Under the pieces are notes generated by a model. It did not search any database. It saw only the letters and a program-made list of their open reading frames with translations, and had not been told where the DNA came from. The position numbers and the translations under genes are program-made. Shown here piece by piece: positions 1 through 64,000 of a stretch of 64,000 nt of DNA. How positions within the stretch are numbered: position 1 is the first letter of the stretch; each line of letters begins with the position of its first letter. Origin of the DNA: Microbacterium sp. (GTDB taxonomy: Bacteria; Actinomycetota; Actinomycetes; Actinomycetales; Microbacteriaceae); contig NZ_JBQCIP010000061.1 in NCBI RefSeq assembly GCF_051953575.1, positions 2,808 through 66,807 on the forward strand, written 5' to 3'.

Positions 1-701
1 CCCTCGATGATCCCGGCGAGCTCGCGGCTGACCGTGAGCCCGAGCGCCGCGGTGCGGCTGGCCGGGCGCTGCCCCTCGCCGGGGGCGGCGGCATCCGCGA
101 GCCGGCGACCGGACGCGAGGCGCAGGATGTCGGCGCGCACCGCCTCGGCGTTCGCCGTCGAGAGGTACTCGAGCTTGACGTTGGCCGACATGCCGGCGCC
201 CACGACCTCGAGCTTGGCCATGCCGAGCAGCCGGGCGATCATCGGGCGCGTGAGGTTCACGCCCTGCACGCGGTCGAGCGGAGCCCGCCGCTGCGTGCGG
301 AAGAGGATGCCGCTGCGCACCTCGACGTCGTCCTCGGTGATGCGGAACGTGTGGAACCGCCACGAGGTGTAGAACACCGCGACGAGGATGATCAGCACGG
401 CGAGCACCGACAGCGCGGCCAGCACATACAGGTTGTTCGCGATCACGAAGTCGACCGGGTCGCCCCCCATCTCCTCCCACTCGACGACCTCGTCGCCGAC
501 GCCGGGCGCCAGCCACGGCAGGAAGATGTACAGCAGGCGGTCGCGCAGATTCGAGAAGACGATGCCGATCACGACGAGCAGGAAGAGCCCGCCCCGCAGC
601 AGCGGCGTCAGCGGGTGCAGTCGATGCCATTCGCCGTCGCTGAGTGGCGAGCGGACCAGCTGCGGCGGTGGCGCAGCCGGCGGCGGGACGGGAACGGTCA
701 T
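1..701 (-). CDS. PH-domain (bPH_2, YdbT-like) membrane protein, N-terminal part; the gene runs off the left edge
   Basis: My own minus-strand translation from ATG 701-699 gives MTVPVPPPAAPPPQLVRSPLSDGEWHRLHPLTPLLRGG..., then hydrophobic helices, then FRITEDDVEVRSGILFRTQRRAPLDRVQGVNL (bPH_2-like). ATGA start/stop overlap with the upstream gene. Confidence 0.7.
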   Translation of the reverse strand, partial: MTVPVPPPAAPPPQLVRSPLSDGEWHRLHPLTPLLRGGLFLLVVIGIVFSNLRDRLLYIFLPWLAPGVGDEVVEWEEMGGDPVDFVIANNLYVLAALSVLAVLIILVAVFYTSWRFHTFRITEDDVEVRSGILFRTQRRAPLDRVQGVNLTRPMIARLLGMAKLEVVGAGMSANVKLEYLSTANAEAVRADILRLASGRRLADAAAPGEGQRPASRTAALGLTVSRELAGIIE

Positions 702-1276
702 AGCCCCGTGCGCCGGCTCTCGGCGACCTCGATGAGGTGATCGCGGAGCGTCTCGGCCGTCGTCTGGGCCAGCCCGGGGATCACGACGCCGGTCGCGGCG
801 GCGGCCGTCACGAACTTGAGCTGGGCGATGCCGAAACCGCGGTCGAGCGGCCCGTGCGAGATGTCGATCAGCTGCATGCGCCCGTACGGCACGGCGACGA
901 AGCGCTGCCACAGGATGCCCCGGCGGAAGACGAGGTCGTCCTCACGCAGGCGGTACCCGATCGCGCGCGCCTGGCGCGGCAGGATCGCCAGCGTCCAGAT
1001 CTGGATGACGGCCAGCACGCCGCCGACGATCCACGGCCACTGCAGGTCGAGCACGAGAGTCAGGACGAGGGTCGCGACCACCACGATCGCCAGGATCGAG
1101 CCGTGCGTGATGAGCTGCACCGTCACATACTTGGGCGAGATCTGGTGCCACACCCCGCCTTCGAGCACGAGCCGGTTCTCGGACTTCGGCTCGACGATCC
1201 TCTCGAACGAGGCCTGGTCGTCAGTGGCTCTTGAGGCGGGGTTCGAGTCCGGAATCATCTCCGGGCTGTTCGTCAT
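698..1276 (-). CDS. PH-domain (bPH_2, YdbS-like) membrane protein
   Basis: ORF 698..1339. Two TM helices (ILAIVVVATLVLTLVL, IVGGVLAVIQIWTLAIL) are followed by YRLREDDLVFRRGILWQRFVAVPYGRMQLIDISHGPLDRGFGIAQL. The start is taken at MTNSPEM and is uncertain, because it overlaps the upstream gene's 3' end. Confidence 0.7.
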   Translation of the reverse strand: MTNSPEMIPDSNPASRATDDQASFERIVEPKSENRLVLEGGVWHQISPKYVTVQLITHGSILAIVVVATLVLTLVLDLQWPWIVGGVLAVIQIWTLAILPRQARAIGYRLREDDLVFRRGILWQRFVAVPYGRMQLIDISHGPLDRGFGIAQLKFVTAAAATGVVIPGLAQTTAETLRDHLIEVAESRRTGL

Positions 1277-1715
1277 CGTCGTCCTTCCGGATGGTGCACA
1301 GTTGCTCGGCGACGAGTCCGGCGGCGACCAGCACGGCACCGCACACGGTCGTCGCGATGACCGTTCCCCACGAGCCTATCGACGGCGTGACCGGCCGGGT
1401 CGCGAGGAAGATCCACAGGCCGCCGCCGAGTCCGCCGATCGCGGCGCCGACGATGCTGGACGCCTTCGCCAGCATCGCGATGCGCAGCGCGCGGAACGGA
1501 TTCACCGCCGCCTTCGACGTGCCCCGCGTGGCCCGCCGGATGGGCACGGCCAGCGCGATCACGATCGCGCCGAGCAGCACCAGCAGGATCGGGAGAGTCA
1601 CCGCGGGCGTGAAGGTCGAGCGGCCGGCGGACGTCAGGACCTGGTCGATCAGGAACCCCACGGCGGCCCCCAGGACCGCGGCGACGATGAGGACTCCGGC
1701 ACCCGTGCGCTTCAT
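1221..1715 (-). CDS. DUF3180-like small integral membrane protein
   Basis: ORF 1221..1796 trimmed to MKRTGAGVLIVAAVLGAAVGF.... Four predicted TM helices. ATGA overlap with the folK stop. Its position downstream of folK is typical of actinobacterial fol operons. Confidence 0.7.
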   Translation of the reverse strand: MKRTGAGVLIVAAVLGAAVGFLIDQVLTSAGRSTFTPAVTLPILLVLLGAIVIALAVPIRRATRGTSKAAVNPFRALRIAMLAKASSIVGAAIGGLGGGLWIFLATRPVTPSIGSWGTVIATTVCGAVLVAAGLVAEQLCTIRKDDDDEQPGDDSGLEPRLKSH

Positions 1716-2266
1716 CCGTCGCCTCGCAGCCTGCGCAGCGCTTCGTCGACGCGCCCGACGCCCGGCAGCGTGGCATCCGGGTCGACGGCCAGCCACGGGC
1801 CCAGCACGAAGTCGCGCTCGGCGGCGCGCGGGTGGGGCAGCAGCAGTCGCGGGTCGTCGCTGACCACGTCGCCGTAGGCGATGAGGTCGAGGTCGAGCAG
1901 GCGGTCCTCCCAGCCGGGCTCGAGCGCCGAGCGCTCGGCGGAGCGCACGCGGCCGTGGCGGCGCTCGATCGCGTGCAGGTAGTCCAGCAGCACCGACGGC
2001 GCCAGCCGCGTCGTGAGGACGGCGACGGCATTCAGGTAGGCCGGGGCCGCGGCATCCCTCCCCTCGGGCTTCAGCGCGATCGACTCGACAGGCTCCGAGG
2101 CCCGCACCTCGTCGACCAGCGGCAGGCGGGCGAGGTCGACGATCGCCGCCGCCATGGTCTCGGCGCGGTCGCCCAGGTTGGCCCCGATCGCCACCACGGC
2201 CTCGACGGGCGCGTGCGGATGCCGCTCGGCGTCGCCGTCGAAGCCCTGTGCGAGCCGCCGGTTCAT
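1712..2266 (-). CDS. folK: 2-amino-4-hydroxy-6-hydroxymethyldihydropteridine diphosphokinase (HPPK)
   Basis: 184-aa ORF with AVVAIGANLGDR...NAVAVL...LDLDLIAYGD...LPHPRAAERDFVL. Sits in a folE-folP-folB-folK context. Confidence 0.9.
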   Translation of the reverse strand: MNRRLAQGFDGDAERHPHAPVEAVVAIGANLGDRAETMAAAIVDLARLPLVDEVRASEPVESIALKPEGRDAAAPAYLNAVAVLTTRLAPSVLLDYLHAIERRHGRVRSAERSALEPGWEDRLLDLDLIAYGDVVSDDPRLLLPHPRAAERDFVLGPWLAVDPDATLPGVGRVDEALRRLRGDG

Positions 2267-2646
2267 GCGCCCACCCCGAAGCCCTCGCCGCGCCGGATCG
2301 TCACCGACACGTCGGCGAAGGGCACCGTGATCGGCGCCTGCGGCTTGTGGATCGTGACCGACACTCCCTGCACCAGCGGGTGCGCGAGCAGATCGTCGGC
2401 GACGCGCGCGGCGACGCCCTCGATGAGGTTCAGGGGTTCACGCCCGACGAGCTCGACGATCCGCTCGGCGACCTCGCCGTAGTGGACCGTGTCGAGGACG
2501 TCGTCGGATGCCGCCGCCGGCGCCGTGTCGACGAAGAGGGTGGCGTCGACCACGAACTCCTGTCCGTCGCGCCGCTCGTCGGCGAATACGCCGTGGTGAC
2601 CGAAGGCCCGCACACCGGTCAGCGTGATCTGGTCGAGGGGTCCCAT
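2263..2646 (-). CDS. folB: dihydroneopterin aldolase
   Basis: ORF 2263..2781 trimmed to MGPLDQITLTGVRAFGHHGVFADERRDGQEFVVD... (classic FolB N-terminus). 4-nt overlap with folK. Confidence 0.85.
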   Translation of the reverse strand: MGPLDQITLTGVRAFGHHGVFADERRDGQEFVVDATLFVDTAPAAASDDVLDTVHYGEVAERIVELVGREPLNLIEGVAARVADDLLAHPLVQGVSVTIHKPQAPITVPFADVSVTIRRGEGFGVGA

Positions 2647-3455
2647 GCCGTTCCTTCCTCCCAGCTGCGGGCGATGAGAAGAGCATCGCGTGTACCCGCG
2701 ACATCGTGGACGCGGACGGCCCACGCGCCCGACTGTGCGGCCAGCACGCTCGTGACGGCCGTCGCGAGATCGCGGCGGCACTCGTCGACGCCCGCAGGGT
2801 CGGCCGACAGCGCCTCGGCCAGGAACCGCTTGCGACTCGTGCCGACGAGCACCCGCGAGCCCGGTCCGACGAGTCGTTCCAGCCCGCGCAGGACGGCCCA
2901 GTTCTGATCGCCGCGCTTGCCGAAGCCGACTCCGGGATCGAGGATCACGCGGGACGGGGCGATGCCGACGGATGCCGCGCTCTCGACCCGTTCGCGCAGC
3001 TCGCCGATCACCTCGCCGATGACGTCGGCGTACTCGGCGCGGGCGTACATGTCGGTGGAGTGCCCGCGCCAGTGGCCGAGCGCGATGTCGGCGTCGGTGG
3101 GGGCGATCGCCGCGAGCATGTCGGGATCGGCGAGGCCGCCTGACACGTCGTTGACGATCCGCGCGCCGGCCTCCACGGCCAGGACGGCGGTGGACGCGTT
3201 CATCGTGTCGATGCTGACGGGGATGCCGGCCTCGGCGAGGGCGCGGACGACAGGCATGACCCGCTCCTGCTCGACCCGGGGGTCGACGCGCTCGGCGCCC
3301 GGACGGGTCGACTCTCCCCCGACGTCGAGGATGTCGGCGCCCTGCGCGCGCAGCAGCAGGCCGTGCTCGACGGCGGCGTCGGCATCCGCATACCGTCCGC
3401 CGTCGCTGAACGAGTCGGGCGTGACGTTCACGATCCCCATGATCCGGGTGGTCAT
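2619..3455 (-). CDS. folP: dihydropteroate synthase
   Basis: ORF 2619..3791 trimmed to MTTRIMGIVNVTPDSFSDGGRY... The DHPS signature GIVNVTPDSFSDGG and DVGGESTRPG are present. ATGA overlap with the folE stop. Confidence 0.9.
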   Translation of the reverse strand: MTTRIMGIVNVTPDSFSDGGRYADADAAVEHGLLLRAQGADILDVGGESTRPGAERVDPRVEQERVMPVVRALAEAGIPVSIDTMNASTAVLAVEAGARIVNDVSGGLADPDMLAAIAPTDADIALGHWRGHSTDMYARAEYADVIGEVIGELRERVESAASVGIAPSRVILDPGVGFGKRGDQNWAVLRGLERLVGPGSRVLVGTSRKRFLAEALSADPAGVDECRRDLATAVTSVLAAQSGAWAVRVHDVAGTRDALLIARSWEEGTAWDPSTRSR

Positions 3456-4042
3456 GAGCGGGCCGCTCCGATCAGGGCGACGATCTCGGTGCGGGCGGCG
3501 GGCTCGGCGAACTCGCCGCGCGCGGCGATCGTGACCGTCGAGGCGTCCGTCTGGCGCCCGCCGCGCATCGTCACGCACTCGTGGGTCGCATCGAGGACGA
3601 CGAGCACGCCGCGGGCGTCGAGGGACCCCGCGATGACGTCGGCGATCTGCTCGCCCAGCCTCTCCTGGACCTGCGGGCGCGACGACAGGATCTCGACGAC
3701 CTTGGGCAGCGCGCCCAGACCGACGACCTGCTCGCCCGGCAGATACGCGATGTGCGCGTGTCCGCGGAACGGCAGCAGGTGGTGCTCGCACACCGAACGG
3801 AACAGCACGTCCCGCAGGATCACCGCGCCCGAGGGCAGCGTGTCGGGTGCCGGGCCCCGCGACACCGAGATCGTGTGGGCGAGCGGGGCAGCGGCATCCT
3901 CTCCCACGCCCGCGAAGAACTCGGCGTACGCGTCGGCGACCCGCTGGGGCGTCTGCCTCAGTCCGGGGCGTTCCGGGTCTTCACCGATCGCCTCGAGGAG
4001 CTCGCGCACCAGCGCGGCGACACGGTCACGGTCGACGGCCAC
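3452..4042 (-). CDS. folE: GTP cyclohydrolase I
   Basis: Contains RVADAYAEFF, SVCEHHLLPF and LQERLGEQIA motifs. The start is placed at GTG 4042, just downstream of the ftsH stop, and is uncertain. Confidence 0.85.
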   Translation of the reverse strand: MAVDRDRVAALVRELLEAIGEDPERPGLRQTPQRVADAYAEFFAGVGEDAAAPLAHTISVSRGPAPDTLPSGAVILRDVLFRSVCEHHLLPFRGHAHIAYLPGEQVVGLGALPKVVEILSSRPQVQERLGEQIADVIAGSLDARGVLVVLDATHECVTMRGGRQTDASTVTIAARGEFAEPAARTEIVALIGAARS

Positions 4043-4049
4043 GGCGGGC

Positions 4050-6056
4050 TCAGGCGGTCGCGGGACGCGCCTGCCCCGAGGGGCGGCGCTTCGCGGCCTT
4101 CTCGGCCGTCGCCTGCTCGGCCTCGACGCTCGCGGCGAGACCCGCCTCATCGCGACGCTGCGGCACCTCGACCGGGGGCAGCTCCGAGACCGGGCGCTGC
4201 TCGCTCGACAGCCACTGCGGGCGCGGAGGGAGGCGCTTGACGTCCTTGAAGATCTCGGCGAGCTCCAGGTGGTCGAGCGTCTCGTTCTCGAGCAGCGCGA
4301 GGGCCAGCTTGTCGAGGATGCCGCGGTTGTCGTTGATGACCTGGTAGGCCTCGTTGTGCGCCTGCTCGATGAGGTCGCGGACCTGCGAGTCGACGCGCTC
4401 GGCGACGCGCTCCGAGAAGTCGCGGCCGTGGCCCATGTCGCGGCCCATGAAGACCTCGCCCGAGGACTGGCCGAGCTTGACCGGACCGATGTCGCCGGTC
4501 ATGCCGTACTCGGTCACCATCTTGCGCGCGATGTTGGTCGCCTTCTCGATGTCGTTCGACGCTCCCGTGGTCGGGTCGTGGAACACGATCTCTTCGGCGA
4601 CGCGGCCGCCCATGGCGTAGGTGAGCTGATCCTGCAGCTCGTTGCGCGTGACGGAGTACTTGTCGTCGAGCGGGAGCACCATCGTGTAGCCGAGGGCCTT
4701 GCCGCGGGGCAGGATAGTGACCTTGGTCACCGGATCGGTGTGGTTCATCGCCGCCGCGGCGAGAGCGTGGCCGCCCTCGTGGTACGCCGTGATGAGCTTC
4801 TCCTTGTCCTTCATCACGCGCGTGCGGCGCTGCGGACCGGCGATGACACGGTCGATGGCCTCATCGAGCGCGCGGTTGTCGATCAGCTGCGCGTTCGAAC
4901 GCGCGGTGAGCAGGGCGGCCTCGTTGAGCACGTTGGCGAGGTCGGCACCGGTGAACCCAGGGGTCTTACGGGCGACCACCTCGAGGTCGACGCCGTCGGC
5001 CAGCGGCTTGCCGCGGCCGTGCACCTCGAGGATCTTCTGGCGGCCCTTGAGGTCGGGCGCGTCCACGCCGATCTGACGGTCGAAGCGGCCCGGACGCAGC
5101 AGCGCCGGGTCGAGGATGTCGGGACGGTTGGTCGCCGCGATGACGATGACGTTCGCCTTGGGGTCGAACCCGTCCATCTCGACGAGCATCTGGTTGAGCG
5201 TCTGCTCGCGCTCGTCGTGCCCGCCGCCGAGGCCGGCACCGCGGTGACGGCCGACCGCGTCGATCTCGTCGATGAAGATGATCGCCGGCGCGTTGTCCTT
5301 GGCGTTGTTGAACAGGTCGCGCACGCGGCTCGCGCCGACACCCACGAACATCTCGACGAAGTCGGAGCCCGAGATCGAGTAGAAGGGAACGCCCGCCTCA
5401 CCGGCGACCGCCCGCGCGAGCAGGGTCTTGCCCGTTCCGGGAGGGCCGTACAGCAGCACGCCCTTCGGGATGCGGGCGCCGACGGCCTGGAACTTCGACG
5501 GGTCCTTCAGGAAGTCCTTGATCTCTTCGAGCTCTTCGATCGCCTCGTCCGAGCCCGCGACGTCCTGGAACGTGACCTGCGGCATCTCCTTGGTGACGAG
5601 CTTGGCCCGGGACTTGCCGAACTGCATGACCTTGCTGCCGCCGCCCTGGGCGCTGGACAGCAGGAACCAGAACAGCAGGCCGAGCAGCAGCATCGGCAGC
5701 AGCAGCGAGAGGAAGCCGTCGAACCACGTCGCGCGCGGCACCTCGTCGTTGAAGCCGTCCTTGGGGTCGGCCGCGTTGATCGCGTCGACGACCTCATCGG
5801 CACGGGCGGTGACGTAGTAGAACTGCACGTCGCTCGCGCCTTCGTACTCCTTCGAGAGCTTCATGTCGACACGCTGGTCGCCGTCGGTGTTGACCACCTC
5901 GGTGACGGTGTCGCCCTTGAGCAGCTCGAGACCCTCCTGCGTCGAGATCTGCTTCGCGCCGTTCAGGCTCGAGATGAGCGAGAACCCCACGATGAGAAAG
6001 ATCCCGATGATCAGGACGTAGAAGAGCGGATTGCGAGTGATCTTCTTGAAGTCCAT
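4050..6056 (-). CDS. ftsH: ATP-dependent zinc metalloprotease FtsH
   Basis: 668 aa. Two N-terminal TM helices, Walker [12 protein letters not shown] module, zinc motif HEGGHAL. Confidence 0.97.
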
Positions 6057-6438
6057 GGTGCGGGCCCGAGCCCGATCCCTTTCGTCGACGACCCGCCGCG
6101 GGACCGATTACCCCCGTCGACGGTTGTTTCAGGGTAGCGCGGGCTTCCTAGGCGGCGTCTGTGCATTCGCCCCGGGCGTAATCCCAAGCGGCCGGTAGTT
6201 TGGGGTGAGACGCGCACGAGGCAACGTCGAGGAGGACTCCGTGCTCCAGCGGCAGCATCCGCTCAGCCGCTGCCGGCGCCCTGCGACGAGATCCCGGGAA
6301 CCCTCGTCGTGCTGGACGCGGGCGATGCCACCGCGCCGATCACCGTCGAACTGGACGGATGCCGCCGACTCGTCGTCGACAACGTCACGACGTACGCGGC
6401 GCCCGTGGCGCTCGTGGAGCTGCTCGCCGGGTGACCCG

Positions 6439-6990
<552 letters not shown>

Positions 6991-7003
6991 GGAGAGAGTC
7001 TAT

Positions 7004-8002
7004 TCAGCCCGCAGCTGAGAACTCGATGCGCCCGCCGACGCGACGTGCGCGGCATCCCGGCAGGTCGATGGGGCCCTGCCCCGACCAGTCCGTCGCGAGC
7101 CGTGCGACTTCAAGGGTCTGCGAACGCGTGAGGCTCTGGTGGAACTCGCTGGCCACCACCAGCCGGATGATCCGGTTGCGCAACGCGGCCGGATTCGCCG
7201 CCAATGCCGCCGCCGACACCGAGATGCCCGCCTCGGCGTGCTCGACGATGTCTTCGATCGTCTCGTCGATCATCTCGTCGAAGGCCGCCGCGTCTTCGCG
7301 CAGCTGCGCGGCCGTCCGGGCGAGCGCCTCGGCGATCCCCGGCCCGAGCTCGGCCTCGAGCACGGGCAGCACCCTCTCGCGCACCCGCACGCGCGCGAAG
7401 CGCGGGTCCGAGTTGTGCGGATCGTCCCACGGCACGAGCCCCTCGGCGGCGCAGGCCGCGCGAGTGGTCGTGCGCCGCACGCCCAGCAGGGGGCGCAGCA
7501 GCGGGATGTCGAGAAGAACGGATGCCTCGGCCATGCCCTGCAGGCTGGTCGCGCCGGAGCCGCGCGCGAGGCCGAGCAGCACCGTCTCGGCCTGGTCGTC
7601 CAGGGTGTGCGCCGTGAGGATCGCCGTCGCGCCGATGTCGGATGCGGCCTGGCGCAGCGCCTCGTACCTCGCCTCGCGCGCTGCCGCCTCAGGACCGCCC
7701 GCGGCGCCCACCTCCACGCGCACGACGCGGGGCTCGAGCCCCAGGGCCTCGGCCGTCGCGGCGGCAGCGGCGGCGGCATCCGCCGATCCGTCCTGCAGAC
7801 CGTGGTCGACCGTCACCGCGACGGCGCGCACGCCGTGCTTGGGCGCCTCGAACGCGGTCGCGGCGGCCAGCGCGAGCGAATCGGCGCCGCCCGACAGCGC
7901 CACCACGACGACGGCGCCGGGGTCGAGGACGGCCAGTGCCTGGCGCACGGCCAGACGCACCTCGGCGACGGCGGGGTCCAGTCCGGGTCTGCGCTCGTCC
8001 AC
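7004..8002 (-). CDS. tilS: tRNA(Ile)-lysidine synthase
   Basis: PP-loop VALSGGADSLAL. ORF 7004..8137 trimmed to GTG 8002 (VDERRPGLDP...). The start is uncertain. Confidence 0.85.
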   Translation of the reverse strand: MDERRPGLDPAVAEVRLAVRQALAVLDPGAVVVVALSGGADSLALAAATAFEAPKHGVRAVAVTVDHGLQDGSADAAAAAAATAEALGLEPRVVRVEVGAAGGPEAAAREARYEALRQAASDIGATAILTAHTLDDQAETVLLGLARGSGATSLQGMAEASVLLDIPLLRPLLGVRRTTTRAACAAEGLVPWDDPHNSDPRFARVRVRERVLPVLEAELGPGIAEALARTAAQLREDAAAFDEMIDETIEDIVEHAEAGISVSAAALAANPAALRNRIIRLVVASEFHQSLTRSQTLEVARLATDWSGQGPIDLPGCRARRVGGRIEFSAAG

Positions 8003-8214
8003 GGCTCCACGGTAGCGGTGGCCCGCGGCGGGTACACGATCGGTCGATCCGCGAATCGTGCACCACCGCAGGCACAGGGGCGCCGCACGACCGTTCGCCC
8101 CGGCGCGTGTGGTGATCAGGCCACCCAGTGCCTGCATTCGTGCCCGTTTCAGCGCGTGACCGGACCGGGAACTAGGCTTGTCGCGGCATCCCTGTCTTCC
8201 GAAGGAGCACCACT

Positions 8215-8748
8215 ATGGGCGCGTACGACGCCGTCATCGAGATTCCCCGCGGCAGCCGCGTGAAGTACGAGGTCGACCACGGCACCGGCCGTGTGTTCCT
8301 CGACCGCATCCTGTACACGCCGATGGGATACCCCACCAACTACGGGTTCTTCGAGAACACCCTCGGCGAGGACGGCGACCCGCTCGACGTGCTCGTGATC
8401 CTGGACGTCGACCTGGCGCCCGGCATCCTCGCGAGCGTCCGCCCGGTCGGCGTGCTCAAGATGAGCGACGAGGCGGGCGGCGACGACAAGGTCGTGGCCG
8501 TGCTCGCCAAGGACCCCCGCTGGGCGCACATCCAGGACGTCGGCGACATCTCCGAGTACCTGCAGAAAGAGATCGCGCACTTCTTCGAGCACTACAAGGA
8601 CCTCGAGCCCGGCAAGTGGGTCAAGGTCGACGAGTGGGCGGACGCCGCCGAGGCCGAGCGCCTGGTCGGCGAGGCGTTCGACCGCTTCAAGGAGCACGAG
8701 GGCCAGACGCTGACCCAGGGTGAGGGCATCGCGCCGAACACGCTCTGA
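8215..8748 (+). CDS. ppa: inorganic pyrophosphatase
   Basis: 177 aa with [22 protein letters not shown] and DDKVVAV family I PPase motifs. AGGAG lies upstream. Confidence 0.95.
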
Positions 8749-8757
8749 CGAGAGACA

Positions 8758-8801
8758 GAAGGAGAGGTGGATGCCAGGCACCCGGCATCCACCTCTCCTT
8801 C
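8758..8801. terminator. bidirectional terminator hairpin between convergent ppa and the M23 peptidase gene
   Basis: Perfect 18-bp inverted repeat gaaggagaggtggatgcc / ggcatccacctctccttc with an 8-nt loop. Confidence 0.75.
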
Positions 8802-8813
8802 GTTGTCAGGGGG

Positions 8814-10220
8814 TCAGACCGAGATGCCGCGAGCCGCCATGAACGGAACCGGATTGACGGTGCCGCCGTTGACGTAGACCTCGAAGTGGCAATGGCAGCC
8901 GAAAGAGCGACCGGTGTTACCTTCGCTCGCGATCAGCTGCCCGGCCGACACCCACTGGCCGACGCCGACGAAGATGCCGCCGTTGCGGATGTGGCCGTAG
9001 CCGGTTCCGATGCCGCCGCCGTGGTCGATCTTGACGTAGTTCCCGTAGCCGCCGTTGTAGCCGGCGTAGACTACGCGGCCCGCGGAGGCCGCGTAGATCC
9101 CGGCGCCGCATCCTGCGGCGAGATCGACGCCCGCGTGGAATGTGCTGGCGCATCCCTGGCTGCCGCACTGGCTCGATCGCCAGCCGTAGCCCGAGCTCTG
9201 CCAGCCGGACGACGGTCGAGCCCAGCCGGAGCCGACGACGGTACCTCCGCCTCCGCCTCCACCGCCTCCGCCTCCACCGCCGCCTCCGCCACCAGCTGCG
9301 GCCGCTTCCGCAGCGGCCTGGGCGGCGGCTGCGGCGGCCGCAGCGGCAGCGGCTTCCTGCTCCTTGCGAATGCGCTCGCCCTCCTGGTACTCCGCGATCG
9401 TCTTCGCCGTGGTGTCCTGCAGCGCTGCGAGCTGTGCTTGAAGTTCGCCCTTCTTCGCGTTCTGCGTGTCGAGCGCAGCCTGTGCGGCATCGGCGGCCTG
9501 CTGAGCGGCGATCATCTTCTGTTCGGCGATCTTCTGCAGCCTGTCGCGCTCCGTGCGCTGCACGGCAGCCTGGTCGCTGAGACTCTGGGCCGAGTCGCGC
9601 GCGGTGACCGCCTGGGCGTAGAGATCCTGGTTGCGCTCGACGAGCTTGTCCATCGTGCCCAGGCGCGTGAGCAGATCATCGGTTCCTGCGGCCGATCCCG
9701 AGAAGAACAGCTCCATCGACGTGTCGTCGCCGCCGTTGCGGTACAGCTGTGCGGCGACACGACCCGCCTTGGTGGCGGCGTCGTCCGCCGCCGCCGCCTG
9801 CTCGTCGGCCTGCCGCTGCAGTTCGTCGGCACGCCATGCGGCGACGAAGAACTCCTGCTGCGCGGCATAGAACTCGTCGCCGGCCTGCTTGGCCAGCTGC
9901 TGCTTCGCGGCGACGTCCGCTTCGAGTCCCGCGATGAGGTTCTGGATGTTCGTGATCTCGGCGGCTTTGGCGGCCTCGTTGTTCTTCGCGGCCTGCACGT
10001 CGTCCCACGACGGATAGTCGGCGGCGAACGCCCTGCTGCCGAACGGGCTGACGGCGGCGCCGAACGCGCTCAGCGCGGCGACTCCGAGGATGCCGAGACC
10101 GAGCGCCGAGCGGCGGTTCATCTGCGGCCACAGCCGCTTCTGCTCGGCGGGCGACGGTGCGCATCCGCAGTCAGGGGCGGGCTCGTCGGAAGCCTTCACG
10201 GTGACGTTGTCGGACAGCAC
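8814..10220 (-). CDS. secreted M23-family peptidoglycan metalloendopeptidase with coiled-coil N-domain and poly-Ala/poly-Gly linker
   Basis: Signal/TM segment ALGLGILGVAALSAF, a long Q/A-rich coiled coil, a run of 17 Gly, and M23 motifs FHAGVDLAA and GCHCHFEV. Confidence 0.9.
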   Translation of the reverse strand: MLSDNVTVKASDEPAPDCGCAPSPAEQKRLWPQMNRRSALGLGILGVAALSAFGAAVSPFGSRAFAADYPSWDDVQAAKNNEAAKAAEITNIQNLIAGLEADVAAKQQLAKQAGDEFYAAQQEFFVAAWRADELQRQADEQAAAADDAATKAGRVAAQLYRNGGDDTSMELFFSGSAAGTDDLLTRLGTMDKLVERNQDLYAQAVTARDSAQSLSDQAAVQRTERDRLQKIAEQKMIAAQQAADAAQAALDTQNAKKGELQAQLAALQDTTAKTIAEYQEGERIRKEQEAAAAAAAAAAAQAAAEAAAAGGGGGGGGGGGGGGGGGTVVGSGWARPSSGWQSSGYGWRSSQCGSQGCASTFHAGVDLAAGCGAGIYAASAGRVVYAGYNGGYGNYVKIDHGGGIGTGYGHIRNGGIFVGVGQWVSAGQLIASEGNTGRSFGCHCHFEVYVNGGTVNPVPFMAARGISV

Positions 10221-10261
10221 GGGTCCTCCCCTCGCGACGTCAGCGTTTTCACACTAGCAAC

Positions 10262-10390
10262 ATGAGTAACATGCGCAACCCCCAGCTCCGCATGGCGAAT
10301 ACCGCCTTCGGGGAGCGGTCACCCCGCCAGTGTCCCCCCCGGATCGGGGGTTCCACAAGGGCGCCACGCGCTCGATTGGTGTTTTGGCAG
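10262..10390 (-). promoter_or_regulatory. candidate ydaO/yuaA-type (c-di-AMP) riboswitch in the M23 peptidase leader
   Basis: The minus-strand leader reads ...CCAAUCGAGCGCGUGGCGCCCUUGUGGAACCCCCGAUCCGGGGGGGACACUGGCGGGGUGACCGCUCCCCGAAGGCGGUAUUCGCCAUGCGGAGCUGGGGGUUGCGC.... The elements AAUC..GAGCG, GGAACCC, GGGGUGA, CCCGAA and AGCU occur in the order expected for RF00379. Matched by eye only. Confidence 0.4.
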
Positions 10391-10438
10391 ATGTTTACGT
10401 ATGCTTGGTCCTCGGCAGTGAGCCCCTGAGGTTCACCC

Positions 10439-10511
10439 GGCCCCATCGTTTAGCGGCCTAGGACGCCGCCCTTTCACGGCGGTAGCACGGGTTCGAATCC
10501 CGTTGGGGTCA
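10439..10511 (+). tRNA. tRNA-Glu (anticodon UUC)
   Basis: Acceptor GGCCCCA/TGGGGTC, anticodon loop cctTTCac, T-arm gggttcgaatccc. Confidence 0.9.
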
Positions 10512-10532
10512 CGCCCACAACTAAATAAGCAT

Positions 10533-10606
10533 GGCCCTGTAGCGCAGTTGGTTAGCGTGCCGCCCTGTCACGGCGGAGGTCGCGGGTTCAAGTCCCGTCA
10601 GGGTCG
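10533..10606 (+). tRNA. tRNA-Asp (anticodon GUC)
   Basis: Acceptor GGCCCTG/CAGGGTC, anticodon loop cctGTCac, T-arm gggttcaagtccc. Confidence 0.9.
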
Positions 10607-10678
10607 CTCCGAGCGACGGGCCCTTTTCTTGAAGAGGGCCTTTCGTCTAGGAAGCGGCAGATCTTGTATGTGCCGCTC

Positions 10679-10751
10679 GGCTCTGTAGCTCAGTTGGTAG
10701 AGCGTTCGACTGAAAATCGAAAGGTCACCGGATCGATGCCGGTCGGAGCCA
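10679..10751 (+). tRNA. tRNA-Phe (anticodon GAA)
   Basis: Acceptor GGCTCTG/CGGAGCC, D-loop agctcagttggtagagc, anticodon loop actGAAaa, T-arm cggatcgatgccg. Confidence 0.9.
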
Positions 10752-10754
10752 CTG

Positions 10755-10797
10755 AAACCCTCTCCTAGCTTCTACATGGAGGGGGTTTCTTCTTTTC
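10755..10797 (+). terminator. intrinsic terminator after the tRNA cluster
   Basis: Hairpin aaaccctctcc / ggagggggttt followed by the T-rich tail cttcttttcc. Confidence 0.7.
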
Positions 10798-10846
10798 CGC
10801 GGAATTACGCGGATCCTGGGCCGTGTTCGAGACAGGATCGACGGGC

Positions 10847-12011
10847 TCAACCGCGATCTGGAGGCGCCTCAGGCGGCGCACCGGAGCTGTCATCGTAGGG
10901 TTTTGCCCACGGTTTGCCCACGAATGAATCACGGGCTGCCCGATCGAGCGCGATCGAGACAGACGTCAGGTCCTCCGGAAAGAGGTCGGCGTAGACGTCG
11001 AGAGTCATCGCGGCCGACGCGTGCCCGAGCATCCGCTGCAGGATCTTCACGTTCGCGCCAGCGGAGATCGCGAGGCTCGCGGCCGTGTGGCGCAGGTCGT
11101 GCGGGGTGATCTGCGGGAAGCCGTTGGGTGATGCGAGGTGAAGCCGAGCGACCGCCGGACCGAACACTCGGCGCCGGAAGTTGCCTCCGCGGAGCACTGC
11201 GCCGGCGCTCGTGGAGAAGACGAGGTCGTACCGCCGCCCGCTGACGACGTGGTCGCTCATTCCCTCGTCCAGGAGGGAGGGGTACGGGACAGTGCGCTGT
11301 TCGTGCGCCTTCGGCGAGCCCCACACCAGCGTGCCGCGAACGTCGGCGACCGCCCTCCGTACGTGAACGATGCGATTCGCAAGATCCATATCCGCCGGGC
11401 GCAGGGCCGCCAACTCACCCCAGCGCAGACCGCTGTAGGCGAGGAACCGAATGAGCGTGCTCCACTCGGCGGTCTCGTCAGCGAGCGCGCGTACCTGAGC
11501 GTGACTCAGATACTGACGCTCTGATTTCGACAGCCGCGGGAGCTCGATGTCAGCAGCGACGTTGCGTGCGAGTCGCCCATCGCGCACGGCGAAGGCCAGC
11601 GCTCCGGACAACACAAGGTACACCTGACGCGTGGACGACGCGGAGAGTGTCGTGGAAAGGCACGCGACCCAAGACTGGACTCCGGCGTGGTCGATGTCGA
11701 CGATGCGAACGCCACCCCACTCGGGCAGCACATGTTTGTCGAGCGAGTTGCGGTAACCGGACCGCGTCGTCGGCTTCACGCGGATCTTGCTGGCATACCA
11801 GGCCTCCGCGACCTCCGAGAGGCGCACCCGGGAACGAGTCGGATCTACCCACTCCCCGCGGAGCTTCGACGTTTCGACCGTAGCGAGAAAGTTCTGAGCC
11901 TCCCGCTTGGTGCGAAACCCACGCTTGTCAGTCTGTTTGTTGTCCGGACGGCGGTAGCGCACCCTGTACCGGCGGCCCGACTTCGACTCGTAGGACTCGA
12001 CGCTTCCCCAT
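10847..12011 (-). mobile_element. tyrosine-type site-specific integrase next to tRNA-Phe; the N-terminus is disrupted by a 1-nt frameshift (or a sequencing error)
   Basis: ORF 10847..11962 carries HDLRHTAASLAIS and LGHASAAMTLDVYADLF (R-H-R-Y catalytic set). The conserved N-terminus WGSVESYESKSGRRYRV continues in frame upstream without a start codon. The ATG at 12011-12009 is one base out of frame, at a GGGG run. Confidence 0.85.
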
Positions 12012-12273
12012 GTGCACAGCGTAGCTCGCTCATGTTGAATGCATACAGAGTTAAGCAGCTTGGCCGTTCACGCGAAGAGAGTGGCCACCACGACATCGCG
12101 CTCAGCCTCCACATACGAGCAGGACCGATAAGGGAGACGGAGGGATTTGAAACTCGTCGATCGTACTCCTTTCCATGCCAGCACCGAATGCCGCTCTTAG
12201 ATGTAGGCGTCACGCTCGGCGGCCGCCACTGTCCTCAGATCCGCGATGGACTCGCCTACCTGAGGAATGGAGG

Positions 12274-13857
12274 TCAACCGCGACGGTACTCGCGGCGTCC
12301 GGCGATCCAGGTCTCGTCGACGGACGCGCCGCGCAGCTCGTCGTCACCTGCCAGCACGTCACGGTCGAGGACGACGAAGTCGGCGAAATGGCCAACGGCG
12401 ATGCGTCCAGTGCTGCCGGCACGGCCGTTCACGAAGGCGGATCCGCTCGTGTACGCGGCGAGCATCGCCGCCGGATCGAGCCGGTCGTGCTCCTCGATCT
12501 GCGCGCGCTCACCGGGCTCGGTGAGCATGCCGGCCACGGCTTGGACCGCCAGCAACGGGTCCGGTGAGGTCACCGGCCAGTCGCTGCCCGCAGCAAGCCG
12601 GGCGCCTGCGGCGAGCAGACGCCCGAAGGCGTACTCGCGGGTCTCGGGGTCTGCCGTCATCGTCGAGGCGTGTAGGTGGTCGTGCGGCACAGCCGAACCC
12701 GCCCAGAGTCCCTGGATGTTCGCGGTCACACCCAGCTTGGCGAAGCGGGCGAAGTCCTCTTCGGCAACGAAGAACAGGTGCGCGATGTGGTGGCGGCGCA
12801 CCGCACGCCCGTTCGCGGCGATCGCCGCCTCGACCGCGTCGAGCACCCAGTGCGTCGTCGCGTCGCCGTAGGAGTGGTAGTGCACGGTGAATCCGAGCGC
12901 GTCGAGCGCGACCGTCGCCTCGCGCAGCGCTGCGGCGTCCATGAACACCACATCGGTGCCGTCGACCATGATCTTGACCGTGTCGGCGACGATCCGGCTC
13001 GCTCCCGCGCTGCCCTCCAGAGCCGCCCGGCGGGCGACCAGGTCGGGGATCTGCGCGAGCCCCCGCGAGGCATCCCACCACAGTGCGGTCGTGAGCCGCA
13101 GCCTGAGCTCTCCGCTCCGCAGCAACTCGAGGTACGCCTCGTACTGATCGAACATGCCGAGACCGGTTCCGACGAGCGCGTCCTGCACCGAGGTGATGCC
13201 GAGCGAGAGCAGGTGCTCCTGCGCCTGCAGGATGGCGGTGGCGCGCTCTCGCACCGACAGCGCCGGCATCGCATCGCGCAGCGCCGCCATCGCCCCTTCC
13301 TCGACCATGCCGCTCAGTCGCCCGTGCGCATCGCGACGGAACACGCCGTCTTCGGGATCGGGGGTGTCGTCGCCGATGCCGGCGGCCTCAAGTGCAGCGC
13401 TGCTCACCCACATCCCGTGACGGTCGAACGGCGAGATGGCTGCGGGCCGGCCGCCGACGATCTCGTCCAACTTGTCGCGGCTCGGCCCCTCGGGGTACGG
13501 GAAGACCATGCGGTCCCATCCGCCACCGAGGATCCACGGCAGATCGGGGTTCGCGTCGGCGTAGGTTGCGAGCGCCGCGTACACCTCGCCGGGCGTCGTG
13601 AGTGCCGTGAGATCACAGGTCAGCAGGTCCTGGCCGCCCGTCCCCATGTGAATGTGCGCATCCTGGAAGCCGGGCACGAGGAGCCTGCCGGTGAGGTCGA
13701 CTCGTTCGGCGCCTTCGAGGTCCAGACCGCCGGCCGGCGCGACACCGGCGATGCGCTCGCCCTCGACCAGCACGTCCAGCGGACGCGATCCCGCGAATCC
13801 CTCGGTCCAAACCCGCCCGCCGACGAAGGCCGTCCTGTTCGGTGTCTCGATTTCCAC
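12274..13857 (-). CDS. amidohydrolase-family (Amidohydro_3-type) metal-dependent hydrolase
   Basis: Contains LLVPGFQDAHIHMG (HxH metal site) and a C-terminal DFVVLDRD motif. The start is set at GTG 13857, preceded by GAGAGGG. Confidence 0.8.
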   Translation of the reverse strand: MEIETPNRTAFVGGRVWTEGFAGSRPLDVLVEGERIAGVAPAGGLDLEGAERVDLTGRLLVPGFQDAHIHMGTGGQDLLTCDLTALTTPGEVYAALATYADANPDLPWILGGGWDRMVFPYPEGPSRDKLDEIVGGRPAAISPFDRHGMWVSSAALEAAGIGDDTPDPEDGVFRRDAHGRLSGMVEEGAMAALRDAMPALSVRERATAILQAQEHLLSLGITSVQDALVGTGLGMFDQYEAYLELLRSGELRLRLTTALWWDASRGLAQIPDLVARRAALEGSAGASRIVADTVKIMVDGTDVVFMDAAALREATVALDALGFTVHYHSYGDATTHWVLDAVEAAIAANGRAVRRHHIAHLFFVAEEDFARFAKLGVTANIQGLWAGSAVPHDHLHASTMTADPETREYAFGRLLAAGARLAAGSDWPVTSPDPLLAVQAVAGMLTEPGERAQIEEHDRLDPAAMLAAYTSGSAFVNGRAGSTGRIAVGHFADFVVLDRDVLAGDDELRGASVDETWIAGRREYRRG

Positions 13858-14505
13858 GTTTGACCCTCTCGTCGGTTCCCGGCTGTCGCAAACCGCAGCG
13901 GCTCCCGCACGCGCGACGTGGCACGTCCGAACGCGCGGGGCGTGCCCACTCTGCGCGAGATCGCAGACACCGGTCAACGGGCCGTTCCGTCAGGCGGCCC
14001 GAGAGCGCTTGCGCGCTACCTCAGGATCGAAGCGGGAAATCGCATTCCCCGCAACGCCTCGAGCACACGGACTTTGCGGACCTCGCCTTCCGGCCCCGAC
14101 CCCCGATGACGCGGTTGGCGTGCGGAGTCCGATATTGTCTTGTCCTTCCTTTCTGCTGCGGGTCTCGTGGCAGCTCGCCTCCGGGACGGAGGACTGCCGT
14201 CACAGCGCGAATCTCACGGCAGGGGACCGCGACATGAGGGGCGGACTCCGGCGGGTCGCCGAGGGTGAATTCGCATGAGCCCCGGGAACACTCGCGACAC
14301 CCCCCGACCGTCCACGGGTTCGGGACGCCAGCCGCCGAGGGTGCCGCGCGCCTCGGCGCGTAGCCGTGCGAGGAGGCGGTCCACCGACACCCAGACGCAA
14401 TCCGCCAGTCGGAGCCGAAACCGCTGCGGTCTTCACGTCGACGAGTTCGTCTCATCCGTCGCCACGGGACGTGGAAGCGCCGCCCAACGCGGCGCTCCGT
14501 CCGTC

Positions 14506-15792
<1,287 letters not shown>

Positions 15793-15920
15793 TGAACATC
15801 TCCTTCGACGTCAGCGGTGCGACGTTGCACCGCACCGAACTTACCTGAAAGATGATTCATACAACAGGTCTCGAGTTGATTACACGCCCGGACCGCCGCG
15901 CAGTCACGATGGGGGCCCCG

Positions 15921-16913
15921 ATGAGGAGCATTTGGTACGAACGAGCCGGCCAGGCACGCCAGGTGCTGCAGTACGGAGACCTGCCGACCCCCGCCCCCGG
16001 CCAGGGCGAGGTGCTTGTCCGGATCAGCGCGTCGGGCGTCAATCCTTCCGATGTGAAGGCACGGGCCGGAACTCGAGGCGGACGAAGCCGCCCTGCGTTC
16101 GACGTAGTCGTTCCGCACAGTGACGGCGCCGGGACCATCGTCGACAGGGGGCCTGGCGCGGAGCGATTCTCGGTCGGCGACCGGGTGTGGCTCTGCAACG
16201 GGCAGTGGCGCCGCCCGATGGGAACCGCTGCCGAATACATCAGCATCGATGAGAATCTTGTGTTCGCGCTGCCCGGTTCCGTATCGGACCGAGTCGGCGC
16301 GGCGCTCGGGATCCCTGCGTTGACGGCCTGTCATGCCGCGACCGGGTACGGCGATCTGTCCGGTCGCGTCGTCCTGGTGAGTGGAGGTGCGGGCACGGTC
16401 GGGCGACTGGCCGTCCAGTTCGCCAAGCACGCCGGCGCCTGGGTGATCGCCTCGGGGCGCACCCCGTCTTCTGAGGAAGCGATCCTCAGCGCGGGCGCCG
16501 ATGCATTCGTAAGTTACGAGAGTCCTTCGTTCGTTGACGACGTGCGGCAAGCGACGGGCGACCGGCCCGTGGACCATGCCATCGAGGTCGAGTTCGGCGC
16601 CAACGTGGACCGGCTCACGGGCCTGCTCGCCGACCGCGCGACCGTCGTGGCCTTCGGGTCGGCCCGGATGCAGACACCGCCCCTGCCGTTCTACGAACTC
16701 CTATTCAAGGGCGTAAGACTCGAGTTCCTCCTGGTGTATCTCCTGACCGACGAGGAGCGTCATGCCGCGGCGACTCGCGTCAACCAGCTTCTCGTCGCCG
16801 GGGATCTCGACGTTCGGGTGGACAGCGAGTTCGCGCTCACCGATTGCGCCTCAGCACACGAACTCGTCGAGCGCGGTGGTCATCGTGGCGCGGTGGTGCT
16901 CCGGGTCAACTAG
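15921..16913 (+). CDS. NADPH:quinone oxidoreductase / zinc-type MDR family dehydrogenase
   Basis: ORF 15852..16913 trimmed to MRSIWYERAGQARQVLQYGDLPTPAPGQGEVLVRISASGVNPSD.... Contains VLVSGGAGTVG, a Rossmann motif. Confidence 0.8.
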   Translation: MRSIWYERAGQARQVLQYGDLPTPAPGQGEVLVRISASGVNPSDVKARAGTRGGRSRPAFDVVVPHSDGAGTIVDRGPGAERFSVGDRVWLCNGQWRRPMGTAAEYISIDENLVFALPGSVSDRVGAALGIPALTACHAATGYGDLSGRVVLVSGGAGTVGRLAVQFAKHAGAWVIASGRTPSSEEAILSAGADAFVSYESPSFVDDVRQATGDRPVDHAIEVEFGANVDRLTGLLADRATVVAFGSARMQTPPLPFYELLFKGVRLEFLLVYLLTDEERHAAATRVNQLLVAGDLDVRVDSEFALTDCASAHELVERGGHRGAVVLRVN

Positions 16914-17577
16914 GCTGCATTCCTCTCTCGGAGCGAGTACATCAACGCACCACAGAACGCGACAACCCGCCCGCCCGGACCGAGTGCAACAAGGCAAAGA
17001 TCTACAGCCCGGAGTCGGCTGTGTCCACAGGTTGACGATCAGGAACACGCAACAGGGTTGCGGCGATCACCCCTGTCCCCCAGCGCCGTTGCTGGCTCGC
17101 GAGAGCGCCATCGACGCACCGAAAGCACCGGAGGAGGACGACCGCCCTCGCGCCCGGTTCAACGAGTGGCGCTGCGCGCGTAGGACGCCTCAGAGGAACT
17201 GCTTCCCTCCTCGGTCACGGTCGCCTGGATGCCAGACCACGTCGTGGCTGTCGTATCTGTGCGCGGCTCGGGCAGGACCAGCCGGGCAACGGGTGTCTCA
17301 TGTGTCGCGCCGCGGACGTGCAGAACGCCGTTGTCTCCGCGGACGACGGGAAGTGGCCGTCGCACGGCAACGAGACACCCGCGGAGCGAGACCGCACCAA
17401 CGGAACAGGCGACAAACCTCTCACTCGAGAGCACCGCGGGTGTCCTCGTTGGCGCCGTATTTCGTCGTACGTCGCCCGATGACGGCTCGATCCAATCCGG
17501 CTTACGAACGCATGTTTTGATCGTCGGCGTCTACCGATAAGACGCCATTGACCTGACATCAATCCCAAGGGTTCGCC

Positions 17578-17937
17578 ATGTCCTCTTCTCTTGCGCTTTC
17601 ACGCACCCTCGACCGCCGTGACCACGGTGCGCCGACCGCGGGCGTCGCGTTTGCCGACGTGTCGAAGACCTTCGACGACGGAACGCGCGCCCTCCAGCCG
17701 ACGAGCTTCTCGATCGAGCCGGGCGAGTTCGTGTCGCTGATCGGCCCCTCGGGCAGCGGTAAGTCCACCGTGCTGCGCCTGGCCGCCGGCCTCGACGAGC
17801 CCACCACCGGCAGCGTCGGCATCGACCGCGACCGGATCGGCTACGTGTTCCAGGACCCGACCCTTCTGCCGTGGCGCAGCGTGCAGCGCAACGTCGAGCT
17901 GCTCATGGAGATCGACGGCGTCGACAAGCGCACCCCG
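17578..17937 (+). pseudogene. 3'-truncated ABC transporter ATP-binding gene (NitT/TauT-type); only about the first 120 codons remain
   Basis: Walker A GPSGSGKST and Q-loop YVFQDPTLLPWRSV are present. There is no LSGGQ signature or Walker B. After ...EIDGVDKR the frame runs antisense into the cupin gene. Confidence 0.6.
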
Positions 17938-18230
17938 CGCCAGTCGCCCATCGTGATGGTCACCCCGGGGCCGAGCGGGAGGACCGACCCACTCTCGTGG
18001 ACGAGCTCGCCATCTCCTTCCACGATCTGCATGAACTCCACGTACCCGATGTGCTCCGTGGTGAACTCCCCCTCCGTCACGCGCCAGAGGCCGACTTCGG
18101 AGTCGCCCACCCTCCCGGTGGCGATTGTCGATGTTCTCGGTGCGCCCCGGAGCACCCGCTCGGGAGCGATCGGCTCATACGGCGGCCACGGCGTGCCTGC
18201 CAAGACGTTGTGAGTGATCTCGATACTCAC
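17841..18230 (-). CDS. small cupin-domain protein (DUF861/cupin_3-like); the C-terminus is probably replaced at the junction with the ABC fragment
   Basis: Contains GLWRVTEGEFTTEHIGYVEFMQIVEGDGELVHESGSVLPLGPG (cupin beta-barrel pattern). The last about 30 aa are the antisense of the ABC fragment. Confidence 0.5.
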   Translation of the reverse strand: MSIEITHNVLAGTPWPPYEPIAPERVLRGAPRTSTIATGRVGDSEVGLWRVTEGEFTTEHIGYVEFMQIVEGDGELVHESGSVLPLGPGVTITMGDWRGVRLSTPSISMSSSTLRCTLRHGRRVGSWNT

Positions 18231-18485
18231 GGCTCTCCTCTGCTCCGTGTCGGATGCGTGTGGTCACACGCCGCTCCTACTCGGGTCCGCCCGCCGCTGC
18301 CGGTTCCGTTCCTCGGGACGCGGACCGTGTCGAGTTCACGGCATCGGGAGGGTTCGAAACGACTCGTTCAACACTGCTGGCGTAGAAGCTGTGCGGTTTC
18401 GCCGCGGGAATCGGTCGCGCACCGACTCGCGTTTCATGACGTGCTGGCGACCACGCCAGTGACCGAAAGGGCCTGAACGTCGCTG

Positions 18486-19496
18486 TCAGCGCACGATGAG
18501 ACGAGGCTCAACGAGGACGTGTGCATGGCCGGGCGTGGCGGGCCGCGGGGAGATGATTCTTCCAGTGTTTCCCATGAGCAACTCGATCGCCCCGGCTGCC
18601 ACGCGTTCCGGAAGCTGCTCGACGCTGCTCAGACCCAACGCCTCCACCACGGGGGTGTTGTCGAATCCCACCACCGGCAGCCCCGCGACACGCGCATCCG
18701 CGGTCGCGAGGTGGGCTCCGATGGCGAGCGAGTCACTCGCACACACGATGCCGTCGACCATTCCCAGGCTGTCGAGGCAGTCGGCGACCAACGCTCGAGC
18801 ATGCGCGACGTCTTCCTCGCACACCAGACGCTCGCCACGCGCACCCGCATCGTCCATGGCCTCTCGCCACCCGCGCTCCCGGTCGTCCCCCGTGCCGGAG
18901 CCTGCTGGCCAGCCCAGAAATGCGATCCGGGATCCGGCGCGCCCAAGCAGGTGACGGGTTGCGGCACGGGTACCGGCGGCGCCGTCGACGTCAACCCAGA
19001 GATGCGAGGGCGCACTGAAGTCGTCTTCACCCCACGGCCGCCCGAACGCCACGAATGGGACGTCCCTCTCAGCGAGCCATCGCGTGCGCGGATCACCGTG
19101 AAATGTACCCGTGATCACGACTGCGTCAATCTCACCTCCGTCAGTCAGTTCCCGCATCCTCGCGATCTCCTCAGCAGGAGACCGCGCCGCGTAGAGTTGG
19201 ATGCGCATCCCGCGGTCACCCGCCTGCTCTGTGAGGGCATGCACGAACCGGTCGAGCACCACGCCTGAAATGCCGCCGGCATACGGGTCGAGGTGAATCC
19301 CGATCGTCGAGCTCCGCTGCGTGCGCAACTGCCGCGCGGCGACGTGAGGACGGTACCCAAGCTCTGCGATTGCGCGACGCACCCTCAGTCGAGTCTCCTC
19401 CCTGACGATGTCGGGCGCGTTGAGCACATTCGACACTGTTTGTCTCGAGACACCCGCTGCGCGAGCCACGTCTTCGACTGTCGGCGCTTTTGACAT
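18486..19496 (-). CDS. LacI-family transcriptional regulator
   Basis: N-terminal HTH TVEDVARAAGVSRQTVSNVLN followed by a periplasmic-binding-fold sugar sensor domain. Confidence 0.9.
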   Translation of the reverse strand: MSKAPTVEDVARAAGVSRQTVSNVLNAPDIVREETRLRVRRAIAELGYRPHVAARQLRTQRSSTIGIHLDPYAGGISGVVLDRFVHALTEQAGDRGMRIQLYAARSPAEEIARMRELTDGGEIDAVVITGTFHGDPRTRWLAERDVPFVAFGRPWGEDDFSAPSHLWVDVDGAAGTRAATRHLLGRAGSRIAFLGWPAGSGTGDDRERGWREAMDDAGARGERLVCEEDVAHARALVADCLDSLGMVDGIVCASDSLAIGAHLATADARVAGLPVVGFDNTPVVEALGLSSVEQLPERVAAGAIELLMGNTGRIISPRPATPGHAHVLVEPRLIVR

Positions 19497-19523
19497 GGGC
19501 CCCTTCACTGGCACCGCGTGTTC

Positions 19524-19541
19524 TGATCGTTCAAATCGTTA
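19524..19541. promoter_or_regulatory. candidate LacI operator 1
   Basis: tgatcgttcaaatcgtta lies in the divergent lacI / ABC intergenic region and shares a 13-nt core with the second site. Confidence 0.45.
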
Positions 19542-19610
19542 TCCTATGGCCACGACGAACCGGTTGACAGCCTCGCTGGGGGTTTTCTATGGTGACTTGA
19601 TGACGCTCTT

Positions 19611-19632
19611 TGATCGTTCAAATTACGATCGA
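19611..19632. promoter_or_regulatory. candidate LacI operator 2
   Basis: tgatcgttcaaattacgatcga contains the inverted arms GATCGT/ACGATC and ends 54 nt upstream of the SBP start codon. Confidence 0.45.
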
Positions 19633-19685
19633 AGCCGACGCACCCGCGTCGATCTCGTCACAACTCATCGAAGGGGAAGAGTCAA

Positions 19686-20939
19686 ATGACACGGCACACC
19701 ACTCGCGCTCTGCTTGGCGGCGGCGCAATGCTCGTCACCGCCACGCTCGGCCTGACCGCCTGCGGCTCGGGGTTCAGCGGAGGCGACGACACCGCCTCGG
19801 GCGAGTTCACCTCCAGCGACGACGCGCTCACGATCCTCATCGGGTCGTCGGGCGAAGCCGAGACCGCCGCCGTCGAGGACGCCGTCGCCGCCTGGTCGGC
19901 CGAATCCGGCGTCGACGCGAAGGTGCAGGTGGCCAACGACCTGCCGCAGCAGCTGTCCCAGGGATTCGCGGCCGGCACCCCAGCCGACCTGTTCTACCTC
20001 GCCACCGAGGCGCTGGCGGGCTACGCCGGCAACGGCTCCCTCAAGGCCTACGGCGACCAGCTCGAGAACAAGGACGACTTCTACCCGTCGCTCGTGCAGA
20101 ACTTCACCTACGACGACGAATTCTACTGCGCACCCAAGGACTTCTCGACGCTGCAGCTCATCATCAACAAGGGACTGTGGGATGCCGCGGGCCTGACCGA
20201 TGCCGACATCCCGACCACGTGGGACGAGCTCGCGACCGTCGCGGCCACGCTCACGAAGGACGGCGTGACCGGCCTGTCGTTCGGGCCGGAGTACCAGCGC
20301 ATCGGCGCGTTCATGGCGCAGGCGGGCGGCAAGCTCGTCAGTGAGAACGGCACCGAAGCGGTGGCCGACAGCGCCGAGAACGTCGAGGCGCTCACCTTCG
20401 TGCAGGAGCAGCTGGCTGCGGGCACCTTCGCGTACGCGTCCGACCTCGGTGCGGGCTGGGGCGGCGAAGCGCTCGGCAAGCAGCTGTCGGCGATGACGAT
20501 CGAAGGCAACTGGATCACCGGCGCGATGACGAACGACTTCCCCGAGGTCGACTACACCGTCGCCGAGCTGCCCGCGGGCCCCGAGGGCAAGGGCACTATG
20601 CAGTTCACGAACTGCTGGGGCATGGCCGCCGACAGCCCCAACCAGAAGGCCGCACTCGACCTCGTCGAGTACCTGACCAGCGCCGAGCAGCAGCTGGCGT
20701 TCTCGGAGGCGTTCGGCCCGATGCCGTCCGTCGAGTCCGCCGCCGACGACTGGACGGCCGCGAACCCGGAGCTGTCCGCGTTCCTCGCCGGCGCCGACTA
20801 CGCGCAGGGCGTGCCCACCAACGACGGCGTCACCGCGGTCATCTCGGACTTCAACGCCCAGCTCGAGGGCCTGAAGACCGGCGACCCGCAGCAGATCCTC
20901 GACACCGTGCAGGGCAACCTCGAAGCGGTCGTGGGCTAG
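19686..20939 (+). CDS. sugar ABC transporter substrate-binding lipoprotein
   Basis: Lipobox LGLTAC and a family-1 extracellular solute-binding fold. Confidence 0.9.
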   Translation: MTRHTTRALLGGGAMLVTATLGLTACGSGFSGGDDTASGEFTSSDDALTILIGSSGEAETAAVEDAVAAWSAESGVDAKVQVANDLPQQLSQGFAAGTPADLFYLATEALAGYAGNGSLKAYGDQLENKDDFYPSLVQNFTYDDEFYCAPKDFSTLQLIINKGLWDAAGLTDADIPTTWDELATVAATLTKDGVTGLSFGPEYQRIGAFMAQAGGKLVSENGTEAVADSAENVEALTFVQEQLAAGTFAYASDLGAGWGGEALGKQLSAMTIEGNWITGAMTNDFPEVDYTVAELPAGPEGKGTMQFTNCWGMAADSPNQKAALDLVEYLTSAEQQLAFSEAFGPMPSVESAADDWTAANPELSAFLAGADYAQGVPTNDGVTAVISDFNAQLEGLKTGDPQQILDTVQGNLEAVVG

Positions 20940-20942
20940 CCC

Positions 20943-22076
20943 ATGACCGCGGCCACGTCGGCGTCGCCCCGCGTCCGGAGGCCCCAGCAGGGCCTCCGGC
21001 GCGGGGAGGCGCTCGCGGGGTGGATATTCACCCTGCCCGTCCTGATCATCCTGGGCGTCTTCCTGCTCATCCCCGTGCTGATGGCGCTGTGGGTCAGCTT
21101 CTCCGATTGGTCGGGGCGCGGCAGCCCGCTGTCGCCGAACGTGCAGTTCGTCGGGCTGGAGAACTACGCCGCCATCACCGTCGACGGCGGCCTGCCCACC
21201 CGGGACTTCGGCACGGCGCTGCGCAACAACGCCTGGTACGTGCTGCTCGTCGTGCCGTTGCAGACGGCACTCGCGCTGTTCCTCGCGGTGCTCGTCAATC
21301 GCGCGATCCTGAAGGGCCGCGGCCTCTTCCGCACCGCTTTCTACTTCCCCTCCGTCACCAGCTCGGTCGCGATCACAGTGCTGTGGCTATTCCTGTTCTC
21401 GGCGACCGGCGTCGTGAACGAGATCCTCTCGTGGCTGGGTCTGAACGGGCCGAACTGGTTCCAGAACCCCAGCGGCATCATCCACAACGCCCTCGCCTCG
21501 GTCGGCATCACGACCGGCCCCGCCTTCCTGACCGAGAACGACTTCCTCGGCCTCTCCTGGTGGGACTGGCTCTCGGGCCCGTCCGTGGCGATGAGCGCCT
21601 TCATCCTGATGGCCGTGTTCACGACGAGCGGCACGTTCATGCTGTTGTTCATCGCCGCCCTGCAGAACCTCAGCGGCGAGGTTCAGGAGGCCGCGATGAT
21701 GGACGGCGCGAACGGATGGCAGCGCTTCTGGAGGATCACCCTCCCCCAGCTGCGCCCGACGCTGTTCACCGTCCTCACCCTCGGACTCATCGGCTGCTGG
21801 CAGGTCTTCGACCAGATCTACACCGGCACCCAGGGCGGCCCCGCGAAGACCACGATGACCCCGGCGTACCTGTCGTACTCGTCCGCATTCCTCGACCAGG
21901 ACTGGGGACGGGGCGCGGCGATCGCCTTCATCCTGTTCGCCATCGTCATCGTGTTCGCCACCTTCCAGCGCTGGGTGCTGCGTGACCGACCGGTCTCGAA
22001 GCGCCGCATCCGCCAGTACCAGGTCGTGACGAGGCATCCCTCGCCCGCCGCGCCCGAGAAGGAGGCGACGCGATGA
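20943..22076 (+). CDS. sugar ABC transporter permease (MalF-like)
   Basis: Multi-TM protein with an EAA-type loop EAAMMDGANGWQRFWRITLP. Confidence 0.9.
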   Translation: MTAATSASPRVRRPQQGLRRGEALAGWIFTLPVLIILGVFLLIPVLMALWVSFSDWSGRGSPLSPNVQFVGLENYAAITVDGGLPTRDFGTALRNNAWYVLLVVPLQTALALFLAVLVNRAILKGRGLFRTAFYFPSVTSSVAITVLWLFLFSATGVVNEILSWLGLNGPNWFQNPSGIIHNALASVGITTGPAFLTENDFLGLSWWDWLSGPSVAMSAFILMAVFTTSGTFMLLFIAALQNLSGEVQEAAMMDGANGWQRFWRITLPQLRPTLFTVLTLGLIGCWQVFDQIYTGTQGGPAKTTMTPAYLSYSSAFLDQDWGRGAAIAFILFAIVIVFATFQRWVLRDRPVSKRRIRQYQVVTRHPSPAAPEKEATR

Positions 22077-22987
22077 CCGGCACCACTCTCAAAGAGAGCC
22101 GCGTGCTCGCGCAGGAGCACCCGAAGCCCCGGCAGACGCGCAGGCGTCGCGGATGGCACACACGTACGAGGGCATGGCAGGTCGTGCTCTACGCGCTGCT
22201 TATCGCGCTCGCCCTGGTGTACATCTATCCGTTCCTGGTGCAGGTGGCGACCTCGTTCAAGACGGATGCCGAGGCCGCCGTCGATCCCGTCTCGCTGATC
22301 CCGCAGACCTGGTCGGTCGCCGCCTACGAACGCCTGTTCCTGCGCAGCGACTTCCCGGTGTGGTTCGCCAACTCCGCCGTGGTGACCGTCTGCGTCACGC
22401 TCGGCCGCGTGTTCTTCTGCTCGCTCGCCGGCTACGCGCTGGCGCGACTGAACTTCCGCGGACGCGGCGTCGTGTACGCCGCCGTGGTCGCGGTAATGGC
22501 GGTGCCGGCCGTCGTGCTCCTCATCCCGAAGTTCCTCGTCATCAACCAGCTCGGTCTGTACGACTCGTACGCGGGCATGATCCTGCCGCTCCTCGTGGAC
22601 GCGGCGGGCGTGTTCATCATGAAGAACTTCTTCGAGTCCATCCCGGCCTCGGTCGAGGAGCAGGCGCGCATCGACGGGGCAGGCACGTTCCGCCTGTTCT
22701 GGTCGGTCGTGCTGCCCATGGCCCGCCCCGCCCTGGTGACGATCATCATCCTGTCGTTCCAGGGATCGTGGAACGAGCTGTCGCACTTCATCGTGGCGAC
22801 CCAGTCGCCGGAGCTCACGACCCTGACCAAGGGTGTGGCCTCGCTCGCCTCCGGGCAGCTCAGCCAGGGCACCCAGTACCCCCTCAAGCTCGCCGCCGCA
22901 CTCATCATGACGATCCCCGTCGCCGTGATGTTCTTCGTGTTCCAGCGGCGAATCATGAACACCAGTGAAGGAGCCGTCAAGGAATGA
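22073..22987 (+). CDS. sugar ABC transporter permease (MalG-like)
   Basis: Contains EEQARIDGAGTFRLFWSVVLP (EAA loop). 4-nt overlaps with both neighbours. Confidence 0.9.
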   Translation: MTGTTLKESRVLAQEHPKPRQTRRRRGWHTRTRAWQVVLYALLIALALVYIYPFLVQVATSFKTDAEAAVDPVSLIPQTWSVAAYERLFLRSDFPVWFANSAVVTVCVTLGRVFFCSLAGYALARLNFRGRGVVYAAVVAVMAVPAVVLLIPKFLVINQLGLYDSYAGMILPLLVDAAGVFIMKNFFESIPASVEEQARIDGAGTFRLFWSVVLPMARPALVTIIILSFQGSWNELSHFIVATQSPELTTLTKGVASLASGQLSQGTQYPLKLAAALIMTIPVAVMFFVFQRRIMNTSEGAVKE

Positions 22988-24927
22988 ACAACGACGCAAC
23001 CGGCGCCCCGCCGTTGCAGCCACTGCTGAACGACGCCGTCATCGCGTTCCGAGCGCCGACCCAGTGGTGGTCGAGCCGCAGCGGCGATGCGGGAGCAGCT
23101 GCGATAGACGGGGTGTATCACGGTGACGTCCGCCACATCCGCGCGATCGAGCTGTCTTGTGCGCAGTCCCCGATCGAGTGGATCTCGACGGCACCCGACG
23201 GGCCCGCGCGCGTCGTGTTCGGGGGCCTGCTGCGCGGCGTCGACGACCACCTCCCCGACCCCAAGGTGCGCGTGATCCGCGACCGCCGGGTCGAGAGCGG
23301 CGTCGTCAGCGAGACACTCACGGTGGCCTCGCGCCTTCCCACGCCGGTGGAGACCTCGCTGACATTGCGCCTGCAGCCCGATTTCGCCTCGCTGCACGAC
23401 GTCAAGTCGGGAATCGCCGACACGCGCGACGTCCGTGTCGAGACGGCGGACGGCGCCACGACGGTCTCGAGCGGCGCCCAGTCGTTCGTGCTGCGCGCTC
23501 CCGGCGCGGAGCTCGTCGTCGATGACTCGGGTGCGCTCGTGGCCACGTGGCCGGTCGTCGTCGAGCCCGCGTCGACCACGAGCGTGACGTGGGAGATCGC
23601 GCTCGACGACACTCTCGTCGTGCGCCAGGCCGCGACGGCCGCGCCGTGGGACGCCCGCGCGCTGGCGGACGGCATCCGCCCGACCGACCCGCGCCTCGCC
23701 CGCTGGCTCGAGACCGCGCTTGGCGACCTCGACGCGCTGCGGCTGGCCCTGCCCGATCACCCGGAGGACGAGTTCTACGCCGCCGGCGCCCCCTGGTTCT
23801 TCACGCTGTTCGGGCGCGACTCGATCTGGGCGGCTCGCCTCGCGCTGTCGGTCGACACGCGGGTCGCGGCATCCACCCTCCGCGTGCTCGCGCGCCTGCA
23901 GGGCACCGTCGACGACGCGGAGACGGCGCAGGAGCCCGGCAAGATCCTCCATGAGCTGCGTTCCACGACGCTCGAGATCCCCGGCGAGGGGATCTCGCTG
24001 CCGCCGCTGTACTACGGCAGCGTCGACTCGACGGCGCTGTGGGTGTGCCTGCTCGGCGACGCCTGGCGGGGCGGGATGCCCGAAGCCGAGGTGCGGGAGC
24101 TCCTTCCGGCCCTCGTGCGTGCGCTGCGCTGGATCCTCGACGTCGGCGACAGCGACGGCGACGGGTTCCTCGACTACATCGACCGCACCGGCCGTGGCCT
24201 TGCCAACCAGGGCTGGAAGGACTCGGGCGACTCGATCCAGTGGCGCGACGGCACCCTGGCGACGGGGCCGATCGCGCTGTGCGAGGTGCAGGCGTACGCG
24301 TACGAGGCGGCGCTGGCAGGTGCCGATCTGCTCGAGGCGTTCGCGTCCGAGCCGCTCGGCGGCGATGCTCCCGCTCCCGCTGAACTGCGCGAGTGGGGGG
24401 CGGCGCTCCGCGAGCGCTTCGCCGCGACGTTCTGGATCACCACGCCCGAGGGGCGCTACCCCGCCGTCGCGCTGGACCGCGACAAGCGGCCTGTCGACAC
24501 CCTGACCAGCAACATCGGCCACCTCCTCGGCACGGGACTGCTCGACGCCGAGGACGAGGCCCGCGTCGCGGAGCTCCTCGTGGGCGCGTCGATGGCCAGC
24601 GGGTTCGGCATCCGCACCATGTCGGCGGATGCCGCCGGCTACTGGCCGCTGTCGTACCACGGCGGCAGCGTCTGGACCCACGACACCGCGATCTGCGCGC
24701 GCGGCATGGCGAAGGCCGGCCTGCGGGAACCCGCCCGCGTCGTCGTCGAGGGTCTCCTCGCGGCCGCGGAGGGCTTCTCGTACCGCGTTCCCGAGCTGCA
24801 CGCGGGCGACGCGTCCACCCAGACGCCGTCGCCGACGCCCTACCCGGCCGCGTGCCGCCCCCAGGCCTGGTCGGCCGCCGCGGCCGTCACGTGCCTGGAG
24901 ATCCTGAGCGACACGCACGCTCGCTGA
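22984..24927 (+). CDS. amylo-alpha-1,6-glucosidase / glycogen-debranching-enzyme-like (GDE_N_bis + GDE_C) protein
   Basis: 647 aa with APWFFTLFGRDSIWAARL, EPGKILHELR and LANQGWKDSGDS motifs typical of bacterial GDE_C proteins. Confidence 0.8.
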   Translation: MNNDATGAPPLQPLLNDAVIAFRAPTQWWSSRSGDAGAAAIDGVYHGDVRHIRAIELSCAQSPIEWISTAPDGPARVVFGGLLRGVDDHLPDPKVRVIRDRRVESGVVSETLTVASRLPTPVETSLTLRLQPDFASLHDVKSGIADTRDVRVETADGATTVSSGAQSFVLRAPGAELVVDDSGALVATWPVVVEPASTTSVTWEIALDDTLVVRQAATAAPWDARALADGIRPTDPRLARWLETALGDLDALRLALPDHPEDEFYAAGAPWFFTLFGRDSIWAARLALSVDTRVAASTLRVLARLQGTVDDAETAQEPGKILHELRSTTLEIPGEGISLPPLYYGSVDSTALWVCLLGDAWRGGMPEAEVRELLPALVRALRWILDVGDSDGDGFLDYIDRTGRGLANQGWKDSGDSIQWRDGTLATGPIALCEVQAYAYEAALAGADLLEAFASEPLGGDAPAPAELREWGAALRERFAATFWITTPEGRYPAVALDRDKRPVDTLTSNIGHLLGTGLLDAEDEARVAELLVGASMASGFGIRTMSADAAGYWPLSYHGGSVWTHDTAICARGMAKAGLREPARVVVEGLLAAAEGFSYRVPELHAGDASTQTPSPTPYPAACRPQAWSAAAAVTCLEILSDTHAR

Positions 24928-24940
24928 CACACCGAGAACG

Positions 24941-24974
24941 CCGCCCTGCCGACCCCTCCGGGTCGACAGGGCGG
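24941..24974 (+). terminator. terminator hairpin of the sugar operon
   Basis: ccgccctgccgaccc ctcc gggtcgacagggcgg, a 15-bp stem with one mismatch, 14 nt after the stop codon. Confidence 0.65.
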
Positions 24975-24975
24975 C

Positions 24976-25389
24976 GCCGCACTCCAACAAGACGGGCGGC
25001 TTGGTAACGCAGAACTGGGCGACCTTGTCGGTCTCAGCGCAGGCGGCGCACGCAAGCGTGTGATGCGACTGCAGAACCGTGGCATCCTGCAGGTCGTCGG
25101 CGTCACTGATCCGCTCCGGCTGGGTTATCAAAGCATGGCCATGATCGGCATCGTCGCCGACGGAGACGTCGAATCCGTGGCTTCAGCGCTCAACGACATC
25201 GAGAGCGTGATCTACGTCGTGCTCGCCGCCGGCCGATACGACCTGCTTGTCGAGGTAATCGCAACCGACCAGGAGTCGCTGTTCGCGTTGATCAACCAGC
25301 AGATCCGGGCGATTCCCGGCGTATCGCGGGCGGAGACGTTCACCTACTACGCGATTCGCACCCACCGGTTCGGTTGGGGCGCACCGTGA
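24976..25389 (+). pseudogene. Lrp/AsnC-family regulator lacking its first about 15 codons and any ATG/GTG start upstream of the HTH
   Basis: My in-frame reading upstream of ORF 25060..25389 gives ALQQDGRLGNAELGDLVGLSAGGARKRVMRLQNRGILQVVGV (HTH_AsnC), then the AsnC_trans_reg domain. The frame is open back to the TGA at 24925, but the only upstream sequence is the terminator hairpin. Confidence 0.6.
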
Positions 25390-25692
25390 GCGCCCCACTC
25401 CGCGGGCCATGGCTTCTCGCGGTGACGGCTGTCGGGCTACTGGTCGCTGCCGGTGCAGCCGGTGTTGACCAGGCCGCCGCTGGCGCCCACCGGCCGCTTC
25501 CCCAGCCGCTTGGCGCGCATGTGATGGGAACGCACTGAGCCTCGCTTCCACCCCCAACACTTCCGCATCGCGCACGAGTCTGACGTCGTAGGACTGACGC
25601 ACGCTCGGGACGAGTGCAGCCTCGCGCGTCCACTAAAAGTGACGATCCGCCATTTGAAACTACCTAAAACTCGTCGCGTTCGGATACATTTA

Positions 25693-25721
25693 CACATCCG
25701 ACAAACATCGACGTGGATGTG
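25693..25721. promoter_or_regulatory. inverted repeat CACATCC-N15-GGATGTG in an AT-rich stretch upstream of the IclR gene
   Basis: Read directly from the sequence. It ends 40 nt upstream of ATG 25761. Confidence 0.35.
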
Positions 25722-25760
25722 GACCCGAATGCCGCTCCGCGCCAAACCTAGGGGGGCCCC

Positions 25761-26543
25761 ATGGACGCGGCAACTCGAACGCGCGATGACCGGGCATCGG
25801 TCGACAAGGCCCTTAGCCTCCTAGTCGCATTCCGAGCGCAGACCCAGACCGGTGTCGGAGTCAGCGAACTGGCCCGACGTTCGGGGATGAGCAAGTCGAC
25901 AGCCCATCGGATCCTCGGAATGCTCGAGCGTAATCGGGCCGTCGAGCGGGCCGGGACGGCCTACCGCCTCGGGCCTGTCTTTGCAGAGATCGGCGCTCGA
26001 GTGGACTCCCCGATCCACGACGCGCTGCGTGACCTGCTCACGCCATACCTCGCGGACCTCTACCAGGCAACGCATCAGACCGTGCACCTCGCGGCGCTGC
26101 ACGGCACCGACGTCGTGTATCTCAACAAGCTCCACGGCCATCGATCGGTGCGCTCGCCGAGTCGGATCGGTGGCCGCATCCCGGCCTACTGCACAGCAGT
26201 CGGCAAGGTGCTGCTCGCCCACGACGCCGGCGCGATGGATGCAACCCTGGCCGGACCGCTCTCGCAATGGACTGCGAGGACCATCGTCGACCCTGAGCTC
26301 CTCGCGCGCGAGCTCGAGACTGTCCGCGAGCGGGGGGTCGCGGTCGATCGGGGCGAGCTCCTCGAAGACCTCCATTGCATCGCGGGTCCGGTCATGGGGC
26401 CGCGCGGACGACCGGTTGCCGCCTTCTCTGTCTCCTGCCCAGCGGGTGCGGATCCGACCAAGTACGCGGTCGAGCTCCGCCGGCTCTGCTACGCCGCAAG
26501 CAGGGCGCTTCAGACCTCCCGCACTCTGGCCGAGGCACGGTGA
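25761..26543 (+). CDS. IclR-family transcriptional regulator
   Basis: 260 aa with a winged HTH (VSELARRSGMSKSTAHRILGML) and an IclR effector domain. Confidence 0.9.
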   Translation: MDAATRTRDDRASVDKALSLLVAFRAQTQTGVGVSELARRSGMSKSTAHRILGMLERNRAVERAGTAYRLGPVFAEIGARVDSPIHDALRDLLTPYLADLYQATHQTVHLAALHGTDVVYLNKLHGHRSVRSPSRIGGRIPAYCTAVGKVLLAHDAGAMDATLAGPLSQWTARTIVDPELLARELETVRERGVAVDRGELLEDLHCIAGPVMGPRGRPVAAFSVSCPAGADPTKYAVELRRLCYAASRALQTSRTLAEAR

Positions 26544-26592
26544 GCGCGGTTCCTGGCCGACGTCCTTGCGGGCGTCGGCCAGGAACGGGACT

Positions 26593-27603
26593 TCAGCGAC
26601 CGCGCGCGGAGAGGTCGAGCGCGACATCCGCGATCATGTCCTCCTGCCCGCCGATGAGTCCGCGCGCGCCGACCTCCACGAGGATGTCGCGCGCATCGAG
26701 GCCGTAGTGCGCGGCAGCGGTCTCGGCGTGGCGCAGGAAGCTCGAGTAGGCGCCGGCGTAGCCGAGCGACAGGGTCTCGCGGTCGACCTGGACCGGCCTG
26801 TCGTGCAGCGGGCGCACGAGGTCGTCCGCGGCATCCTGCAGCGCGAAGAGATCCGCGCCCGTCTCCCAGCCCTGCAGGCGCGCGACGGCGACGAACGCCT
26901 CGATCGGCGTGTTGCCGGCTCCCGCACCGTGCCCGGCGAGCGACGCATCGACGCGACGCGCGCCGCCCTCCACAGCCACGACCGAGTTGGCGACGGCGAG
27001 GCTGAGGTTCTGATGCGCGTGGATGCCGATCTCGGTGCTCTCGTCGAGGACGTCCCGGTAGGCGCGCACGCGGTCGGCGACGCCGCTCATGGTGAGGCGT
27101 CCCGCCGAGTCCGTCACGTAGACGCAGCGGGCGCCGTAGGACTCCATGAGCTTCGCCTGCTTCGCGAGCGAGGCGGCATCGCTCAGATGCGACATCATGA
27201 GGAAGCCCGAGACATCCATCCCCCACTCGCGCGCAGCGGAGATGTGCTGCGCCGCGACGTCCGCCTCGGTGCAGTGCGTCGCGATGCGCACCGAGGTGAT
27301 GCCGAGCTCGAACGCCCTCCGCAGATCGCGCAAGGTCCCGATGCCGGGAAGCAGCAGCGTGGTCAGCACCGCTCGCTGCACGCGCGCCGCGACCGCTTCG
27401 ATCCACGCGGCGTCGGAGTGGGACCCGACGCCGTAGGTGAGGGAGCTGCCCGCCAGCCCGTCGCCATGGGCGATCTCGATCGCATCCACCCCCGCGTCGT
27501 CGAGTCGGCCCGCGATCTCGGCGGCGGCGGCGGGCGGGATCCGATGACGGATGGCGTGCATGCCGTCGCGCAGGGTGACGTCCTGCAGGTAGACGCGGGT
27601 CAT
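26593..27603 (-). CDS. 4-hydroxy-2-oxovalerate aldolase (DmpG/BphI-type)
   Basis: Starts [20 protein letters not shown]... (HMGL-like) and has the DmpG communication domain at the C-terminus. The 895-aa track ORF is a read-through artefact. Confidence 0.92.
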
Positions 27604-28556
27604 GGCGTGTGCTCCTTCGCGGGGTGCAGCGCGACCAGTCTCTCGGCGGCACGGAGCGCCGCGCTGGTCATGATGTCGAGGTTGCCGGCGTAGTCGGGCA
27701 GGTACATCGCGGCGCCGGCCACCTCGAGGAACACGGTCACCCGTGTGTAGCCGCCGGCGTCGACCCGTTCCGCGGGAAGGAGCGCGTCGAGCTCTCCGCC
27801 CTGGTCGAGGAACTGCACGTCCTGCTTGAGCCGGTAACCCGGCACGAAGCCCGCGACCTCCGCCACCTGGGCGGCGACCGCCTCTTCGACGCGTGCGCGG
27901 GTGGCGGCATCCAGTCGCGAGGTGACGACCTGCACGGTGTCGCGCATGATCATCGGCGGCTCCGCGGGGTTCAGCACGATGATCGCCTTCCCGCGCGCCG
28001 CGCCTCCGACCTGTTCGATGGCCGCCGCCGTGGTCTCGGTGAACTCGTCGATGTTGGCCCGGGTGCCGGGGCCGGCCGAACGCGAGGCGATGGATGCCAC
28101 GATCTCGGCGTAGTGGACGGGTGCGACCCGTGCGATGGCGGCGACGATCGGGATCGTGGCCTGCCCGCCGCACGTGACCATGTTGATGTCGTCTTCGCCG
28201 GCGTGCGCGTCGAGGTTGACGGAGGGGACCACGTACGGCCCGATCGCCGCAGGCGTCAGGTCGACCAGCCGCTTTCCCAGCGGCCGCAGCCGTTCGGCGT
28301 TCACCCGGTGCGCGCCGGCGCTGGTCGCGTCGAAGACGATGTCGATGTCGTCGAACTGGGGGCTCGCGACGAGCCCCTCCACCCCGTCGTGCGTGGTCTC
28401 GATGCCGAGGCGCGCGGCCCGGGCGAGACCGTCGGAGTCGGGGTCGATGCCCACCAGCACCGCCATCTCGAGCCGGTCCGACAGCCTCATCACCTTGAAC
28501 ATGAGATCGGTGCCGATGTTGCCGGACCCGATGATGGCGACCTTCGTCTTGTGCAT
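27600..28556 (-). CDS. acetaldehyde dehydrogenase (acetylating) (DmpF/BphJ-type)
   Basis: Contains [13 protein letters not shown] and the catalytic Cys context [16 protein letters not shown] overlap with the aldolase. AAGGAG lies upstream. Confidence 0.92.
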
Positions 28557-28559
28557 GGA

Positions 28560-28946
28560 CTACTCCTTCAGCGGGATGTCGTCGAGGACGTGGGGCTGCG
28601 CGAGGACCCAGCCGGGCTCGCGCACCAGCAGCGAGCGCCCGCCGGCGCGGATCTCGACGTCGACGACGTATCGAAACCCGGCGTCCTCGGCCCGGGAGAT
28701 CTCGTCGAGATCCCCCTCGGTCACGGCGAGGATGACGCGGCGGCAGCGGGGATCGACGGCGAGGGCGCTCTCGGCGGCCGCCGCCAGCTGTGCGGCGGAG
28801 GCCTCGCCCGTCACGAGCAGCTCCTGGTCGTGGCTGCCCGCGGGGTAGGCGTCGACGAGGTCGCCGTCGCGCGCCCGGCGCACGCGGATCGCGGCGCGGG
28901 GGGCGTCGTCGGGCGACGGATGCCGGGGGGCGGGCTGCGCGCTCAC
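28560..28946 (-). CDS. small GNAT-like (IucB/MbtK acetyltransferase-fold-like) protein of unknown role
   Basis: 128 codons from GTG 28946, with a GTGA overlap on the upstream stop. The C-terminal part [44 protein letters not shown] resembles Acetyltransf_8 proteins. Confidence 0.5.
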
Positions 28947-29791
28947 AGCGCGTCGCCTCCCGCCGCGGTGGCGAACCCGCGCACGCCGATGCCGCCGTCC
29001 GCGTTGACGATCGCGCCCGTGACGACCCCGGCGTTGCGCGCGGAGGCCAGCAGTACGTACGGCCCGGTGGAGTCGTCGGGATCGGTGCTGGCGTCGTGCA
29101 GCGGGATCCACATGTTCGCCCCGGCGGCGCCGGACGCCTCCCGTCGCGCGAACGAGTCCGCGATGGTGCGGTCGGCCAGCCCGCCAGCCTCGGGTCCGCG
29201 CAGGTCGGTGCGGAGCCCGCCGATCGCGACGCCGTTGACCCGCACGCGGGGCGCCAGCTCGTAGGCGAGCTGGGCGACAAGCCCCCGCGCGGCGTGCTTC
29301 GCCGCGGTGTACACCGGACCGCCGCCGGCGACGTGGAACGAGGCGTTGGAGAGCGTCATCACGACGTTGCCGCGCGACGACACCAGCTCGCGCCACGAGG
29401 CCGCGACGGTGAGGAGGTATCCGGTGACGTTGACCGCGAAGATCTCCTCGCTCATCGCCGCCAGCTGCGCCGGCGGCGTGGCGGTCACGGAGCGCTGGAA
29501 GTCCCACAGGCCCGCGTTGGGCACCACGATGTCGAGCTTGCCGAACCGCGCCACGGTCGCCGCGACCGCCGCCTCGAGATCCGCCGGGCTGCGAACGTCG
29601 CCGGCGACCGGGAGCACGCGCTCCCGGTGCTCCCCCGCCCCCTCGACGGTCGCGCGCAGCCGCTCCGCGTCGCGATCGAACACCACCACGCCCGCCGCGC
29701 CCTCGCGGAGGAAGCGCAGCGCGACGGCCCTGCCGATGCCCGAGCCCGCGCCCGTCACCAGGGCGACGTCGTGCTCCAGCCAGCCGGTCAT
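28943..29791 (-). CDS. cis-dihydrodiol dehydrogenase (BphB/HcaB-type SDR)
   Basis: Contains [13 protein letters not shown] and YTAAKHA (YxxxK), with overall BphB-like length and motifs. Confidence 0.88.
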
Positions 29792-30630
29792 GCGTCGAGG
29801 AAGCCGCGGACGAGCTGCTCGAACTCGTCTTTCTTCTCCACCTGCACCCAGTGCCCGCAGCCTCCGAACACGTGCAGCTGCACGTCACGGATCTGCTTCA
29901 GCATGAGCCAGGCGCCGTCGAGGGTGATGGTGCGGTCATCGCGTCCCCACACCAGCAGCGTGCGCGCCGTGATCCGGTCGAGGTCCTTCCAGAGCGCATC
30001 CATCCCGCCACGACGCGCGAAGGCGGCGTTGTAGCGGTGGTAGAACTCGACGTGCGAAGGATCGAGGGATGCCTCGTAGCGCTGACGGATGCTCGCCTCG
30101 TCGAACTGCCGCGCATCGGCGACCATGGTGCGCACGAAGCTCTTCATCTTGGCGACGGTGGGCCCCTCGCCGTTGTAGTAGCGGAACATCTCCTTCTGCC
30201 CCTCCGTCGGGGTCGGCCCGAGGGGCACCCACCCTCCCCCGGGCGCCATCAGGACGAGCCGGGCGACGCGCTCGGGCTGTGCGATGGCCATCGCCAGCGC
30301 GGCGGCGCCGCCGAGGGAGTTACCCAGCAGCGAGAACCGCTCGACGTCGAGGGCGGCGAGCGTCTGGAACAGCGCATCCGCGGTGATCTCGGTGATCGAC
30401 CGCTCTTCGAGGGCCGCCTCGTCCGGCCGGTAGCTCGCTCCGAACCCCGGCTGATCGGGCAGAATCAGCCGATAGCCGTCGAACGCCGCGAGGTTGTCGC
30501 GGTAGTTCGCCAGCGCGCTCGCGCCCGGCCCGCCGCCGTGCAGGAGCACGAGCGGTTCGCCGTCGCCGACGGTCGTCACCGAGACGTCCCCGAGGGTGGT
30601 CTCGATCTGCCGTGTGAGGTGCTCGGTCAT
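29788..30630 (-). CDS. meta-cleavage product hydrolase (BphD/MhpC-type alpha/beta hydrolase)
   Basis: Contains HGGGPG, nucleophile GNSLGG and C-terminal GHWVQ. Confidence 0.88.
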   Translation of the reverse strand: MTEHLTRQIETTLGDVSVTTVGDGEPLVLLHGGGPGASALANYRDNLAAFDGYRLILPDQPGFGASYRPDEAALEERSITEITADALFQTLAALDVERFSLLGNSLGGAAALAMAIAQPERVARLVLMAPGGGWVPLGPTPTEGQKEMFRYYNGEGPTVAKMKSFVRTMVADARQFDEASIRQRYEASLDPSHVEFYHRYNAAFARRGGMDALWKDLDRITARTLLVWGRDDRTITLDGAWLMLKQIRDVQLHVFGGCGHWVQVEKKDEFEQLVRGFLDA

Positions 30631-30652
30631 GCGCTATTCCCGTCGATCGCGT

Positions 30653-31249
30653 TCAGAAGAAGGTGCTGATGTTCTTCATCAGCAGCACGTTCTGCTCGAG
30701 CAGAATCGTGCGATGGACCACCTCGTAGCCGTGGATCCCGCTCCGCCGGAGCACATCGGTGCGCCCGCCGGCGTAGACGTCGACCTCGGTGTGCAGGCGG
30801 TTGCGATAAACCAGGAAGGCGCTGCGCGCCGACAGCAGCCCGTCGGACCGCTCGCGCACGGTCACGTTGGAGACCAGGTGCCGGGTGCGGCTGGGCGGGT
30901 CCTCGGCCCACGCCATCCCGGAGTCGTAGCGGCGAATCCGCCAGGCGAGCGACTCCTTCGTCTCGTCGTAGAACGCCGACTCGCCCCGGGCGGCGATCGA
31001 CAGCGCCTGCTGCCGGCGCAGCCGGTTGCTGCGGATCGGAGCCCAGTACTGGAGGTCTTCCGCCAGCATCTCCAGCCAGTCGGCGAACCGGCCGTCGTCG
31101 AGCAGCTCCGCCTCGAGGAAGTAGAACTGCCCGACCTCGAAGTGCGTCTGCGGGTCTGCGAGCTCCCCGGGCGGGAGGTCGGCCACGGCGGCCGGTGCGG
31201 ACGATGTCGCGCCGTTGAGCGTCTGGGGGTTCAGATGCGTGTCGGACAT
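30653..31249 (-). CDS. aromatic ring-hydroxylating dioxygenase beta subunit
   Basis: ORF 30653..31360 trimmed to MSDTHLNPQ.... Contains FYFLEAELLDDGRFADWLEMLAEDLQYWAP and SNVTV, typical of the Ring_hydroxyl_B family. Confidence 0.88.
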   Translation of the reverse strand: MSDTHLNPQTLNGATSSAPAAVADLPPGELADPQTHFEVGQFYFLEAELLDDGRFADWLEMLAEDLQYWAPIRSNRLRRQQALSIAARGESAFYDETKESLAWRIRRYDSGMAWAEDPPSRTRHLVSNVTVRERSDGLLSARSAFLVYRNRLHTEVDVYAGGRTDVLRRSGIHGYEVVHRTILLEQNVLLMKNISTFF

Positions 31250-31300
31250 GGATCCATCCCACCTGCCCGGACCCGACGGGGTCCATCGGCCGTTCCGAGC

Positions 31301-31345
31301 CACGGCACGGCACGGCACGGCATGGCTCGGCACGCCATGGCACGA
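31301..31345. repeat. pentanucleotide tandem repeat (CACGG)4 plus about 5 degenerate units, in the intergenic region between the reductase and beta-subunit genes
   Basis: Read directly from the sequence: cacggcacggcacggcacggcatggctcggcacgccatggcacga. Confidence 0.85.
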
Positions 31346-31356
31346 CAGCGGGGCGG

Positions 31357-32580
31357 TCATGCCCCGGCCCGCAGAAGCGAACGGAGCGTGACAGCGGGGT
31401 CGGCGAGGTCGGATGCCGCGACCGGGACCCGCTGGTCGATCAGGCGCCGCGCCGCGCGCACCGTCATGGGCTCATCGAGCGCCGCCGCCCCGACGAGCCT
31501 GCCGTCGTCGACGAGGAACACCGCGAGGCGCCCGCTCGAGGCGCGCAGCACCACCGTGCCCGGGCCGGTCATGCGCCCCACCGCCTCCAGATGGACGCCG
31601 TGCCGGTCCGACCAGAACCATGCGGCGCCGCGTTCGGGTACGGGTAGGCCCAGCATGGCGTACGCCGCGTGCTCGCCGCTCAGCTGTGCGGCTTCCCAGT
31701 GCTCCTCGCGGCGCGCGGCGCCACCGGCGACGGCGCGCAGCGCCACGTCGCCGGCGGCGAAGACGTTCGCCGCCGACGTCTGGTACTCCTCGTCGACGGC
31801 GATGCCGCCGCCGACCTCGAGGCCGGCTGCGCGGGCTAGGTCGTCGCGCGGCTCGATCCCGATGCCGACGACCACGACGTCGCCCTCGATGCGGCGCCCG
31901 TCCACCAGCACCACGGCAGCCCCGCCCTGCTCGCCCTCGATGCGCTCCACGAGTCCCTGGACGACGACGACGCCGCGCGGCTCGTGCATGGCGTGCAGGG
32001 CCGCGGCCATCGCCTCCCCCACCGCCGGGACGAGGGGCGTCTCCACCGGGTCGACGAGGGTGACCGCGCTGCCGCGGCCGCGCAGGCTCGAGGCGAGCTC
32101 CGCCCCGATGAGCCCGGCGCCCACCACGACGACGCGGGACTCCGGGCGCACGGCCTCGCGCAGCCGCTGCGCGTCGGCGAAGGTGCGCAGCACATGGACG
32201 GCGCTTGATTCGATGCCCGGGATGCGGGGCATCCGGGCGCGTCCGCCGGTGGCGAGCAGGATAGTGTCGGCGGCGAGCGTCTCCCCGCTGTCGAGGAGGA
32301 CGGAGCCGGCCTCCGCGTCGATGCCCACGGCGCGCCGGCCGAAGCGCGACGCGATGCCGAGCCGCTCGAGCGCCGCGTCGTCGGCGAGTGTGACCGTGTC
32401 GAGCCCGAAGTCCGGGTCGAACAGCTTCTTGCTCAGCGGCGGCCGGTCGTAGGCGCAGGGCTCCGGGTCGACGAGGGTCACACGCCCGGCGTGACCGAGC
32501 GTCCGCAGCGACCGGGCCGCGCTTAATCCGGCGACGCCGCCGCCGACGACGACGACCCGTCCGGCCTCGCGGGCGGTCAC
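31357..32580 (-). CDS. ferredoxin--NAD(+) reductase component (FAD pyridine nucleotide-disulfide oxidoreductase)
   Basis: ORF trimmed to GTG 32580 (GTGA overlap with the ferredoxin stop). FAD motif VVVVGGGVAGLSAA and NAD motif VVVVGAGLIGAELA. Confidence 0.88.
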   Translation of the reverse strand: MTAREAGRVVVVGGGVAGLSAARSLRTLGHAGRVTLVDPEPCAYDRPPLSKKLFDPDFGLDTVTLADDAALERLGIASRFGRRAVGIDAEAGSVLLDSGETLAADTILLATGGRARMPRIPGIESSAVHVLRTFADAQRLREAVRPESRVVVVGAGLIGAELASSLRGRGSAVTLVDPVETPLVPAVGEAMAAALHAMHEPRGVVVVQGLVERIEGEQGGAAVVLVDGRRIEGDVVVVGIGIEPRDDLARAAGLEVGGGIAVDEEYQTSAANVFAAGDVALRAVAGGAARREEHWEAAQLSGEHAAYAMLGLPVPERGAAWFWSDRHGVHLEAVGRMTGPGTVVLRASSGRLAVFLVDDGRLVGAAALDEPMTVRAARRLIDQRVPVAASDLADPAVTLRSLLRAGA

Positions 32581-32918
32581 GGCACCAGGCGATCGGGGTC
32601 GGGGACCACGCGGATCACGTCGCCGTCGATCACGACGCGGTGGCACGCCACGGGCACCGTGGCCGGCATCGACAGCACCGAGCCGTCGCGGACGCAGAAC
32701 TTGCCGGCGTGCAGCGGGCATTCCACGACGCCGTCCTCCAGCCATCCCTCCGACAGCGACGCCTTCTCGTGGCTGCAGGTGTCGTCGAGGGCGAAGTAGT
32801 CGCCGCCGTCGTTGAACAGCGCGATGTCGTCGACGGTGCCGGTGACGGACGCCGCGATCTTCACCGCCTCACCGTCGGGCACGTCGCCCAACTGGGCGAC
32901 CGCGATCCCCTCAGTCAT
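32577..32918 (-). CDS. Rieske-type [2Fe-2S] ferredoxin component
   Basis: 113 aa with CSHEKASL ... CPLHAGKF (CxH...CxxH). Confidence 0.9.
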   Translation of the reverse strand: MTEGIAVAQLGDVPDGEAVKIAASVTGTVDDIALFNDGGDYFALDDTCSHEKASLSEGWLEDGVVECPLHAGKFCVRDGSVLSMPATVPVACHRVVIDGDVIRVVPDPDRLVP

Positions 32919-34275
32919 CCGAGTCCTCCTCGTGCCAGGCGGGCGTGTTCATCAGCTCGGCCCACCTCTGGTAGAAGCGCCGTCCGGCGCTGTCGCTGTA
33001 CAGGGTGCTGGTCGACCCCGGGTGCACCCCGTCGTCGCGCTCGCTGCCCAGCCCCATCTGGTAGTTCAGCGGCACCGAGTTGGTGCGCCAGCCGTGCGAG
33101 ATCGCCTGGATCTCGCTCCAGTTCTCGCCGTCGTCCTGCTCGAAGATGCCCGAGGGGCCGAAGGTGCGCAGGTTGTAGAGCCGCTGCGCGGTGCGCACGT
33201 CGGGCGGCATCGACTTGTCGAGCACCGTCCACGCCCACACCTCCATCTCGTCGGGTCCCTTCGGGTGCCACACCCGGATGCTGCCGTTGACCGGCAGGTA
33301 CGAGAAGTTCGGGAACACCGTCGCGTGCCCCGTCGTCAGCGGGCCCTCCACCCGGGCGTCGCCCAGTCGCTCGCGGAGCGCGGCGTAGTCGTAGTACGCG
33401 TGCACCGGCTGCGCGTCGAACCGGCTCTTCGGATGCGTCGGGAAGCCGGTGCCGTTGCCGCGATCGTCGGAGTACTGACGGCCCGGCGTGGCCGCGATCT
33501 CCGGTTTGGGTCCGCGACCGGTCGGCGAGAGCACCATGAGCGCCGACGCGTGCGACATGTTGACGTGGTACCAGTCGGTGCCGAACTGCTCCGCGGCGAG
33601 CTTCCAGTTGCCCTTGAGGACCCACTTGGTGATGCCGCCGACGACGGTCGTGCCCTCCGAGTCCCGCCCGAGGAAGGCCTCCATGTACCACGCCATGTCG
33701 CCGAGCTGGTCGCGGAGGTCGGGGGCGTCGGGGTTCCACGTCGCGAAGACGAGCCCGAGGAAGGTGTCCAGGCGCGCGACCTCCACGAGCCCCCACGCCG
33801 AGCGGTCCCACTGATCCTCCGGGTAGCCGTCCTCGTTGGGGACGCTGACCAGACACCCCTGCAGGTCGTACGACCACCCGTGATAGGTGCACGTGAAGGC
33901 GCGCGCGTTCCCGTAGTCGGCGCGCAGCACGCGTGCGCCGCGGTGCCGGCACGAGTTCAGGAACGCACGGATGCCGCCCTCCTTGTCGCGCGTCACGATG
34001 ACGGGGTCCTCGCCCATGAACGTGGTGAAGAAGTCGCCCGCCTTCTGCAGCTGGTCGACGTGCCCCAGGAAGAGCCAGCTCGTGGCGAAGACGCGCGCCT
34101 GCTCCTGCTCGTAGAGGCGGCGGTCTGTGAACACCGCCCGGTCGACGATGCCATTGCGGGTGTCCACGAGCCCAGACACGTCGATGTCCGCCTGCCAGCC
34201 GGCGGGCCGGCGGATGTCGCCGGTCGAGGTCGGGCGAGAGCCCTCGTGCGTGCTCGGAAGCCGGGTGGCGGCCAT
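32911..34275 (-). CDS. aromatic ring-hydroxylating dioxygenase alpha (large, Rieske) subunit
   Basis: Rieske motif CRHRG...CTYHGW and a catalytic domain with DWYHVNMSHA. 454 aa. Confidence 0.92.
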   Translation of the reverse strand: MAATRLPSTHEGSRPTSTGDIRRPAGWQADIDVSGLVDTRNGIVDRAVFTDRRLYEQEQARVFATSWLFLGHVDQLQKAGDFFTTFMGEDPVIVTRDKEGGIRAFLNSCRHRGARVLRADYGNARAFTCTYHGWSYDLQGCLVSVPNEDGYPEDQWDRSAWGLVEVARLDTFLGLVFATWNPDAPDLRDQLGDMAWYMEAFLGRDSEGTTVVGGITKWVLKGNWKLAAEQFGTDWYHVNMSHASALMVLSPTGRGPKPEIAATPGRQYSDDRGNGTGFPTHPKSRFDAQPVHAYYDYAALRERLGDARVEGPLTTGHATVFPNFSYLPVNGSIRVWHPKGPDEMEVWAWTVLDKSMPPDVRTAQRLYNLRTFGPSGIFEQDDGENWSEIQAISHGWRTNSVPLNYQMGLGSERDDGVHPGSTSTLYSDSAGRRFYQRWAELMNTPAWHEEDSDD

Positions 34276-34285
34276 GTCGTCCTCC

Positions 34286-35095
34286 TCAGTCTCGCGCGGC
34301 GGTGAATCGCACGGGCGCCAGTCCCGGCGCGGCGGTCTGCCACTCGCTGTCCGCGGTCAGCGGCACCGCCGCGCACACCGCTCCCGCCAGCACCCGGTCG
34401 CCCGCCCGGAAGCGCTCGCCGAACGCGCCGATCGCGGTGGCGAGCCAGTGCAGCGACACCAGCGGATCGCCGAGCACGGCCGAGCCCGCTCCGGTGGCGG
34501 CGACGGCGCCGTCCTGCCGCAGCGTGATCTCGCGCCCGGGCAAGGCCGTCAGCATCCCTTCGTCCGCCGGTGCGAACTCACCCCACACGACGCGCGCGCT
34601 CGAGGCGTTGTCGGCCACGGTGTCGACGAGTGCGATCTTCCAGTCCGCGATGCGCGAGTCGATGATCTCGAGCGCCACGGCCACGCCGTCGATCGCGGCG
34701 CGCAGCTGCGCGAGATCGGGTGCGGGCGGCAGGTCCGCGCCGATGCGGAACGCGAACTCCGGCTCGATCCGCGGGGCGATCAGCGTACGCGGATCGAACG
34801 TCCCGCCGTTCGCGATCTGCATCCGGTCAGTCAGCACGCCGAAGTCGGGCTGATCCACCCCGAGCTGCTGCTGCATCGCGCGCGAGGTCAGCCCGACCTT
34901 GTGGCCGACCTGCCGTTCCCCGGCCGCGAGCCTCAGCTCGACGTTGTGCCGCTGGATGCGATAGGCCGACTCGATCGTCAGACCCGGGCTCGTGAGCGAC
35001 AGCGGGGGGATGGGTCGCCGGTCCTCCTCGGCACGATGCAGCGCCTCGGCGAGGGCGTGCACGTCGTCGTGCGGTGCAGGCATGTCAGTGTTCAC
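34286..35095 (-). CDS. 2-keto-4-pentenoate (2-oxopent-4-enoate) hydratase (MhpD/BphH-type)
   Basis: 269 aa, FAA-hydrolase-fold hydratase with GHKVGLTSRAMQ and EPEFAF motifs. First gene of the operon. Confidence 0.88.
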   Translation of the reverse strand: MNTDMPAPHDDVHALAEALHRAEEDRRPIPPLSLTSPGLTIESAYRIQRHNVELRLAAGERQVGHKVGLTSRAMQQQLGVDQPDFGVLTDRMQIANGGTFDPRTLIAPRIEPEFAFRIGADLPPAPDLAQLRAAIDGVAVALEIIDSRIADWKIALVDTVADNASSARVVWGEFAPADEGMLTALPGREITLRQDGAVAATGAGSAVLGDPLVSLHWLATAIGAFGERFRAGDRVLAGAVCAAVPLTADSEWQTAAPGLAPVRFTAARD

Positions 35096-35195
35096 CGGTC
35101 CATCGTCGGCGAGCAGGCGAGGCGGAGCGACCTGGTGTGCCGCGGACTGGAACGGCCGTCGGCACGCCTGCGGGCGGTGGCGTCATGATCGGCTC

Positions 35196-36167
35196 ATGCG
35201 CGCAGCGGTGGCTCTGTCCCAGCATCCCGACTCCCCCCTCGACGGGCTCCGGCTCATGCAGTGGCCGACGCCCGAGCCGCCGACCGGATGGACGCGGGTG
35301 CGCGTGGCGGCGGCGGCGCTCAATCCGCACGACACCTGGACGCTGCGAGGCGTCGGGCATCCGGCCGACCGCATCCCGATCGTGCTCGGCTGCGACGCCG
35401 CCGGCGTGACCGACGACGGCCGCGACGTGGTCATCCACCCCGTCATGGGCGATGCGGCACGCGGCCGCGGCGACCAGACGCTCGACCCCGGGCGCGCGCT
35501 GCTGTCGGAGACCATCGACGGTGCCCTCGCCGAATACATCGTCGTGCCCGACGCGATGGTCGTCCCCAAGCCCGAGGGCCTCACCTTCTCGGAGGCGGCC
35601 TGTCTCGGCGTCGCGTGGGGCACCGCGTACCGGATGCTGTTCACCCGCGCGCACGTGCAGCCGGGCGACGTCGTGCTCGTGCAGGGCGGGAGCGGCGGTG
35701 TGGCCAGCGCCGCGATCGCCCTCGCCGCGGCGGCCGGCGCCCGCGTGTTCGCCACCGCCCGCACCGAGGCCAAGCGGCGCTTCGCGCGGGAGTGCGGCGC
35801 GCACGAGGTGTTCGAGCCGGGTGCGCGCCTGCCCGAACGGGCCGACGTGGTCGTCGAGACCGTCGGCGAGGCGACCTGGGCGCACTCGCTGCGCTCGGCG
35901 CGACCCGGCGGCACGATCGTGGTCGCCGGCGCCACCAGCGGCGGCATGCCCCCGGCCGAGCTGCACCGCGTGTTCTACCAGCAGCTGAGCATCGTCGGAT
36001 CGACGGGGTGCACGCGCGTGGAATTCGGGGCGCTGCTGCGGATGCTGGCGGTCACGGGCGTCCGTCCGCGCCACGAGGAGATCTCCTTCGAGGCGGTGCC
36101 CGAGGGCTTCCGGCGGCTCCTCGCCGGCGACGTGCTGGGCAAGCTCGTGGCGCGGTTCGACATCTGA
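35196..36167 (+). CDS. zinc-type MDR family oxidoreductase (quinone oxidoreductase-like)
   Basis: ORF 34992..36167 trimmed to MRAAVALSQHPDSPLDGLRLMQWPTPEP.... Contains VLVQGGSGGVASAAI. Divergent from the hydratase gene. Confidence 0.8.
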   Translation: MRAAVALSQHPDSPLDGLRLMQWPTPEPPTGWTRVRVAAAALNPHDTWTLRGVGHPADRIPIVLGCDAAGVTDDGRDVVIHPVMGDAARGRGDQTLDPGRALLSETIDGALAEYIVVPDAMVVPKPEGLTFSEAACLGVAWGTAYRMLFTRAHVQPGDVVLVQGGSGGVASAAIALAAAAGARVFATARTEAKRRFARECGAHEVFEPGARLPERADVVVETVGEATWAHSLRSARPGGTIVVAGATSGGMPPAELHRVFYQQLSIVGSTGCTRVEFGALLRMLAVTGVRPRHEEISFEAVPEGFRRLLAGDVLGKLVARFDI

Positions 36168-36177
36168 GCCGAGCCGT

Positions 36178-36289
36178 TCAGAAGGTGTTGCCGCGTCCGT
36201 CCATCGACAGCTGCGGGATCGTCGTGCACACGAAGAGCGTCGCCTGCGGTGTGATCGCCTCGAACAGATGCGGCGCATCGGCCGGGAAA
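36178..36289 (-). pseudogene. 3'-terminal remnant (about 37 codons) of an XRE-cupin regulator gene, paralogous to 50056..50631
   Basis: 8 mismatches in about 111 nt against 50056-50167, counted by eye. No upstream part of the gene is present. Confidence 0.8.
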
Positions 36290-36597
36290 CGGTCTTGCCG
36301 AACGAGTTCGCGACCATCGCCAGGTCGTGCACCTGGGGCGTCACCGACATCCACGAGGCCAGCACCGTCGTGTCATCCCGGTGCAGCGCGTACTCCCGGC
36401 GACGGAACCCGAGGTTCTCACGCACCCAGCCCTCGGCCTGGTTGATCGTCTCCCTCGAGGTCTGCACGTTGAAGTGGTCGATCCGTCGCACACCGAGACC
36501 CCGGCGACGAGAGCTGTTGCTCGGCAGCTTCGAGGAGATCTCCTCCGGCGCCCCGGGCTTGTCGATGTCGTAGTAGAGCTCGAACGGATGCACGCTC
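36290..36597 (-). pseudogene. internal fragment (about 100 codons) of an extradiol dioxygenase gene, paralogous to 50702..51697
   Basis: About 10 mismatches in about 305 nt against 51028-51336, counted by eye. It encodes HPFELYYDIDKPGAPEE...LAMVANSFGKT only, with both ends missing. Confidence 0.85.
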
Positions 36598-36636
36598 CCT
36601 GGCCCTTCGGACGCCAGGCGCCGCTTTTACCGCTGC

Positions 36637-36975
36637 ATGCCTGTGCCAGGCCACCCCGAACGCGGCGGTCTGTCGGTCAGCGCTTCTGGCCTGGAGGCTG
36701 TTGTCAGGGAAGCGGTGATCGCCCGTCTTGCCGTCACCACGCTCCCGGCCGACACTCCAGAGACAGGCGGTGCGGTCGCGGAGGCAATGGGACGGATCAT
36801 GGCCGCGCGCGAGCGGATGGAGGATCTCGCCCGAGACTACGGAGCAGGAATGCTCACTCGCGGCGAGTATCACGCGGGGCGTGTCGCCGCGCAGAGCGCC
36901 GTACACGACGTCCAGGCGTCGGGATGCACGCCCGGACGGACGCGCGTCGTGTCGGCGAGCACCCATCGCATGTGA
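36637..36975 (+). pseudogene. possible fragment of a large serine recombinase (C-terminal coiled-coil region)
   Basis: SVSASGLEAVVREAVIARL ... ARERMEDLARDYGAGMLTRGEYHAGRVAAQ resembles the post-zinc-ribbon coiled coil of phage-type serine recombinases. No catalytic domain is present. Weak call. Confidence 0.3.
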
Positions 36976-37208
36976 GCGCGGAGGAAGGACTCGTCGAAGT
37001 ACAGCGTCCAGAGCCGCACAGTCGGTGCCGGGCGTACTGAGCACCACATGCCGGCCCCGAGGGTCATCGCGGAGCCCGGCGTCAGCTCGTGGATGCCGGT
37101 GGCGGTATCGACCTGCGCGGCACCCTCGAGGACGTGGACGATCTTAGCGTGCCCGAACACGGCGCGGTGGATGCGCTCACCGGAGGGTCGCGAAGTGACT
37201 CGCCGCAT
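36960..37208 (-). pseudogene. possible N-terminal (cupin/AraC_binding) fragment of an AraC-family regulator, lacking the HTH domain
   Basis: ERIHRAVFGHAKIVHVLEGAAQVDTATGIHELTPGSAMTLGAGMWCSVRP...LWTLYFDESFLRAHMRWVL. The reading frame then degenerates and no AraC HTH follows. Confidence 0.3.
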
Positions 37209-38054
37209 CCGCGACGCGGTTGTTGTACTCGACGGAGGGGTTGTAGGCACCGATCGCGGCGATCCAGTTCGCCGAGACGGTCAGGTCGCCGCCGACGTCA
37301 CACAGGTGGATCGCGGCAGCCAGGGCCGCGTCGTCGATCTGATTGATGTCGGTCTTGCCGTCCCGGTTTCCGTCCTGGCCGACCGCTTCCCACGTGGAAG
37401 GGATGAACTGCATGGGGCCGACTGCGCGGTCCCAGACGGCGTCACCGTCGATACGCCCCTGGTCGGTGTCGGGAACGGGGTTCGTCCCGTTCCCATCCAG
37501 CGGGATGCCGATGATCGCCGGAGCAACGGTGCCGTCGGGGCGGAGGGTCGCACCGGTCATGCTGCCATGCTCGGACTCGACGAAGCCGATCGCGGCGAGG
37601 GTGTTCCAGCCGATGCCGCAACCGGGGTGCGTCTCGTTGGCGGCGAGGGCGGCACCGGCGTAGGCGGCCAGCGCCCGCTCGGGGATGTTCCCGGCCTTCG
37701 CGATCCGCGTGACCCAGGCGGGGTGGGCGCGTTCGGCCACGGGCCGATCAGCGGCCGCGAGGGTGCCGAGGGTGGCCTGGGCGGGGGTGGGCTGCACGCG
37801 GATCGGGGTCCGGCTCGGCGTCGGGGTCGGGGTGGACGTCGCCGCCGTCGTGGTCGCGTCGGCGGGCGGCGGGGTGAGCGCCGCCGCCGCGAGCGCGCCG
37901 ACACCGAGCACCGCTAGGACGATCGTCGCGGCCGGCAGGGCCCACCGCCGCCACGCGGACGGCCGCGCTGACTCGACCGGGCTGTCGGTGACGGGAGTCT
38001 CGATTATCGCGTCGAAGGAGTCGCGTCGGCGGGATGCGGGGGTCGGGTCGGTCA
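37177..38054 (-). CDS. membrane-anchored lytic transglycosylase (SLT_2/MltB-like)
   Basis: ORF trimmed to MTDPTPASRR.... One TM helix, a T/P-rich linker, and GWNTLAAIGFVESEHGS and GPMQFIPSTWE motifs. Confidence 0.85.
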
Positions 38055-39002
38055 TCAGAGGGCTCCGGTGTTCACAGGTTCGAGGTCGGGCTCGGGTTCG
38101 GGCTCGGGCTCGGCGGCAGGAGGGGCCGCCTCGACGGCGCGGTCGCGGGTGCGCCGCCGCCAGGTCTTCGCGATGAGGCCCTGCCGGGGGGCGAAGAACC
38201 AGGCGAGCAGGAACGCAGCGGTCAGGACGAGGACGATCGTGCCGCCGGTCGGGAAGTCCCACGACCAGGAGATGTAGAGGCCGACGAGGGCCGAGACGCC
38301 GCCGATGATCGGGGCGAGCAGCATCATGATCCCGAGCCGGTCGGTCAGCAGCCGGGCGGTCGCCGCCGGCGTGATGAGCAGCGCGAGCACGAGGATGTTG
38401 CCGATGGTCTGCACGCTGATGACGACGGCGAGGGTGACCAGGACGTAGAGCACGAGGTCGAGCCAGAACACCTTCACGCCCATCGCGCGCGCGGACTCCC
38501 GGTCGAGAGAGATGGTGACGAACTCCTTGTGCAGGGCGAAGATCACCGCGAGTACGAGCACCCCGGTCCCACCGACGACGTAGAGATCGGAGTCGGGGAT
38601 GCCTGTGATCGAGCCGAACAGGAATTGCTGCAAGGAGCCGGCGTAGCCGGGGGCTTGGGAGATGACGACGATGCCGAGGGCGAACGCGGCGACGAAAAAG
38701 ACCCCGATGATGGAGTCCTCCTTCAGCCTGCGGTTCTGCGAGAACACCGCGACGAGAACGGCGGTGAGGATGCCGGCGATGGTGCCGCCGATCACGAGGT
38801 TGCCGCCGACGACGAACGCGACCGCCAGACCGGGGAAGACGGCGTGGGCGACGGCATCGCCGATGAAGGCCATGCCGCGCAGCACGACGAAGGTGCCGAC
38901 GACGCCGCAGACGAGGGAGGACATGACCGCGACGGCGAGCGCCTTCGGGAGGAACGCGAGGTCGGGGTTGAGCAGGTCGGTGAGGAAGTCGATCGGGTTC
39001 AT
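38055..39002 (-). CDS. metal (cluster-9, ZnuB/MntC/TroD-type) ABC transporter permease, anchored-repeat type
   Basis: 315 aa with 8-9 TM helices and ABC-3 family features. 4-nt overlap with the ATPase gene. The C-terminal tail is acidic and Pro-rich (EPEPEPEPDLEP). Confidence 0.9.
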   Translation of the reverse strand: MNPIDFLTDLLNPDLAFLPKALAVAVMSSLVCGVVGTFVVLRGMAFIGDAVAHAVFPGLAVAFVVGGNLVIGGTIAGILTAVLVAVFSQNRRLKEDSIIGVFFVAAFALGIVVISQAPGYAGSLQQFLFGSITGIPDSDLYVVGGTGVLVLAVIFALHKEFVTISLDRESARAMGVKVFWLDLVLYVLVTLAVVISVQTIGNILVLALLITPAATARLLTDRLGIMMLLAPIIGGVSALVGLYISWSWDFPTGGTIVLVLTAAFLLAWFFAPRQGLIAKTWRRRTRDRAVEAAPPAAEPEPEPEPDLEPVNTGAL

Positions 39003-39772
39003 GCAGTCACGCGCCGTTCAGGAGATGTGGCAGCCAGGATGCGCAGCAGGGCGGAGTCGGCGCCGACGCCGAACGTGGTCATCCACAAGGCGGGGTCGGC
39101 GGCGAGCTGGGCGGGTGTGCCCGTGGCGATGATCGTGCGGTTCAGCAGCGCGATCCGGTCGCAGCCGTCCAGCGCCGACAGCAGGTCGTGGGTCGTCATC
39201 AGCACGGCGCGGCCCTCGCGGGCGAGGTCGGCGAACAGCACGGACAGTAGCTCCTGGGTGGGCATGTCCAGGCCGGTGAACGGCTCATCGAGTAGCAGCA
39301 CCGCGGGCTGCGCGGCGAGCGCGCGGGCGACGAGCACCCGCTGGCGCTGACCTCCGGAGAGCTGCCCCACGGGGCGATCCGCGAGGTCCGTCATGCGCAC
39401 CCGCTCCAGCGCATCCGCGACGGCCTCCCATTGAGCGACGCCAGGCCGGCGGAACATCCCGAGCCGCCCAGTCAGGCCGGTCATGACGACGTTCGCGACC
39501 GAGATTGGGAACTCCCAGGCGAACTCGTGCCGCTGCGGGACGTACCCGATCGGGGTGCGGCCGGGCTTGGAGACGCGGCCCTCGACCAGCACGCGGCCGG
39601 TACTCGGGGCGAGCACTCCGAGGACGGTGCGCAGCAGGGTCGTCTTCCCGGCTCCGTTCGGGCCGATCAGTCCGACGAGCTCGCCGCGGTCGACGGCCAT
39701 GTCCGTGCCGGTGAGGACGAGCCGGCCGCCGAGCTCGACGGACACGTTCTCGATCACGAGCGCCGCGGTCAT
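38999..39772 (-). CDS. metal ABC transporter ATP-binding protein (ZnuC/MntB-type), anchored-repeat type
   Basis: Walker A GPNGAGKTT, signature LSGGQRQRV, Walker B LLLDEP. Confidence 0.92.
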   Translation of the reverse strand: MTAALVIENVSVELGGRLVLTGTDMAVDRGELVGLIGPNGAGKTTLLRTVLGVLAPSTGRVLVEGRVSKPGRTPIGYVPQRHEFAWEFPISVANVVMTGLTGRLGMFRRPGVAQWEAVADALERVRMTDLADRPVGQLSGGQRQRVLVARALAAQPAVLLLDEPFTGLDMPTQELLSVLFADLAREGRAVLMTTHDLLSALDGCDRIALLNRTIIATGTPAQLAADPALWMTTFGVGADSALLRILAATSPERRVTA

Positions 39773-40815
39773 CGCGCGTCCTCGGATACCCGATCGAGGA
39801 CGAGGTCGCTGTCCTGGGTGCGGGCGGCGAGCGCGCGCCGCTTAGCGCGGTTGCCGCGCACGATCACGACGACCACGCCGGCGACCAGGGCGACCGCGAC
39901 CAGGGCGATCGCGCCGATCAGGATGGGCACGAGCGGGTCGCCGGCCGGCTCCGGGGCGGCGGTCGCCGGCTCGTCCAGCGTCACGTCCTCCGCATCCGCG
40001 CCCTCGCCGGGGGCCGGGGCGGCAGCGCCGTCCCAGCTCGCGGCGAGCGCGTCGGCCGGGGCGGTCGCGGTGCCGACGGCGAACCGGATGACTTGCGTGT
40101 CGGAGACGGTCGAGCCGTCCACGAGGTGAGCGGTCGCCTCGAGCTGAAGCAGGTAGATGCCAGGCTCGGTGAACACCCAGTTCGCGTGCGTGTGCGTGTT
40201 CACGTCGACCCATATCGGCTGCGCGTCGGGCAGGCGGGAGTCCCACAGCAGTTGCGGCTCCCCGAACGACCCCGACTGGAGGTAGGTCGTCACGACCCCC
40301 GGCCCCTGCGCGCCGGTGAGCGACAGGGTGACACCGCGGTCGATCGTCTGCATCACCTCCGGGTCTTGCGTGTTCCAGCCCAGCCACACGACCTCGGGGT
40401 TCTGCGTCTGCGGCACGACCCACACCGGCTCGCCGGGGTCCGCGCCGACGAAGGCGTAGGCCGGATCATCCGGGACGGACAGCTGCGCCTGGTCGAGGAC
40501 GTGGAAGACGGTCTCGTCGGGGTAGCGCCACACGCTCGCCGCGTTCGCGTCGGCCTTGGCGACGTCATCGTGGATGAGGAACGTCCACTCGCCGTCGACG
40601 AACTTCGGCCCCATGTCGACGTGCCCGGCATCCAACGTCCGCTCGCCGTGGACGACCGCGAGGTTCGCGTCGAGGGTCTGATCGAGGTTCGGGTCGTCGT
40701 CACCGTCCTCGGCGAACGCGGCGGTCGGCGCGGCCAGCAACATGAGGGCGAGGGCGGCGATCCCGGCGCGCATGGCGCCGGCGGCTCGCCTGCGGGGTCG
40801 GGTGAGGGTCGTCAT
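39769..40815 (-). CDS. ABC-transporter-associated surface repeat protein (one full module, C-terminal TM anchor)
   Basis: Signal peptide, then AGHVDMGPKF...VPQTQNPEVVWLGWNT...THTHANWVFTEPGIYLLQLEA...IRFAVG, then a TM helix LVPILIGAIALVAVALVAGVVVVIV and a basic tail. Expected TIGR03769/TIGR03773-type family. Confidence 0.85.
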   Translation of the reverse strand: MTTLTRPRRRAAGAMRAGIAALALMLLAAPTAAFAEDGDDDPNLDQTLDANLAVVHGERTLDAGHVDMGPKFVDGEWTFLIHDDVAKADANAASVWRYPDETVFHVLDQAQLSVPDDPAYAFVGADPGEPVWVVPQTQNPEVVWLGWNTQDPEVMQTIDRGVTLSLTGAQGPGVVTTYLQSGSFGEPQLLWDSRLPDAQPIWVDVNTHTHANWVFTEPGIYLLQLEATAHLVDGSTVSDTQVIRFAVGTATAPADALAASWDGAAAPAPGEGADAEDVTLDEPATAAPEPAGDPLVPILIGAIALVAVALVAGVVVVIVRGNRAKRRALAARTQDSDLVLDRVSEDAR

Positions 40816-40881
40816 CGGGGACTGCTTTCTCTCTCATCGGTTCGGTCATGGGGTCGCCCTGCCGGGCGAGCTGGAGTGCGC

Positions 40882-42450
40882 TCATCCGCTGAGACAATCG
40901 CGGAGGGAGTCGGCGTTGAACCGCATCATGTCGACGTAGCTCGGCACCCGGTCGTCCAGCGCATCGCCATAGATCAGGCACACCTGGACGTGCTGCTCGG
41001 CGGCGAGCTCGGTGAGCACGTTCGCGCGGGCGATGTGGTTCGGTTCGAGGAACACCGCCGGGATGCGCAGCGTCCGCAGCGTCTCCGACAGCTTCCGGCG
41101 ATCCGCCAGCGATGGCTCCGCCGCTGGGTTCGGGGTCACGAATCCGGCGATCTGCATGTCGTAGGCGTGGGCGAGGTAGCCGAAGGCGTCGTGCGTCGTG
41201 ATGAGGTAGCGGTTCGCCTCGGGGATCGTCGCGATCTGCTCGCGCACGTAGTCGTCCACGTCCTCCAGCTCGGCGAGGTAGGCGGCGGCGTTCGCCGTGT
41301 AGTCGCGGGCACCTTCGGGGTCGGCGCTGATCAGGGTGTCGCGGATGAGCAGCACGTAGGCCATGCCGTTGCGGACGTCCTGCCACAGGTGCGGGTCGAT
41401 CTCGCCGTGGACGTGCTTGCCGAGCACGGCCTGCGGCAGCTGGTAGACCTGCGTGCCCGCGCGGCCGAGGAAGGAGAACTGCGACCCGGCTGGGATCTCC
41501 GACAGCGCCTTGGACGGCACGTCGATCACGACCTCCTCCGGGGCGTAGGAGACCTGCGTGTGCTCCCCGCCGCCCTCCGGGTCGTACCGGACCTCCAGCG
41601 CCCCGTCCTCGAGGTTGGCCGTCAGGTCCGCGTGCCCCTGGTTCAGCACCACCGCGTCCGGCATCCCCGCGTCGGCGGGGTTGACGCCGACTGCGAAGGT
41701 GAACGTCGCCTGCCCGAGCTCTTGCGGGCGCGAGGTGTCGTCGACCTGCACGCGGGCGTCGAGCGTGACGGTGTAGATGCCGGGCTCGGTGAATGTCCAC
41801 GACAGGTGCGTGTGCGCGTCGGCCGGCAGGGACATGGTGTCGTCCTTGTAGCCGTTGCTCGCGTCGAACCCGTTGGACGAGTCGAAGTACACGTCCGTGT
41901 CGCCGAACGTGCCCGTCAGGTACGCGAACACGTCGCCCGGCCCGGTGACCTCGGTGGCCGACAGCAGCACCTCGGAGGTGCGGGTCGCGCCGTAGCGGGC
42001 GGCGCCGTCGCCGTGCGCACGCAGACCGAGCCACACCGTGTCGAGGTTGACGTTCTCCACCAGCGGGATGATCTCCGCGGCGTACTTCACCGCTTCCTCT
42101 GCGAGGGAGACGTTCACCGCGCCGGCCTGCAGGTTGGAGTCGAGAGTCTTGATGACGTTGTGCTCCTCCAGCAGCGCATAGTTGGAGAAAGCGACGTCCG
42201 CGTACACGACGTTGCGGGCATCCCGCAGCGTCGGCTCGTAGATGTGCGGGTCCGCGCCGTCCGGCACGATTGAGGCGACGTCCACCCGGTCGCCGCCGAC
42301 GTTCTGCACGAGATCGCGCAGCAGCCCTGTCGTCGTGATGACCTGCAGCCGGTCGGTCTCGGCCGACAGCAGCGGCTTGCTCGCGCATCCGGTCAGCGTC
42401 AGCACCGTCGCGGCGAGCGCGGCCGTGGCGGCGAACATGCGGCGGCTCAT
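40882..42450 (-). CDS. anchored-repeat-type cluster-9 metal ABC substrate-binding lipoprotein with about 210-aa repeat-module insertion
   Basis: Lipobox LTLTGC. TroA/ZnuA ligand motifs DPHIYEP (aa 67-73) and DPHLWQD (aa 352-358) are separated by about 285 aa rather than about 70. TTHDAFGYL is present. The insertion carries HTHLSWTFTEPGIYTV. Confidence 0.9.
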   Translation of the reverse strand: MSRRMFAATAALAATVLTLTGCASKPLLSAETDRLQVITTTGLLRDLVQNVGGDRVDVASIVPDGADPHIYEPTLRDARNVVYADVAFSNYALLEEHNVIKTLDSNLQAGAVNVSLAEEAVKYAAEIIPLVENVNLDTVWLGLRAHGDGAARYGATRTSEVLLSATEVTGPGDVFAYLTGTFGDTDVYFDSSNGFDASNGYKDDTMSLPADAHTHLSWTFTEPGIYTVTLDARVQVDDTSRPQELGQATFTFAVGVNPADAGMPDAVVLNQGHADLTANLEDGALEVRYDPEGGGEHTQVSYAPEEVVIDVPSKALSEIPAGSQFSFLGRAGTQVYQLPQAVLGKHVHGEIDPHLWQDVRNGMAYVLLIRDTLISADPEGARDYTANAAAYLAELEDVDDYVREQIATIPEANRYLITTHDAFGYLAHAYDMQIAGFVTPNPAAEPSLADRRKLSETLRTLRIPAVFLEPNHIARANVLTELAAEQHVQVCLIYGDALDDRVPSYVDMMRFNADSLRDCLSG

Positions 42451-42937
42451 GCGACGGCCTCCGCCTGCCGGACGATGCCGATCCGTTCGTCTGGGTCGAC
42501 CAAGTGCAGGCCGGCGTCACGCAGCCCCGGCTCCAGCAGGGTCGCCAGGCGCGCGAACGTCTCCTGCCGCCCGGTTGCGGTGAGGTGGCCGAGCCTGTTC
42601 GCACAGACGAACCCGGCGACCGGCCCGGTCAGCTCGTCGAGGATGTCCGGGGCGGCGCCGGCGAGCACGCTCACCTGGTCGATCAGTTCGGGGTCGTCGG
42701 CGACACGGGCCAGCAGCACTGCCCGCATCGTCAGCGACGGCTCGATCGCGACCACCTGGGCGCCGTGGACCGAGCGAGCAGCCGTGTGCCGATCCCGGTG
42801 CCGGCGCCGACGTCGAGGACGGTCGCGTTCGGGTCGAGGTCGGCGAAGGCCGATGCCAGGGCGGGCCGCAGCCCACCCCAGACATCGGTCATGAACAGGT
42901 CATGGAACTCGCCCATGCCCTCGTATGCGTCGATCAC
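42447..42937 (-). pseudogene. class I SAM-dependent methyltransferase split by a 1-nt frameshift
   Basis: ORFs 42731..42970 (…VLDVGAGTGIGTRLLA) and 42447..42755 (VVAIEPSLTMRAVLL…) are the two halves of one MTase. The frames join as LLAR/VHGAQVVAIEPS if one G is added near 42770. GTGA overlap with the giant gene's stop and ATGA overlap with the SBP start. Confidence 0.7.
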
Positions 42938-45900
42938 GCCGGAAGGCCGCCCCTCCGTCGCCGCCACCACAGCACCCCCGTACCCGCAGCGCCCCCGATC
43001 AGGAGCGCGCCGAGGATCGACAGCAGCAGCGGGACCGGGTTGCCGGTCGCGAGCGCGGTGAACGGGTCAGTGATCCCGCCGCCGGGAACCGGGGTGCCCT
43101 GGCCGGGCAGCAGGTCACGGGCCGCAGCCGCCGCAGCCGCCGCGGCCTGATCGGCGGACAGCCTCGTTCCGTCATCGTCGGTCAGCACCGCGTTGGAAAT
43201 GGTGCCGCAGCCCGATCCCGAGCCCGCCGCCGACGCCGGGTCCACATTCCCGACCACGATCGTCAGGGTCTCCGTGTCGGAGGAGACCTGCCCGTTCGCG
43301 AGGGTCGCGGTCTGCGTCGTGCTGATCCGGTAGACGCCCTCGGCGGAGAACGCCCAGTTCGCGTGGGCGTGAACGCCGAGCGGGATGCTGTAGCTGCCGC
43401 CGTTGTTGAACACCATCGACTGCACGCCGCCGAACGAGCCGGACAGGTAGACGCGCAGCGCGCCGGGGCCGTCGATCGAGTTGATCGTCCAGGTGACAGG
43501 CCCGCGGGTGTTGGCGGCGTTCAGTGCCTCGGTCGACCAGCCCAGCCAGATCAGGTCCGGGTTCTGCGTCTGCGGCACCTGCCACACGCTCGACCCGGCC
43601 GCCCCCACCTGCCCATAGCCGGACGGGAGGGTGACACGGCTGGACGGCTTGAGCCACAAGATCGTACCGCCCGGCTCCCGGTAGACCTTCGCGCCGGACG
43701 TGTCGTCACCGATCAGCGATTCAAGCTTGCCGCCCACGATGCGGGAGCCGTAGTCGATGTGACCGGACGACAAAATCGTCGCCCCTGCGACGCACTGTGT
43801 CGCAGACACCTGGACCGCTCCCGGGGCGTCGCCGCCCGGGACAGATCCCGGAGGCGATGGTGTGGTAGGCGCGCGGACGATGGACAGGGAGTCCCAGCCG
43901 AGGAGGTCTCCCCCGGCGGTCTTCACCACCAGTCGATGACCACCCGTCGTCGCACCCGCCGGCAAGCGGACCTGGACCGCGCCCGACTGGCCGACCTGCG
44001 CCCAACCGAGCCAGTGCGGGGTGGAGTGCAACCACACCGACACCCAGGAGCCAGCACGATCCCGGTCGAGCTGTGCAGTCAGCAGCTGACCCGGGATGAA
44101 TCCGTTCTCCCCGCCCAGAACGCTCACCGTGCCTGCGGTCGCGTCCGTGAGCTCCTCATCCGGGACGGGGGTGCGGTCGTCATCGGCAGGGTGCCCCGGG
44201 GCGGCGGTGAAGCAGGCGGCGGGGTCGACCTTGCGCACGTCGACGGCGCCGACCGCAACGGCAAGAGTGAAGCTATCGCTCACTGGTTTGCCGGAGCTGA
44301 GGGTCGTTGCGCGCTCGAAGGCGAGACAATAGACGCCTTCGGCGCTGAACGCCCAAGTCCCATGGGCGTGGGTGTGCTTGGGAATTGCGGATGTGTCGGC
44401 GGCGGTGATGCCGTCCCGGGTGTTGAACATCACGCTGGGTTCGCCGAACACCCCTGTCTGGAACAGGGCGAATTCGCCCGGCCCGCTGCTGTCGACGAGC
44501 GACCAGCGGAATGCGTCTCGCGTGGCGTCATCCGCGATCGCCTCCGTGGACCAGCCCGGCCAAAGCAGCGCGTCGTCCTGGGTTTCGGGGAGGATCCACG
44601 TGGCAGAACCGGCGGCCCCGAGGAACGCATACTCGGGGAGATCGGGAACGCTCGTCCGCGCGGCCGGCTTCGCCTGCAGCACGGTCTTCGCCGGGTCGCG
44701 CCAGACAGGCTCGCTACTTTCGGTGGTGTCCTTGATGCGCGTGCCGAAAACGTCGCCGTTCAGAACGGATGCGACGTCGACGTGACCGAGGCCGAGGATC
44801 GTCGCCCCGGAAGCGGTCTTCGTACCGTTCGGCACATCCCATTCCACGGGCTCCGGCTCCCCAGGGCCTTCCCCTCCGGGATCCGTGCCCTCCCCTCCTT
44901 CCGCGCAAGGAGTGACGGTGGCGGGATCCTCGACCCCGACCGCGTAGGTGATCGTCTTCGTGGCTGCGGAGACCGTGCCATCGGCGAGTGTCGCGGACCA
45001 GGTCAACGGAACACAGTAGATCCCGGGCAGGGAGAACGACGGCTGATTGGCGAAGATGAACTGCGGCCACAGCGTGACACTGCGCGACTCGCCGGCGCGG
45101 GTGCCGAACGATCGGTTCTTGTAGTAGTCGAAGCTGACTGTTCCCGGCCCGTCGACCTCCCCCACACGGATGGTTGCGTCTCCCCGGATGTCGCCCCGCG
45201 GGAGATACTCACCGGAGTGAGTGAACTCCACGCCCTGCCAGGAGGGGATGCGCCAGCCGTCGCCCTGGTCGATGAAGCCGCCTATCACGACGGACTCCGG
45301 GTCGTGCCAGCTCGTCGCCCACGGGTGGGTAACGACTTTGGTCGCGACATCGAGCCCGTCCGGGCTCAACACCGGAGCGAACTGGACGCGGTCGCCCGCG
45401 GAGGGCACCAGTCCCTCGTCGCTGAGACCATCGAGATCGATAGGGGCGAGCTCGGAAACAGGACCATCAGGATGGGTCCGTGCGCAGGGCTGCACGGTGT
45501 GCAGGTCGACCGAGTCGCCGATCGCGATCGTGAGCTGGTCACGCACGACCTCGTCCGTCCCGGTCGCGGCGTCGCGGGCGCGGACCTCGAAGTTCAGGCA
45601 ATACACGCCCTCCTTCGTGAACGCCCATTCCAGATGCTGGTGACTCGTCGGACCGATGAACGATGCCGGCAGCGCGGTCGAACTCACATTCCTGTCGGGC
45701 ATGGCGAAGGTGCCCCCTTCGGGACCGGTGTAGCCGAGAAGAGTCCAGGTCGGCTTCCCCTCGGTCAACGCCTGTGGGAGGCTTTCATGCGTCAGACCCG
45801 GCCAGAGCGTCGAGGTCATGAACGCGTTGCTCGCAGAGAACCCGTAGTACGGCGTACCGAGAGGCCCTATCGCGCTGTAGTCTGCTCCGCTCCCAGTGGC

Positions 45901-48162
45901 CGTGTCCGGGACAGTGAAGTCGATGTTCGGTCCGCGGCCGACCCACACCGCATCTGCCACAGTGGGGAATGCACCGGTGTCGTGGACGTCGCCGGTGTGC
46001 AGCTCCAGCTCCCCGTCGACGAGCATGGGTCCGATGTCGAGGTGTCCTTGGTGGAACCAGGTGACGGTCGGATCCAGGTCATCGTAGATGTCCTCATCAC
46101 CGGGATCGGTCGGCCCGTCGCCGCCATGGGACTGGGCGCAGGGCTGGACAGTCGTGGCATCGATGCCGATGGCGAAGGTGAGCGTCGAGTAACCGATCGC
46201 AGGAGCCTCCGCCCCCACGAAGGTGCCTCGAGACTCCACGGTCAGGCAGTAGCGTCCGGGTGCGGTGAACGCCAGCCCCACGATGTTGAATGGGTCAGCG
46301 AACGGGTAGTAGCCGTCTTCGACCCCAGTGGCCCATACTGACCCAGCGCTTCCCTCCTCGCGCGAGTCCCATTGCGCCACGACGCTCGAATCGGTGATCC
46401 AATCGTTGTTCCCCGATGCATAGCTTGCGACGTAGCCTCCTGCCGGGGTCTCGGTGGCCACCAATCGCAGCGAGTACGCGCCGTCCACCAGCTCTTCGGC
46501 GGGGGTGGTGTCGGCCTGCGGCAGCAGAGTCAGGGGAATCCCTGGGTCGGAGAAGGGAGCGTAGGCGGGGCTGCCGGCTGTGCGCCACAGCCGTGTGCCG
46601 GGTGCGGCGATCTGCCCCCAGAGCTTCTGGTTCGTGGCGTCCGTGCCCTCCGCTGGCCAGGCGGCATCCTGTCGCGGCAGCGAGAACACCGTCCTCTGGG
46701 GCGTGAGGGTGGTGGTGCGACCGCCGACCACCCGGTTCAGATCCATCCGCAGGGTGCCGTCATCGGCCGGTACGGGCGAGAGGTGCACGTCGCCGGCTCC
46801 GATCACCGTGACCCCCTGCTCGACGGTCGGGGTGGGCGACGGGTCGTACGACCCGGTCGCAGTGGGCTGGGCGCAGGGGGTCACAGTGGCCGGATCCACA
46901 CCCACCGCGAACGTGAGCGTCGCGCGGTTGTTCGCGATGAGACCCGTTTCCAGGTCGAGCATTTCGCTGTCCAGCGTGAGGCAATAGATTCCGGCAGCGG
47001 TGAACGCGAACCCAGATGCCTCGCTCTCGACCGGGCCCTCGGCGTCCGGCGTCAACGACTGCCGGGGCGACACCGCCCCGATGGCGCCAGAATGCCACCG
47101 ACCAGCCGGATATCCATCATCACCGCGGAAGGTGGTGAACGCACCGCCCTCCGGCGACACCGCCTCGGCGACGCTCATCATCAGCTCGAAGCCGTTTTCC
47201 GCAGACACCCCGTGCGCGTCAGTGCGCAGCAGCAGGTCGTTGCCTGCCGAGGAGTCCGCGGCTGCCTCAGTGCGCCACACATCGCTGTGAGACGGGACCA
47301 GCAGATTCCAGTTCTTCCAGCCCTGCTCCGCGGGCTCGAACCCGGTGCCGGGCCAGGACTCGACGTTCGGCAGCGAGAACACCGTCTCGCCGGGATCGAG
47401 GACCGTGCCGCTCTCATCGATCAGTCGCAGACGCAGATTGCCGTCCTCCCAGCGGTTCGAGATGTCGACAGTGCCCTCGCTCAGCACGTGAACGGGCGGC
47501 ACACCCGCCGGCGCCGCGGCCAGAGCCTGGTCAGGGTGCTCGGTAGCCGGCTCGGAGACGGCTTCCCGATCGTCGGAATCCCGCCCCAGGTCGGGAGAGT
47601 CCTCTGCAGATTCTTCTGCCGTGGTCACGTGGAACCGGTAGGTCGTGTCCGCCGCCGTGGAGGTGGCCTCGGGCTGATCTGGCAGGGCGTAGCGCGTCTC
47701 GGCACCGACCACGAGCTCGTAGTCGCCGGGTACGGTGAAGGCCCAGTCGAGCATCGCCCCCTCCGCGTCGACGTCGAGCGTCTGGGCCTGTCCCTCTGCC
47801 GTCCCCCAGACGCGCGCTCCGCCCGCAGGTGTGGCGTGAACCGCACCGCCCTGCGGGGTCATGACCGAACGCAGCTCGAGTCGCACCCCGCTCAGCGATG
47901 CCCCGGTGGGCAGCCCGGCGGCATCCACCACGACACGCGTGCTGGCTGTGCCTTCGGTCACCGCGAACACAGACTCCACCGAGCCCCGACCATCGGCCGT
48001 GGCGGCCACCAGGGCAGTGCCTTCCGCCGCAACGGCGACGCCCGGCAGCACGGCGCCGTCGAGCAGGATCGGGGTGTCAGCGACAGCGGGCTGTGCCATC
48101 CCCCCGACGAGGGCGACGACCGCGACCAGCGCGAGGAGCAGCTTCAAGGGAGTCTTCTTCAT
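42934..48162 (-). CDS. 1742-aa cell-surface protein with about 7 tandem anchored-repeat modules and a C-terminal sorting-signal-like tail
   Basis: Signal peptide MKKTPLKLLLALVAVVALVGGMAQPAVA. Repeated GHxD...PQTQ..WLGWST...HxHxxWAFxxxGxYC...TxxxAxG units. The C-terminus is TALATGNPVPLLLSILGALLIGGAAGTGVLWWRRRRGG. Confidence 0.9.
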   Translation of the reverse strand: MKKTPLKLLLALVAVVALVGGMAQPAVADTPILLDGAVLPGVAVAAEGTALVAATADGRGSVESVFAVTEGTASTRVVVDAAGLPTGASLSGVRLELRSVMTPQGGAVHATPAGGARVWGTAEGQAQTLDVDAEGAMLDWAFTVPGDYELVVGAETRYALPDQPEATSTAADTTYRFHVTTAEESAEDSPDLGRDSDDREAVSEPATEHPDQALAAAPAGVPPVHVLSEGTVDISNRWEDGNLRLRLIDESGTVLDPGETVFSLPNVESWPGTGFEPAEQGWKNWNLLVPSHSDVWRTEAAADSSAGNDLLLRTDAHGVSAENGFELMMSVAEAVSPEGGAFTTFRGDDGYPAGRWHSGAIGAVSPRQSLTPDAEGPVESEASGFAFTAAGIYCLTLDSEMLDLETGLIANNRATLTFAVGVDPATVTPCAQPTATGSYDPSPTPTVEQGVTVIGAGDVHLSPVPADDGTLRMDLNRVVGGRTTTLTPQRTVFSLPRQDAAWPAEGTDATNQKLWGQIAAPGTRLWRTAGSPAYAPFSDPGIPLTLLPQADTTPAEELVDGAYSLRLVATETPAGGYVASYASGNNDWITDSSVVAQWDSREEGSAGSVWATGVEDGYYPFADPFNIVGLAFTAPGRYCLTVESRGTFVGAEAPAIGYSTLTFAIGIDATTVQPCAQSHGGDGPTDPGDEDIYDDLDPTVTWFHQGHLDIGPMLVDGELELHTGDVHDTGAFPTVADAVWVGRGPNIDFTVPDTATGSGADYSAIGPLGTPYYGFSASNAFMTSTLWPGLTHESLPQALTEGKPTWTLLGYTGPEGGTFAMPDRNVSSTALPASFIGPTSHQHLEWAFTKEGVYCLNFEVRARDAATGTDEVVRDQLTIAIGDSVDLHTVQPCARTHPDGPVSELAPIDLDGLSDEGLVPSAGDRVQFAPVLSPDGLDVATKVVTHPWATSWHDPESVVIGGFIDQGDGWRIPSWQGVEFTHSGEYLPRGDIRGDATIRVGEVDGPGTVSFDYYKNRSFGTRAGESRSVTLWPQFIFANQPSFSLPGIYCVPLTWSATLADGTVSAATKTITYAVGVEDPATVTPCAEGGEGTDPGGEGPGEPEPVEWDVPNGTKTASGATILGLGHVDVASVLNGDVFGTRIKDTTESSEPVWRDPAKTVLQAKPAARTSVPDLPEYAFLGAAGSATWILPETQDDALLWPGWSTEAIADDATRDAFRWSLVDSSGPGEFALFQTGVFGEPSVMFNTRDGITAADTSAIPKHTHAHGTWAFSAEGVYCLAFERATTLSSGKPVSDSFTLAVAVGAVDVRKVDPAACFTAAPGHPADDDRTPVPDEELTDATAGTVSVLGGENGFIPGQLLTAQLDRDRAGSWVSVWLHSTPHWLGWAQVGQSGAVQVRLPAGATTGGHRLVVKTAGGDLLGWDSLSIVRAPTTPSPPGSVPGGDAPGAVQVSATQCVAGATILSSGHIDYGSRIVGGKLESLIGDDTSGAKVYREPGGTILWLKPSSRVTLPSGYGQVGAAGSSVWQVPQTQNPDLIWLGWSTEALNAANTRGPVTWTINSIDGPGALRVYLSGSFGGVQSMVFNNGGSYSIPLGVHAHANWAFSAEGVYRISTTQTATLANGQVSSDTETLTIVVGNVDPASAAGSGSGCGTISNAVLTDDDGTRLSADQAAAAAAAAARDLLPGQGTPVPGGGITDPFTALATGNPVPLLLSILGALLIGGAAGTGVLWWRRRRGGLPA

Positions 48163-48199
48163 CGGGAGGCTTTCAGCAGACAGTGCGGGACAGGAAGCG

Positions 48200-48243
48200 G
48201 GAGCTGCACGCAGCTCCTGGCTCCGCCAGATGGACGGAGCCAG
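48200..48243 (-). terminator. two adjacent hairpins between the small secreted-protein gene and the giant gene (partial terminator or attenuator candidate)
   Basis: ggagctgc-ac-gcagctcc (8 bp) and ctggctccg-N9-cggagccag (9 bp), both perfect. Confidence 0.45.
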
Positions 48244-48268
48244 GAGCGCGTGGTCAGAGGGCAGCCGA

Positions 48269-48904
48269 TTAGAACGTGAAGAGGATGTTGTTCGTCTTGC
48301 CGCCGGGGCCCAGACCCGAGCCCGTCACCTTGACGCCGATCTGCGCCTGCGACGCCGAGGTCGTGAACGTCCACGTGAAGTGCTCGTGGAAGTCCGCCGT
48401 GGCGCCCGCCGGGAGCACGAACGACTCGGTGTTGTCGCCGACGGAAGTGTCGAAGTAGACCGTCGAGGGGTTGGTCGGATCGGTGATCTTCACGTTGGTC
48501 CCCGCGGGAACTCTCGTGAGCTGGACCGTGTAGGTGCGGTTCACGGTGGGGGAAGCGAAGGCATCGTCGATGCGGATGCCGCCACCACCGACCGGGGTGA
48601 TCGAGGTGGCGTCGTCACCGTCGACGACCTTGCCCGAGCCGACGGCGAACCAGCCCGCCGGGGCGTCGACGTCTTTGTAGCTGCCCGCGCCCGAGTGATC
48701 GAAGTTGACGACTTCGAGCGGGGTGTTACTGACGGCGATGAGGTCCCATTCACCGGTCTGCGCCCCGGTGACGACGGTCGCGGCGTTCGCGGCGACCGGC
48801 GCACCGATGCTGAGGGCGACCGCCGCGATTCCAGCGACGACCGATCCGAGAAGGGTCTTGTTCCTGCGGACTGCGCTCTGGCGGTCATGGGTGATGGTGG
48901 ACAT
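48269..48904 (-). CDS. small secreted protein with a single degenerate half-module (FHEHFTWTF)
   Basis: ORF trimmed to MSTITHDRQ..., preceded by AAGGAGA. Signal peptide ends ...APVAANA. The C-terminal LPAGATADFHEHFTWTFTTSASQAQIGVKV resembles the HxHxxWxF core of the repeat family. Confidence 0.8.
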   Translation of the reverse strand: MSTITHDRQSAVRRNKTLLGSVVAGIAAVALSIGAPVAANAATVVTGAQTGEWDLIAVSNTPLEVVNFDHSGAGSYKDVDAPAGWFAVGSGKVVDGDDATSITPVGGGGIRIDDAFASPTVNRTYTVQLTRVPAGTNVKITDPTNPSTVYFDTSVGDNTESFVLPAGATADFHEHFTWTFTTSASQAQIGVKVTGSGLGPGGKTNNILFTF

Positions 48905-49225
48905 GTTCGTTCTCCTTGAGTTGATTGCGTGGATGGATGGCTCGCACGCTCCAGCAGGCGCAGACACGGTCTACGCAAGGGGGGCTCAGACTGCCCTGCT
49001 ACCGGAGCGCGCCCAGCATTCGGTCCGAGTAGATGAACTGCGTCCGCACAAATCCGACGTGCTGGCATCGGACCGGAACCCATATCGCACGTCCGACGCG
49101 TCTCGGCTGGAGGTTCCAGGCCGCGCGCAACAGGACGTCAGGGCCGCAGCCGCAGCGAGGTGCTTCGCCGCGGGCAAGGTGACCCCGGCCATGCATGCGC
49201 CGTGCGTGCATCCTCAGACCTGCGA

Positions 49226-49258
49226 CGCTGTCGCGATTCGAATCGCGAGGCGACAGCG
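49226..49258. promoter_or_regulatory. long hairpin containing a perfect 18-bp palindrome TCGCGATTCGAATCGCGA
   Basis: The palindrome spans 49231-49248. The outer arms cgctg / cgacagcg extend the stem with a 2-nt bulge. Confidence 0.5.
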
Positions 49259-49360
49259 TGGTGACGCGAGCGAGGATTCGTCGGCGACTCCTGACCCGGC
49301 CCATCGCCTACCCCGTTTCTGCCCGCAACCCACGCACGACGTGAACATCGCTATCCATAA

Positions 49361-49377
49361 ATGAGAATGGTTATCAT
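49361..49377. promoter_or_regulatory. Fur-family (Zur-like) box candidate
   Basis: ATGAGAATGGTTATCAT has 6 of 8 palindromic pairs. The inner 15-mer matches TGAAAATGATTTTCA at 12 of 15 positions. It sits in a local AT-rich island (ccataaatgagaatggttatcattacc). Confidence 0.5.
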
Positions 49378-49739
49378 TACCACCGTCCGTATCTTGGCGG
49401 CTCGGTGGACCGTCTGTCAAATTGATGACGACTGGAGATGAGTCCGCGACACTCGAATCAGAGGGAGTGGACCGAGCCGGATGGGCAGGTGGGGCGAGGC
49501 TGCCTTCTGCCTGAGATTCAGAAAGCTGACGCGCGGCGGCTGAGGTGAGGCTGGTTCTTGGCCGTGCGCCCCTCGCCACACCGGTCGACGTTCAGGTGCG
49601 TGCCCCTCTCGTGCGTTGCTCCGCGCCGACGCTCCGTTGGCGATCACTCGACGTCGCCGCCTCGGATCCTGCTCATGGGTGCGCGTGCTCACGCACCCGG
49701 TCAGCCGGCCTTCGGTCGGCCGACTGAGCCGGCATGACG

Positions 49740-49773
49740 AAGGGGACGTGCCGCCGAAGCGGGACGCCCCCTT
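49740..49773 (-). terminator. terminator hairpin downstream of the His-rich mini-gene
   Basis: On the minus strand, AAGGGGGCGTCCCGC-UUCG-GCGGCACGUCCCCUU pairs at 13 of 15 positions with a UUCG loop, 18 nt after the stop. A second imperfect hairpin lies at 49697-49732. Confidence 0.55.
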
Positions 49774-49790
49774 GCGCGGACGAGCGCCGG

Positions 49791-49946
49791 TCAGTGCTCG
49801 TCGTAGTGGTCGGCGTGGGCGGCGTGCTTGTGCCCGTCATGCACGTAGTCGAAGTGATCGCCGTGCTCGACGGCCTCGTGGCCGCAATCGGCGCCGTGCG
49901 CGTGCTCCGCCAGGCTGTGCTCGGCATGGGTGTCGGTGGTGGTCAT
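49791..49946 (-). CDS. 51-aa histidine-rich small protein (candidate metal-binding protein or metallochaperone)
   Basis: MTTTDTHAEHSLAEHAHGADCGHEAVEHGDHFDYVHDGHKHAAHADHYDEH has 14 His, 1 Cys and 13 Asp+Glu in 51 residues. GGAAGGAACAGACAGC precedes the ATG. Confidence 0.65.
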   Translation of the reverse strand: MTTTDTHAEHSLAEHAHGADCGHEAVEHGDHFDYVHDGHKHAAHADHYDEH

Positions 49947-49971
49947 GCTGTCTGTTCCTTCCGTGATGAAT

Positions 49972-49992
49972 CCGCAGCCGCGTCGGCTGCGG
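49972..49992 (-). terminator. hairpin between the XRE-cupin regulator gene and the His-rich gene
   Basis: ccgcagccg-cgt-cggctgcgg, a perfect 9-bp stem. Confidence 0.45.
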
Positions 49993-50055
49993 CGGGCTCT
50001 AGGACGTGCGCGACGGCGTCGGCGATGACGTGCGACACGTGCACGCCGAAGCGGC

Positions 50056-50631
50056 TCAGAAGGTGCTGCTCTGCCCGTCCATCGACAGCTGCGGGATCGT
50101 CGTGCACACGAAGACCGTCGCCTGAGGTGTGATCGCCTCGAACAGATGCGGCGCATCCGCCGGGAAGCGCAGAAAGTCTCCCGCCTGCGCCATCACCGGG
50201 GCCGAGGCCGGGCCGATGCGCACCCGGCCCTCGAGCACGAGGCAGTGTCGCAGGGCTCCCCGGCCCTGCGGCTTGCGCGTCGATGGGCCGCGGTTGGCCT
50301 CGAGGCGCAGCACGCTGTTCGTGACGTATCCCGAGCCGAACGCGTGGTCGAGCTGACGCACCTGCAGCGTGCCGTCATCCCGCCACGGGACGGCGTCGCG
50401 CCATTGGACGAGCACCTCGTTGCCCAACTCGCTCACGAGCGCGCGGATGCTGACGCCGAGCGCAGAGGCGAGCCGCTCGATCGTGTCGACGGTGGGGTTC
50501 CCTTCGCCGGACTCGATGCTCGCGACGGTCTGCTTCGACAGTCCCGCCCGCCGTCCAATCTCGGCGAGCGACAGGCGGCGGTCCTCGCGGAAGCGGCGGA
50601 GGTTCCGCGCGACCATGTCGTTCGCATCCAT
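50056..50631 (-). CDS. XRE-family HTH + cupin-domain transcriptional regulator
   Basis: ORF trimmed to MDANDMVARNLRRFREDRRLSLAEIGRRAGLSKQTVASIESGEGNPTVDTIERLASAL, with a C-terminal cupin segment (GDFLRFPADAPHLFEA). Confidence 0.88.
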   Translation of the reverse strand: MDANDMVARNLRRFREDRRLSLAEIGRRAGLSKQTVASIESGEGNPTVDTIERLASALGVSIRALVSELGNEVLVQWRDAVPWRDDGTLQVRQLDHAFGSGYVTNSVLRLEANRGPSTRKPQGRGALRHCLVLEGRVRIGPASAPVMAQAGDFLRFPADAPHLFEAITPQATVFVCTTIPQLSMDGQSSTF

Positions 50632-50701
50632 GGCTCCGGCTCCTTCGCGTGGCGGCATGCTCCCCCCATCATCGCCGATGCGGCTCGCCCGGCCGATCGT
50701 C

Positions 50702-51697
50702 TCAGAGGACGGCGGAGGGCGTCGTCCCGAGGCTGCGCGCGTCGCCGCCGAACACGAAGGGGTCGCCGTACCACGTGAGTCCATCGGGGAAGGCCTCACG
50801 CTCCCACTTGATCGGCTCCCAGTCCGGCTCGAAGATCAGATACCCGCCCGCGTAGATCTCCACCCGATGGCCCGAGCCCGGGTCGAGCACGTAGAGGTAC
50901 ATCGCCTGCCCGATCCCGTGCTTGCCGGGGCCGAGGTCGAAGGTGACGTCGTAGTCGCGGAGCACGTCGGCCGCCGTCAGCACGTCCGAGAGATTCTCGA
51001 GGTTGAAGGCGACGTGGTGCAGCTGGGCGGTCTTGCCGAACGAGTTCGCGACCATCGCCAGGTCGTGCACCTGGGGCGTCACCGACATCCACGAGGCCAG
51101 CACCGTCGTGTCATCCCGGTGCAGCGCGTACTCGCGGCGGCGGAAACCTAGGTTCTCACGCACCCAGCCCTCGGCCTGGTTGATCGTCTCCCTCGAGGTC
51201 TGCACGTTGAAGTGGTCGATCCGTCGGACACCGAGACCCCGGCGGCGGGAGCTGTTGCTCGGCAGCTTCGACGAGATCTCCTCCGGCGCGCCGGGCTTGT
51301 CGATGTCGTAGTAGAGCTCGAACGGATGCCCGCTTCCGGGAACCAGGAACCGCACCGCCGTGCCGCGGCCCACCTCCGCGCCTGCGGGCACCTCGACGGT
51401 CTCGATCTCCTGGCGCTCGAACTCGGCCGCGAACAGCTCGACATCCTGCGGACGCCGGACGCGGAAGCTGTAGGAGTTCACCACGCTCTCGGGCTGCTCC
51501 GTGAGCACGAGCGAGTGGTGCGCGAGTTCCTGGTACCCCCGCAGGTAGGCGGTGCTCCCCTCGCGGTGCACGATCTCCATTCCGAGGAGGTCCCCGAAGA
51601 AGTGCAGCGAGGTCGCGAGGTCCTTCGTGCCCAGGTTGATCGCCCCGCAGTGAGCGATCTGCGGACCGGGGTCGTACCCGTCGGCGAATGCGGTCAT
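50702..51697 (-). CDS. extradiol ring-cleavage dioxygenase (catechol 2,3-dioxygenase / BphC-type, two-domain VOC)
   Basis: 331 aa. Starts MTAFADGYDPGPQIAHCGAINLGTKDLATSLHFF.... Contains RIDHFNV, LHHVAFN and the GHRVEIY vicinal-oxygen-chelate metal ligand contexts. ATGA overlap with the ligase gene. Confidence 0.9.
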   Translation of the reverse strand: MTAFADGYDPGPQIAHCGAINLGTKDLATSLHFFGDLLGMEIVHREGSTAYLRGYQELAHHSLVLTEQPESVVNSYSFRVRRPQDVELFAAEFERQEIETVEVPAGAEVGRGTAVRFLVPGSGHPFELYYDIDKPGAPEEISSKLPSNSSRRRGLGVRRIDHFNVQTSRETINQAEGWVRENLGFRRREYALHRDDTTVLASWMSVTPQVHDLAMVANSFGKTAQLHHVAFNLENLSDVLTAADVLRDYDVTFDLGPGKHGIGQAMYLYVLDPGSGHRVEIYAGGYLIFEPDWEPIKWEREAFPDGLTWYGDPFVFGGDARSLGTTPSAVL

Positions 51698-53343
51698 GAG
51701 GCTCGTTCCTTTCGGTCCCGCCGAGACGGGACGTGCACGTTCTCGGTGAAGGGCGCGCCGTCGGCGACGGCGATGCCTGCGGCATCCGTCTCCTTCACCC
51801 GCGCACGGATGGTGGACTTGTCGAGCTTGCCGGCGCCGTTGCGGGGGATGGCGGGCCACACGACCAGCCGGCTCGGGAGCTTGTAGCGGGCGAGCTCGCC
51901 GGTCAGGTGCTCGCGGATGTCGTCGATGCTCAGCTCGGCACCGGCGAAGGCCACCACGGCGCACACCGCCTCGCCCCACTTCTCGTCGGGCACGCCGACC
52001 ACGGCGACGTCGGCGATGGCGGGATGCCCGCTCAGCGCGTTCTCGATCTCGGCGGGATAGATGTTCTCGCCGCCCGAGATGATCATGTCCTTGAGCCGGT
52101 CGACGATGAACAGGTAGCCGTCCTCGTCGGCGTAGCCGAGGTCTCCGGTACGGAACCAGCCGTCGTCGGTGAATGCCGCCCGGGTCGCCTCGGGATTGTT
52201 CCAGTACCCCCTCGACACGTTCGGGCCGCGCACCCAGAGCTCGCCGCGGACGCCGGGCCGGTCGATCGGCTCGAGGGTCGCCGGATCGACGACCTTCACC
52301 TGCGTGTACGGCATCCCGATCCCGCACGAGCCGAGCTTGGCGTCCGTCATGGATGCCTCGAGGTAGGTCGAGAACGGGGCCGTCTCGGTGAGCCCCCAGG
52401 CCTGCTGCAGCAGCACGCCCTTCTTCGCGTAGAGCGAGATGAGCGCGGGCGGCACCGGAGCCCCGGCGGCGATCGCCGATCGCAGCGAGCTGAGATCTGC
52501 GCTCTCGAAGCCGTCCTGGCGTGCGATCGCTGCGAGCATCGCGGGCACGAGGAACATCGTGTTCACCCCGAAGGCCTGGATGTCCTCCAGCGCCCGCGCC
52601 GGGTCGAACGACCGCCGCAGCAGCACCGTGCCACCGCGGACGAGGGTTCGCAGCGTCAGCGCGTTGAACCCGCCGATGTGGAACAGCGGCGCCACGGCGA
52701 GGCACACGTCGCCCATGCGCGTGTCGACCACCGAGTCGACATTGACCCAGTTCCACCACAGGTTGCCGTGCGTGAGCATGACACCCTTTGGCGTGCCGGT
52801 CGTGCCGGAGGTGTAGAGCAGCGCGGCCAGATCGTCGTCGACGAGCGCCACGTGGGGAGAGACCTCCTGGTCGGACGAGCAGAAGGCTGCGAAGGACTGC
52901 CAGTGCCCGGTGAGCGGTCCCGGCGGCTCGAGGGCGGGGTCGTCGTCGACCAGGAGCGCACAGCGGATGCCGAGATCCTCGAGGTGGCCGTCGATCGAGG
53001 CCGCCTGCGCGGGTTCGGCGACCAGCACGTCGGGACGGGCGTCCCGCAGCACCGCGTGAACCTCGGGAGCGGCCAGCCGGAAGTTCAGAGGCAGGAAGGC
53101 CGCCCCTACCCAGATCGACGCGAAGTAGGTCGTCAGGAAGGTCAGGCTGTTGAGGCCGGCGTAGGCGACGCGGTCGCCCGGCCCCACGCCGTCGGCCTTG
53201 AGTGCCGCCGCGTACCGGCCGACGATGTCGGCGAACTCGGCATAGGTGACGGGGCGCTCCTCGTAGACGATTGCGACCCGCTCGCCGTGCCACGCGGCGT
53301 GACGGGCGATCTGGGCGACGGCGTTGATGTCGACGTGACTCAC
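51694..53343 (-). CDS. AMP-dependent acyl-CoA synthetase/ligase
   Basis: 549 aa with the AMP-binding motif LLYTSGTTGTPKGV, plus TGDLGYADEDGYLFIVDRLKD and GKLDK. Confidence 0.9.
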   Translation of the reverse strand: MSHVDINAVAQIARHAAWHGERVAIVYEERPVTYAEFADIVGRYAAALKADGVGPGDRVAYAGLNSLTFLTTYFASIWVGAAFLPLNFRLAAPEVHAVLRDARPDVLVAEPAQAASIDGHLEDLGIRCALLVDDDPALEPPGPLTGHWQSFAAFCSSDQEVSPHVALVDDDLAALLYTSGTTGTPKGVMLTHGNLWWNWVNVDSVVDTRMGDVCLAVAPLFHIGGFNALTLRTLVRGGTVLLRRSFDPARALEDIQAFGVNTMFLVPAMLAAIARQDGFESADLSSLRSAIAAGAPVPPALISLYAKKGVLLQQAWGLTETAPFSTYLEASMTDAKLGSCGIGMPYTQVKVVDPATLEPIDRPGVRGELWVRGPNVSRGYWNNPEATRAAFTDDGWFRTGDLGYADEDGYLFIVDRLKDMIISGGENIYPAEIENALSGHPAIADVAVVGVPDEKWGEAVCAVVAFAGAELSIDDIREHLTGELARYKLPSRLVVWPAIPRNGAGKLDKSTIRARVKETDAAGIAVADGAPFTENVHVPSRRDRKERAS

Positions 53344-53505
53344 CGGTGTCCTCCTCGACGGATGCGGATGTCGGGATCAGCCTGCCGCGGACCCCTGGGC
53401 GACGGCACCCCTCGTTCCGCCCCCCGGCACATCGGTGCGACGGCCGCCGACGCGGCGTGCCGGGGGCGGCACGCGGACGCGGGCGCCGAGGTGACTAGGC
53501 TCGCG

Positions 53506-54105
53506 ATGAATCGATGGAGAGGAACCGGGATGGGCCGAAGGAGCCTCGCAGACGAGCGTCGACCGCAGATCATCGCCGCCGCGAAACGGGCCATCGCCCT
53601 GCACGGCCTCGCCGGCGCGACCCAGGAGCTGATCTCCGCCGAGGCGGGGCTGAGCCGTCCGCACATCCGTCATTACGTGGGCAACCGCGACGAGCTGATC
53701 GACCAGGTGTGGTCGGCGACGATCGACCCCTACGTGGCCGGCATCCGCGCTGCGGTCGCCGCGCTCGACACGCGCGGGATCGGCGTGGTCCTCGACTACC
53801 TGTTCGGTCCCGACCTCGATCGCGACGAGGACAGCGCGGTCATCGAGGCGTTCTTCACCGAGGCGCAGCATGATCCCCGGGTGCGCGCGATGGCGTATCG
53901 CAGCTATCGCGAGCTGGAGGATGCGCTGTCGCAGTGTGTGCGGACGGCTCTCGCCGAGCCGGATCCCGCGAAGACCGACGGCATCGCGTACGCCCTGCTC
54001 TGCCTGACGATCGGCGCCTCGGCCGTGTCTGGCTTTCCCTTTCCACCGTCGCATCGCGACGGCGCCCGGGCCGCCGCCGAGCTGCTCCTGTCGCCGCCGA
54101 GCTGA
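53506..54105 (+). CDS. TetR-family transcriptional regulator
   Basis: My trim of ORF 51733..54105 to MNRWRGTGMGRRSLADERRPQIIAAAKRAIALHGLAGATQELISAEAGLSRPHIRHYVGNR (TetR_N HTH). The start could instead be at 53530. Confidence 0.8.
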   Translation: MNRWRGTGMGRRSLADERRPQIIAAAKRAIALHGLAGATQELISAEAGLSRPHIRHYVGNRDELIDQVWSATIDPYVAGIRAAVAALDTRGIGVVLDYLFGPDLDRDEDSAVIEAFFTEAQHDPRVRAMAYRSYRELEDALSQCVRTALAEPDPAKTDGIAYALLCLTIGASAVSGFPFPPSHRDGARAAAELLLSPPS

Positions 54106-54171
54106 CCGGGGCGACGACCGGCGCGGGGTGGTCGACCGGCGCGGGTGCGACGATCGACCACCGGTCGCGCG

Positions 54172-55863
54172 TCAGAGCGCGGTGCCGTCGAGTGCGTGCG
54201 CCGCACCGACGCTGTCGAGCTCGTGCACGATCAGCGCTGCGCCCGTTCGTCCCCCCAGCGCCACGCGCTGCTGCGCGGGACGGGTGTCGACCGCCTCCCA
54301 GGCGGTCTCGGGCGTCCCCGTCGAGTAGAGGAACTCCGGATAGTCGCTGGACTGCAGGTGCAGCTGCAGGGCGTGCCCCTCGGCGAGGAGGTAGCCGATG
54401 CTGCCGAGATCGACCGTGACCGTCGGGGCGGAACGCGCGTCGAGCACGTGCACCTGGCCGAGAGCGATACGGGTCAAGCGGCCGTTCGGGGCACGGTCGT
54501 AGAGGCGCGCGAACAGGTGGGCGTCATCGAACTCGGACGAGAACACGGCCTCGACGCTCACCGGCCCCGCGAGCGTCGACGCCCGCTCGGCGGGCGCGCC
54601 AACGAACACGGCGACGTCGTCGCGCTCGGCGAGCGCGCGATCGTCGGGCGAGTACTGGAGATACGCGAACGCGTTGGGGGTGCTCGTGGGGATCAGATCG
54701 GCGGGATCGTGCCGCCACTCCCGCACGCTCTCCTCCTCGACCGCGGCATCCGCCTCGGCGAGCGTGCCGGTGGCGGTGAGCGCGAGGCGCCGCGCGGCCG
54801 CGCCGCGCGGTGGCCACGCCTCGTCATGCCGGTACCCTGCCGTTCCCGCCAGGTTCCATCTCACACGCGGGACGGCGGCCAACGCGGACGGCCCCGCGAG
54901 GACAGCGTCGAAGAAGTCGAGGGCCGGGTCGACGTACTCGGGCAGATCCTCGCGGAACTCCTCGACGGTGCGCTCCCGACCGGCGAGCGAGTTGCCGAAA
55001 CGGAGGCTCTCGTGGTCGATGGAATCGATCAGCAGATACTCGTGCGCCGACCACTCGGGATCCTCGGAGATCCACCGCCGATCCGCCCAGGACCAGTGCG
55101 CGCAGTTGTCCCACCAGCCGATCGTGTGCAGCACCGGGATGGCGGGTCCGCGGAAGACGCGTTCGCCGCGGAAGCGCGCGTCGCCGCCGTAGACCGGGTA
55201 GGCGAGGTCGAACGTGGGGGACGTCAGGCCGACCTGCTCCTGGAACCGGCGCAGTTCGCCGATGAGCGGGCGCGCCTGCCAGTCCGGCTCCCAGTCGTAG
55301 GCCTCGGCGGCGAGGAACCACGCCGTCAGGTAGAGCATCGTGTGCACGTACTCGACCTCGCGGTGGGTCTGTCCCGGCTCGACGAGCGGCCGGTCGCCGA
55401 GACGGGTGCCGGTCACGCGGGGGGCGATGGCCTTGAGCGCGGGATGTCCCGACGCCGCGGCCGCCCACTGCGTGAAGCCGTAGTACGAGTCCCCCCACAT
55501 CACGACGGAGCCGTTCGACCACGGCTGGCGTGTGATCCAGTCGATCGCGTCGTAGCCGTCGTCGACCTCGTTCATGAATGCGACGGGCACGCCCTCCGAG
55601 CGGAACTTCCCGCGCACGTCCTGCGCCACCACGTGGTAGCCGCGGGCGACCATGTGCCGGGCGACCCAGGGGATGCCGGTGTACACGCCGTCCTTGTCGT
55701 ACGGCAGGCGGATCAGGATGGCGGGCCCGCGCGCACCGTCACCCGAAAGGTAGACATCCGAGGCCAGCCGCATACCGTCACGCATCGGCACCATGTGCTC
55801 GGTGGCGTCGTCGGGGAGGGGACCGGGCGCGATGATCTCGTACTCGATCGGCGAGGTGGTCAT
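54172..55863 (-). CDS. CocE/NonD-family (S15, X-Pro dipeptidyl-peptidase-like) hydrolase, copy 1
   Basis: 563 aa with RLPYDK, AQDVRGKFRSEG and nucleophile MWGDSYYG. Confidence 0.88.
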   Translation of the reverse strand: MTTSPIEYEIIAPGPLPDDATEHMVPMRDGMRLASDVYLSGDGARGPAILIRLPYDKDGVYTGIPWVARHMVARGYHVVAQDVRGKFRSEGVPVAFMNEVDDGYDAIDWITRQPWSNGSVVMWGDSYYGFTQWAAAASGHPALKAIAPRVTGTRLGDRPLVEPGQTHREVEYVHTMLYLTAWFLAAEAYDWEPDWQARPLIGELRRFQEQVGLTSPTFDLAYPVYGGDARFRGERVFRGPAIPVLHTIGWWDNCAHWSWADRRWISEDPEWSAHEYLLIDSIDHESLRFGNSLAGRERTVEEFREDLPEYVDPALDFFDAVLAGPSALAAVPRVRWNLAGTAGYRHDEAWPPRGAAARRLALTATGTLAEADAAVEEESVREWRHDPADLIPTSTPNAFAYLQYSPDDRALAERDDVAVFVGAPAERASTLAGPVSVEAVFSSEFDDAHLFARLYDRAPNGRLTRIALGQVHVLDARSAPTVTVDLGSIGYLLAEGHALQLHLQSSDYPEFLYSTGTPETAWEAVDTRPAQQRVALGGRTGAALIVHELDSVGAAHALDGTAL

Positions 55864-55881
55864 GTTTCTCCGTTCCTGCGG

Positions 55882-57279
55882 TCAGCGACCGGCAATGAGG
55901 TTCGCGACGCGGGCCGCGAAGGCGGTCTTCTCGCCCCCGCGCGCCTCCCGAAGGTCGGCGAAGCGGTAGGCGGCGTAGATCGCCTGCACGGCGGTCCAGC
56001 GCAGCGGCTCGATCTCCCACCGGCGGGCGGTGTGACCGACCCACGGCAATCTGACGATGTCGGTGTCCCGCTCGAGGATGAGATCGGCGAGGGTCCGCCC
56101 GGCGAGATTGGTCGCCGCGACGCCGGTGCCGACGTAGCCGCCTGCCCAACCGAGGCCGGTGCGCCGGTCGAGGCCGACCGTCGCGGCCCAGTCGCGCGGC
56201 ACTCCCAGCACCCCGGCCCACGCGTGGTCGATGGGAACGTCGGCCGCAGCCGGGAAGAACTCGCGCAGCAGGCGCGTCAAGCCTTCGATCGTGCGGGTCT
56301 GCGTACGTCCGTCGGTGTCGACGTGCGACCCGTAGCGATAGGGCACCCCGCGTCCTCCGAAGGCGATCCGTCCGTCCGCGGTGCGCTGGGCGTACATGTA
56401 GACGTGCGCGACGTCGCCGAGCGTCTCGTAGCCGTCCCAGCCGATCTGCTCCCAGACCGCTGGGGGCAGCGGCGCGGTCGCGATCATCGACGAGTTCATC
56501 GGCAGCCAGGTGCGATGCTCCGCTGCGAGGTTGGCCGTGAACCCCTCGGTGGCGCGGACGACGTGCGCTGCACGCACAGTCCCCTGTTCAGTTCGGGCAT
56601 GACCGGGTGTGATCTCGTGCACGGGGGTGTTCTCGTAGATCCGCACGCCGAGCGCCTCGACTGCGGCGGCGAGGCCGCGGGCGAGCTTCGCGGGGTGGAT
56701 TCTCGCGCAGTGCGGATCCCATACGGCCGCGAGTGCGCCCTCCACCTTGATGCGCCGGCTCGCCTCCGCGGGGTCCAACTCAACCAAGTCAGTCCCCGGC
56801 CAGCTGCGCTCGCGGTGGAAATCGGCTTCCAGGCGCGCGCGCTGGGCGGGTGTGCGGGCGACGCGGAACTCGCCACTCTTGACCGAGTCGGCGTCGATCC
56901 CCTCCGCAGCGATCACTGCGAGTACCTCGTCAACGGTGTCATTGAGGGCACGCTGATGGTCGATTGCGGCTTGGCGTCCGTGGCTCCTCTCGTAACGGTC
57001 CCGACCGCCGGTGACGGTGTTCGCGACCCAGCCACCGTTTCTCCCCGAGGCGCCGTACCCGGCGAAACGGGCCTCAAGAACCACCACCCTCAGGCTGGGG
57101 TCCAGCCGCTTGAGGTAGTACGCCGTCCACAGCCCGGTGTATCCGGCCCCGACGATGCAGACATCGGCTTCGGTGTCACCGGGCAGAGCCGTTCTCGGGG
57201 TCGGAAGGCCGATCTGGCTCCACCAGAAGGAGACGTCCCCGTTGCGGACCCCCACTGACTCCTCATGTACTCGATTCAT
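55882..57279 (-). CDS. FAD-dependent oxidoreductase (DAO family)
   Basis: 465 aa with the dinucleotide motif DVCIVGAGYTGLWTAYYL. Confidence 0.85.
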   Translation of the reverse strand: MNRVHEESVGVRNGDVSFWWSQIGLPTPRTALPGDTEADVCIVGAGYTGLWTAYYLKRLDPSLRVVVLEARFAGYGASGRNGGWVANTVTGGRDRYERSHGRQAAIDHQRALNDTVDEVLAVIAAEGIDADSVKSGEFRVARTPAQRARLEADFHRERSWPGTDLVELDPAEASRRIKVEGALAAVWDPHCARIHPAKLARGLAAAVEALGVRIYENTPVHEITPGHARTEQGTVRAAHVVRATEGFTANLAAEHRTWLPMNSSMIATAPLPPAVWEQIGWDGYETLGDVAHVYMYAQRTADGRIAFGGRGVPYRYGSHVDTDGRTQTRTIEGLTRLLREFFPAAADVPIDHAWAGVLGVPRDWAATVGLDRRTGLGWAGGYVGTGVAATNLAGRTLADLILERDTDIVRLPWVGHTARRWEIEPLRWTAVQAIYAAYRFADLREARGGEKTAFAARVANLIAGR

Positions 57280-58950
57280 TCGCCACTCCTTCCACTTGCC
57301 CCAGAGGGGTCGTCACGATCACAGAGAGCCCCGCGTCTCCGCCGAGCCACAGCGATTGGGTGTTGGCGGCGGTCTCGCCGGCGGCGAGCGGGTCCTCGCC
57401 AGTGCCGGGTTGCGGCACGTACTCGGGGAAGTCGCTGCTGGCCACTTCGACGACGAGGCGGTGGCCGGCACGCACTCGGTAGCCGGCGTGGTCCATGGCG
57501 ATCTCCACGTCGAGCGGTGCCGACGCGTCGATAATGTGCACGTTGCCGCGGGCGATGCGGGTCTGTGCTCCGCTCTCGTCCATGTCAATCAGTCGGACGA
57601 AGACGTCCATGCACGGCCCCGTCGACGCAAACCGTCCCCGCGCGCGGACTCTGCCGACGATCTCGACCGGGGCGACCAGCGGCTCGCCGCGGAACACGAC
57701 GACGCCGGGATGGGCGCTCACCCGGGCCGGGTCGCCCCCATCGAGGATGCACTTGAAGGGATCCGGGGCGGGCGAGGGGACGAGGTCGTCGGGATCGTGG
57801 GTCCACTCGAGGGTCGACTCCGCAATGGCGACCGCCGCGGGCGCGCCCGCCTGCAGTCCGCCGCCGGCCGTCGCCGCGAGCACGAGCTCCTGCCCCTCCG
57901 GCGGCCACGACGCCGCGGTGCGCACTCCGCCGCCGTGCGCGACGGTGTAGCGCACCCGCGGAATGGGGGCGGCATCCGGCACGCGCCGGACGTACACGTC
58001 GAAGAAGTCGGCCGTCGGGCCCGCGATCCGCGGGATCCTCGCTCGCCATTGCTCGTCCGTCATCAGGGCCAGCGAGTCGTCGGCGCCGAGCACGTAGGAG
58101 TAGTGGTCGATCGGTTCGATGAGGAGGTGCAGCGCGTCGCGCCACGCCGGGCGAGAGTTCATCTCCTCGACGTCGCGCCACGACCAGACGGCGCAGTTGT
58201 CCCACCAGCCGATCGTGAACAGCGTCGGGATCGCGCGCGCCTCGAAAGGATGCGGGAGATTTCGGAACGGGCGTAGGACGTGGCGGTGAGGGTACCACTG
58301 GTCGAACGAGCGAGAGCTGCCGTCCCCGTTCTCGGTCAGGAAGGCGCGGATCGAATCGAGGTATGGGCGGGTGGTCCAGTCGACATCCCAGAACAGGTTG
58401 TCGTTGTCGTGGAAGAAGTTCAGCGGGTAGGTGTACACGGCCGACCACTCGACGTCGCGGACGAGGTCGCCCGGCGCGGCGATCGACGGCTGGCCGAGAC
58501 CGGTGCCGGTCAGGCGCGGGGCGATCGCCTTGAGCGCGGGATGCTGGGCGGTCATCGCCGCGAGCTGGGTGAAGCCGTAGTAGGAGTTCCCCCACATCGC
58601 GACGTTGCCGTCGCACCATTGCTGGCGGGAGACCCAGTCGATCGTGTCGTAGCCGTCGTCGGCCTCGTTCGCGAAGATCTGCCTCTCGCCCTCGGAGCGG
58701 AATTTGCCCCGCACGTCCTGTGCGACCACGCGGTAGCCGCGGGACATGTAGTACTCGGCGAACAGGTCGATGGGCGTGAAGCGGCCGTTCTTGTCGTACG
58801 GCAGCCGAGTCAGCACGACGGGGCCGGGCGCGTCGTCGCCGTCGGGAAGGTAGACATCGGTGGCGAGGCGGACACCGTCGCGCATTCGCACCATGTGCTG
58901 CGTCGCCAGGGGGCTCATCGTGCCGGGGCCGACACGGTGCACGTCAATCA
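57263..58950 (-). CDS. CocE/NonD-family hydrolase, copy 2 (paralog of 54172..55863)
   Basis: ORF trimmed to MIDVHRVGPGTMS.... Contains RLPYDK, AQDVRGKFRSEG and MWGNSYYG. By eye, roughly 55-60% identical to copy 1 over the N-terminal 150 aa. Confidence 0.85.
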
Positions 58951-58989
58951 TTCCTGTCCTTGCTCTCGTCGTGGGGGCGGTGTCGGCGG

Positions 58990-59824
58990 TCACGACGTGC
59001 GGATCGTCGAGGTGTTGAGCCAGCGCTTCGGCTTCCAGCCGCGCCTGGGCACCGACTCGATGAGGCGACGCGTGTACGCCTCCTGCGGATCGCCGAGCAC
59101 CTGCGCGACGGGCCCCGCCTCGACGATCCTTCCGCCGCGCATGACCACGACGTCGTCGCACACCTGCTGGACCACGGCCAGATCGTGGGAGATGAACAGC
59201 AGCGCCACCCCTGTCGTCCGCCGGATCTCCTGGAGGAGTTCGAGCACCTGCGCCTGCACCGACACGTCGAGCGCCGAGACCGCTTCGTCCAGCAGCAGCA
59301 GTCGCGGTCGAGCGGCGAGCGCGCGGGCGATCGCGACGCGCTGACGCTGTCCGCCCGACAGGGCACGGGGGCGCGAACCGAGCATCTCGAGCGGCAGACG
59401 CACCTGGTCGAGCAGCTCCCGGCTGCGCTCGGCACGACCGACACGGTCGAGATCGGTGTGCAGCCGCAGCGCCTCATCCAGGCACGCCGCCACACTCTGA
59501 CGGCGGTTGAGTGACTGGTACGGATCCTGGAACACCATCTGCACGACGCCGCCGCGCCGACGCCGGTCGCGTGTGCCGACGCGGCCCTTCAGCTTCCACG
59601 TCTCGCCATCGACGCGGACGGTGCCGCTCGTGATGGTCTCGAGACCGACGATCATGCGCACGGTCGTCGACTTGCCGGAGCCGGATTCGCCGAGCACGCC
59701 CAGCGATCCGCCGTGTCGGAGGGCGAACGACACGTCCTCCACCGCGGTGAACAGCTCGCGGCCCGGTCTGTCGGTCCGCTTGACCGTGAAGCGCTTGACG
59801 AGGTTCTCCACCTCGAGGATGTAC

Positions 59825-59835
<11 letters not shown>
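58990..59835 (-). CDS. peptide ABC transporter ATP-binding protein (DppF/OppF-type)
   Basis: Walker A GESGSGKST, signature LSGGQRQRV, and an oligopeptide-type C-terminal extension. Confidence 0.9.
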
Positions 59836-60642
<807 letters not shown>

Positions 60643-60646
<4 letters not shown>

Positions 60647-61500
60647 CGTTCTCCGATCTCGTACTTCTGCGAGAGGGCGTCGCCGATCACGTTCATGGCG
60701 AGCACCGTGATCAGCACCAGGACGGAGGCGATGACAGCCTGCTGCGGGTGTCCGGCGAGGATCCCGTTCTGCCCCTGCGCGATGAGCAGACCCCAGTCGG
60801 CGGCCGGCGGGCGCTGCCCCAGACCGAGATAGGAGATCGCACTGAGGTCCAGGAGCGCGTAGCTGAAGGCGACGGCGCTCTGCACCGCGAGCACCGGGAG
60901 CAGGTTCGGAAGGATGTGGCGCACCGCGATGACTGTGCGGCTCTGCCCCTGCACGACGAGCGCGGAGATGTACGGAAGGCTGCGCTCGCGGATGGCGTTG
61001 GCCCGGAGGATGCGGCCGAACACCGGGAGGAAGGCGATGGACAGGGCGATCACCGGCGCCACGAAGCCGCCGCCGAACATGGCCGCCGCGAGGATCGCCA
61101 GCACCAGTCCGGGGAAGGCGAAGAGGATGTCGAAGCCGCGCGAGATGACCGTGTCGGTGAGGCTGCCGAACCACGCCGCGATCAGCGCGAACAGCAGTCC
61201 CAGCGCCGCCGAGAAGAGCACCACCAGGAACGGTCCCATGATGGTCGAGGGCACGGCGGCGAGCACCCGCGAGAAGATGTCGCGACCGGTCTCGTCCGTC
61301 CCGAACAGATGCTGGGCCGACGGCGGCGCGTAGATGTTGGCGAGGTCGATCGCCGTGGGGTCGTAGGGGGCGACGAGCGGACCGAGGAAGACCAGCACGA
61401 CCAGCAGACCCATCCAGCCGATCGACGCGAGGATCGCCCAGCGCGCGCGGTGGGTGCTCGCGCCGCCGGCCGCCACCACAGGTGCTGCCACTGCCGTCAT
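60643..61500 (-). CDS. peptide ABC transporter permease (DppC-type)
   Basis: ORF trimmed to MTAVAAPVVAAGG.... Contains HLFGTDETGRDIFSRV and a BPD_transp_1 core. Confidence 0.88.
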
Positions 61501-62450
61501 CAGAGGACCTCGTTCCGGGCGATGCGGGGATCGATGATCGCGTTGACGACATCGACGATCATGTTGACCACGACGAAGGCCGTGACCAGGAACAGACACA
61601 GCACCTGGACGACGGGCAGATCCTGGCGGGACGCGGCCTCGACCAGGAGCGAGCCGATCCCGCTCAGGCCGAACGCCTGCTCGGCGACCGCCGTACTGGC
61701 GAAGAGGCCCGCGACGGTGATGCCGACCACGGCGAAGATCTGCGCGGAGGCGTTGCGCAGCACGTGATGCGGGATGTAGTCGCCGGGACGGAGCCCTCGC
61801 GCACGCGCGGTGTCGACATGCTCCGAGTACATCTCGCCGCGGACCGCGCTGCGGGTGATGCGCGAGACGAAGGCCAGGTAGGCGCAGCACATGGCGATGG
61901 CGGGCAGTGTCAGATGGTAGAGCTGGTCCCAGAAGTTGTCGCCGTTGCCGTACACGGGGAACCACGACAGATACAGCGAGAACACGGTGATCAGGATGAT
62001 CGCGACGACGAACGTCGGGGCTCCCATGAGGACGGACGTGGTCACGGTCACCGTGCGGTCGACTCCCCGCCGCGACAGGGCGGCGAGGATCCCGCTGCCG
62101 ATGCCGATCACCACGATGATCAGCGAGGCGTAGGCGACGAGCATGAGCGTCGTTTCGATGCGCGGCCCGATGAGCTGCTCGATGTCGGTGCGGTAGATGT
62201 ACGAGCTCCCCAGATCTCCCGAGAGCATGCCTCCGAGCCATCGGAAGTACTGGACCAGTAGCGGGTCGTCCAGGCCGTACTGCTCACGGATCGCCGCGAT
62301 GGTCTGAGGATCGGCATCCTTGCCCCCGAGCAGCGACGCAGGATCGCCGGGAGCGAGGTACAGCGCCGAGAAGATCACGAAGCTTGCGACGAGGAGTGTC
62401 AGCAGCAGCGCCGAGATCTTGCGGGCCAGGAACCACAGGACGGTGATCAC
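61500..62450 (-). CDS. peptide ABC transporter permease (DppB-type)
   Basis: 316 aa with GDPASLLGGKDADPQTIAAIREQYGLDDP and a conserved permease core. GTG start. Confidence 0.88.
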   Translation of the reverse strand: MITVLWFLARKISALLLTLLVASFVIFSALYLAPGDPASLLGGKDADPQTIAAIREQYGLDDPLLVQYFRWLGGMLSGDLGSSYIYRTDIEQLIGPRIETTLMLVAYASLIIVVIGIGSGILAALSRRGVDRTVTVTTSVLMGAPTFVVAIILITVFSLYLSWFPVYGNGDNFWDQLYHLTLPAIAMCCAYLAFVSRITRSAVRGEMYSEHVDTARARGLRPGDYIPHHVLRNASAQIFAVVGITVAGLFASTAVAEQAFGLSGIGSLLVEAASRQDLPVVQVLCLFLVTAFVVVNMIVDVVNAIIDPRIARNEVL

Positions 62451-62551
62451 GACGCCGCCGAAGGGTCGTCGACGACGCCCCGCAGCGGGGGCAGGACGTG
62501 GGAGCGGGTCACGGTGGGTCCTCCGGATCGATGCGCTATGCCGACGGTGAC

Positions 62552-62588
62552 GATGGCGGAGCGACGCCGGGTGCGCCGCTCCGCCATC
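62552..62588 (-). terminator. strong intercistronic hairpin between the peptide SBP gene and the permease genes
   Basis: gatggcggagcg-N13-cgctccgccatc, a perfect 12-bp stem, 10 nt downstream of the SBP stop on the minus strand. Confidence 0.55.
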
Positions 62589-62597
62589 GCGTGAGCG

Positions 62598-64000
62598 TTA
62601 CTTGCCGCCCAGGTCGATCGCCCAGGGGGAGGTGATGTGACTGAAGGATGTCACGACGCCGGTGAGCTCGTCGCTCAGGAACGTCCGGGTGTACTCCGAG
62701 CCGAAGACGATCATCACCCGATCGGGCCCGTAGATGGCCTGAGCCTTCACGAAGGCCTCGGCCGACTCTGCCGGATCGGTCGCCGTGGCGGCCGTGGCCA
62801 TGTACTCGGTCACCTGAGGGTTGTCGTAGCCGGTCCAGTTGAACAGACCGTCGGGGAGGACGAAGAACTGCGGGTACTGCAGGATCGCAGGGGTGTCGCT
62901 GAAGCCGGTGGTCAAGACGAAGTCCAGTCCATCGCGTCCAGCCGGATCGTAGAAGATGGCCCCGAACTCGGCAGGCTGCAGCTGCTTGATCTCGATCTTC
63001 AGGCCGATCTGCTCGCCGGTGGCCTGCACGATCGTCGCCAGCGTGAGCGCCGTCTGGTCACCCGCGGTGATGCCGAGCACGAGCTCGGCGCCCGTCGCCC
63101 CGGCCTCGTCGATGAGCGCCTTGGCCTCTTCGATCTGCCCGCCGGAGTTGTCGGGGAGCGCGTCGTAGCCTTCGCGGTAGATGTCCGCCTGGTCGGAGCC
63201 CTCCCAGAGGAACGGCGGGACGAACGTCTTGATCGGCTGGCCGAGGCCGTTGAGTGCGGCATCCAGCGCCGCCTGCTTGTCGATCGCGATGTCGAGCGCC
63301 GTGCGCACCCGCGGATCCGCCGCGGGTCCTTCGGTGGTCGCTCCCGCGAAGGTCGTGAAGGCGCTGCTCGGGCCGGCGTAGAACGTGCCCTGGTCGGAGT
63401 TCAGGAACTTGTCGAGGCTCGCCGTGGGAACGGAGAACGCCCCGTCGATCTCGCCCGACAGCAGAGCCGACGTCAGAGTGGTGTCGCTGTCGAGGAAGTC
63501 GAACTCCAGCTCCTTCACGAGCGGCGTCTTCCTCCAGTGCGACGCGTTCGCCGTGACGGTGATCGAGTCGCCAGGCACCCACTCGTCGAACTGGAAGGGA
63601 CCGGTGCACATGATGCCGCCGCTGGAGGTGCCGCTGTCGTCGGCGGCCGCTTCGGTGAACGCCTTCTGCACGATGTAGCCGGCCGGACCGGCGAGGGCGT
63701 TGCGCAGCTCGGCATCGGGCTGGGTGAGGGTCACCGTCACCTGGTGAACGCCGGTCTCGGCCACATCGGCGACGCTCGAGAACGAGCTCGCGTTAACCGA
63801 ACCGGTGTCGGGATCCGCAGCGCGCTGCAGGCTGTAGACCACGTCGGCGGGCGTGAGAGGCGAGCCGTCCCAGAACGTCACGTCGTCGCGCAGATCGATG
63901 ACGAGCGTCGTCGGGTCGGCCCACTCCACGTCGGTGGCGAGGTTGGGCTCGATTCCGAAGGACGGATCGGTGAGAAGCAGGGTCTCGCACATGTTGGCGA
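62598..64000 (-). CDS. peptide/nickel ABC transporter substrate-binding protein (family 5); the N-terminus lies beyond the right edge
   Basis: ORF 62598..63992 has SBP_bac_5 features (WDGSPLTPADVVYSL, WRKTPLVKELEF). The frame stays open to the window end. Confidence 0.85.
   Translation of the reverse strand, partial: ANMCETLLLTDPSFGIEPNLATDVEWADPTTLVIDLRDDVTFWDGSPLTPADVVYSLQRAADPDTGSVNASSFSSVADVAETGVHQVTVTLTQPDAELRNALAGPAGYIVQKAFTEAAADDSGTSSGGIMCTGPFQFDEWVPGDSITVTANASHWRKTPLVKELEFDFLDSDTTLTSALLSGEIDGAFSVPTASLDKFLNSDQGTFYAGPSSAFTTFAGATTEGPAADPRVRTALDIAIDKQAALDAALNGLGQPIKTFVPPFLWEGSDQADIYREGYDALPDNSGGQIEEAKALIDEAGATGAELVLGITAGDQTALTLATIVQATGEQIGLKIEIKQLQPAEFGAIFYDPAGRDGLDFVLTTGFSDTPAILQYPQFFVLPDGLFNWTGYDNPQVTEYMATAATATDPAESAEAFVKAQAIYGPDRVMIVFGSEYTRTFLSDELTGVVTSFSHITSPWAIDLGGK

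Follow-up and report, generated by a model that had tools for sequence, protein, structure and literature searches.

The gene cluster described here represents, in Microbacterium, a zinc-uptake operon already known from actinobacteria. It is genuine and well formed, and the family to which it belongs has been annotated before and, in C. diphtheriae, studied by experiment (2025). The cluster is probably an operon of the anchored-repeat (ZnuAECB/ZnuF/ZnuG) type for high-affinity zinc uptake, repressed by Zur, from a Microbacterium near M. azadirachtae. When zinc is scarce, Zur would leave its box at 49359-49379 and the operon would be transcribed. The ABC importer (products of genes F and G) would be served by a lipoprotein solute-binding protein (SBP) with a 3His+Asp site, in which a permuted beta-sandwich module of about 200 residues would stand where ZnuA has a flexible His-rich loop. 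The module would be deployed once on the membrane-anchored product of gene E and three times, membrane-proximally, on the 1742-aa envelope protein of gene B (hereafter the giant), and its Zn site would draw on the His of GHxD and both His of HxH, together with Asp. These sites would bind Zn(II) in the wall and pass zinc inward to the SBP and permease.

Zinc acquisition under limitation is important in actinobacterial physiology and in the same-class pathogens C. diphtheriae, Cutibacterium and Trueperella. The Microbacterium locus yields no new principle; a comparison of 80 loci sharpens three questions of the 2025 study of C. diphtheriae (PMC12445094), namely the HxD/HxH pair as a functional unit (349 of 351 modules have either both motifs or neither), the reason for which large proteins retain distal His-less modules, and the route to the wall for proteins with a conserved non-LPXTG tail.

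Gene content and family membership

ORF calls on the window (the whole 64-kb stretch of DNA analysed) placed eight co-directional genes in one cluster on the minus strand at 37177-48904. The features, in the order of transcription, are:

49359..49379, minus strand: Zur box (TAATGATAACCATTCTCATTT), 1 mismatch to the 21-bp actinobacterial consensus
48269..48904, minus strand: gene A, 211-aa secreted protein with a signal peptide, no anchor and an FHEHFTWTF motif, from the translation
48207..48252, minus strand: strong 20-bp hairpin directly 3' of the gene A stop, without a U-tract (-50.3 kcal/mol, z = -4.2 versus shuffles)
42934..48162, minus strand: gene B, 1742-aa TIGR03773 surface protein with a signal peptide and 7 modules, from profile and iterated searches
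45523..46059, minus strand: giant module 4, residues 702-880, His-complete (GHLD ... SHQHLEW), from iterated search and motif alignment
44239..44814, minus strand: giant module 6, residues 1117-1308, His-complete (GHVD ... THAHGTW), from iterated search and motif alignment
43228..43797, minus strand: giant module 7, residues 1456-1645, His-complete (GHID ... VHAHANW), nearest the membrane anchor, from iterated search and motif alignment
42447..42937, minus strand: gene C, decayed class I SAM methyltransferase, in two reading frames
40882..42450, minus strand: gene D, TIGR03772 lipoprotein SBP with the lipobox LTGC and a ZnuA/TroA-fold core, from profile and alignment
41425..42063, minus strand: circularly permuted module in the SBP, residues 130-342, from iterated search and motif alignment
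39769..40815, minus strand: gene E, 348-aa ZnuE-like protein with a signal peptide, a C-terminal TM helix and a basic tail (NF038134, 202 bits)
40036..40665, minus strand: single module of gene E, residues 51-260, seed of the iterated search
38999..39772, minus strand: gene F, ABC ATPase (TIGR03771), from profile
38055..39002, minus strand: gene G, ABC-3 permease (TIGR03770), from profiles
37177..38055, minus strand: gene H, 292-aa membrane-anchored MltB/SLT_2-type lytic transglycosylase with an ESEHG motif, from profiles

The stop/start overlaps reported for these genes in an earlier note, made from the sequence alone, were borne out (ATGA at 42447-42450, 39769-39772 and 38999-39002, GTGA at 42934-42937), and a fifth, TGATG, was found at the permease/transglycosylase junction (38055-38057), where the start of gene H overlaps the permease stop by 1 nt.

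Judged by its profile matches, the cluster encodes a complete "anchored-repeat" ABC system. The check with TIGR03769-TIGR03773 and NF038134 proposed in the earlier note gave scores above cutoff for all five TIGR models, and every core gene exceeds its NCBIfam equivalog cutoff: the SBP matches TIGR03772 over its full length (1-486/486; 740.4 bits, cutoff 350.45), the ATPase TIGR03771 (348.9 bits, cutoff 268.8), the permease TIGR03770 (472.1 bits, cutoff 296.8) and the giant TIGR03773 (526.2 bits, cutoff 190.3). The modules are matched by NF038134 and TIGR03769, which hit the giant in 4 stretches each (395.7 and 181 bits, respectively). The 348-aa protein scores 174 bits against TIGR03773, just under the cutoff of 190, and takes its name from NF038134. 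No essential difference was found from the TIGRFAMs/NCBIfam 'anchored repeat-type ABC transporter' set, in which NF038134 denotes choice-of-anchor M. The nearest relatives are in Microbacterium azadirachtae and a Microbacterium sp. MAG, whose identical proteins already carry anchored-repeat names in public annotation. In the C. diphtheriae cluster, which Zn and Zur repress, dip0438, dip0440 and dip0441 share their PGAP names with the genes here; the order SBP, module protein, ATPase, permease is that of znuA-E-C-B, and the core gene order is kept in 80 related loci.

The repeat module and the proteins that carry it

The description of the 348-aa protein as one module with a TM anchor agrees with both its NF038134 match and its AF2 model (pLDDT 81), which has a beta-sandwich at residues 59-247 and a helix at 295-343; a Foldseek search of this model against the PDB gave no match at E<=1e-3 and returned generic beta-sandwiches only, none of which assigned it to a known fold. 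Its motifs, H65xD67 ... H208xH210, comprise four residues (H65, D67, H208 and H210) invariant in 40 orthologues. All the landmarks listed previously for the module (GHxD, PQTQ, WLGW[SN]T, HxHxxWxFxxxGxY and FAVG) were found in the module alignment, and GHxD and HxH occur together only in giant modules 4, 6 and 7, the SBP insert and the 348-aa protein. Among the 351 modules compared, 313 have both HxD and HxH, 36 have neither and 2 are discordant (Fisher 8e-47, with modules treated as independent of phylogeny). The modules are very probably metal-binding.

The SBP has a ZnuA/TroA-type core (PF01297, 220.8 bits). Its best non-family models and most similar solved structures by local alignment are AztC (32-34% identity) and TroA (30%), and Foldseek matched it at E ~1e-14 to MtsA, AztC and YfeA. 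The module proposed to be inserted in it is present, as two domains in the iterated search, but is circularly permuted: residues 130-261 represent the C-half and residues 266-342 the N-half of the module, with HTH at 213-215 (H213xH215) followed by GHAD at 272-275 (H273xD275). Reversed motif order has likewise been reported in C. diphtheriae ZnuA (PMC12445094). About 10 residues separate the end of the insert from the second ligand His (DPH motif), and the insert lies at the position of the ZnuA His-rich loop, as located from the offset of Synechocystis ZnuA (1pq4) against the same protein lacking the loop (2ov1). A flexible His-rich loop is absent from the SBP, which has the folded permuted module of about 210 aa instead; a short KHVHGE remains.

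The estimate of about seven modules in the giant was confirmed by the iterated search seeded with the module of the 348-aa protein, which recovered 7 domains at E-values from 1e-16 to 4e-73; their description as His-bearing holds for modules 4, 6 and 7 and fails for modules 1, 2, 3 and 5, which lack both GHxD and HxH. The pattern from the N- to the C-terminus is - - - + - + + (+, HxD/HxH present), and an extra domain without family assignment lies between modules 6 and 7. The His-complete modules are at the membrane-proximal end and the distal N-terminal ones are without ligands. This pattern is conserved across genera, and the His-less modules are therefore likely to have been kept by selection.

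The same conserved pattern, with four of the seven modules devoid of ligands, could be taken to indicate that the giant is mainly an adhesin or a structural protein of the wall, its distal His-less modules binding a non-metal ligand and its linkage to the transporter reflecting co-regulation only; the fold search also gave a weak, non-significant likeness to Ig-like adhesin domains. This explanation is improbable, as no adhesin family was matched significantly by structure or by sequence, 43 of 45 multi-module proteins have a His-complete last module and the homologues shift thermally with Zn.

The Zur box and the identity of the metal

The Zur box agrees with the 21-bp actinobacterial consensus (taaTGaNAANNNTTNtCANta; PMC5472717) at all specified positions but one and is the sole Zur-like site within 4 mismatches in the window, the chance expectation for the core pattern being 0.11. 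Of 65 related loci, 37 have a Zur box at the cluster head where chance would give about 2 (Poisson 4e-32), and predicted Zur control of the anchored-repeat cluster is widespread across the Actinomycetota.

The metal is most likely zinc, as suggested by the Zur box here and in most related loci and by the 3His+Asp ligand set of the SBP (H69, H354, H420 and D496, invariant in 36 orthologues). The earlier reading of the locus as a metal-uptake system is thereby retained, and its choice of Zn, Mn or Fe is narrowed to zinc. Manganese or iron as the substrate of a TroA/MntC-like system, with the palindrome serving another Fur-family regulator, is very improbable. The top PDB sequence matches of the SBP are the Mn SBPs MntA and PsaA, TroA-type 3His+Asp sites can bind Mn too, and the Zur proteins of C. 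glutamicum and M. tuberculosis also bind DNA with Mn in vitro; against this, the third SBP ligand, H420, is a His that aligns with the Glu ligand of MntA and PsaA, the box fits the Zur consensus closely, a motif search for other regulators found no IdeR/DtxR box within 7 mismatches, and the orthologous C. diphtheriae cluster is repressed by Zur and Zn (Peng and Schmitt 2019, PMC6711530).

The box lies 455 nt upstream of the ATG of gene A (box end 49359, ATG at 48904), an unusually long distance which counts against the main explanation. No credible ORF was found for a hidden gene between the box and gene A or for a divergent plus-strand gene. The structure of the 455-nt leader is unremarkable (z = -1.4), an Rfam scan of the whole window returned three tRNAs only and nothing in the leader, and a sigma-70 promoter scan of 48100-49700 returned nothing, a negative result that also weighs against the main explanation.

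Known systems, the surface proteins and the accessory genes

The view that the repeat has no known biochemical function is out of date, having been superseded by a study of C. diphtheriae (PMC12445094, 2025), in which the ZnuAECB/ZnuF/ZnuG homologues share the HxD/HxH motif, undergo Zn-dependent thermal shifts and are important for growth when zinc is low. ZnuE is required there, as are its His residues, the growth phenotype being His-dependent, and the wall location of the homologous proteins was shown; 3xAla mutants still shifted with Zn, so that binding at the motif itself is unproven (PMC12445094). The present cluster resembles the C. diphtheriae system (znuAECB/znuF-dip0445 with CmrA and CmrA2) in its SBP, ATPase and permease equivalogs and gene order, in the spacing of HxD and HxH (about 150 aa in the accessory proteins) and their reversal in the SBP, in its multi-module envelope proteins and in the upstream Zur box. 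It differs in being apparently one cluster with a single Zur box rather than two operons, and in a giant with 7 modules, 4 of them His-less, as against the 1-3 motifs of ZnuF, ZnuG and CmrA. Its extra genes are the first, for a small secreted protein with HxH, the last, for a translationally coupled lytic transglycosylase, and the decayed methyltransferase gene; equivalents of dip0444/dip0445 (PorA-like) and an LPXTG protein are absent.

Direct transfer of zinc from the modules to the SBP is what we infer for the giant and the product of gene E. The 'antenna' feeding the SBP, as pictured earlier, survives as metal uptake but is too simple, with the distal modules ligand-less and the His-complete ones membrane-proximal. 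Published genetics in C. diphtheriae fit wall sequestration as well as relay: deletion of znuF/znuG left growth unimpaired, and a transporter mutant was rescued by it, results that indicate sequestration no less than delivery (PMC12445094). The wall proteins could accordingly be zinc sinks for storage or buffering that affect uptake indirectly, the importer needing the SBP and the ZnuE-like protein alone. That the deletion restores growth of a transporter-less strain, that overexpression is growth-limiting in low zinc while single deletions have no phenotype (PMC12445094), and that the strong hairpin lies between gene A and the gene for the giant, whose expression may be set separately, all favour such a role. 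It is nevertheless rather unlikely, since the giant gene lies directly upstream of the SBP gene, within a Zur-box-headed cluster, in most of the 80 loci, and the membrane-proximal position of its His-complete modules, next to the SBP and the gene E product, suits hand-over.

A delivery role of this kind, similar to that of the Pht proteins, was proposed for C. diphtheriae by Peng, Lyman and Schmitt (J Bacteriol 2025, PMC12445094), who drew the analogy. The streptococcal Pht proteins and AdcAII likewise combine Zn-regulated surface proteins carrying multiple His motifs with a cluster A-I zinc SBP encoded next to them, with proposed zinc delivery from PhtD to AdcAII and sortase-independent surface attachment. 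The analogy is functional only, the sequences being unrelated (HxxHxH versus HxD...HxH on a beta-sandwich of about 200 aa), and no Pht models were among the reported Pfam/NCBIfam matches of the giant and protein E. An auxiliary Zn-binding element also accompanies a cluster A-I SBP in the His-rich loop of ZnuA, the ZinT fusion of AdcA and the AztC-AztD chaperone pair; here it is a folded, circularly permuted domain, and elsewhere a disordered loop (ZnuA), a C-terminal ZinT domain (AdcA) or a beta-propeller chaperone (AztD).

The sorting-signal-like tail ascribed to the giant does not hold as such: a TM helix and RRRR are present but LPXTG/LAXTG is not, the C-terminus reading ...FTALATGNPVPLLLSILGALLIGGAAGTGVLWWRRRRGGLPA without L[PA]xTG before the TM helix and basic tail. 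This non-sortase tail (GNPVPLLLSILG...LWWRRRR) is conserved in orthologues, while LAxTG occurs on other module proteins in distant loci; C. diphtheriae ZnuF likewise has a TM helix and basic tail without a sortase signal. The transglycosylase (PF13406, 28.3 bits, gathering score 24.3; TIGR02283 match partial) is the product of the gene next after that for the permease in 30 of the 68 loci that could be evaluated, and its gene is associated with the non-sortase tail type, an association that is phylogenetically confounded. Its suggested role in opening the wall is speculation. It is quite doubtful that the His-less distal modules, the non-sortase tail (G[ND]PVPLLL-TM-WWRRRR) and the coupled transglycosylase together represent sortase-independent deployment of a wall-spanning zinc-binding protein, with gene A encoding a soluble zinc scavenger feeding the system. 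If true, such deployment would supply the 'novel localisation mechanism' for ZnuF that eluded Peng et al.

Gene A is the first gene in 10 related loci, and its family is small and narrow (9 clusters among 1.8 billion representatives in an exhaustive phmmer search). Its product had no Pfam or NCBIfam match even at E<=10. The half-module claimed for it reduces to a motif-length alignment, of 19-27 columns around HxHxxWxF (hhalign, probability 0.6-14%), and one bridging sequence, P0257, that weakly ties the product to the module C-half; it is possibly a very divergent C-half. P0256, another candidate relative, was rejected as a spurious repetitive nucleotidase match in the phmmer search. The hairpin that follows is possibly an attenuator or stabiliser between gene A and the giant, and could uncouple the giant from the Zur box.

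The methyltransferase was rightly noted to be frameshifted, but is a decayed pseudogene with a deletion besides. The joined product matches Methyltransf_25 across the frame junction (40.5 bits) and has, in addition to the frameshift, a large internal deletion of about 75 aa relative to intact orthologues, which rules out sequencing error as the sole cause of the frameshift. At the same position, loci L001, L003, L005, L009 and L022 have an intact orthologue of about 235 aa, and the homologue is also decayed in L002 and L048.

Gene cluster and family assignment

The eight genes A-H, all on the minus strand and arranged head to tail in a high-GC (~70%) actinobacterial window, are a further member of an annotated and recently characterised type of zinc-uptake system, the anchored-repeat ABC cluster. 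They are listed below in transcription order, with the NCBIfam assignments of the core genes.

48269-48904 (-), A, 211 aa, first gene of the cluster
42934-48162 (-), B, 1742 aa, the multi-module "giant"; TIGR03773 (526 bits), plus NF038134 (choice-of-anchor M) and TIGR03769 in four stretches each
42447-42937 (-), C, methyltransferase remnant
40882-42450 (-), D, 522 aa, SBP; TIGR03772 (740 bits)
39769-40815 (-), E, 348 aa, ZnuE-like single-module protein; NF038134 (202 bits)
38999-39772 (-), F, ABC ATPase; TIGR03771
38055-39002 (-), G, ABC-3 permease; TIGR03770
37177-38055 (-), H, 292 aa, lytic transglycosylase

The families TIGR03769-03773 and NF038134 named by the earlier note were recovered, the core genes D, F, G, B and E all exceeding the curated NCBIfam cutoffs, and the same family names already stand in the public annotation of the counterparts in Microbacterium azadirachtae and a Microbacterium sp. 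MAG, to which the cluster proteins are 95-100% identical. Pfam holds no model for the ~200-aa module, and the Pfam matches are limited to the ZnuA fold, ABC_tran, ABC-3 and, for H, a partial SLT_2. With the module of E as seed, an iterated search retrieved seven domains in B (E-values 1e-16 to 4e-73) and a further two in D, so the repetition of the module across the cluster proteins is real and far beyond chance.

All the gene overlaps reported earlier (three ATGA and one GTGA) were found, together with a further one in which the stop of the permease gene G shares one base with the start of the transglycosylase gene H (TGATG). A perfect-stem hairpin of ~20 bp (48207-48252, minus strand; -50 kcal/mol, z = -4.2), without a U-tract, directly follows the stop of A, and the single operon that had been proposed is thus likely rather than established. 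The hairpin may act as an attenuator or as a stabiliser and so determine how much of A is made relative to the giant.

The module and its permuted copy in the SBP

The module had been described as a shared His-bearing unit. Its two His landmarks, GHxD and HxH, occur together only in E, in the SBP insert and in giant modules 4, 6 and 7, for which the description holds; giant modules 1, 2, 3 and 5 have neither and are His-less. The window and 80 related loci yielded 351 distinct near-full-length modules, a sample biased toward detectable ones; HxD and HxH occurred together in 313 of them and were jointly missing from 36, which leaves 2 discordant (Fisher 8e-47, shared ancestry ignored). Being kept or lost together is the pattern expected if both motifs make one site, and the corresponding residues share a pocket in the AlphaFold DB models of ZnuE and ZnuG (PMC12445094). 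The AF2 model of E (pLDDT 81) consists of a beta-sandwich (residues 59-247) and, after it, a long C-terminal helix; a Foldseek search of the PDB with this model gave no match at E<=1e-3, and the module thus appears to have no solved relative.

The module said to be inserted in the SBP is indeed present there, as a circularly permuted copy: residues 130-261 correspond to the C-half (WLG..., HTH, FAVG) and residues 266-342 to the N-half (GHAD, LPQ), and swapping the order of the halves produces a clean alignment with the other modules. A reversed motif order is also described for ZnuA of Corynebacterium diphtheriae (PMC12445094).

The core of the SBP that matches solved SBPs comprises residues 32-98 and 342-520, AztC being the best non-family model, and AztC and TroA the most similar solved structures by local alignment. 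The ligands H69, H354, H420 and D496 show no variation among 36 orthologues, and H420 takes the alignment position of the Glu ligand in MntA and PsaA, which are Mn proteins. Together the four residues make a predicted 3His+Asp site of the TroA/AztC kind. ZnuA proteins carry a His-rich loop directly preceding the second ligand His. The insert of D stops some ten residues short of the DPH motif, which holds the second ligand. In the same search, Synechocystis ZnuA (1pq4) is offset from its form lacking the loop (2ov1) in a way that places the ZnuA loop in this inter-ligand segment too. A folded, predicted Zn-binding domain therefore occupies in D the place of the disordered His-rich loop of ZnuA.

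Zinc as the probable substrate and the upstream region

A putative Zur box, TAATGATAACCATTCTCATTT, occupies 49359-49379 and has a single mismatch to the 21-bp actinobacterial consensus taaTGaNAANNNTTNtCANta, as quoted in PMC5472717; no other site within four mismatches of this consensus occurs in the 64-kb window, and the chance expectation for the 15-bp core is 0.11. The comparison set comprised 80 related loci retrieved via the SBP, 65 of them with sufficient upstream sequence. A core match with at most one mismatch was observed within a 900-nt zone at the cluster head in 37 of these 65, against ~2 expected from a background of ~0.037 sites per kb (Poisson 4e-32), and several of the remaining Zur-like boxes stand before other module-protein genes of the same loci. 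An IdeR/DtxR-like box was not found. The Zur box, its recurrence across loci and the predicted 3His+Asp site of the SBP make zinc the best-supported substrate.

In C. diphtheriae, the cluster troA-dip0445, whose SBP, ATPase and permease carry the same "anchored repeat" names, and the homologous surface proteins CmrA and CmrA2 are zinc-repressed via Zur (PMC6711530, 2019). Thermal shifts of the homologues of that species depend on Zn, its low-zinc growth needs znuE and its three His, and ZnuF and ZnuG are located in the wall, ZnuF being without a sortase signal and independent of all six sortases (PMC12445094). The statement that no biochemical function is known for the repeat is superseded by this work, which likens the system to Pht proteins handing Zn to AdcAII; the central hypothesis of the earlier note, surface metal capture and relay to the SBP, is essentially this published working model. 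In the same study 3xAla mutants are still Zn-responsive and loss of znuF/znuG rescues a transporter mutant (PMC12445094), which makes sequestration just as likely as relay. The earlier observation stands with corrections, and its interpretation holds in part only and was largely anticipated by the literature.

The Zur box lies 455 nt from the ATG of A, an arrangement shared with M. azadirachtae (95% identical); its distance from the matched region or reading frame of gene A is ~0 to 500 nt in other genera. The unusually long leader (48905-49358, minus strand; ~455 nt) showed no credible ORF, no Rfam family and no unusual or significant overall structure; it contains an inverted repeat, CGCTGTCGC...GCGACAGCG. 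The sole Rfam matches in the window are three tandem tRNA genes (10439-10751, plus strand).

Just upstream of the Zur box, a 51-aa His/Cys-rich ORF, MTTTDTHAEHSLAEHAHGADCGHEAVEHGDHFDYVHDGHKHAAHADHYDEH (49794-49946, minus strand), with a good Shine-Dalgarno sequence, has no match in Pfam or NCBIfam. Homologues 55-90% identical, often in tandem pairs, occur within 10 kb of an anchored-repeat SBP in 12 of the 80 loci, with a partial match in L046 in addition, and the ORF is a candidate zinc-related small protein. Upstream of it lies an XRE-family HTH plus cupin regulator (50056-50799, minus strand), and beyond this a probable extradiol dioxygenase-like ORF and an acyl-CoA ligase, apparently unrelated to the zinc cluster.

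Large surface proteins and accessory genes

Four features hold the remaining interest of the system: the His-less modules and the non-sortase tail, both conserved, the coupled transglycosylase, and the small secreted HxH protein. With His-complete modules written as + and His-less ones as -, the module order of the giant is - - - + - + +. Proteins with several modules encoded upstream of the SBP have the same order in Microbacterium, Luethyella and Pseudarthrobacter, and near variants of it in Propionibacteriaceae, Bifidobacterium, Streptomyces and Cryobacterium. Of 45 multi-module proteins, 43 have a His-complete last, anchor-proximal module and 32 a His-less first one; the predicted metal sites are therefore concentrated beside the membrane, near E and the SBP, and the distal part is a conserved ligand-less array. 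A simple "antenna" with metal-catching tips is a poor fit to this order, since the distal modules are without ligands; a better fit is a stalk or scaffold whose binding sites are proximal, or else a second function of the distal modules.

The sorting-signal-like tail ascribed to the giant has the TM segment and an RRRR end and lacks L[PA]xTG; its sequence, G[ND]PVPLLLSILG...LWWRRRR, is kept across genera. Between modules 6 and 7, a ~145-aa domain (residues 1309-1455; "Bmid"), present in many orthologous giants, has no Pfam or NCBIfam model.

The SLT_2 match of H is above the Pfam gathering score and is accompanied by an ESEHG motif. Of 68 evaluable loci, 30 carry H after the permease gene. It is present in 20 of 27 loci with a PVPLLL-TM-RR-tailed upstream protein versus 10 of 41 others (Fisher 7e-5; phylogenetically confounded), an association that permits, and does not establish, a role of H in deploying a non-sortase protein.

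Even with the threshold relaxed to E<=10, gene A had no match in Pfam or NCBIfam, and its family is tiny, with nine clusters at 50% identity in a set of 1.8 billion representatives. The half-module attributed to it is plausible but weak: profile-profile alignment to the module is of motif length (19-27 columns around HxHxxWxF, probability 0.6-14%), the family member P0257 has sub-threshold matches to the C-half of NF038134, and in a Bifidobacterium locus the equivalent position holds a true single-module protein.

The frameshift noted in C was confirmed, the joined product matching Methyltransf_25 across the junction. Compared with the intact orthologues that occupy its position in L001, L003, L005, L009 and L022, C also has a ~75-aa deletion, and the gene is likewise decayed in L002 and L048; it is an accessory gene in course of loss from this lineage. 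Homologues of C adjoin small His-rich genes in three distant loci (L028, 19815-20938; L065, 4711-5748; L069, 662-1841), which hints at a functional link between the methyltransferase and the His-rich peptides; in L065 the two genes point away from each other on either side of a Zur-like box at 5261.

Follow-up and report, generated by a model that had tools for sequence, protein, structure and literature searches.

How a substrate-binding lipoprotein comes to carry, inside its metal-binding fold, a domain that recurs in the surface proteins encoded beside it is the question raised by a gene cluster from Microbacterium sp. The cluster lies in a stretch of 64,000 nucleotides (contig NZ_JBQCIP010000061.1), referred to below as the window. 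The protein is encoded at 40882..42450 on the minus strand, as are all features described here. It has 522 residues with a lipobox, LTGC, at Cys22, and is the ZnuA-type substrate-binding protein (SBP) of an actinobacterial "anchored-repeat" ZnuAECB-type metal importer. The SBP belongs to family TIGR03772, whose profile positions 1-486 match residues 36-521 in a single collinear stretch (740.4 bits, cutoff 350.45). It also matches PF01297 (ZnuA), but in two stretches, split around an insert that contains the TIGR03769 domain. The SBP, ATPase, permease and wall protein of the cluster each exceed a curated cutoff (TIGR03772, TIGR03771, TIGR03770 and TIGR03773, respectively).

Outside the insert, the SBP is predicted to have a cluster A-I core with a primary site of three His and one Asp (H69, H354, H420 and D496), as in AztC and TroA. 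Residues 1-132 (42055..42450; translation checked) comprise the signal/lipobox and the N-lobe up to the insertion point, are collinear with PsaA and MntA once the insert is removed, and include ligand His69 in the motif DPHIYEP (42244-42246). The second His ligand, His354, is found in DPHLWQD (41389-41391). A C-lobe segment (40963..41193) supplies the remaining two, assigned by alignment: His420 in TTHDAF (41191-41193) aligns with PsaA E205 and with VAHNAF of AztC, and Asp496 in YGDAL (40963-40965) aligns with PsaA D280 and with YSDAL of AztC. A zinc-type ligand set (His, His, His plus Asp/Glu) is therefore present in the SBP and conserved family-wide, the T-x-H-D motif that holds the third His being found in about 146 of 149 SBPs. 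Foldseek gave TM-scores of 0.77-0.81 (target-normalised) against MtsA, AztC, PsaA and TroA, the top NCBIfam match outside the protein's own family was AztC, and the core sequence is nearer the AztC/TroA/PsaA branch than ZnuA. The solved relatives that scored best by sequence were the Mn/Fe binders MntA, PsaA and MtsA.

The original prediction, which had placed a module-homologous insert at 41431-42054, was confirmed with an HMM derived from four of the window's free-standing modules, the region corresponding to residues 133-340 of the SBP. The HMM matched in two pieces. Half b (residues 133-255; 41686..42054) contains WLG...GPG...HTH...FAVG and matches model positions 77-185 (57 bits), the C-terminal half of a free-standing module; its HTH falls at residues 213-215 (41806-41814), and TIGR03769 matches it at residues 212-254 (45.4 bits, cutoff 30.9). 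Half a (residues 268-341; 41428..41649) contains GHAD...FSFLG...LPQA, with GHAD at residues 272-275 (41626-41637), and is equivalent to the N-terminal half (model positions 3-77, 24 bits). Between the two matches is a linker, VNPADAGMPDAV (residues 256-267; 41650..41685), running from the old module C-terminus to the old N-terminus. The break points of the two pieces coincide at model position 77, and when the insert was pasted back into canonical order it gave a single full-length match of 85.8 bits, which bears out the circular permutation proposed earlier; a doubled insert also gave a single full-length match (82.9 bits). NCBIfam NF038134 (choice_anch_M) matched the SBP in two stretches as well (106.9 bits, cutoff 55), with residues 132-254 aligned to profile positions 74-184. 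The split matching of the insert by the module HMM and NF038134 is far beyond chance.

The order of individual motifs tells the same story. In the SBP it is WLG140, HTH213-215, FAVG, GHAD272-275 and LPQ338-340, and the collinear order of NF038134 is absent; in the co-encoded 348-aa membrane protein it is GHVD64-67, VPQ134-136, WLG144 and HTH208-210. By residue position, both orders are those originally described. HxH comes first in the insert, 57 aa ahead of HxD, whereas in free-standing modules GHxD comes first, at a median distance of 137 from HxH. AlphaFold2 (AF2) secondary-structure strings for the insert and the module of the membrane protein were identical in permuted order, with high pLDDT in both. 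Half a has the same order of elements as residues 64-134 of the anchored protein, half b was modeled with pLDDT 85-98, and both halves were confidently predicted as a compact beta unit. Judged from sequence and predicted fold, the insert is a whole beta-rich HxD/HxH domain (choice-of-anchor M) in circularly permuted form, present as one copy, and the canonical-order counterpart of this domain is present in both the co-encoded ZnuE-like membrane protein and the wall protein. The module is cut at the internal loop between a and b, leaving two adjacent termini that fit a loop, and the 12-residue linker joins the old termini.

The site of insertion was located by reference to the metal ligands. 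His69 and His354 are 285 residues apart, the spacing originally given for DPH(69)IYEP and DPH(354)LWQD. Deleting residues 133-340 leaves 77 residues between the two His ligands, in keeping with the spacing of about 70 that had been cited for ordinary cluster A-I SBPs, and the protein without its insert aligns collinearly over its whole length with PsaA, MntA, MtsA and 5kzj, an AztC mutant from which the loop was deleted. The insert junction is 13 residues ahead of His354. The His-rich loop of E. coli ZnuA aligns with the C-terminal junction of the insert, and the D-loop of AztC comprises residues 117-133, ahead of ligand H138 (PMC7463823). The alignments thus place the insert in the inter-ligand segment, in the surface-loop stretch before the second His ligand that would correspond to the ZnuA His-rich loop, as predicted, and also to the AztC D-loop.

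The further proposal that the module stands in place of the His-rich loop held only in part: the insert occupies the loop position, but the loop is not wholly replaced, and a short K-H-V-H-G (H346 and H348; 41404..41418) is kept between the insert and His354. This motif is invariant in an alignment of 71 SBPs and its counterpart in the alignment with E. coli ZnuA is DHHHG, at the end of the loop; an H-x-H between the insert and His354 was found in 151 of 152 insert-bearing SBPs. It is possible that K-H-V-H-G is a remnant of a His-rich loop. A flexible loop with many His, Asp and Glu residues is not what occupies this position: a folded domain (pLDDT 85-98) is found there, with only the short KHVHG left. 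The N-lobe segment that flanks the insertion point (residues 75-136) was predicted by AF2 with low confidence.

Conservation of the permuted register across relatives, which the original prediction had suggested checking, is nearly complete. Among 120 close homologues, 116 have the b-then-a order, as does every one of 52 SBP-type representatives of 50% clusters. None of the 52 has the architecture "N a b C" or an evolutionary intermediate such as "N a b a b C"; halves a and b are adjacent in SBPs without exception. In a wider set of 150 representatives, the unpermuted "N a b C" and the "N a b a b C" expected of a duplication step were again absent, and there was a single "N b b C" architecture. 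Both registers occur together on one chain in fusion proteins of the form "N b a C a b". The putative zinc ligands of the insert (H213, H215, H273 and D275) are invariant among 71 aligned SBPs, as are W218 and G272, and all 117 inserts detected have both motifs (GHxD and HxH), compared with 275 of 344 free-standing modules.

The genes around the SBP encode the rest of the importer. The ZnuE-like protein (39769..40815; 348 aa) has a signal peptide, one canonical a-to-b module (residues 58-250), a C-terminal transmembrane helix and a basic tail; no sortase motif was seen in its C-terminal sequence. NF038134 matches it at profile positions 2-184 in one stretch (201.6 bits, cutoff 55), its TIGR03773 score is just under the cutoff (174.4 vs 190.3), and AF2 predicted the module with pLDDT >90 and a helix at residues 295-345. 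No solved relative of the module turned up when the PDB was searched with this sequence, and a Foldseek search of the module model against the PDB returned nothing significant, the best E-value being 9e-3 and TM-scores at most 0.43, to generic Ig-like sandwiches. Foldseek matches to YcnI, a Cu chaperone and LPMOs were weak and not meaningful. Also encoded are an ABC ATPase (38999..39772; TIGR03771, 349 bits, cutoff 269), an ABC permease (38055..39002; TIGR03770, 472 bits, cutoff 297) and a TIGR03773-type surface (wall) protein of 1742 aa (42934..48162; 526 bits, above the cutoff), in which NF038134 matches in four stretches. A map made with half-module HMMs shows three intact a-b modules with both motifs in the wall protein (residues 700-884, 1120-1308 and 1461-1641), along with several degenerate or b-only modules. 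A SAM-methyltransferase gene sits between the wall-protein gene and the SBP gene. Synteny of the importer operon is matched in M. marinilacus.

A 21-bp palindrome, TAATGATAACCATTCTCATTT (49359..49379), with the 10-1-10 symmetry of a Zur box is a candidate regulatory site. The first minus-strand ORF of the cluster lies about 55 bp downstream of it and the SBP gene about 7 kb downstream. The palindrome is the sole such site in the window, was reached by none of 100 shuffles, and is identical at 18 of 21 bases to the EMSA-verified cg0042 box of C. glutamicum; in M. marinilacus, a related box stands ahead of the orthologous ORF. The stretch between the candidate box and a 232-aa gene holds a conserved small ORF. 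An Rfam scan from the box to the 232-aa gene gave no match, and Pfam and NCBIfam gave none for the 232-aa protein, the conserved small ORF or a His-rich 51-aa ORF.

The closest characterized system is that of Corynebacterium diphtheriae. Its ZnuA (DIP0438, formerly TroA) is, like the SBP here, an NCBIfam anchored repeat ABC transporter SBP, and the two systems share the gene order SBP, single-module membrane protein (ZnuE), ATPase and permease, as well as wall proteins with repeated HxD/HxH modules, a three-His primary site and apparent Zur control. The orthologous znuAECB and znuF-445 loci of C. diphtheriae are repressed by Zur and zinc (PMC6711530). Peng, Lyman and Schmitt (2025) observed zinc-dependent thermal shifts for ZnuE, ZnuF and ZnuG, indicating zinc binding by free-standing modules, found that the motif His residues are required in vivo for function, and noted that the motif occurs "in reverse order" in ZnuA (PMC12445094). 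The 3xA mutants of ZnuE and ZnuG kept the zinc shift and the authors leave the binding role of the motif unsettled; deletion of znuA had only a modest effect on growth (PMC12445094). HxH lies ahead of HxD in both SBPs, by 45 aa in C. diphtheriae ZnuA and 57 aa here. The systems differ in genus (Microbacterium-like here), in the wall protein, which here is far larger (1742 aa) and upstream, and in the intervening SAM-methyltransferase gene. The C. diphtheriae report mentions only a "reverse orientation" of the motif; neither the permutation of an entire domain nor its placement with respect to the His-rich loop or D-loop is described there, and its text does not contain "permut", "loop" or "His-rich" (PMC12445094).

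More distant zinc SBPs offer further comparisons. AztC of Paracoccus denitrificans, likewise a zinc SBP of cluster A-I, has a 3His+Asp site as well, and the element just ahead of its second His ligand receives zinc from an operon partner, the AztD metallochaperone (PMC7463823). The AztC element is a disordered, His-containing loop of 17 residues and its partner is a beta-propeller, whereas here it is a folded domain of about 209 residues that is homologous to its partners. The His-rich loops of E. coli and Synechocystis ZnuA have the same chain position, directly upstream of the second ligand His, but are flexible and of low complexity, unlike the ordered permuted domain here. In Streptococcus pneumoniae (PMC7858048), AdcA, an SBP fused to a ZinT-like domain, follows the same concept of a zinc SBP with an extra zinc-binding domain, and Pht proteins, which feed AdcAII, resemble the wall proteins here as surface proteins with repeated His motifs. 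The folds are unrelated, and the extra domain of AdcA is an unpermuted C-terminal fusion; here the domain is inserted in a loop.

We propose that the insert is a built-in zinc-binding station beside the mouth of the primary site, which would capture Zn2+ or accept it from ZnuE and the wall proteins through their homologous modules. From the insert the Zn2+ would pass, perhaps through the retained H346-x-H348, to the primary site and on to the permease. A role of this kind in zinc capture or relay is plausible. The arrangement of the insert is consistent with a permuted copy taken from a tandem array one repeat-length out of register (permutation by duplication), as the original prediction had it; in natural tight arrays, verrucomicrobial ones among them, the sequence across the b-to-a junction runs collinear with the insert even in the length of the linker, and linkers are comparably short. 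It seems fairly probable that this reading as a whole is right, that is, that the permuted HxD/HxH insert came from a tandem array and serves as a built-in zinc station feeding the primary site. More speculative is a homotypic relay, in which zinc would pass along a chain of like domains (wall proteins, ZnuE and the SBP insert) and then intramolecularly to the transport site; we regard this version as a tentative possibility.

Every extracytoplasmic partner of the operon has the same fold, and the insert could be mainly a protein-protein docking domain that pairs with ZnuE, the wall-protein modules or the permease, with no zinc in transit. The AztC loop at this position is required for transfer and docks into the chaperone AztD (PMC7463823), and growth of C. 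diphtheriae depends more on ZnuE than on ZnuA (PMC12445094), which suggests cooperating partners. Docking alone, however, poorly explains an insert whose three His and Asp are invariant, and kept more strictly than in free-standing modules, and we consider it unlikely. A transporter for manganese or iron, with an insert that serves that metal, would fit the best-scoring solved relatives (MntA, PsaA and MtsA bind Mn/Fe) and the in vitro binding of operator DNA by C. glutamicum Zur with Mn. Against this, the third ligand is His (TTHDAF), where Mn-type PsaA has Glu, which gives the AztC/TroA-type 3His+Asp set; the best non-family NCBIfam match is AztC; a Zur-box-like site lies upstream; and the orthologous C. 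diphtheriae locus is regulated by zinc and Zur and supports low-zinc growth (PMC6711530; PMC12445094). Of the explanations weighed here, a substrate other than zinc seems to us the least credible.

Half b stands alone in many wall proteins, and for this reason the a and b halves are perhaps semi-independent subdomains. The insert might then reflect an order swap of two self-folding units, with no special structural meaning, and not a circular permutation of one fold; proteins with b but without a include those of the form "b b b a b" and the b-only modules of the 1742-aa protein. This too is very unlikely, since the two break points complement each other exactly, every SBP has a and b side by side, and both halves form a compact beta unit at high predicted confidence. 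Published AlphaFold models of ZnuE and ZnuG also have HxD (a) and HxH (b) in one pocket (PMC12445094). The remaining alternative is that the insert is a second zinc site of lower affinity that serves surface buffering, storage or sensing off the import path. Peng et al. raised storage or sequestration for ZnuF and ZnuG, whose over-expression limits growth at low zinc (PMC12445094). The fixed insertion at the mouth-side loop and the conserved H-x-H between the insert and the ligand His suggest instead that the insert is coupled to the primary site, and the arrangement is kept by every family member; a purely off-path site appears improbable. One proposal for the loop of Synechocystis ZnuA, a regulatory role, resembles this alternative.

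The SBP belongs to a curated family that has been partly characterized by experiment, and in this respect the locus itself is ordinary: the family, the reversed motif order and a Zur-regulated zinc importer of this type were already known, and only the exact description is new. We found no report in the literature that combines circular permutation, domain insertion and ZnuA. What is added is a precise structural and evolutionary description of the insert as a clean, family-wide circular permutation of the zinc-binding domain of its partners. A vague "reverse motif" thereby becomes a set of testable hypotheses: an intramolecular zinc relay, a homotypic hand-off from ZnuE and an origin in a tandem array. 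Should the relay reading prove true, the gene cluster would still contain the tandem array from which a permutation by duplication arose, a situation rare in nature. The system bears on how Corynebacterium, Cutibacterium, Bifidobacteriaceae and further actinobacteria acquire zinc.

The substrate-binding protein (SBP) is encoded on the minus strand by a 522-aa reading frame (42450..40882), and translation confirmed the coordinates of its parts: 41431-42054 (minus strand) encodes residues 133-340, and His69 and His354 of the two DPH motifs lie 285 residues apart. The protein carries a lipoprotein signal (LTGC) and a PF01297 ZnuA core, matches the entire TIGR03772 profile in one stretch at 740 bits (cutoff 350), and is a member of a known, partly characterised family, whose TIGRFAM description, we presume, mentions the insert too. 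Downstream on the same strand are genes for a 348-aa ZnuE-like protein that combines a single choice-of-anchor M module (NF038134, 201 bits) with a transmembrane helix at its C-terminus, an ATPase (TIGR03771) and a permease (TIGR03770). Upstream lies the gene for a 1742-aa TIGR03773-type wall protein (42934-48162, minus strand) with three intact modules in the canonical order, N-terminal half a (GHxD) then C-terminal half b (HxHxxW), and several degenerate or b-only ones. Among named relatives the closest are Microbacterium proteins: the 348-aa protein is 95% identical to one from M. azadirachtae, and the SBP shares 83% identity with one from M. marinilacus.

An HMM built from four free-standing modules of the window matched the SBP twice, at residues 133-255 (model 77-185) and 268-341 (model 3-77), both break points falling at model position 77. 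Doubled head to tail, the insert gave one full-length match (82.9 bits), and re-pasted in canonical order it gave a single match (85.8 bits) and shared 31% identity with the ZnuE-like module (201 aligned columns). NF038134 also covers the SBP in two stretches, residues 132-254 corresponding to profile positions 74-184. In AF2 models the insert (pLDDT 85-98) and the module of the 348-aa protein (pLDDT >90) show matching strands and helices, with the order shifted circularly; a PDB sequence search and Foldseek found no significant solved structural neighbour for the module. The original prediction, which called the insert circularly permuted relative to the free-standing module, is borne out by these two complementary HMM pieces that become one match once re-permuted, and a check of the sequence found its coordinates, quoted motif strings and motif order in both proteins to be right.

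The permuted register is kept across the family, a question that the prediction had raised. Half b precedes half a in 116 of 120 homologues (identity ≥69%); in three of the others half b alone was detected, and the fourth also reads b-then-a, its b match starting at model position 47, earlier than the classification cutoff allowed. With only the insert as query, HMMER retrieved 1425 proteins from 1.84 billion 50%-cluster representatives, and the best 150 of these included 52 SBP-type proteins, all ordered SBP N-part, b, a, SBP C-part ('N b a C') or 'N b C' (half a missed by the small HMM) and none 'N a b C', with inserts 40-67% identical to the query over matched stretches. HxHxxW comes before GHxD in every insert with both motifs (45 spacings), at a gap of 45-84 residues (median 58). 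Fusion proteins ordered 'N b a C a b' hold a permuted insert and a canonical module within one chain.

Without residues 133-340, the SBP aligns end to end in a single stretch with MntA, PsaA, MtsA and the AztC 'loop deletion' mutant 5kzj, and Foldseek groups its core with MtsA, AztC, PsaA and TroA (TM-score 0.77-0.81 on the target). Ligands H69, H354, H420 and D496 correspond to PsaA H67, H139, E205 and D280, and the position of H420 is a His in AztC; the mapping thus gives an AztC/TroA-type 3His+Asp site. The insert joins the core 13 residues ahead of the second ligand His, in the stretch where AztC has its D-loop (residues 117-133, preceding ligand H138) and E. coli ZnuA its own loop. The proposal that the insert occupies the place of the ZnuA loop and replaces it stands in part: the permutation, its conservation and the insertion point hold, but replacement is incomplete, since a K-H-V-H-G motif (H346, H348) that aligns with DHHHG of the ZnuA loop is retained between insert and His354 in 151 of 152 insert-bearing SBPs. 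The N-lobe helices flanking the insertion point (residues 75-136; window 42043-42228) have pLDDT of only 37-55, despite the well-known core family, which could reflect a shallow alignment or real lobe remodelling around the insert.

The lone 21-bp palindrome in the window, TAATGATAACCATTCTCATTT (49359-49379), agrees at 18 of 21 positions with the EMSA-verified Zur box of C. glutamicum cg0042, a level reached by 0 of 100 shuffles. About 55 bp downstream, a 101-aa ORF (49304..48999, minus strand) heads the minus-strand cluster; box and ORF together span 48999-49379 (minus strand; 340-756 of locus L002). The ORF has no Pfam match. Its M. marinilacus counterpart, 50% identical across 68 aa (motifs HGRGHL, PRCGCG and FIYSDRML), follows a related box, GGATGATAATCAGTATCAATA; the ORF could be a first gene of the zinc cluster that annotation missed, or merely conserved leader DNA. 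Between it and the wall protein is a gene for a 232-aa secreted protein (48269-48967, minus strand) whose C-terminus HEHFTWTF resembles the HxHxxW(x)F of half b, though the half-b HMM match is weak; it has no match in Pfam or NCBIfam, and M. marinilacus has a 219-aa counterpart. Just upstream of the box is a 51-aa ORF without a family match, MTTTDTHAEHSLAEHAHGADCGHEAVEHGDHFDYVHDGHKHAAHADHYDEH (49791-49943, minus strand; 14 His among 51 residues), adjoined by a gene for an XRE-family HTH and cupin regulator (50056-50799, minus strand) within the stretch that direct repeats enclose.

Direct repeats ~14.7 kb apart (36172-36589 and 50050-50169/51028-51327; 300 nt at 97% identity and an adjoining 120 nt at 91%) flank the entire zinc cluster. 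The right copy belongs to a catechol-2,3-dioxygenase-like reading frame that seems complete, and the left one is a fragment, which suggests that recombination inserted or rearranged the cluster. A class I SAM-methyltransferase gene between the wall-protein and SBP genes (42447-42930, minus strand) overlaps the SBP start with its stop (ATGA). A frameshift near 42760 interrupts it, and it falls ~90 aa short of the intact 250-aa copy at the same place in M. marinilacus; either the gene is a pseudogene or the sequence contains an error. Degenerate modules make up the N-terminal 60% of the wall protein (residues 117-1077). Several are b-only and without GHxD and HxH, and since runs of b alone ('b b b a b') are frequent in other genomes, half b could be an Ig-like unit that stands on its own.

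Tight tandem arrays of the module exist, with a period of ~187 residues. Such arrays (protein clusters P0241, P0242, P0245, P0249 and P0250) were the top free-standing matches to the insert when scores were summed, and at least one of them (P0242) is annotated as Verrucomicrobiota. The insert is collinear with tight arrays over ~180 residues spanning the b-to-a junction (32-37% identity, similar linker length), and in several arrays the HxH-to-GHxD spacing is SBP-like, at 48-53 residues; in P0241, an array aligned to the insert, the aligned internal repeats carry GELD instead of GHxD. This collinearity, with the similar spacings, makes it plausible that the insert derives from a tandem array, as a single repeat-length removed out of register by the classical route of permutation by duplication. 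No evolutionary intermediate was found in the domain orders of the best 150 of 1425 matches. Fusions were seen as well: an SBP with a canonical module at its C-terminus and, in Alloscardovia, a 1948-aa protein that joins wall modules to an SBP.

The Corynebacterium diphtheriae orthologue of the SBP (DIP0438, TroA/ZnuA) is under zinc-dependent repression by Zur, as are its neighbours (Peng and Schmitt, 2019, PMC6711530; Peng, Lyman and Schmitt, 2025, PMC12445094). The later paper, which names the locus znuAECB with znuF-445, reports that low-zinc growth requires ZnuE, that zinc causes a thermal shift of ZnuE, ZnuF and ZnuG, that the motif His residues are important in vivo, that HxD and HxH share one pocket in AlphaFold models, and that ZnuA carries the motif in reversed order, and makes no mention of the permutation or of a His-rich loop or D-loop position (PMC12445094). 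A role for the insert with a metal other than zinc is the least probable of the alternatives, and a mere swap in the order of two subdomains is scarcely more likely. Residues H213, H215, H273 and D275 are invariant among aligned SBPs, and 117 of 117 inserts contain both motifs, versus 275 of 344 free-standing modules; that the insert serves purely for docking we regard as unlikely, and that it is a buffering or sensing site as more doubtful still. The best functional analogy is the D-loop of AztC, an element that transfer from AztD requires (PMC7463823). What is new here is the exact anatomical description of the insert, which we propose would act as an integral zinc way-station at the entrance to the primary site, capturing zinc or receiving it from its homologues in ZnuE and the wall protein, and then handing it onward, possibly via H346/H348.

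Follow-up and report, generated by a model that had tools for sequence, protein, structure and literature searches.

Judged by its sequence, the 1742-aa protein encoded by an intact open reading frame in Microbacterium sp. (Table 1) is not a new kind of protein but a large representative of an established envelope protein family that binds zinc. The explanation that probably accounts for the observations as a whole is a TIGR03773/ZnuF-type, Sec-exported envelope protein specified by the first large gene of a zinc operon that is probably under Zur repression. The window, as used here, is the whole stretch of 64,000 nt that was analyzed. Against the NCBIfam model TIGR03773, the protein scored 526.2 bits (E 1e-157; cut-off 190.3), with the best stretch at residues 1149-1738 aligned to model positions 11-516 of 516, and the C-terminal 590 residues, comprising the sixth module (M6), an Ig-like insert, the seventh module (M7) and the tail, cover this model end to end. 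It also scored 395.7 bits in four stretches against the choice-of-anchor M model NF038134 (cut-off 55) and 181.1 bits in four stretches against TIGR03769 (cut-off 30.9). Typical TIGR03773 members have 600-1000 aa and two to three His modules, and 304 relatives were confirmed by tblastn in GTDB species-representative genomes. The name of the TIGR03773 model assigns no function. No Pfam model matched the 1742-aa protein, its first module or the Ig-like insert, and a PDB sequence search with the protein returned no match at E up to 1. The putative signal peptide had pLDDT values below 50 in the AlphaFold2 model. An earlier note on this DNA mentioned neither the TIGR03773/choice-of-anchor M identity nor the zinc ABC operon, and the Zur box and the literature on ZnuF are likewise additions to it.

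Table 1 Features of the locus, with nucleotide positions in the window and amino acid residues for parts of the 1742-aa protein
Feature	Position	Strand	Basis
Candidate Zur operator, 21 bp, TAATGATAACCATTCTCATTT	49359..49379	-	single match in window, 0.05 expected
Gene for 211-aa secreted protein, no family assigned, between Zur box and giant gene	48269..48904	-	ORF
Gene for 1742-aa TIGR03773-family (ZnuF-type) transporter-associated surface protein	42934..48162	-	ORF and translation, NCBIfam scores
Putative Sec-type signal peptide, residues 1-28 (MKKTPLKLLLALVAVVALVGGMAQPAVA|D)	48079..48162	-	sequence reading; cleavage site inferred
M1, ~31-182, shortened, His-less, Cys-less	47617..48072	-	HMM E 3.8e-13; AlphaFold2 folded beta domain
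M2, 222-433, His-less (EGTVD; ASGFAF), Cys 394/430	46864..47499	-	HMM E 7.5e-56, motif table
M3, 449-678, His-less (GDVH; GLAF), Cys 639/675	46129..46818	-	HMM E 1.1e-50
M4, 698-896, His-bearing (H707-x-D709 ... H841-x-H843), Cys 855/893	45475..46071	-	HMM E 5e-57
M5, ~918-1089, His-less (GDRV; NQPSF), Cys 1050/1086	44896..45411	-	HMM E 8e-33 (C-terminal part), model
M6, 1118-1318, His-bearing (H1127-x-D1129 ... H1265-x-H1267), Cys 1279/1317	44209..44811	-	HMM E 1e-70
Ig-like seven-strand insert, ~1347-1428, between M6 and M7	43879..44124	-	AlphaFold2 strands
M7, 1459-1648, His-bearing (H1468-x-D1470 ... H1598-x-H1600; PQTQ)	43219..43788	-	HMM E 4e-66
C-terminal tail, 1649-1742	42937..43218	-	model helices; conservation
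Substrate-binding lipoprotein, anchored-repeat ABC (ZnuA/TroA type)	40882..42450	-	TIGR03772 740 bits (cut-off 350), Pfam ZnuA, lipobox LTGC
Small one-module choice-of-anchor M protein (ZnuE-like)	39769..40815	-	NF038134 202 bits
Anchored-repeat-type ABC ATPase	38999..39772	-	TIGR03771 349 bits, cut-off 269
Anchored-repeat-type ABC permease	38055..39002	-	TIGR03770 472 bits, cut-off 297

Module boundaries were set with a seed HMM iterated on the 1742-aa protein and its homologues, which replaced a whole-protein self-BLAST that had returned the identity match only, contained HSPs being culled. Seven homologous beta modules (M1-M7) were found by the iterated HMM, in line with the count of about seven made in the earlier note, and the N-terminal half proved to be made of homologous modules without the His site, as had been proposed. 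The NF038134 model marks just four stretches; the divergent modules were recovered only with the HMM iterated on orthologues. The HxD...HxH landmarks occur in M4, M6 and M7 and are lost from M1-M3 and M5, giving the pattern ---H-HH, and every peptide quoted when this distribution was described lies where it was placed. The accompanying wording, that the His motifs are confined to the C-terminal modules, is loose, as M4 sits mid-protein. The real grammar of the module order is one of alternation, -H-HH, with additional His-less modules in front of it. Individual sites differ, that of M4 being a variant without the PxTQ loop, while M6 also has PETQ and WSTE and is modeled with pLDDT above 90; in M1, MLDWAFTVPGDYE occupies the position of HxHxxWAFxxxGxY. 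For M5, the HMM spans residues 930-1089 and the AlphaFold2 model together with the GDRV motif extends the start to about 918; a half module was ruled out by an N-terminal hairpin in the model (strands 925-945).

Six invariant Cys pairs are present in the protein and may form disulfides. The pair per module suggested earlier for M2-M6 is present and invariant, at a spacing of 36-38 residues, not of about 45; M7 does lack the Cys of GxYC, and the invariant pair C1457/C1652 that flanks this module had been overlooked. The Ig-like segment reported between M6 and M7 was recovered in the AlphaFold2 model as a seven-strand beta unit (local residues 238-319, pLDDT above 90), and PF16640 bacterial Ig-like domains are found in homologues. 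All modules were predicted to fold as beta domains, with pLDDT values of 88.6 (C-terminal part) and 74.6 (N-terminal part). Foldseek searches of the PDB with both multi-domain models gave generic beta-sandwich arrays only, and the matches to adhesins, complement and multicopper oxidases were not accepted as fold kinship at TM scores of 0.2 or less.

Random retention of His sites in orthologues, which the earlier note would have taken as a refutation, was not observed: the ---H-HH pattern is conserved in position in orthologues down to ~40% identity and recurs, unchanged or lengthened by duplication, in 11 orthologues and among GTDB species representatives. In the 11 orthologues, the HxD/HxH residues of M4, M6 and M7 are invariant without exception, as are the 12 Cys. 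Of the full-length family members examined, nearly all have a His-positive last module. The two halves of the site occur together, with both HxD and HxH in 282 modules, neither in 38 and one only in 8. The His-less modules have jointly lost about ten site residues (H, D, Q, W, W, T, E, H, H, W) and retain the G/P/F/Y/V scaffold core and the Cys pair. This joint loss with a preserved scaffold is new here, as are the conserved positions of the ---H-HH pattern and the rarity of the M2-M3 type, for which 29 matches were found among 1.84 billion representatives. All-pairs identity is 0.43-0.46 for the His-less modules, compared to 0.62-0.71 for M6 and M7, indicating faster evolution of the former; M7, at 0.71, is the most conserved module.

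Modules M1-M3 and M5 would be folded copies of the same scaffold, stapled by disulfides, in which the whole metal-site constellation has been replaced, and most likely they lengthen the protein so that it reaches through or above the wall, although a new binding function is possible. The earlier note had offered either spacers or diverged modules, and the faster evolution, lost site and kept core fit either of the two. A bifunctional protein, in which the His-less modules have diverged into a binding domain for a metallophore, a wall polymer or a host or plant molecule, is in our estimate unlikely. It would be consistent with the invariance in the 11 orthologues of the His-less module order and of many residues of these modules' own, e.g., W270-P271-G272, W285, R297 and D315 in M2 and W502-P503, W515, R527-T528 and W598-D599 in M3, and with the duplication of M2-M3 as a unit in longer homologues and the recurrence of a His-less plus His-bearing pair ('-H'), Streptomyces included. 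The more rapid divergence of the His-less modules relative to M6 and M7 and the scarcity of the M2-M3 type argue against it, however, and neither Pfam nor Foldseek gave a known family or fold match that would indicate a ligand.

The C-terminal tail, which falls inside the TIGR03773 match, runs in the order C1652, Ala-rich helix, LPG, DPFTALATGNPVPLLL, transmembrane helix and WWRRRRGG. A motif followed by a hydrophobic helix and a basic tail resembles the layout of a cell-wall sorting signal, and distant family members have true LAxTG or LPxTG motifs, both of which would suit covalent anchoring to peptidoglycan by a sortase, of class E or another kind, that cleaves at ALATG. We nevertheless consider such anchoring extremely unlikely. 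ALATG, proposed earlier as a variant sorting motif, fits neither LPxTG nor LAxTG, and none of the orthologues examined has its Thr1706, the position being taken by A, Q, E or S; even the closest orthologue, that of M. azadirachtae (90% in the best-matching segment), has ALAAG, and then come ALSQG, ALAEG, AFSEG and others. Of 107 family tails that have a hydrophobic stretch, 38 belong to the PVPLLL type and 34 carry L[PA]xTG, with none being both. No TLxTC sortase signature was found in a six-frame translation of the window, and ZnuF of Corynebacterium diphtheriae needs none of six sortases to reach the wall (PMC12445094). ALATG was rejected as a sortase signal on these grounds and, going by the alignment, is coincidental; the tail would be a membrane anchor or other sorting signal.

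Conservation in the tail lies in PVPLLL, the transmembrane helix and the WWRRR basic end, with the consensus (D)PF(T/S)AL..G(N/D)PVPLLL, LGxLLLxGAxGxGxLWWRRR. The protein would be held by these three elements without a sortase, and a protein held by its tail would have its two most conserved His modules nearest to the membrane and the transporter. A gene for an SLT-like peptidoglycan enzyme shows translational coupling to the permease gene and is kept downstream in ~45 loci. In a more far-reaching combination, the conserved tail would be a dedicated signal for a sortase-independent route to the wall, of the kind that the ZnuF experiments call for and maybe via this enzyme, and the His-less modules would not be inert spacers but a new binding domain; we hold this combination to be quite unlikely.

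Downstream of the gene for the 1742-aa protein and on the same strand are three transporter genes matching TIGR03772, TIGR03771 and TIGR03770, and the order giant protein, binding protein, small protein, ATPase and permease is kept in more than 55 of 77 loci in the Actinomycetota. The binding lipoprotein contains an inserted HxD/HxH domain with its two halves in reversed order, and the ZnuE-like protein has GHVD ... HTHANWVF as well as a C-terminal transmembrane helix and a basic tail. In the proposed mechanism, M4, M6 and M7 would bind Zn(II) outside the membrane and either pass the zinc to the ZnuE-like protein and the binding protein or keep it ready for them, after which it would be imported. 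A relay is suggested by the presence of the same site on both of these proteins. Whether the importer is fed at all is at issue in an alternative that we regard as less likely yet credible, namely that the main role of the protein is the sequestration or storage of zinc at the surface, as a buffer, a reservoir or a means of withholding it from competitors. Three sites in the 1742-aa protein would be consistent with this, as would results in C. diphtheriae, in which a transporter mutant grew again once znuF and znuG were deleted and over-expression was harmful to growth when zinc was low, leading the authors to suggest sequestration or storage (PMC12445094). The tight and wide linkage of the giant gene to importer genes argues against sequestration as the main role, as does the shared site that suggests a relay, though the two roles are compatible.

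The candidate Zur box shares 18 of 21 positions with the Zur site of cg0042 in C. glutamicum, which was validated by band shift (PMC2823685), and forms a conservation island in the alignment. Upstream of homologues, 23 of 30 matches to the box core in 1.68 Mb fall within 3 kb upstream, and a Zur-type box is found 15-41 nt from the ORF start in loci L034, L038 and L039. The box lies 1.2 kb upstream of the gene for the 1742-aa protein, and co-transcription of the giant gene is not certain because of this distance and of what lies in between, the 211-aa gene and a hairpin of high stability (-49 kcal/mol). The 211-aa protein ends with the motif HEHFTWTF, matches the C-terminal half of the module weakly and shows upstream conservation in 11 related loci; it had no Pfam or NCBIfam match, and the His-rich peptide matched no Pfam model. 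A scan of positions 37000-50200 found no sigma-70 promoter, the terminator scan was at chance level, and the 450 nt that separate the Zur box from the next gene matched no RNA family in Rfam. The operon is probably a zinc-starvation operon repressed by Zur.

That the system handles Mn, Fe, Ni or Cu instead of zinc is highly unlikely. The binding protein does score on MntC (Mn) and EfaA (Mn/Fe), below their cut-offs, Zur of C. glutamicum also bound DNA with Mn in vitro (PMC2823685), and many multicopper oxidases appear in the Foldseek list, but at TM scores no higher than 0.2. The box, however, is of the Zur type and not of the DtxR/IdeR or MntR type, the best matches outside the family are AztC, AztA, AztB and Znu, and the C. 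diphtheriae counterpart is regulated by zinc and Zur and supports growth in low zinc.

The TIGR03773 family is common in Actinomycetota and received its first functional study in 2025, which left the questions of why some members have several motif domains and by which route the sortase-less class reaches the wall. The 1742-aa protein and its orthologues form a natural series of site-bearing and site-less copies of one scaffold in a fixed order, which would provide built-in negative controls for zinc binding and a test of length or reach through the wall. Separating the coincidental ALATG from the conserved tail motif narrows the search for the localisation signal. In genome annotation, proteins of this kind are credited with too few modules by the curated domain model.

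The characterised counterpart is the ZnuAECB/ZnuF system of C. diphtheriae (Peng, Lyman and Schmitt 2025, PMC12445094), where the same-named transporter genes are repressed by Zur and zinc (PMC6711530). In that work, ZnuE, ZnuF and ZnuG, which carry the HxD/HxH motif, underwent a thermal shift with Zn; His-to-Ala changes altered growth phenotypes and the mutants still shifted with zinc, leaving binding at the motif unproven there, and ZnuF and ZnuG behaved as modulators or sequesterers, not as clear uptake factors (PMC12445094). We liken ZnuF (DIP0442) to the 1742-aa protein through the family names of the neighbors, the motif and the architecture: both have a signal peptide, domains in tandem that are framed by HxD and HxH ~130-150 residues apart, and a C-terminal transmembrane helix with a positive tail and no sortase motif, and both are encoded with 'anchored repeat' ZnuA, ZnuC and ZnuB and a one-motif membrane protein, ZnuE. 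The binding protein has the motif in reverse order in both organisms. Control by Zur and zinc was shown in C. diphtheriae, whereas in Microbacterium it is predicted from the box. ZnuF contains two motifs and is described without silent modules, while the 1742-aa protein has seven modules, four of them His-less, and unlike ZnuF an Ig-like insert and paired Cys. In Microbacterium, the surface-protein gene lies ahead of the transporter genes and points the same way; in the C. diphtheriae cluster (znuAECB / znuF-dip0445) it comes after them, in a second operon.

The streptococcal polyhistidine triad proteins PhtA/B/D/E with AdcAII, an analogy drawn by the authors of PMC12445094, are a functional parallel only. 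These are also surface proteins with several His-based zinc sites and sortase-free localisation, co-regulated with a zinc ABC binding protein, to which they have been proposed to deliver zinc (PMC12445094). They differ in an unrelated motif, HxxHxH, which is absent from the 1742-aa sequence, and an unrelated fold, with no sequence similarity and no C-terminal transmembrane anchor. The C. diphtheriae proteins CmrA, CmrA2 and ZnuG have the same HxD/HxH domain in one to three copies and are Zur-repressed, but end in LPxTG or LAxTG and depend on SrtF, whereas the 1742-aa protein belongs to the tail class that has no sortase motif.

The giant gene is intact, and every peptide that the earlier note quoted from its secreted product was found at the position assigned to it. 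A module HMM, seeded with the three obvious modules and the neighbouring small protein and iterated over the giant protein and 14 homologues, resolved seven modules (M1-M7), in agreement with the previous count of about seven and extending into the N-terminal half. AlphaFold2 modeling with orthologue alignments as input predicted a beta domain for each module, at a pLDDT of 88.6 and pTM of 0.79 for residues 1110-1742 and a pLDDT of 74.6 for residues 1-1115, and since the N-terminal hairpin of M5 is present in the model at 925-945, M5 is a complete module. The Ig-like insert described between M6 and M7 was recovered as a confident seven-strand unit (about 1347-1428); PF16640 Ig-like domains are present in homologues, and the copy in the giant protein gave no Pfam score. 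Foldseek searches with multi-domain models were uninformative. The giant protein scored 526 bits against TIGR03773 (cut-off 190) and also passed NF038134 and TIGR03769. The DNA of the window is ~70% G+C, and its nearest genomes are Microbacterium azadirachtae DSM 23848 (90% over the best-matching segment) and then Microbacterium sp. B2969 (84%), the latter relative already carrying a matching family name at NCBI. An identical protein is on record elsewhere only once, on a 13.5-kb Logan contig.

Modules of the giant protein (residues) and features of the surrounding DNA (window positions)
Feature	Position	Strand	Remarks
M1	about 31-182		HMM; shortened, E 4e-13
M2	222-433		HMM
M3	449-678		HMM
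M4	698-896		HMM
M5	about 918-1089		HMM covers C-terminal part from 930
M6	1118-1318		HMM
M7	1459-1648		HMM
Three-tRNA-gene cluster	10439-10751	+
SLT-like protein	37177-38055	-	start overlaps permease stop
Permease	38055-39002	-	TIGR03770
ATPase	38999-39772	-	TIGR03771
One-module protein with transmembrane tail	39769-40815	-	NF038134, 202 bits
ZnuA-fold lipoprotein	40882-42450	-	TIGR03772, 740 bits (cut-off 350)
Broken class I methyltransferase-like gene	42447-42970	-	between giant and binding-protein genes
Giant gene	42934-48162	-	1742 residues encoded
Inverted repeat	48208-48252	-	in 106-nt gap before giant gene
211-aa secreted protein	48269-48904	-	upstream of giant gene, directly behind Zur box
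Stretch from Zur box to next start codon	48968-49358	-	about 390-450 nt
Candidate Zur operator, 21-mer TAATGATAACCATTCTCATTT	49359-49379	-	450 nt upstream of 211-aa gene
51-aa His-rich ORF	49791-49946	-	just upstream of Zur box
XRE-type helix-turn-helix regulator	50056-50631	-	cupin-like C-terminal half; upstream of His-rich ORF

Comparison of the modules bore out the histidine pattern first read from the sequence: M4, M6, and M7 carry G-H-x-D near the module start and H-x-H-x-x-W-x-F about 130-140 residues on, and M1, M2, M3, and M5 carry neither. When 11 full-length orthologues (41-84% identity) were aligned, the landmark residues H707, D709, H841, H843, H1127, D1129, H1265, H1267, H1468, D1470, H1598, and H1600 proved invariant, and the order of His-less (-) and His-bearing (H) modules, ---H-HH from N- to C-terminus, is common to all orthologues of comparable length. 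Longer relatives have the M2-M3 pair or M6 duplicated with the order kept, for example -----H-HHH and ---H-HHH. Among 135 family proteins, and in 77 loci taken from GTDB species representatives, almost every full-length protein has a His-positive module last, and modules without the landmarks sit at the N-terminus or in alternation with modules that have them (-HH, -H-HH, -H-H, -H). The earlier note had named His motifs at random positions in orthologues as a finding that would count against its reading; the order is conserved, and this comparison therefore does not refute that reading. The observation is real and the pattern is conserved.

The two landmarks behave as a unit: among 328 modules with both ends aligned, 282 carry HxD as well as HxH, 38 carry neither, and only 8 carry just one. 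His-bearing modules conserve ten residues at 88% or more (H, D, Q of PxTQ, W/W/T/E of W-x-G-W-x-T-E, H, H, and W of W-x-F), and each of these is retained in just 0-26% of His-less modules, which keep the core residues G8, L21, P-G, F, G, Y, V-G, and P in 76-100%, indicating that the whole site has been lost as a block with the scaffold retained. The His-less modules evolve faster, with an all-pairs identity of 0.30 for M1 and 0.43-0.46 for M2, M3, and M5, compared with 0.54 for M4, 0.62 for M6, and 0.71 for M7. They also contain many invariant residues of their own in the orthologue alignment, and a query with M2-M3 against 1.84 billion representative proteins returned only 29 matches, almost all of them giant proteins of like type, which marks this module type as a narrow innovation.

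All 12 cysteines of the giant protein are invariant in the 11 orthologues. Five pairs lie inside M2-M6 (394/430, 639/675, 855/893, 1050/1086, and 1279/1317), so the intramodule pairing proposed previously holds, at a spacing of 36-38 residues rather than the suggested 45 or so. M7 was correctly described as lacking the first cysteine, in place of which an R stands, and is bracketed by C1457 and C1652. Throughout the family, 151 of 152 modules with the GxYC cysteine have a second Cys 25-50 residues further on, whether they are His-bearing or His-less. Disulfides would be the natural reading of these pairs. In actinobacteria, enzymes of the MdbA/DsbA type are known to oxidise exported proteins. 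The His-less modules probably form a folded, disulfide-stabilised extension, or possibly a new binding unit.

From the sequence and the AlphaFold2 model, the C-terminal tail runs from C1652 through an Ala-rich helix, LPG, DPFTALATGNPVPLLL, and a transmembrane helix to WWRRRRGG. The earlier note suspected a sortase signal at ALATG, rightly adding that this matches neither LPxTG nor LAxTG. No orthologue examined keeps the Thr (M. azadirachtae, the closest, has ALAAG; others have ALSQG, ALAEG, AFSEG, AFAAG, and ALASG). The 107 family tails that contain a hydrophobic stretch include 38 of the VPxLL type and 34 with L[PA]xTG, and the two never occur together. Given the lack of the Thr in orthologues and the exclusive tail classes, the tail is not read as a sortase signal, and this exclusivity is the 'choice of anchor'. 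The orthologues share the tail (D)PF(T/S)AL..G(N/D)PVPLLL..LG.LLL.GA.G.G.LWWRRR, a degree of conservation that is unusual for a plain membrane anchor. No TLxTC sortase signature was found in the window. The Streptomyces counterparts (loci L065-L078) are short proteins with two modules, His-less then His-bearing, and have MASTG or MAHTG before the helix, which is LAxTG-like with Met first.

Transporter genes follow the giant gene on the same strand, in an order conserved in more than 55 of the 77 loci, which come from many actinobacterial orders. In the binding protein (the ZnuA-fold lipoprotein), residues about 130-341 hold the module halves reversed, the HxH half at 137-260 and the HxD half at 265-341, in effect a circular permutation placed within the ZnuA fold. 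The SLT-like product (292 aa) is membrane-anchored with a weak SLT/lytic transglycosylase match, and about 45 of the 77 loci have a homologue after the permease gene; an enzyme that remodels the wall and is linked to the operon could bear on wall entry of sortase-less proteins. The methyltransferase-like gene is split into fragments of 79 and 102 aa that lie in separate frames, and it carries an internal deletion; at this site M. azadirachtae has the gene whole, coding for 249 aa (L003 12689-13438) and overlapping both neighbours. As the same two fragments occur on the Logan contig (L001), they are probably not a reading error in the window. Eleven related loci retain the 211-aa gene ahead of the giant gene; the product had no family match, and its C-terminus (FHEHFTWTFT) aligns weakly, at 6 bits, with the HxHxxWxF module end, so that it may be another small zinc-binding protein of the operon.

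The candidate Zur operator is the sole match to the actinobacterial Zur core in the window, with 0.05 expected, and is identical at 18 of 21 positions to the C. glutamicum cg0042 operator TAATGATAACGGTTATCATTT, a band-shift-validated Zur site (PMC2823685). Fetched loci totalling 1.68 Mb contain 30 copies of the core TGAnAAnnnTTnTCA, 23 of them within 3 kb upstream of the homologue of the giant gene; it lies 15-41 nt from the ORF start in L034, L038, and L039 and overlaps the start in L041. In alignment, the box is an island of identity amid divergent DNA. The His-rich ORF, also very rich in Asp and Glu (MTTTDTHAEHSLAEHAHGADCGHEAVEHGDHFDYVHDGHKHAAHADHYDEH), is annotated on the Logan contig as a gene and had no match in Pfam or NCBIfam; its product may be a small metal-binding peptide. 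The stretch behind the box gave neither a convincing ORF nor a match in Rfam, and could be a long leader or contain an unrecognised small gene. The long, perfect inverted repeat before the giant gene (CTCCTGGCTCCG...CGGAGCCAGGAG, extended) folds into a hairpin of -49 kcal/mol (z = -4.6) with no U tract, which could act as a terminator, an attenuator, or a stabiliser tuning the ratio of small to giant product. Any co-transcription of the giant gene from the Zur box would have to pass this hairpin.

Most likely, Zur de-repression would lead to capture of zinc at M4, M6, and M7, from which it would be relayed to the ZnuE-like one-module protein and the binding protein, both bearing the same HxD/HxH site, with ABC import as the last step. 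Sequestration or storage of zinc by the giant protein, instead of or besides such a relay, is a live alternative.

In Corynebacterium diphtheriae, dip0438, dip0440, and dip0441 carry the anchored-repeat annotations of a binding protein, an ATPase, and a permease, and dip0438-dip0441 (dip0439 included) together with dip0442 and dip0443 are zinc-repressed via Zur (PMC6711530). Peng, Lyman and Schmitt (2025) renamed the genes ZnuA, ZnuE, ZnuC, ZnuB, ZnuF, and ZnuG and defined the HxD/HxH motif, which brackets about 150 residues; in AlphaFold models its residues lie close together, zinc-dependent thermal shifts were observed, and the motif histidines mattered for growth phenotypes (PMC12445094). 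C. diphtheriae ZnuA has the motif order reversed (PMC12445094), as does the binding protein here. ZnuF carries the motif twice, ends in a transmembrane helix with a basic tail, lacks a sortase signal, and occurs in the wall whichever of the six sortases is missing (PMC12445094). The tail of the giant protein may be no more than an anchor, or it may be the signal for the route to which the ZnuF results point. The authors drew a likeness to streptococcal Pht proteins and called the meaning of multiple motifs unclear, and His-less modules, cysteines, and curated family models are absent from their paper (PMC12445094). By motif, architecture, and the family names of its neighbouring genes, the giant protein is a very large ZnuF-type member, a known kind of protein with a known probable function, to which the conserved silent modules, paired cysteines, and clarified tail add modest new details.
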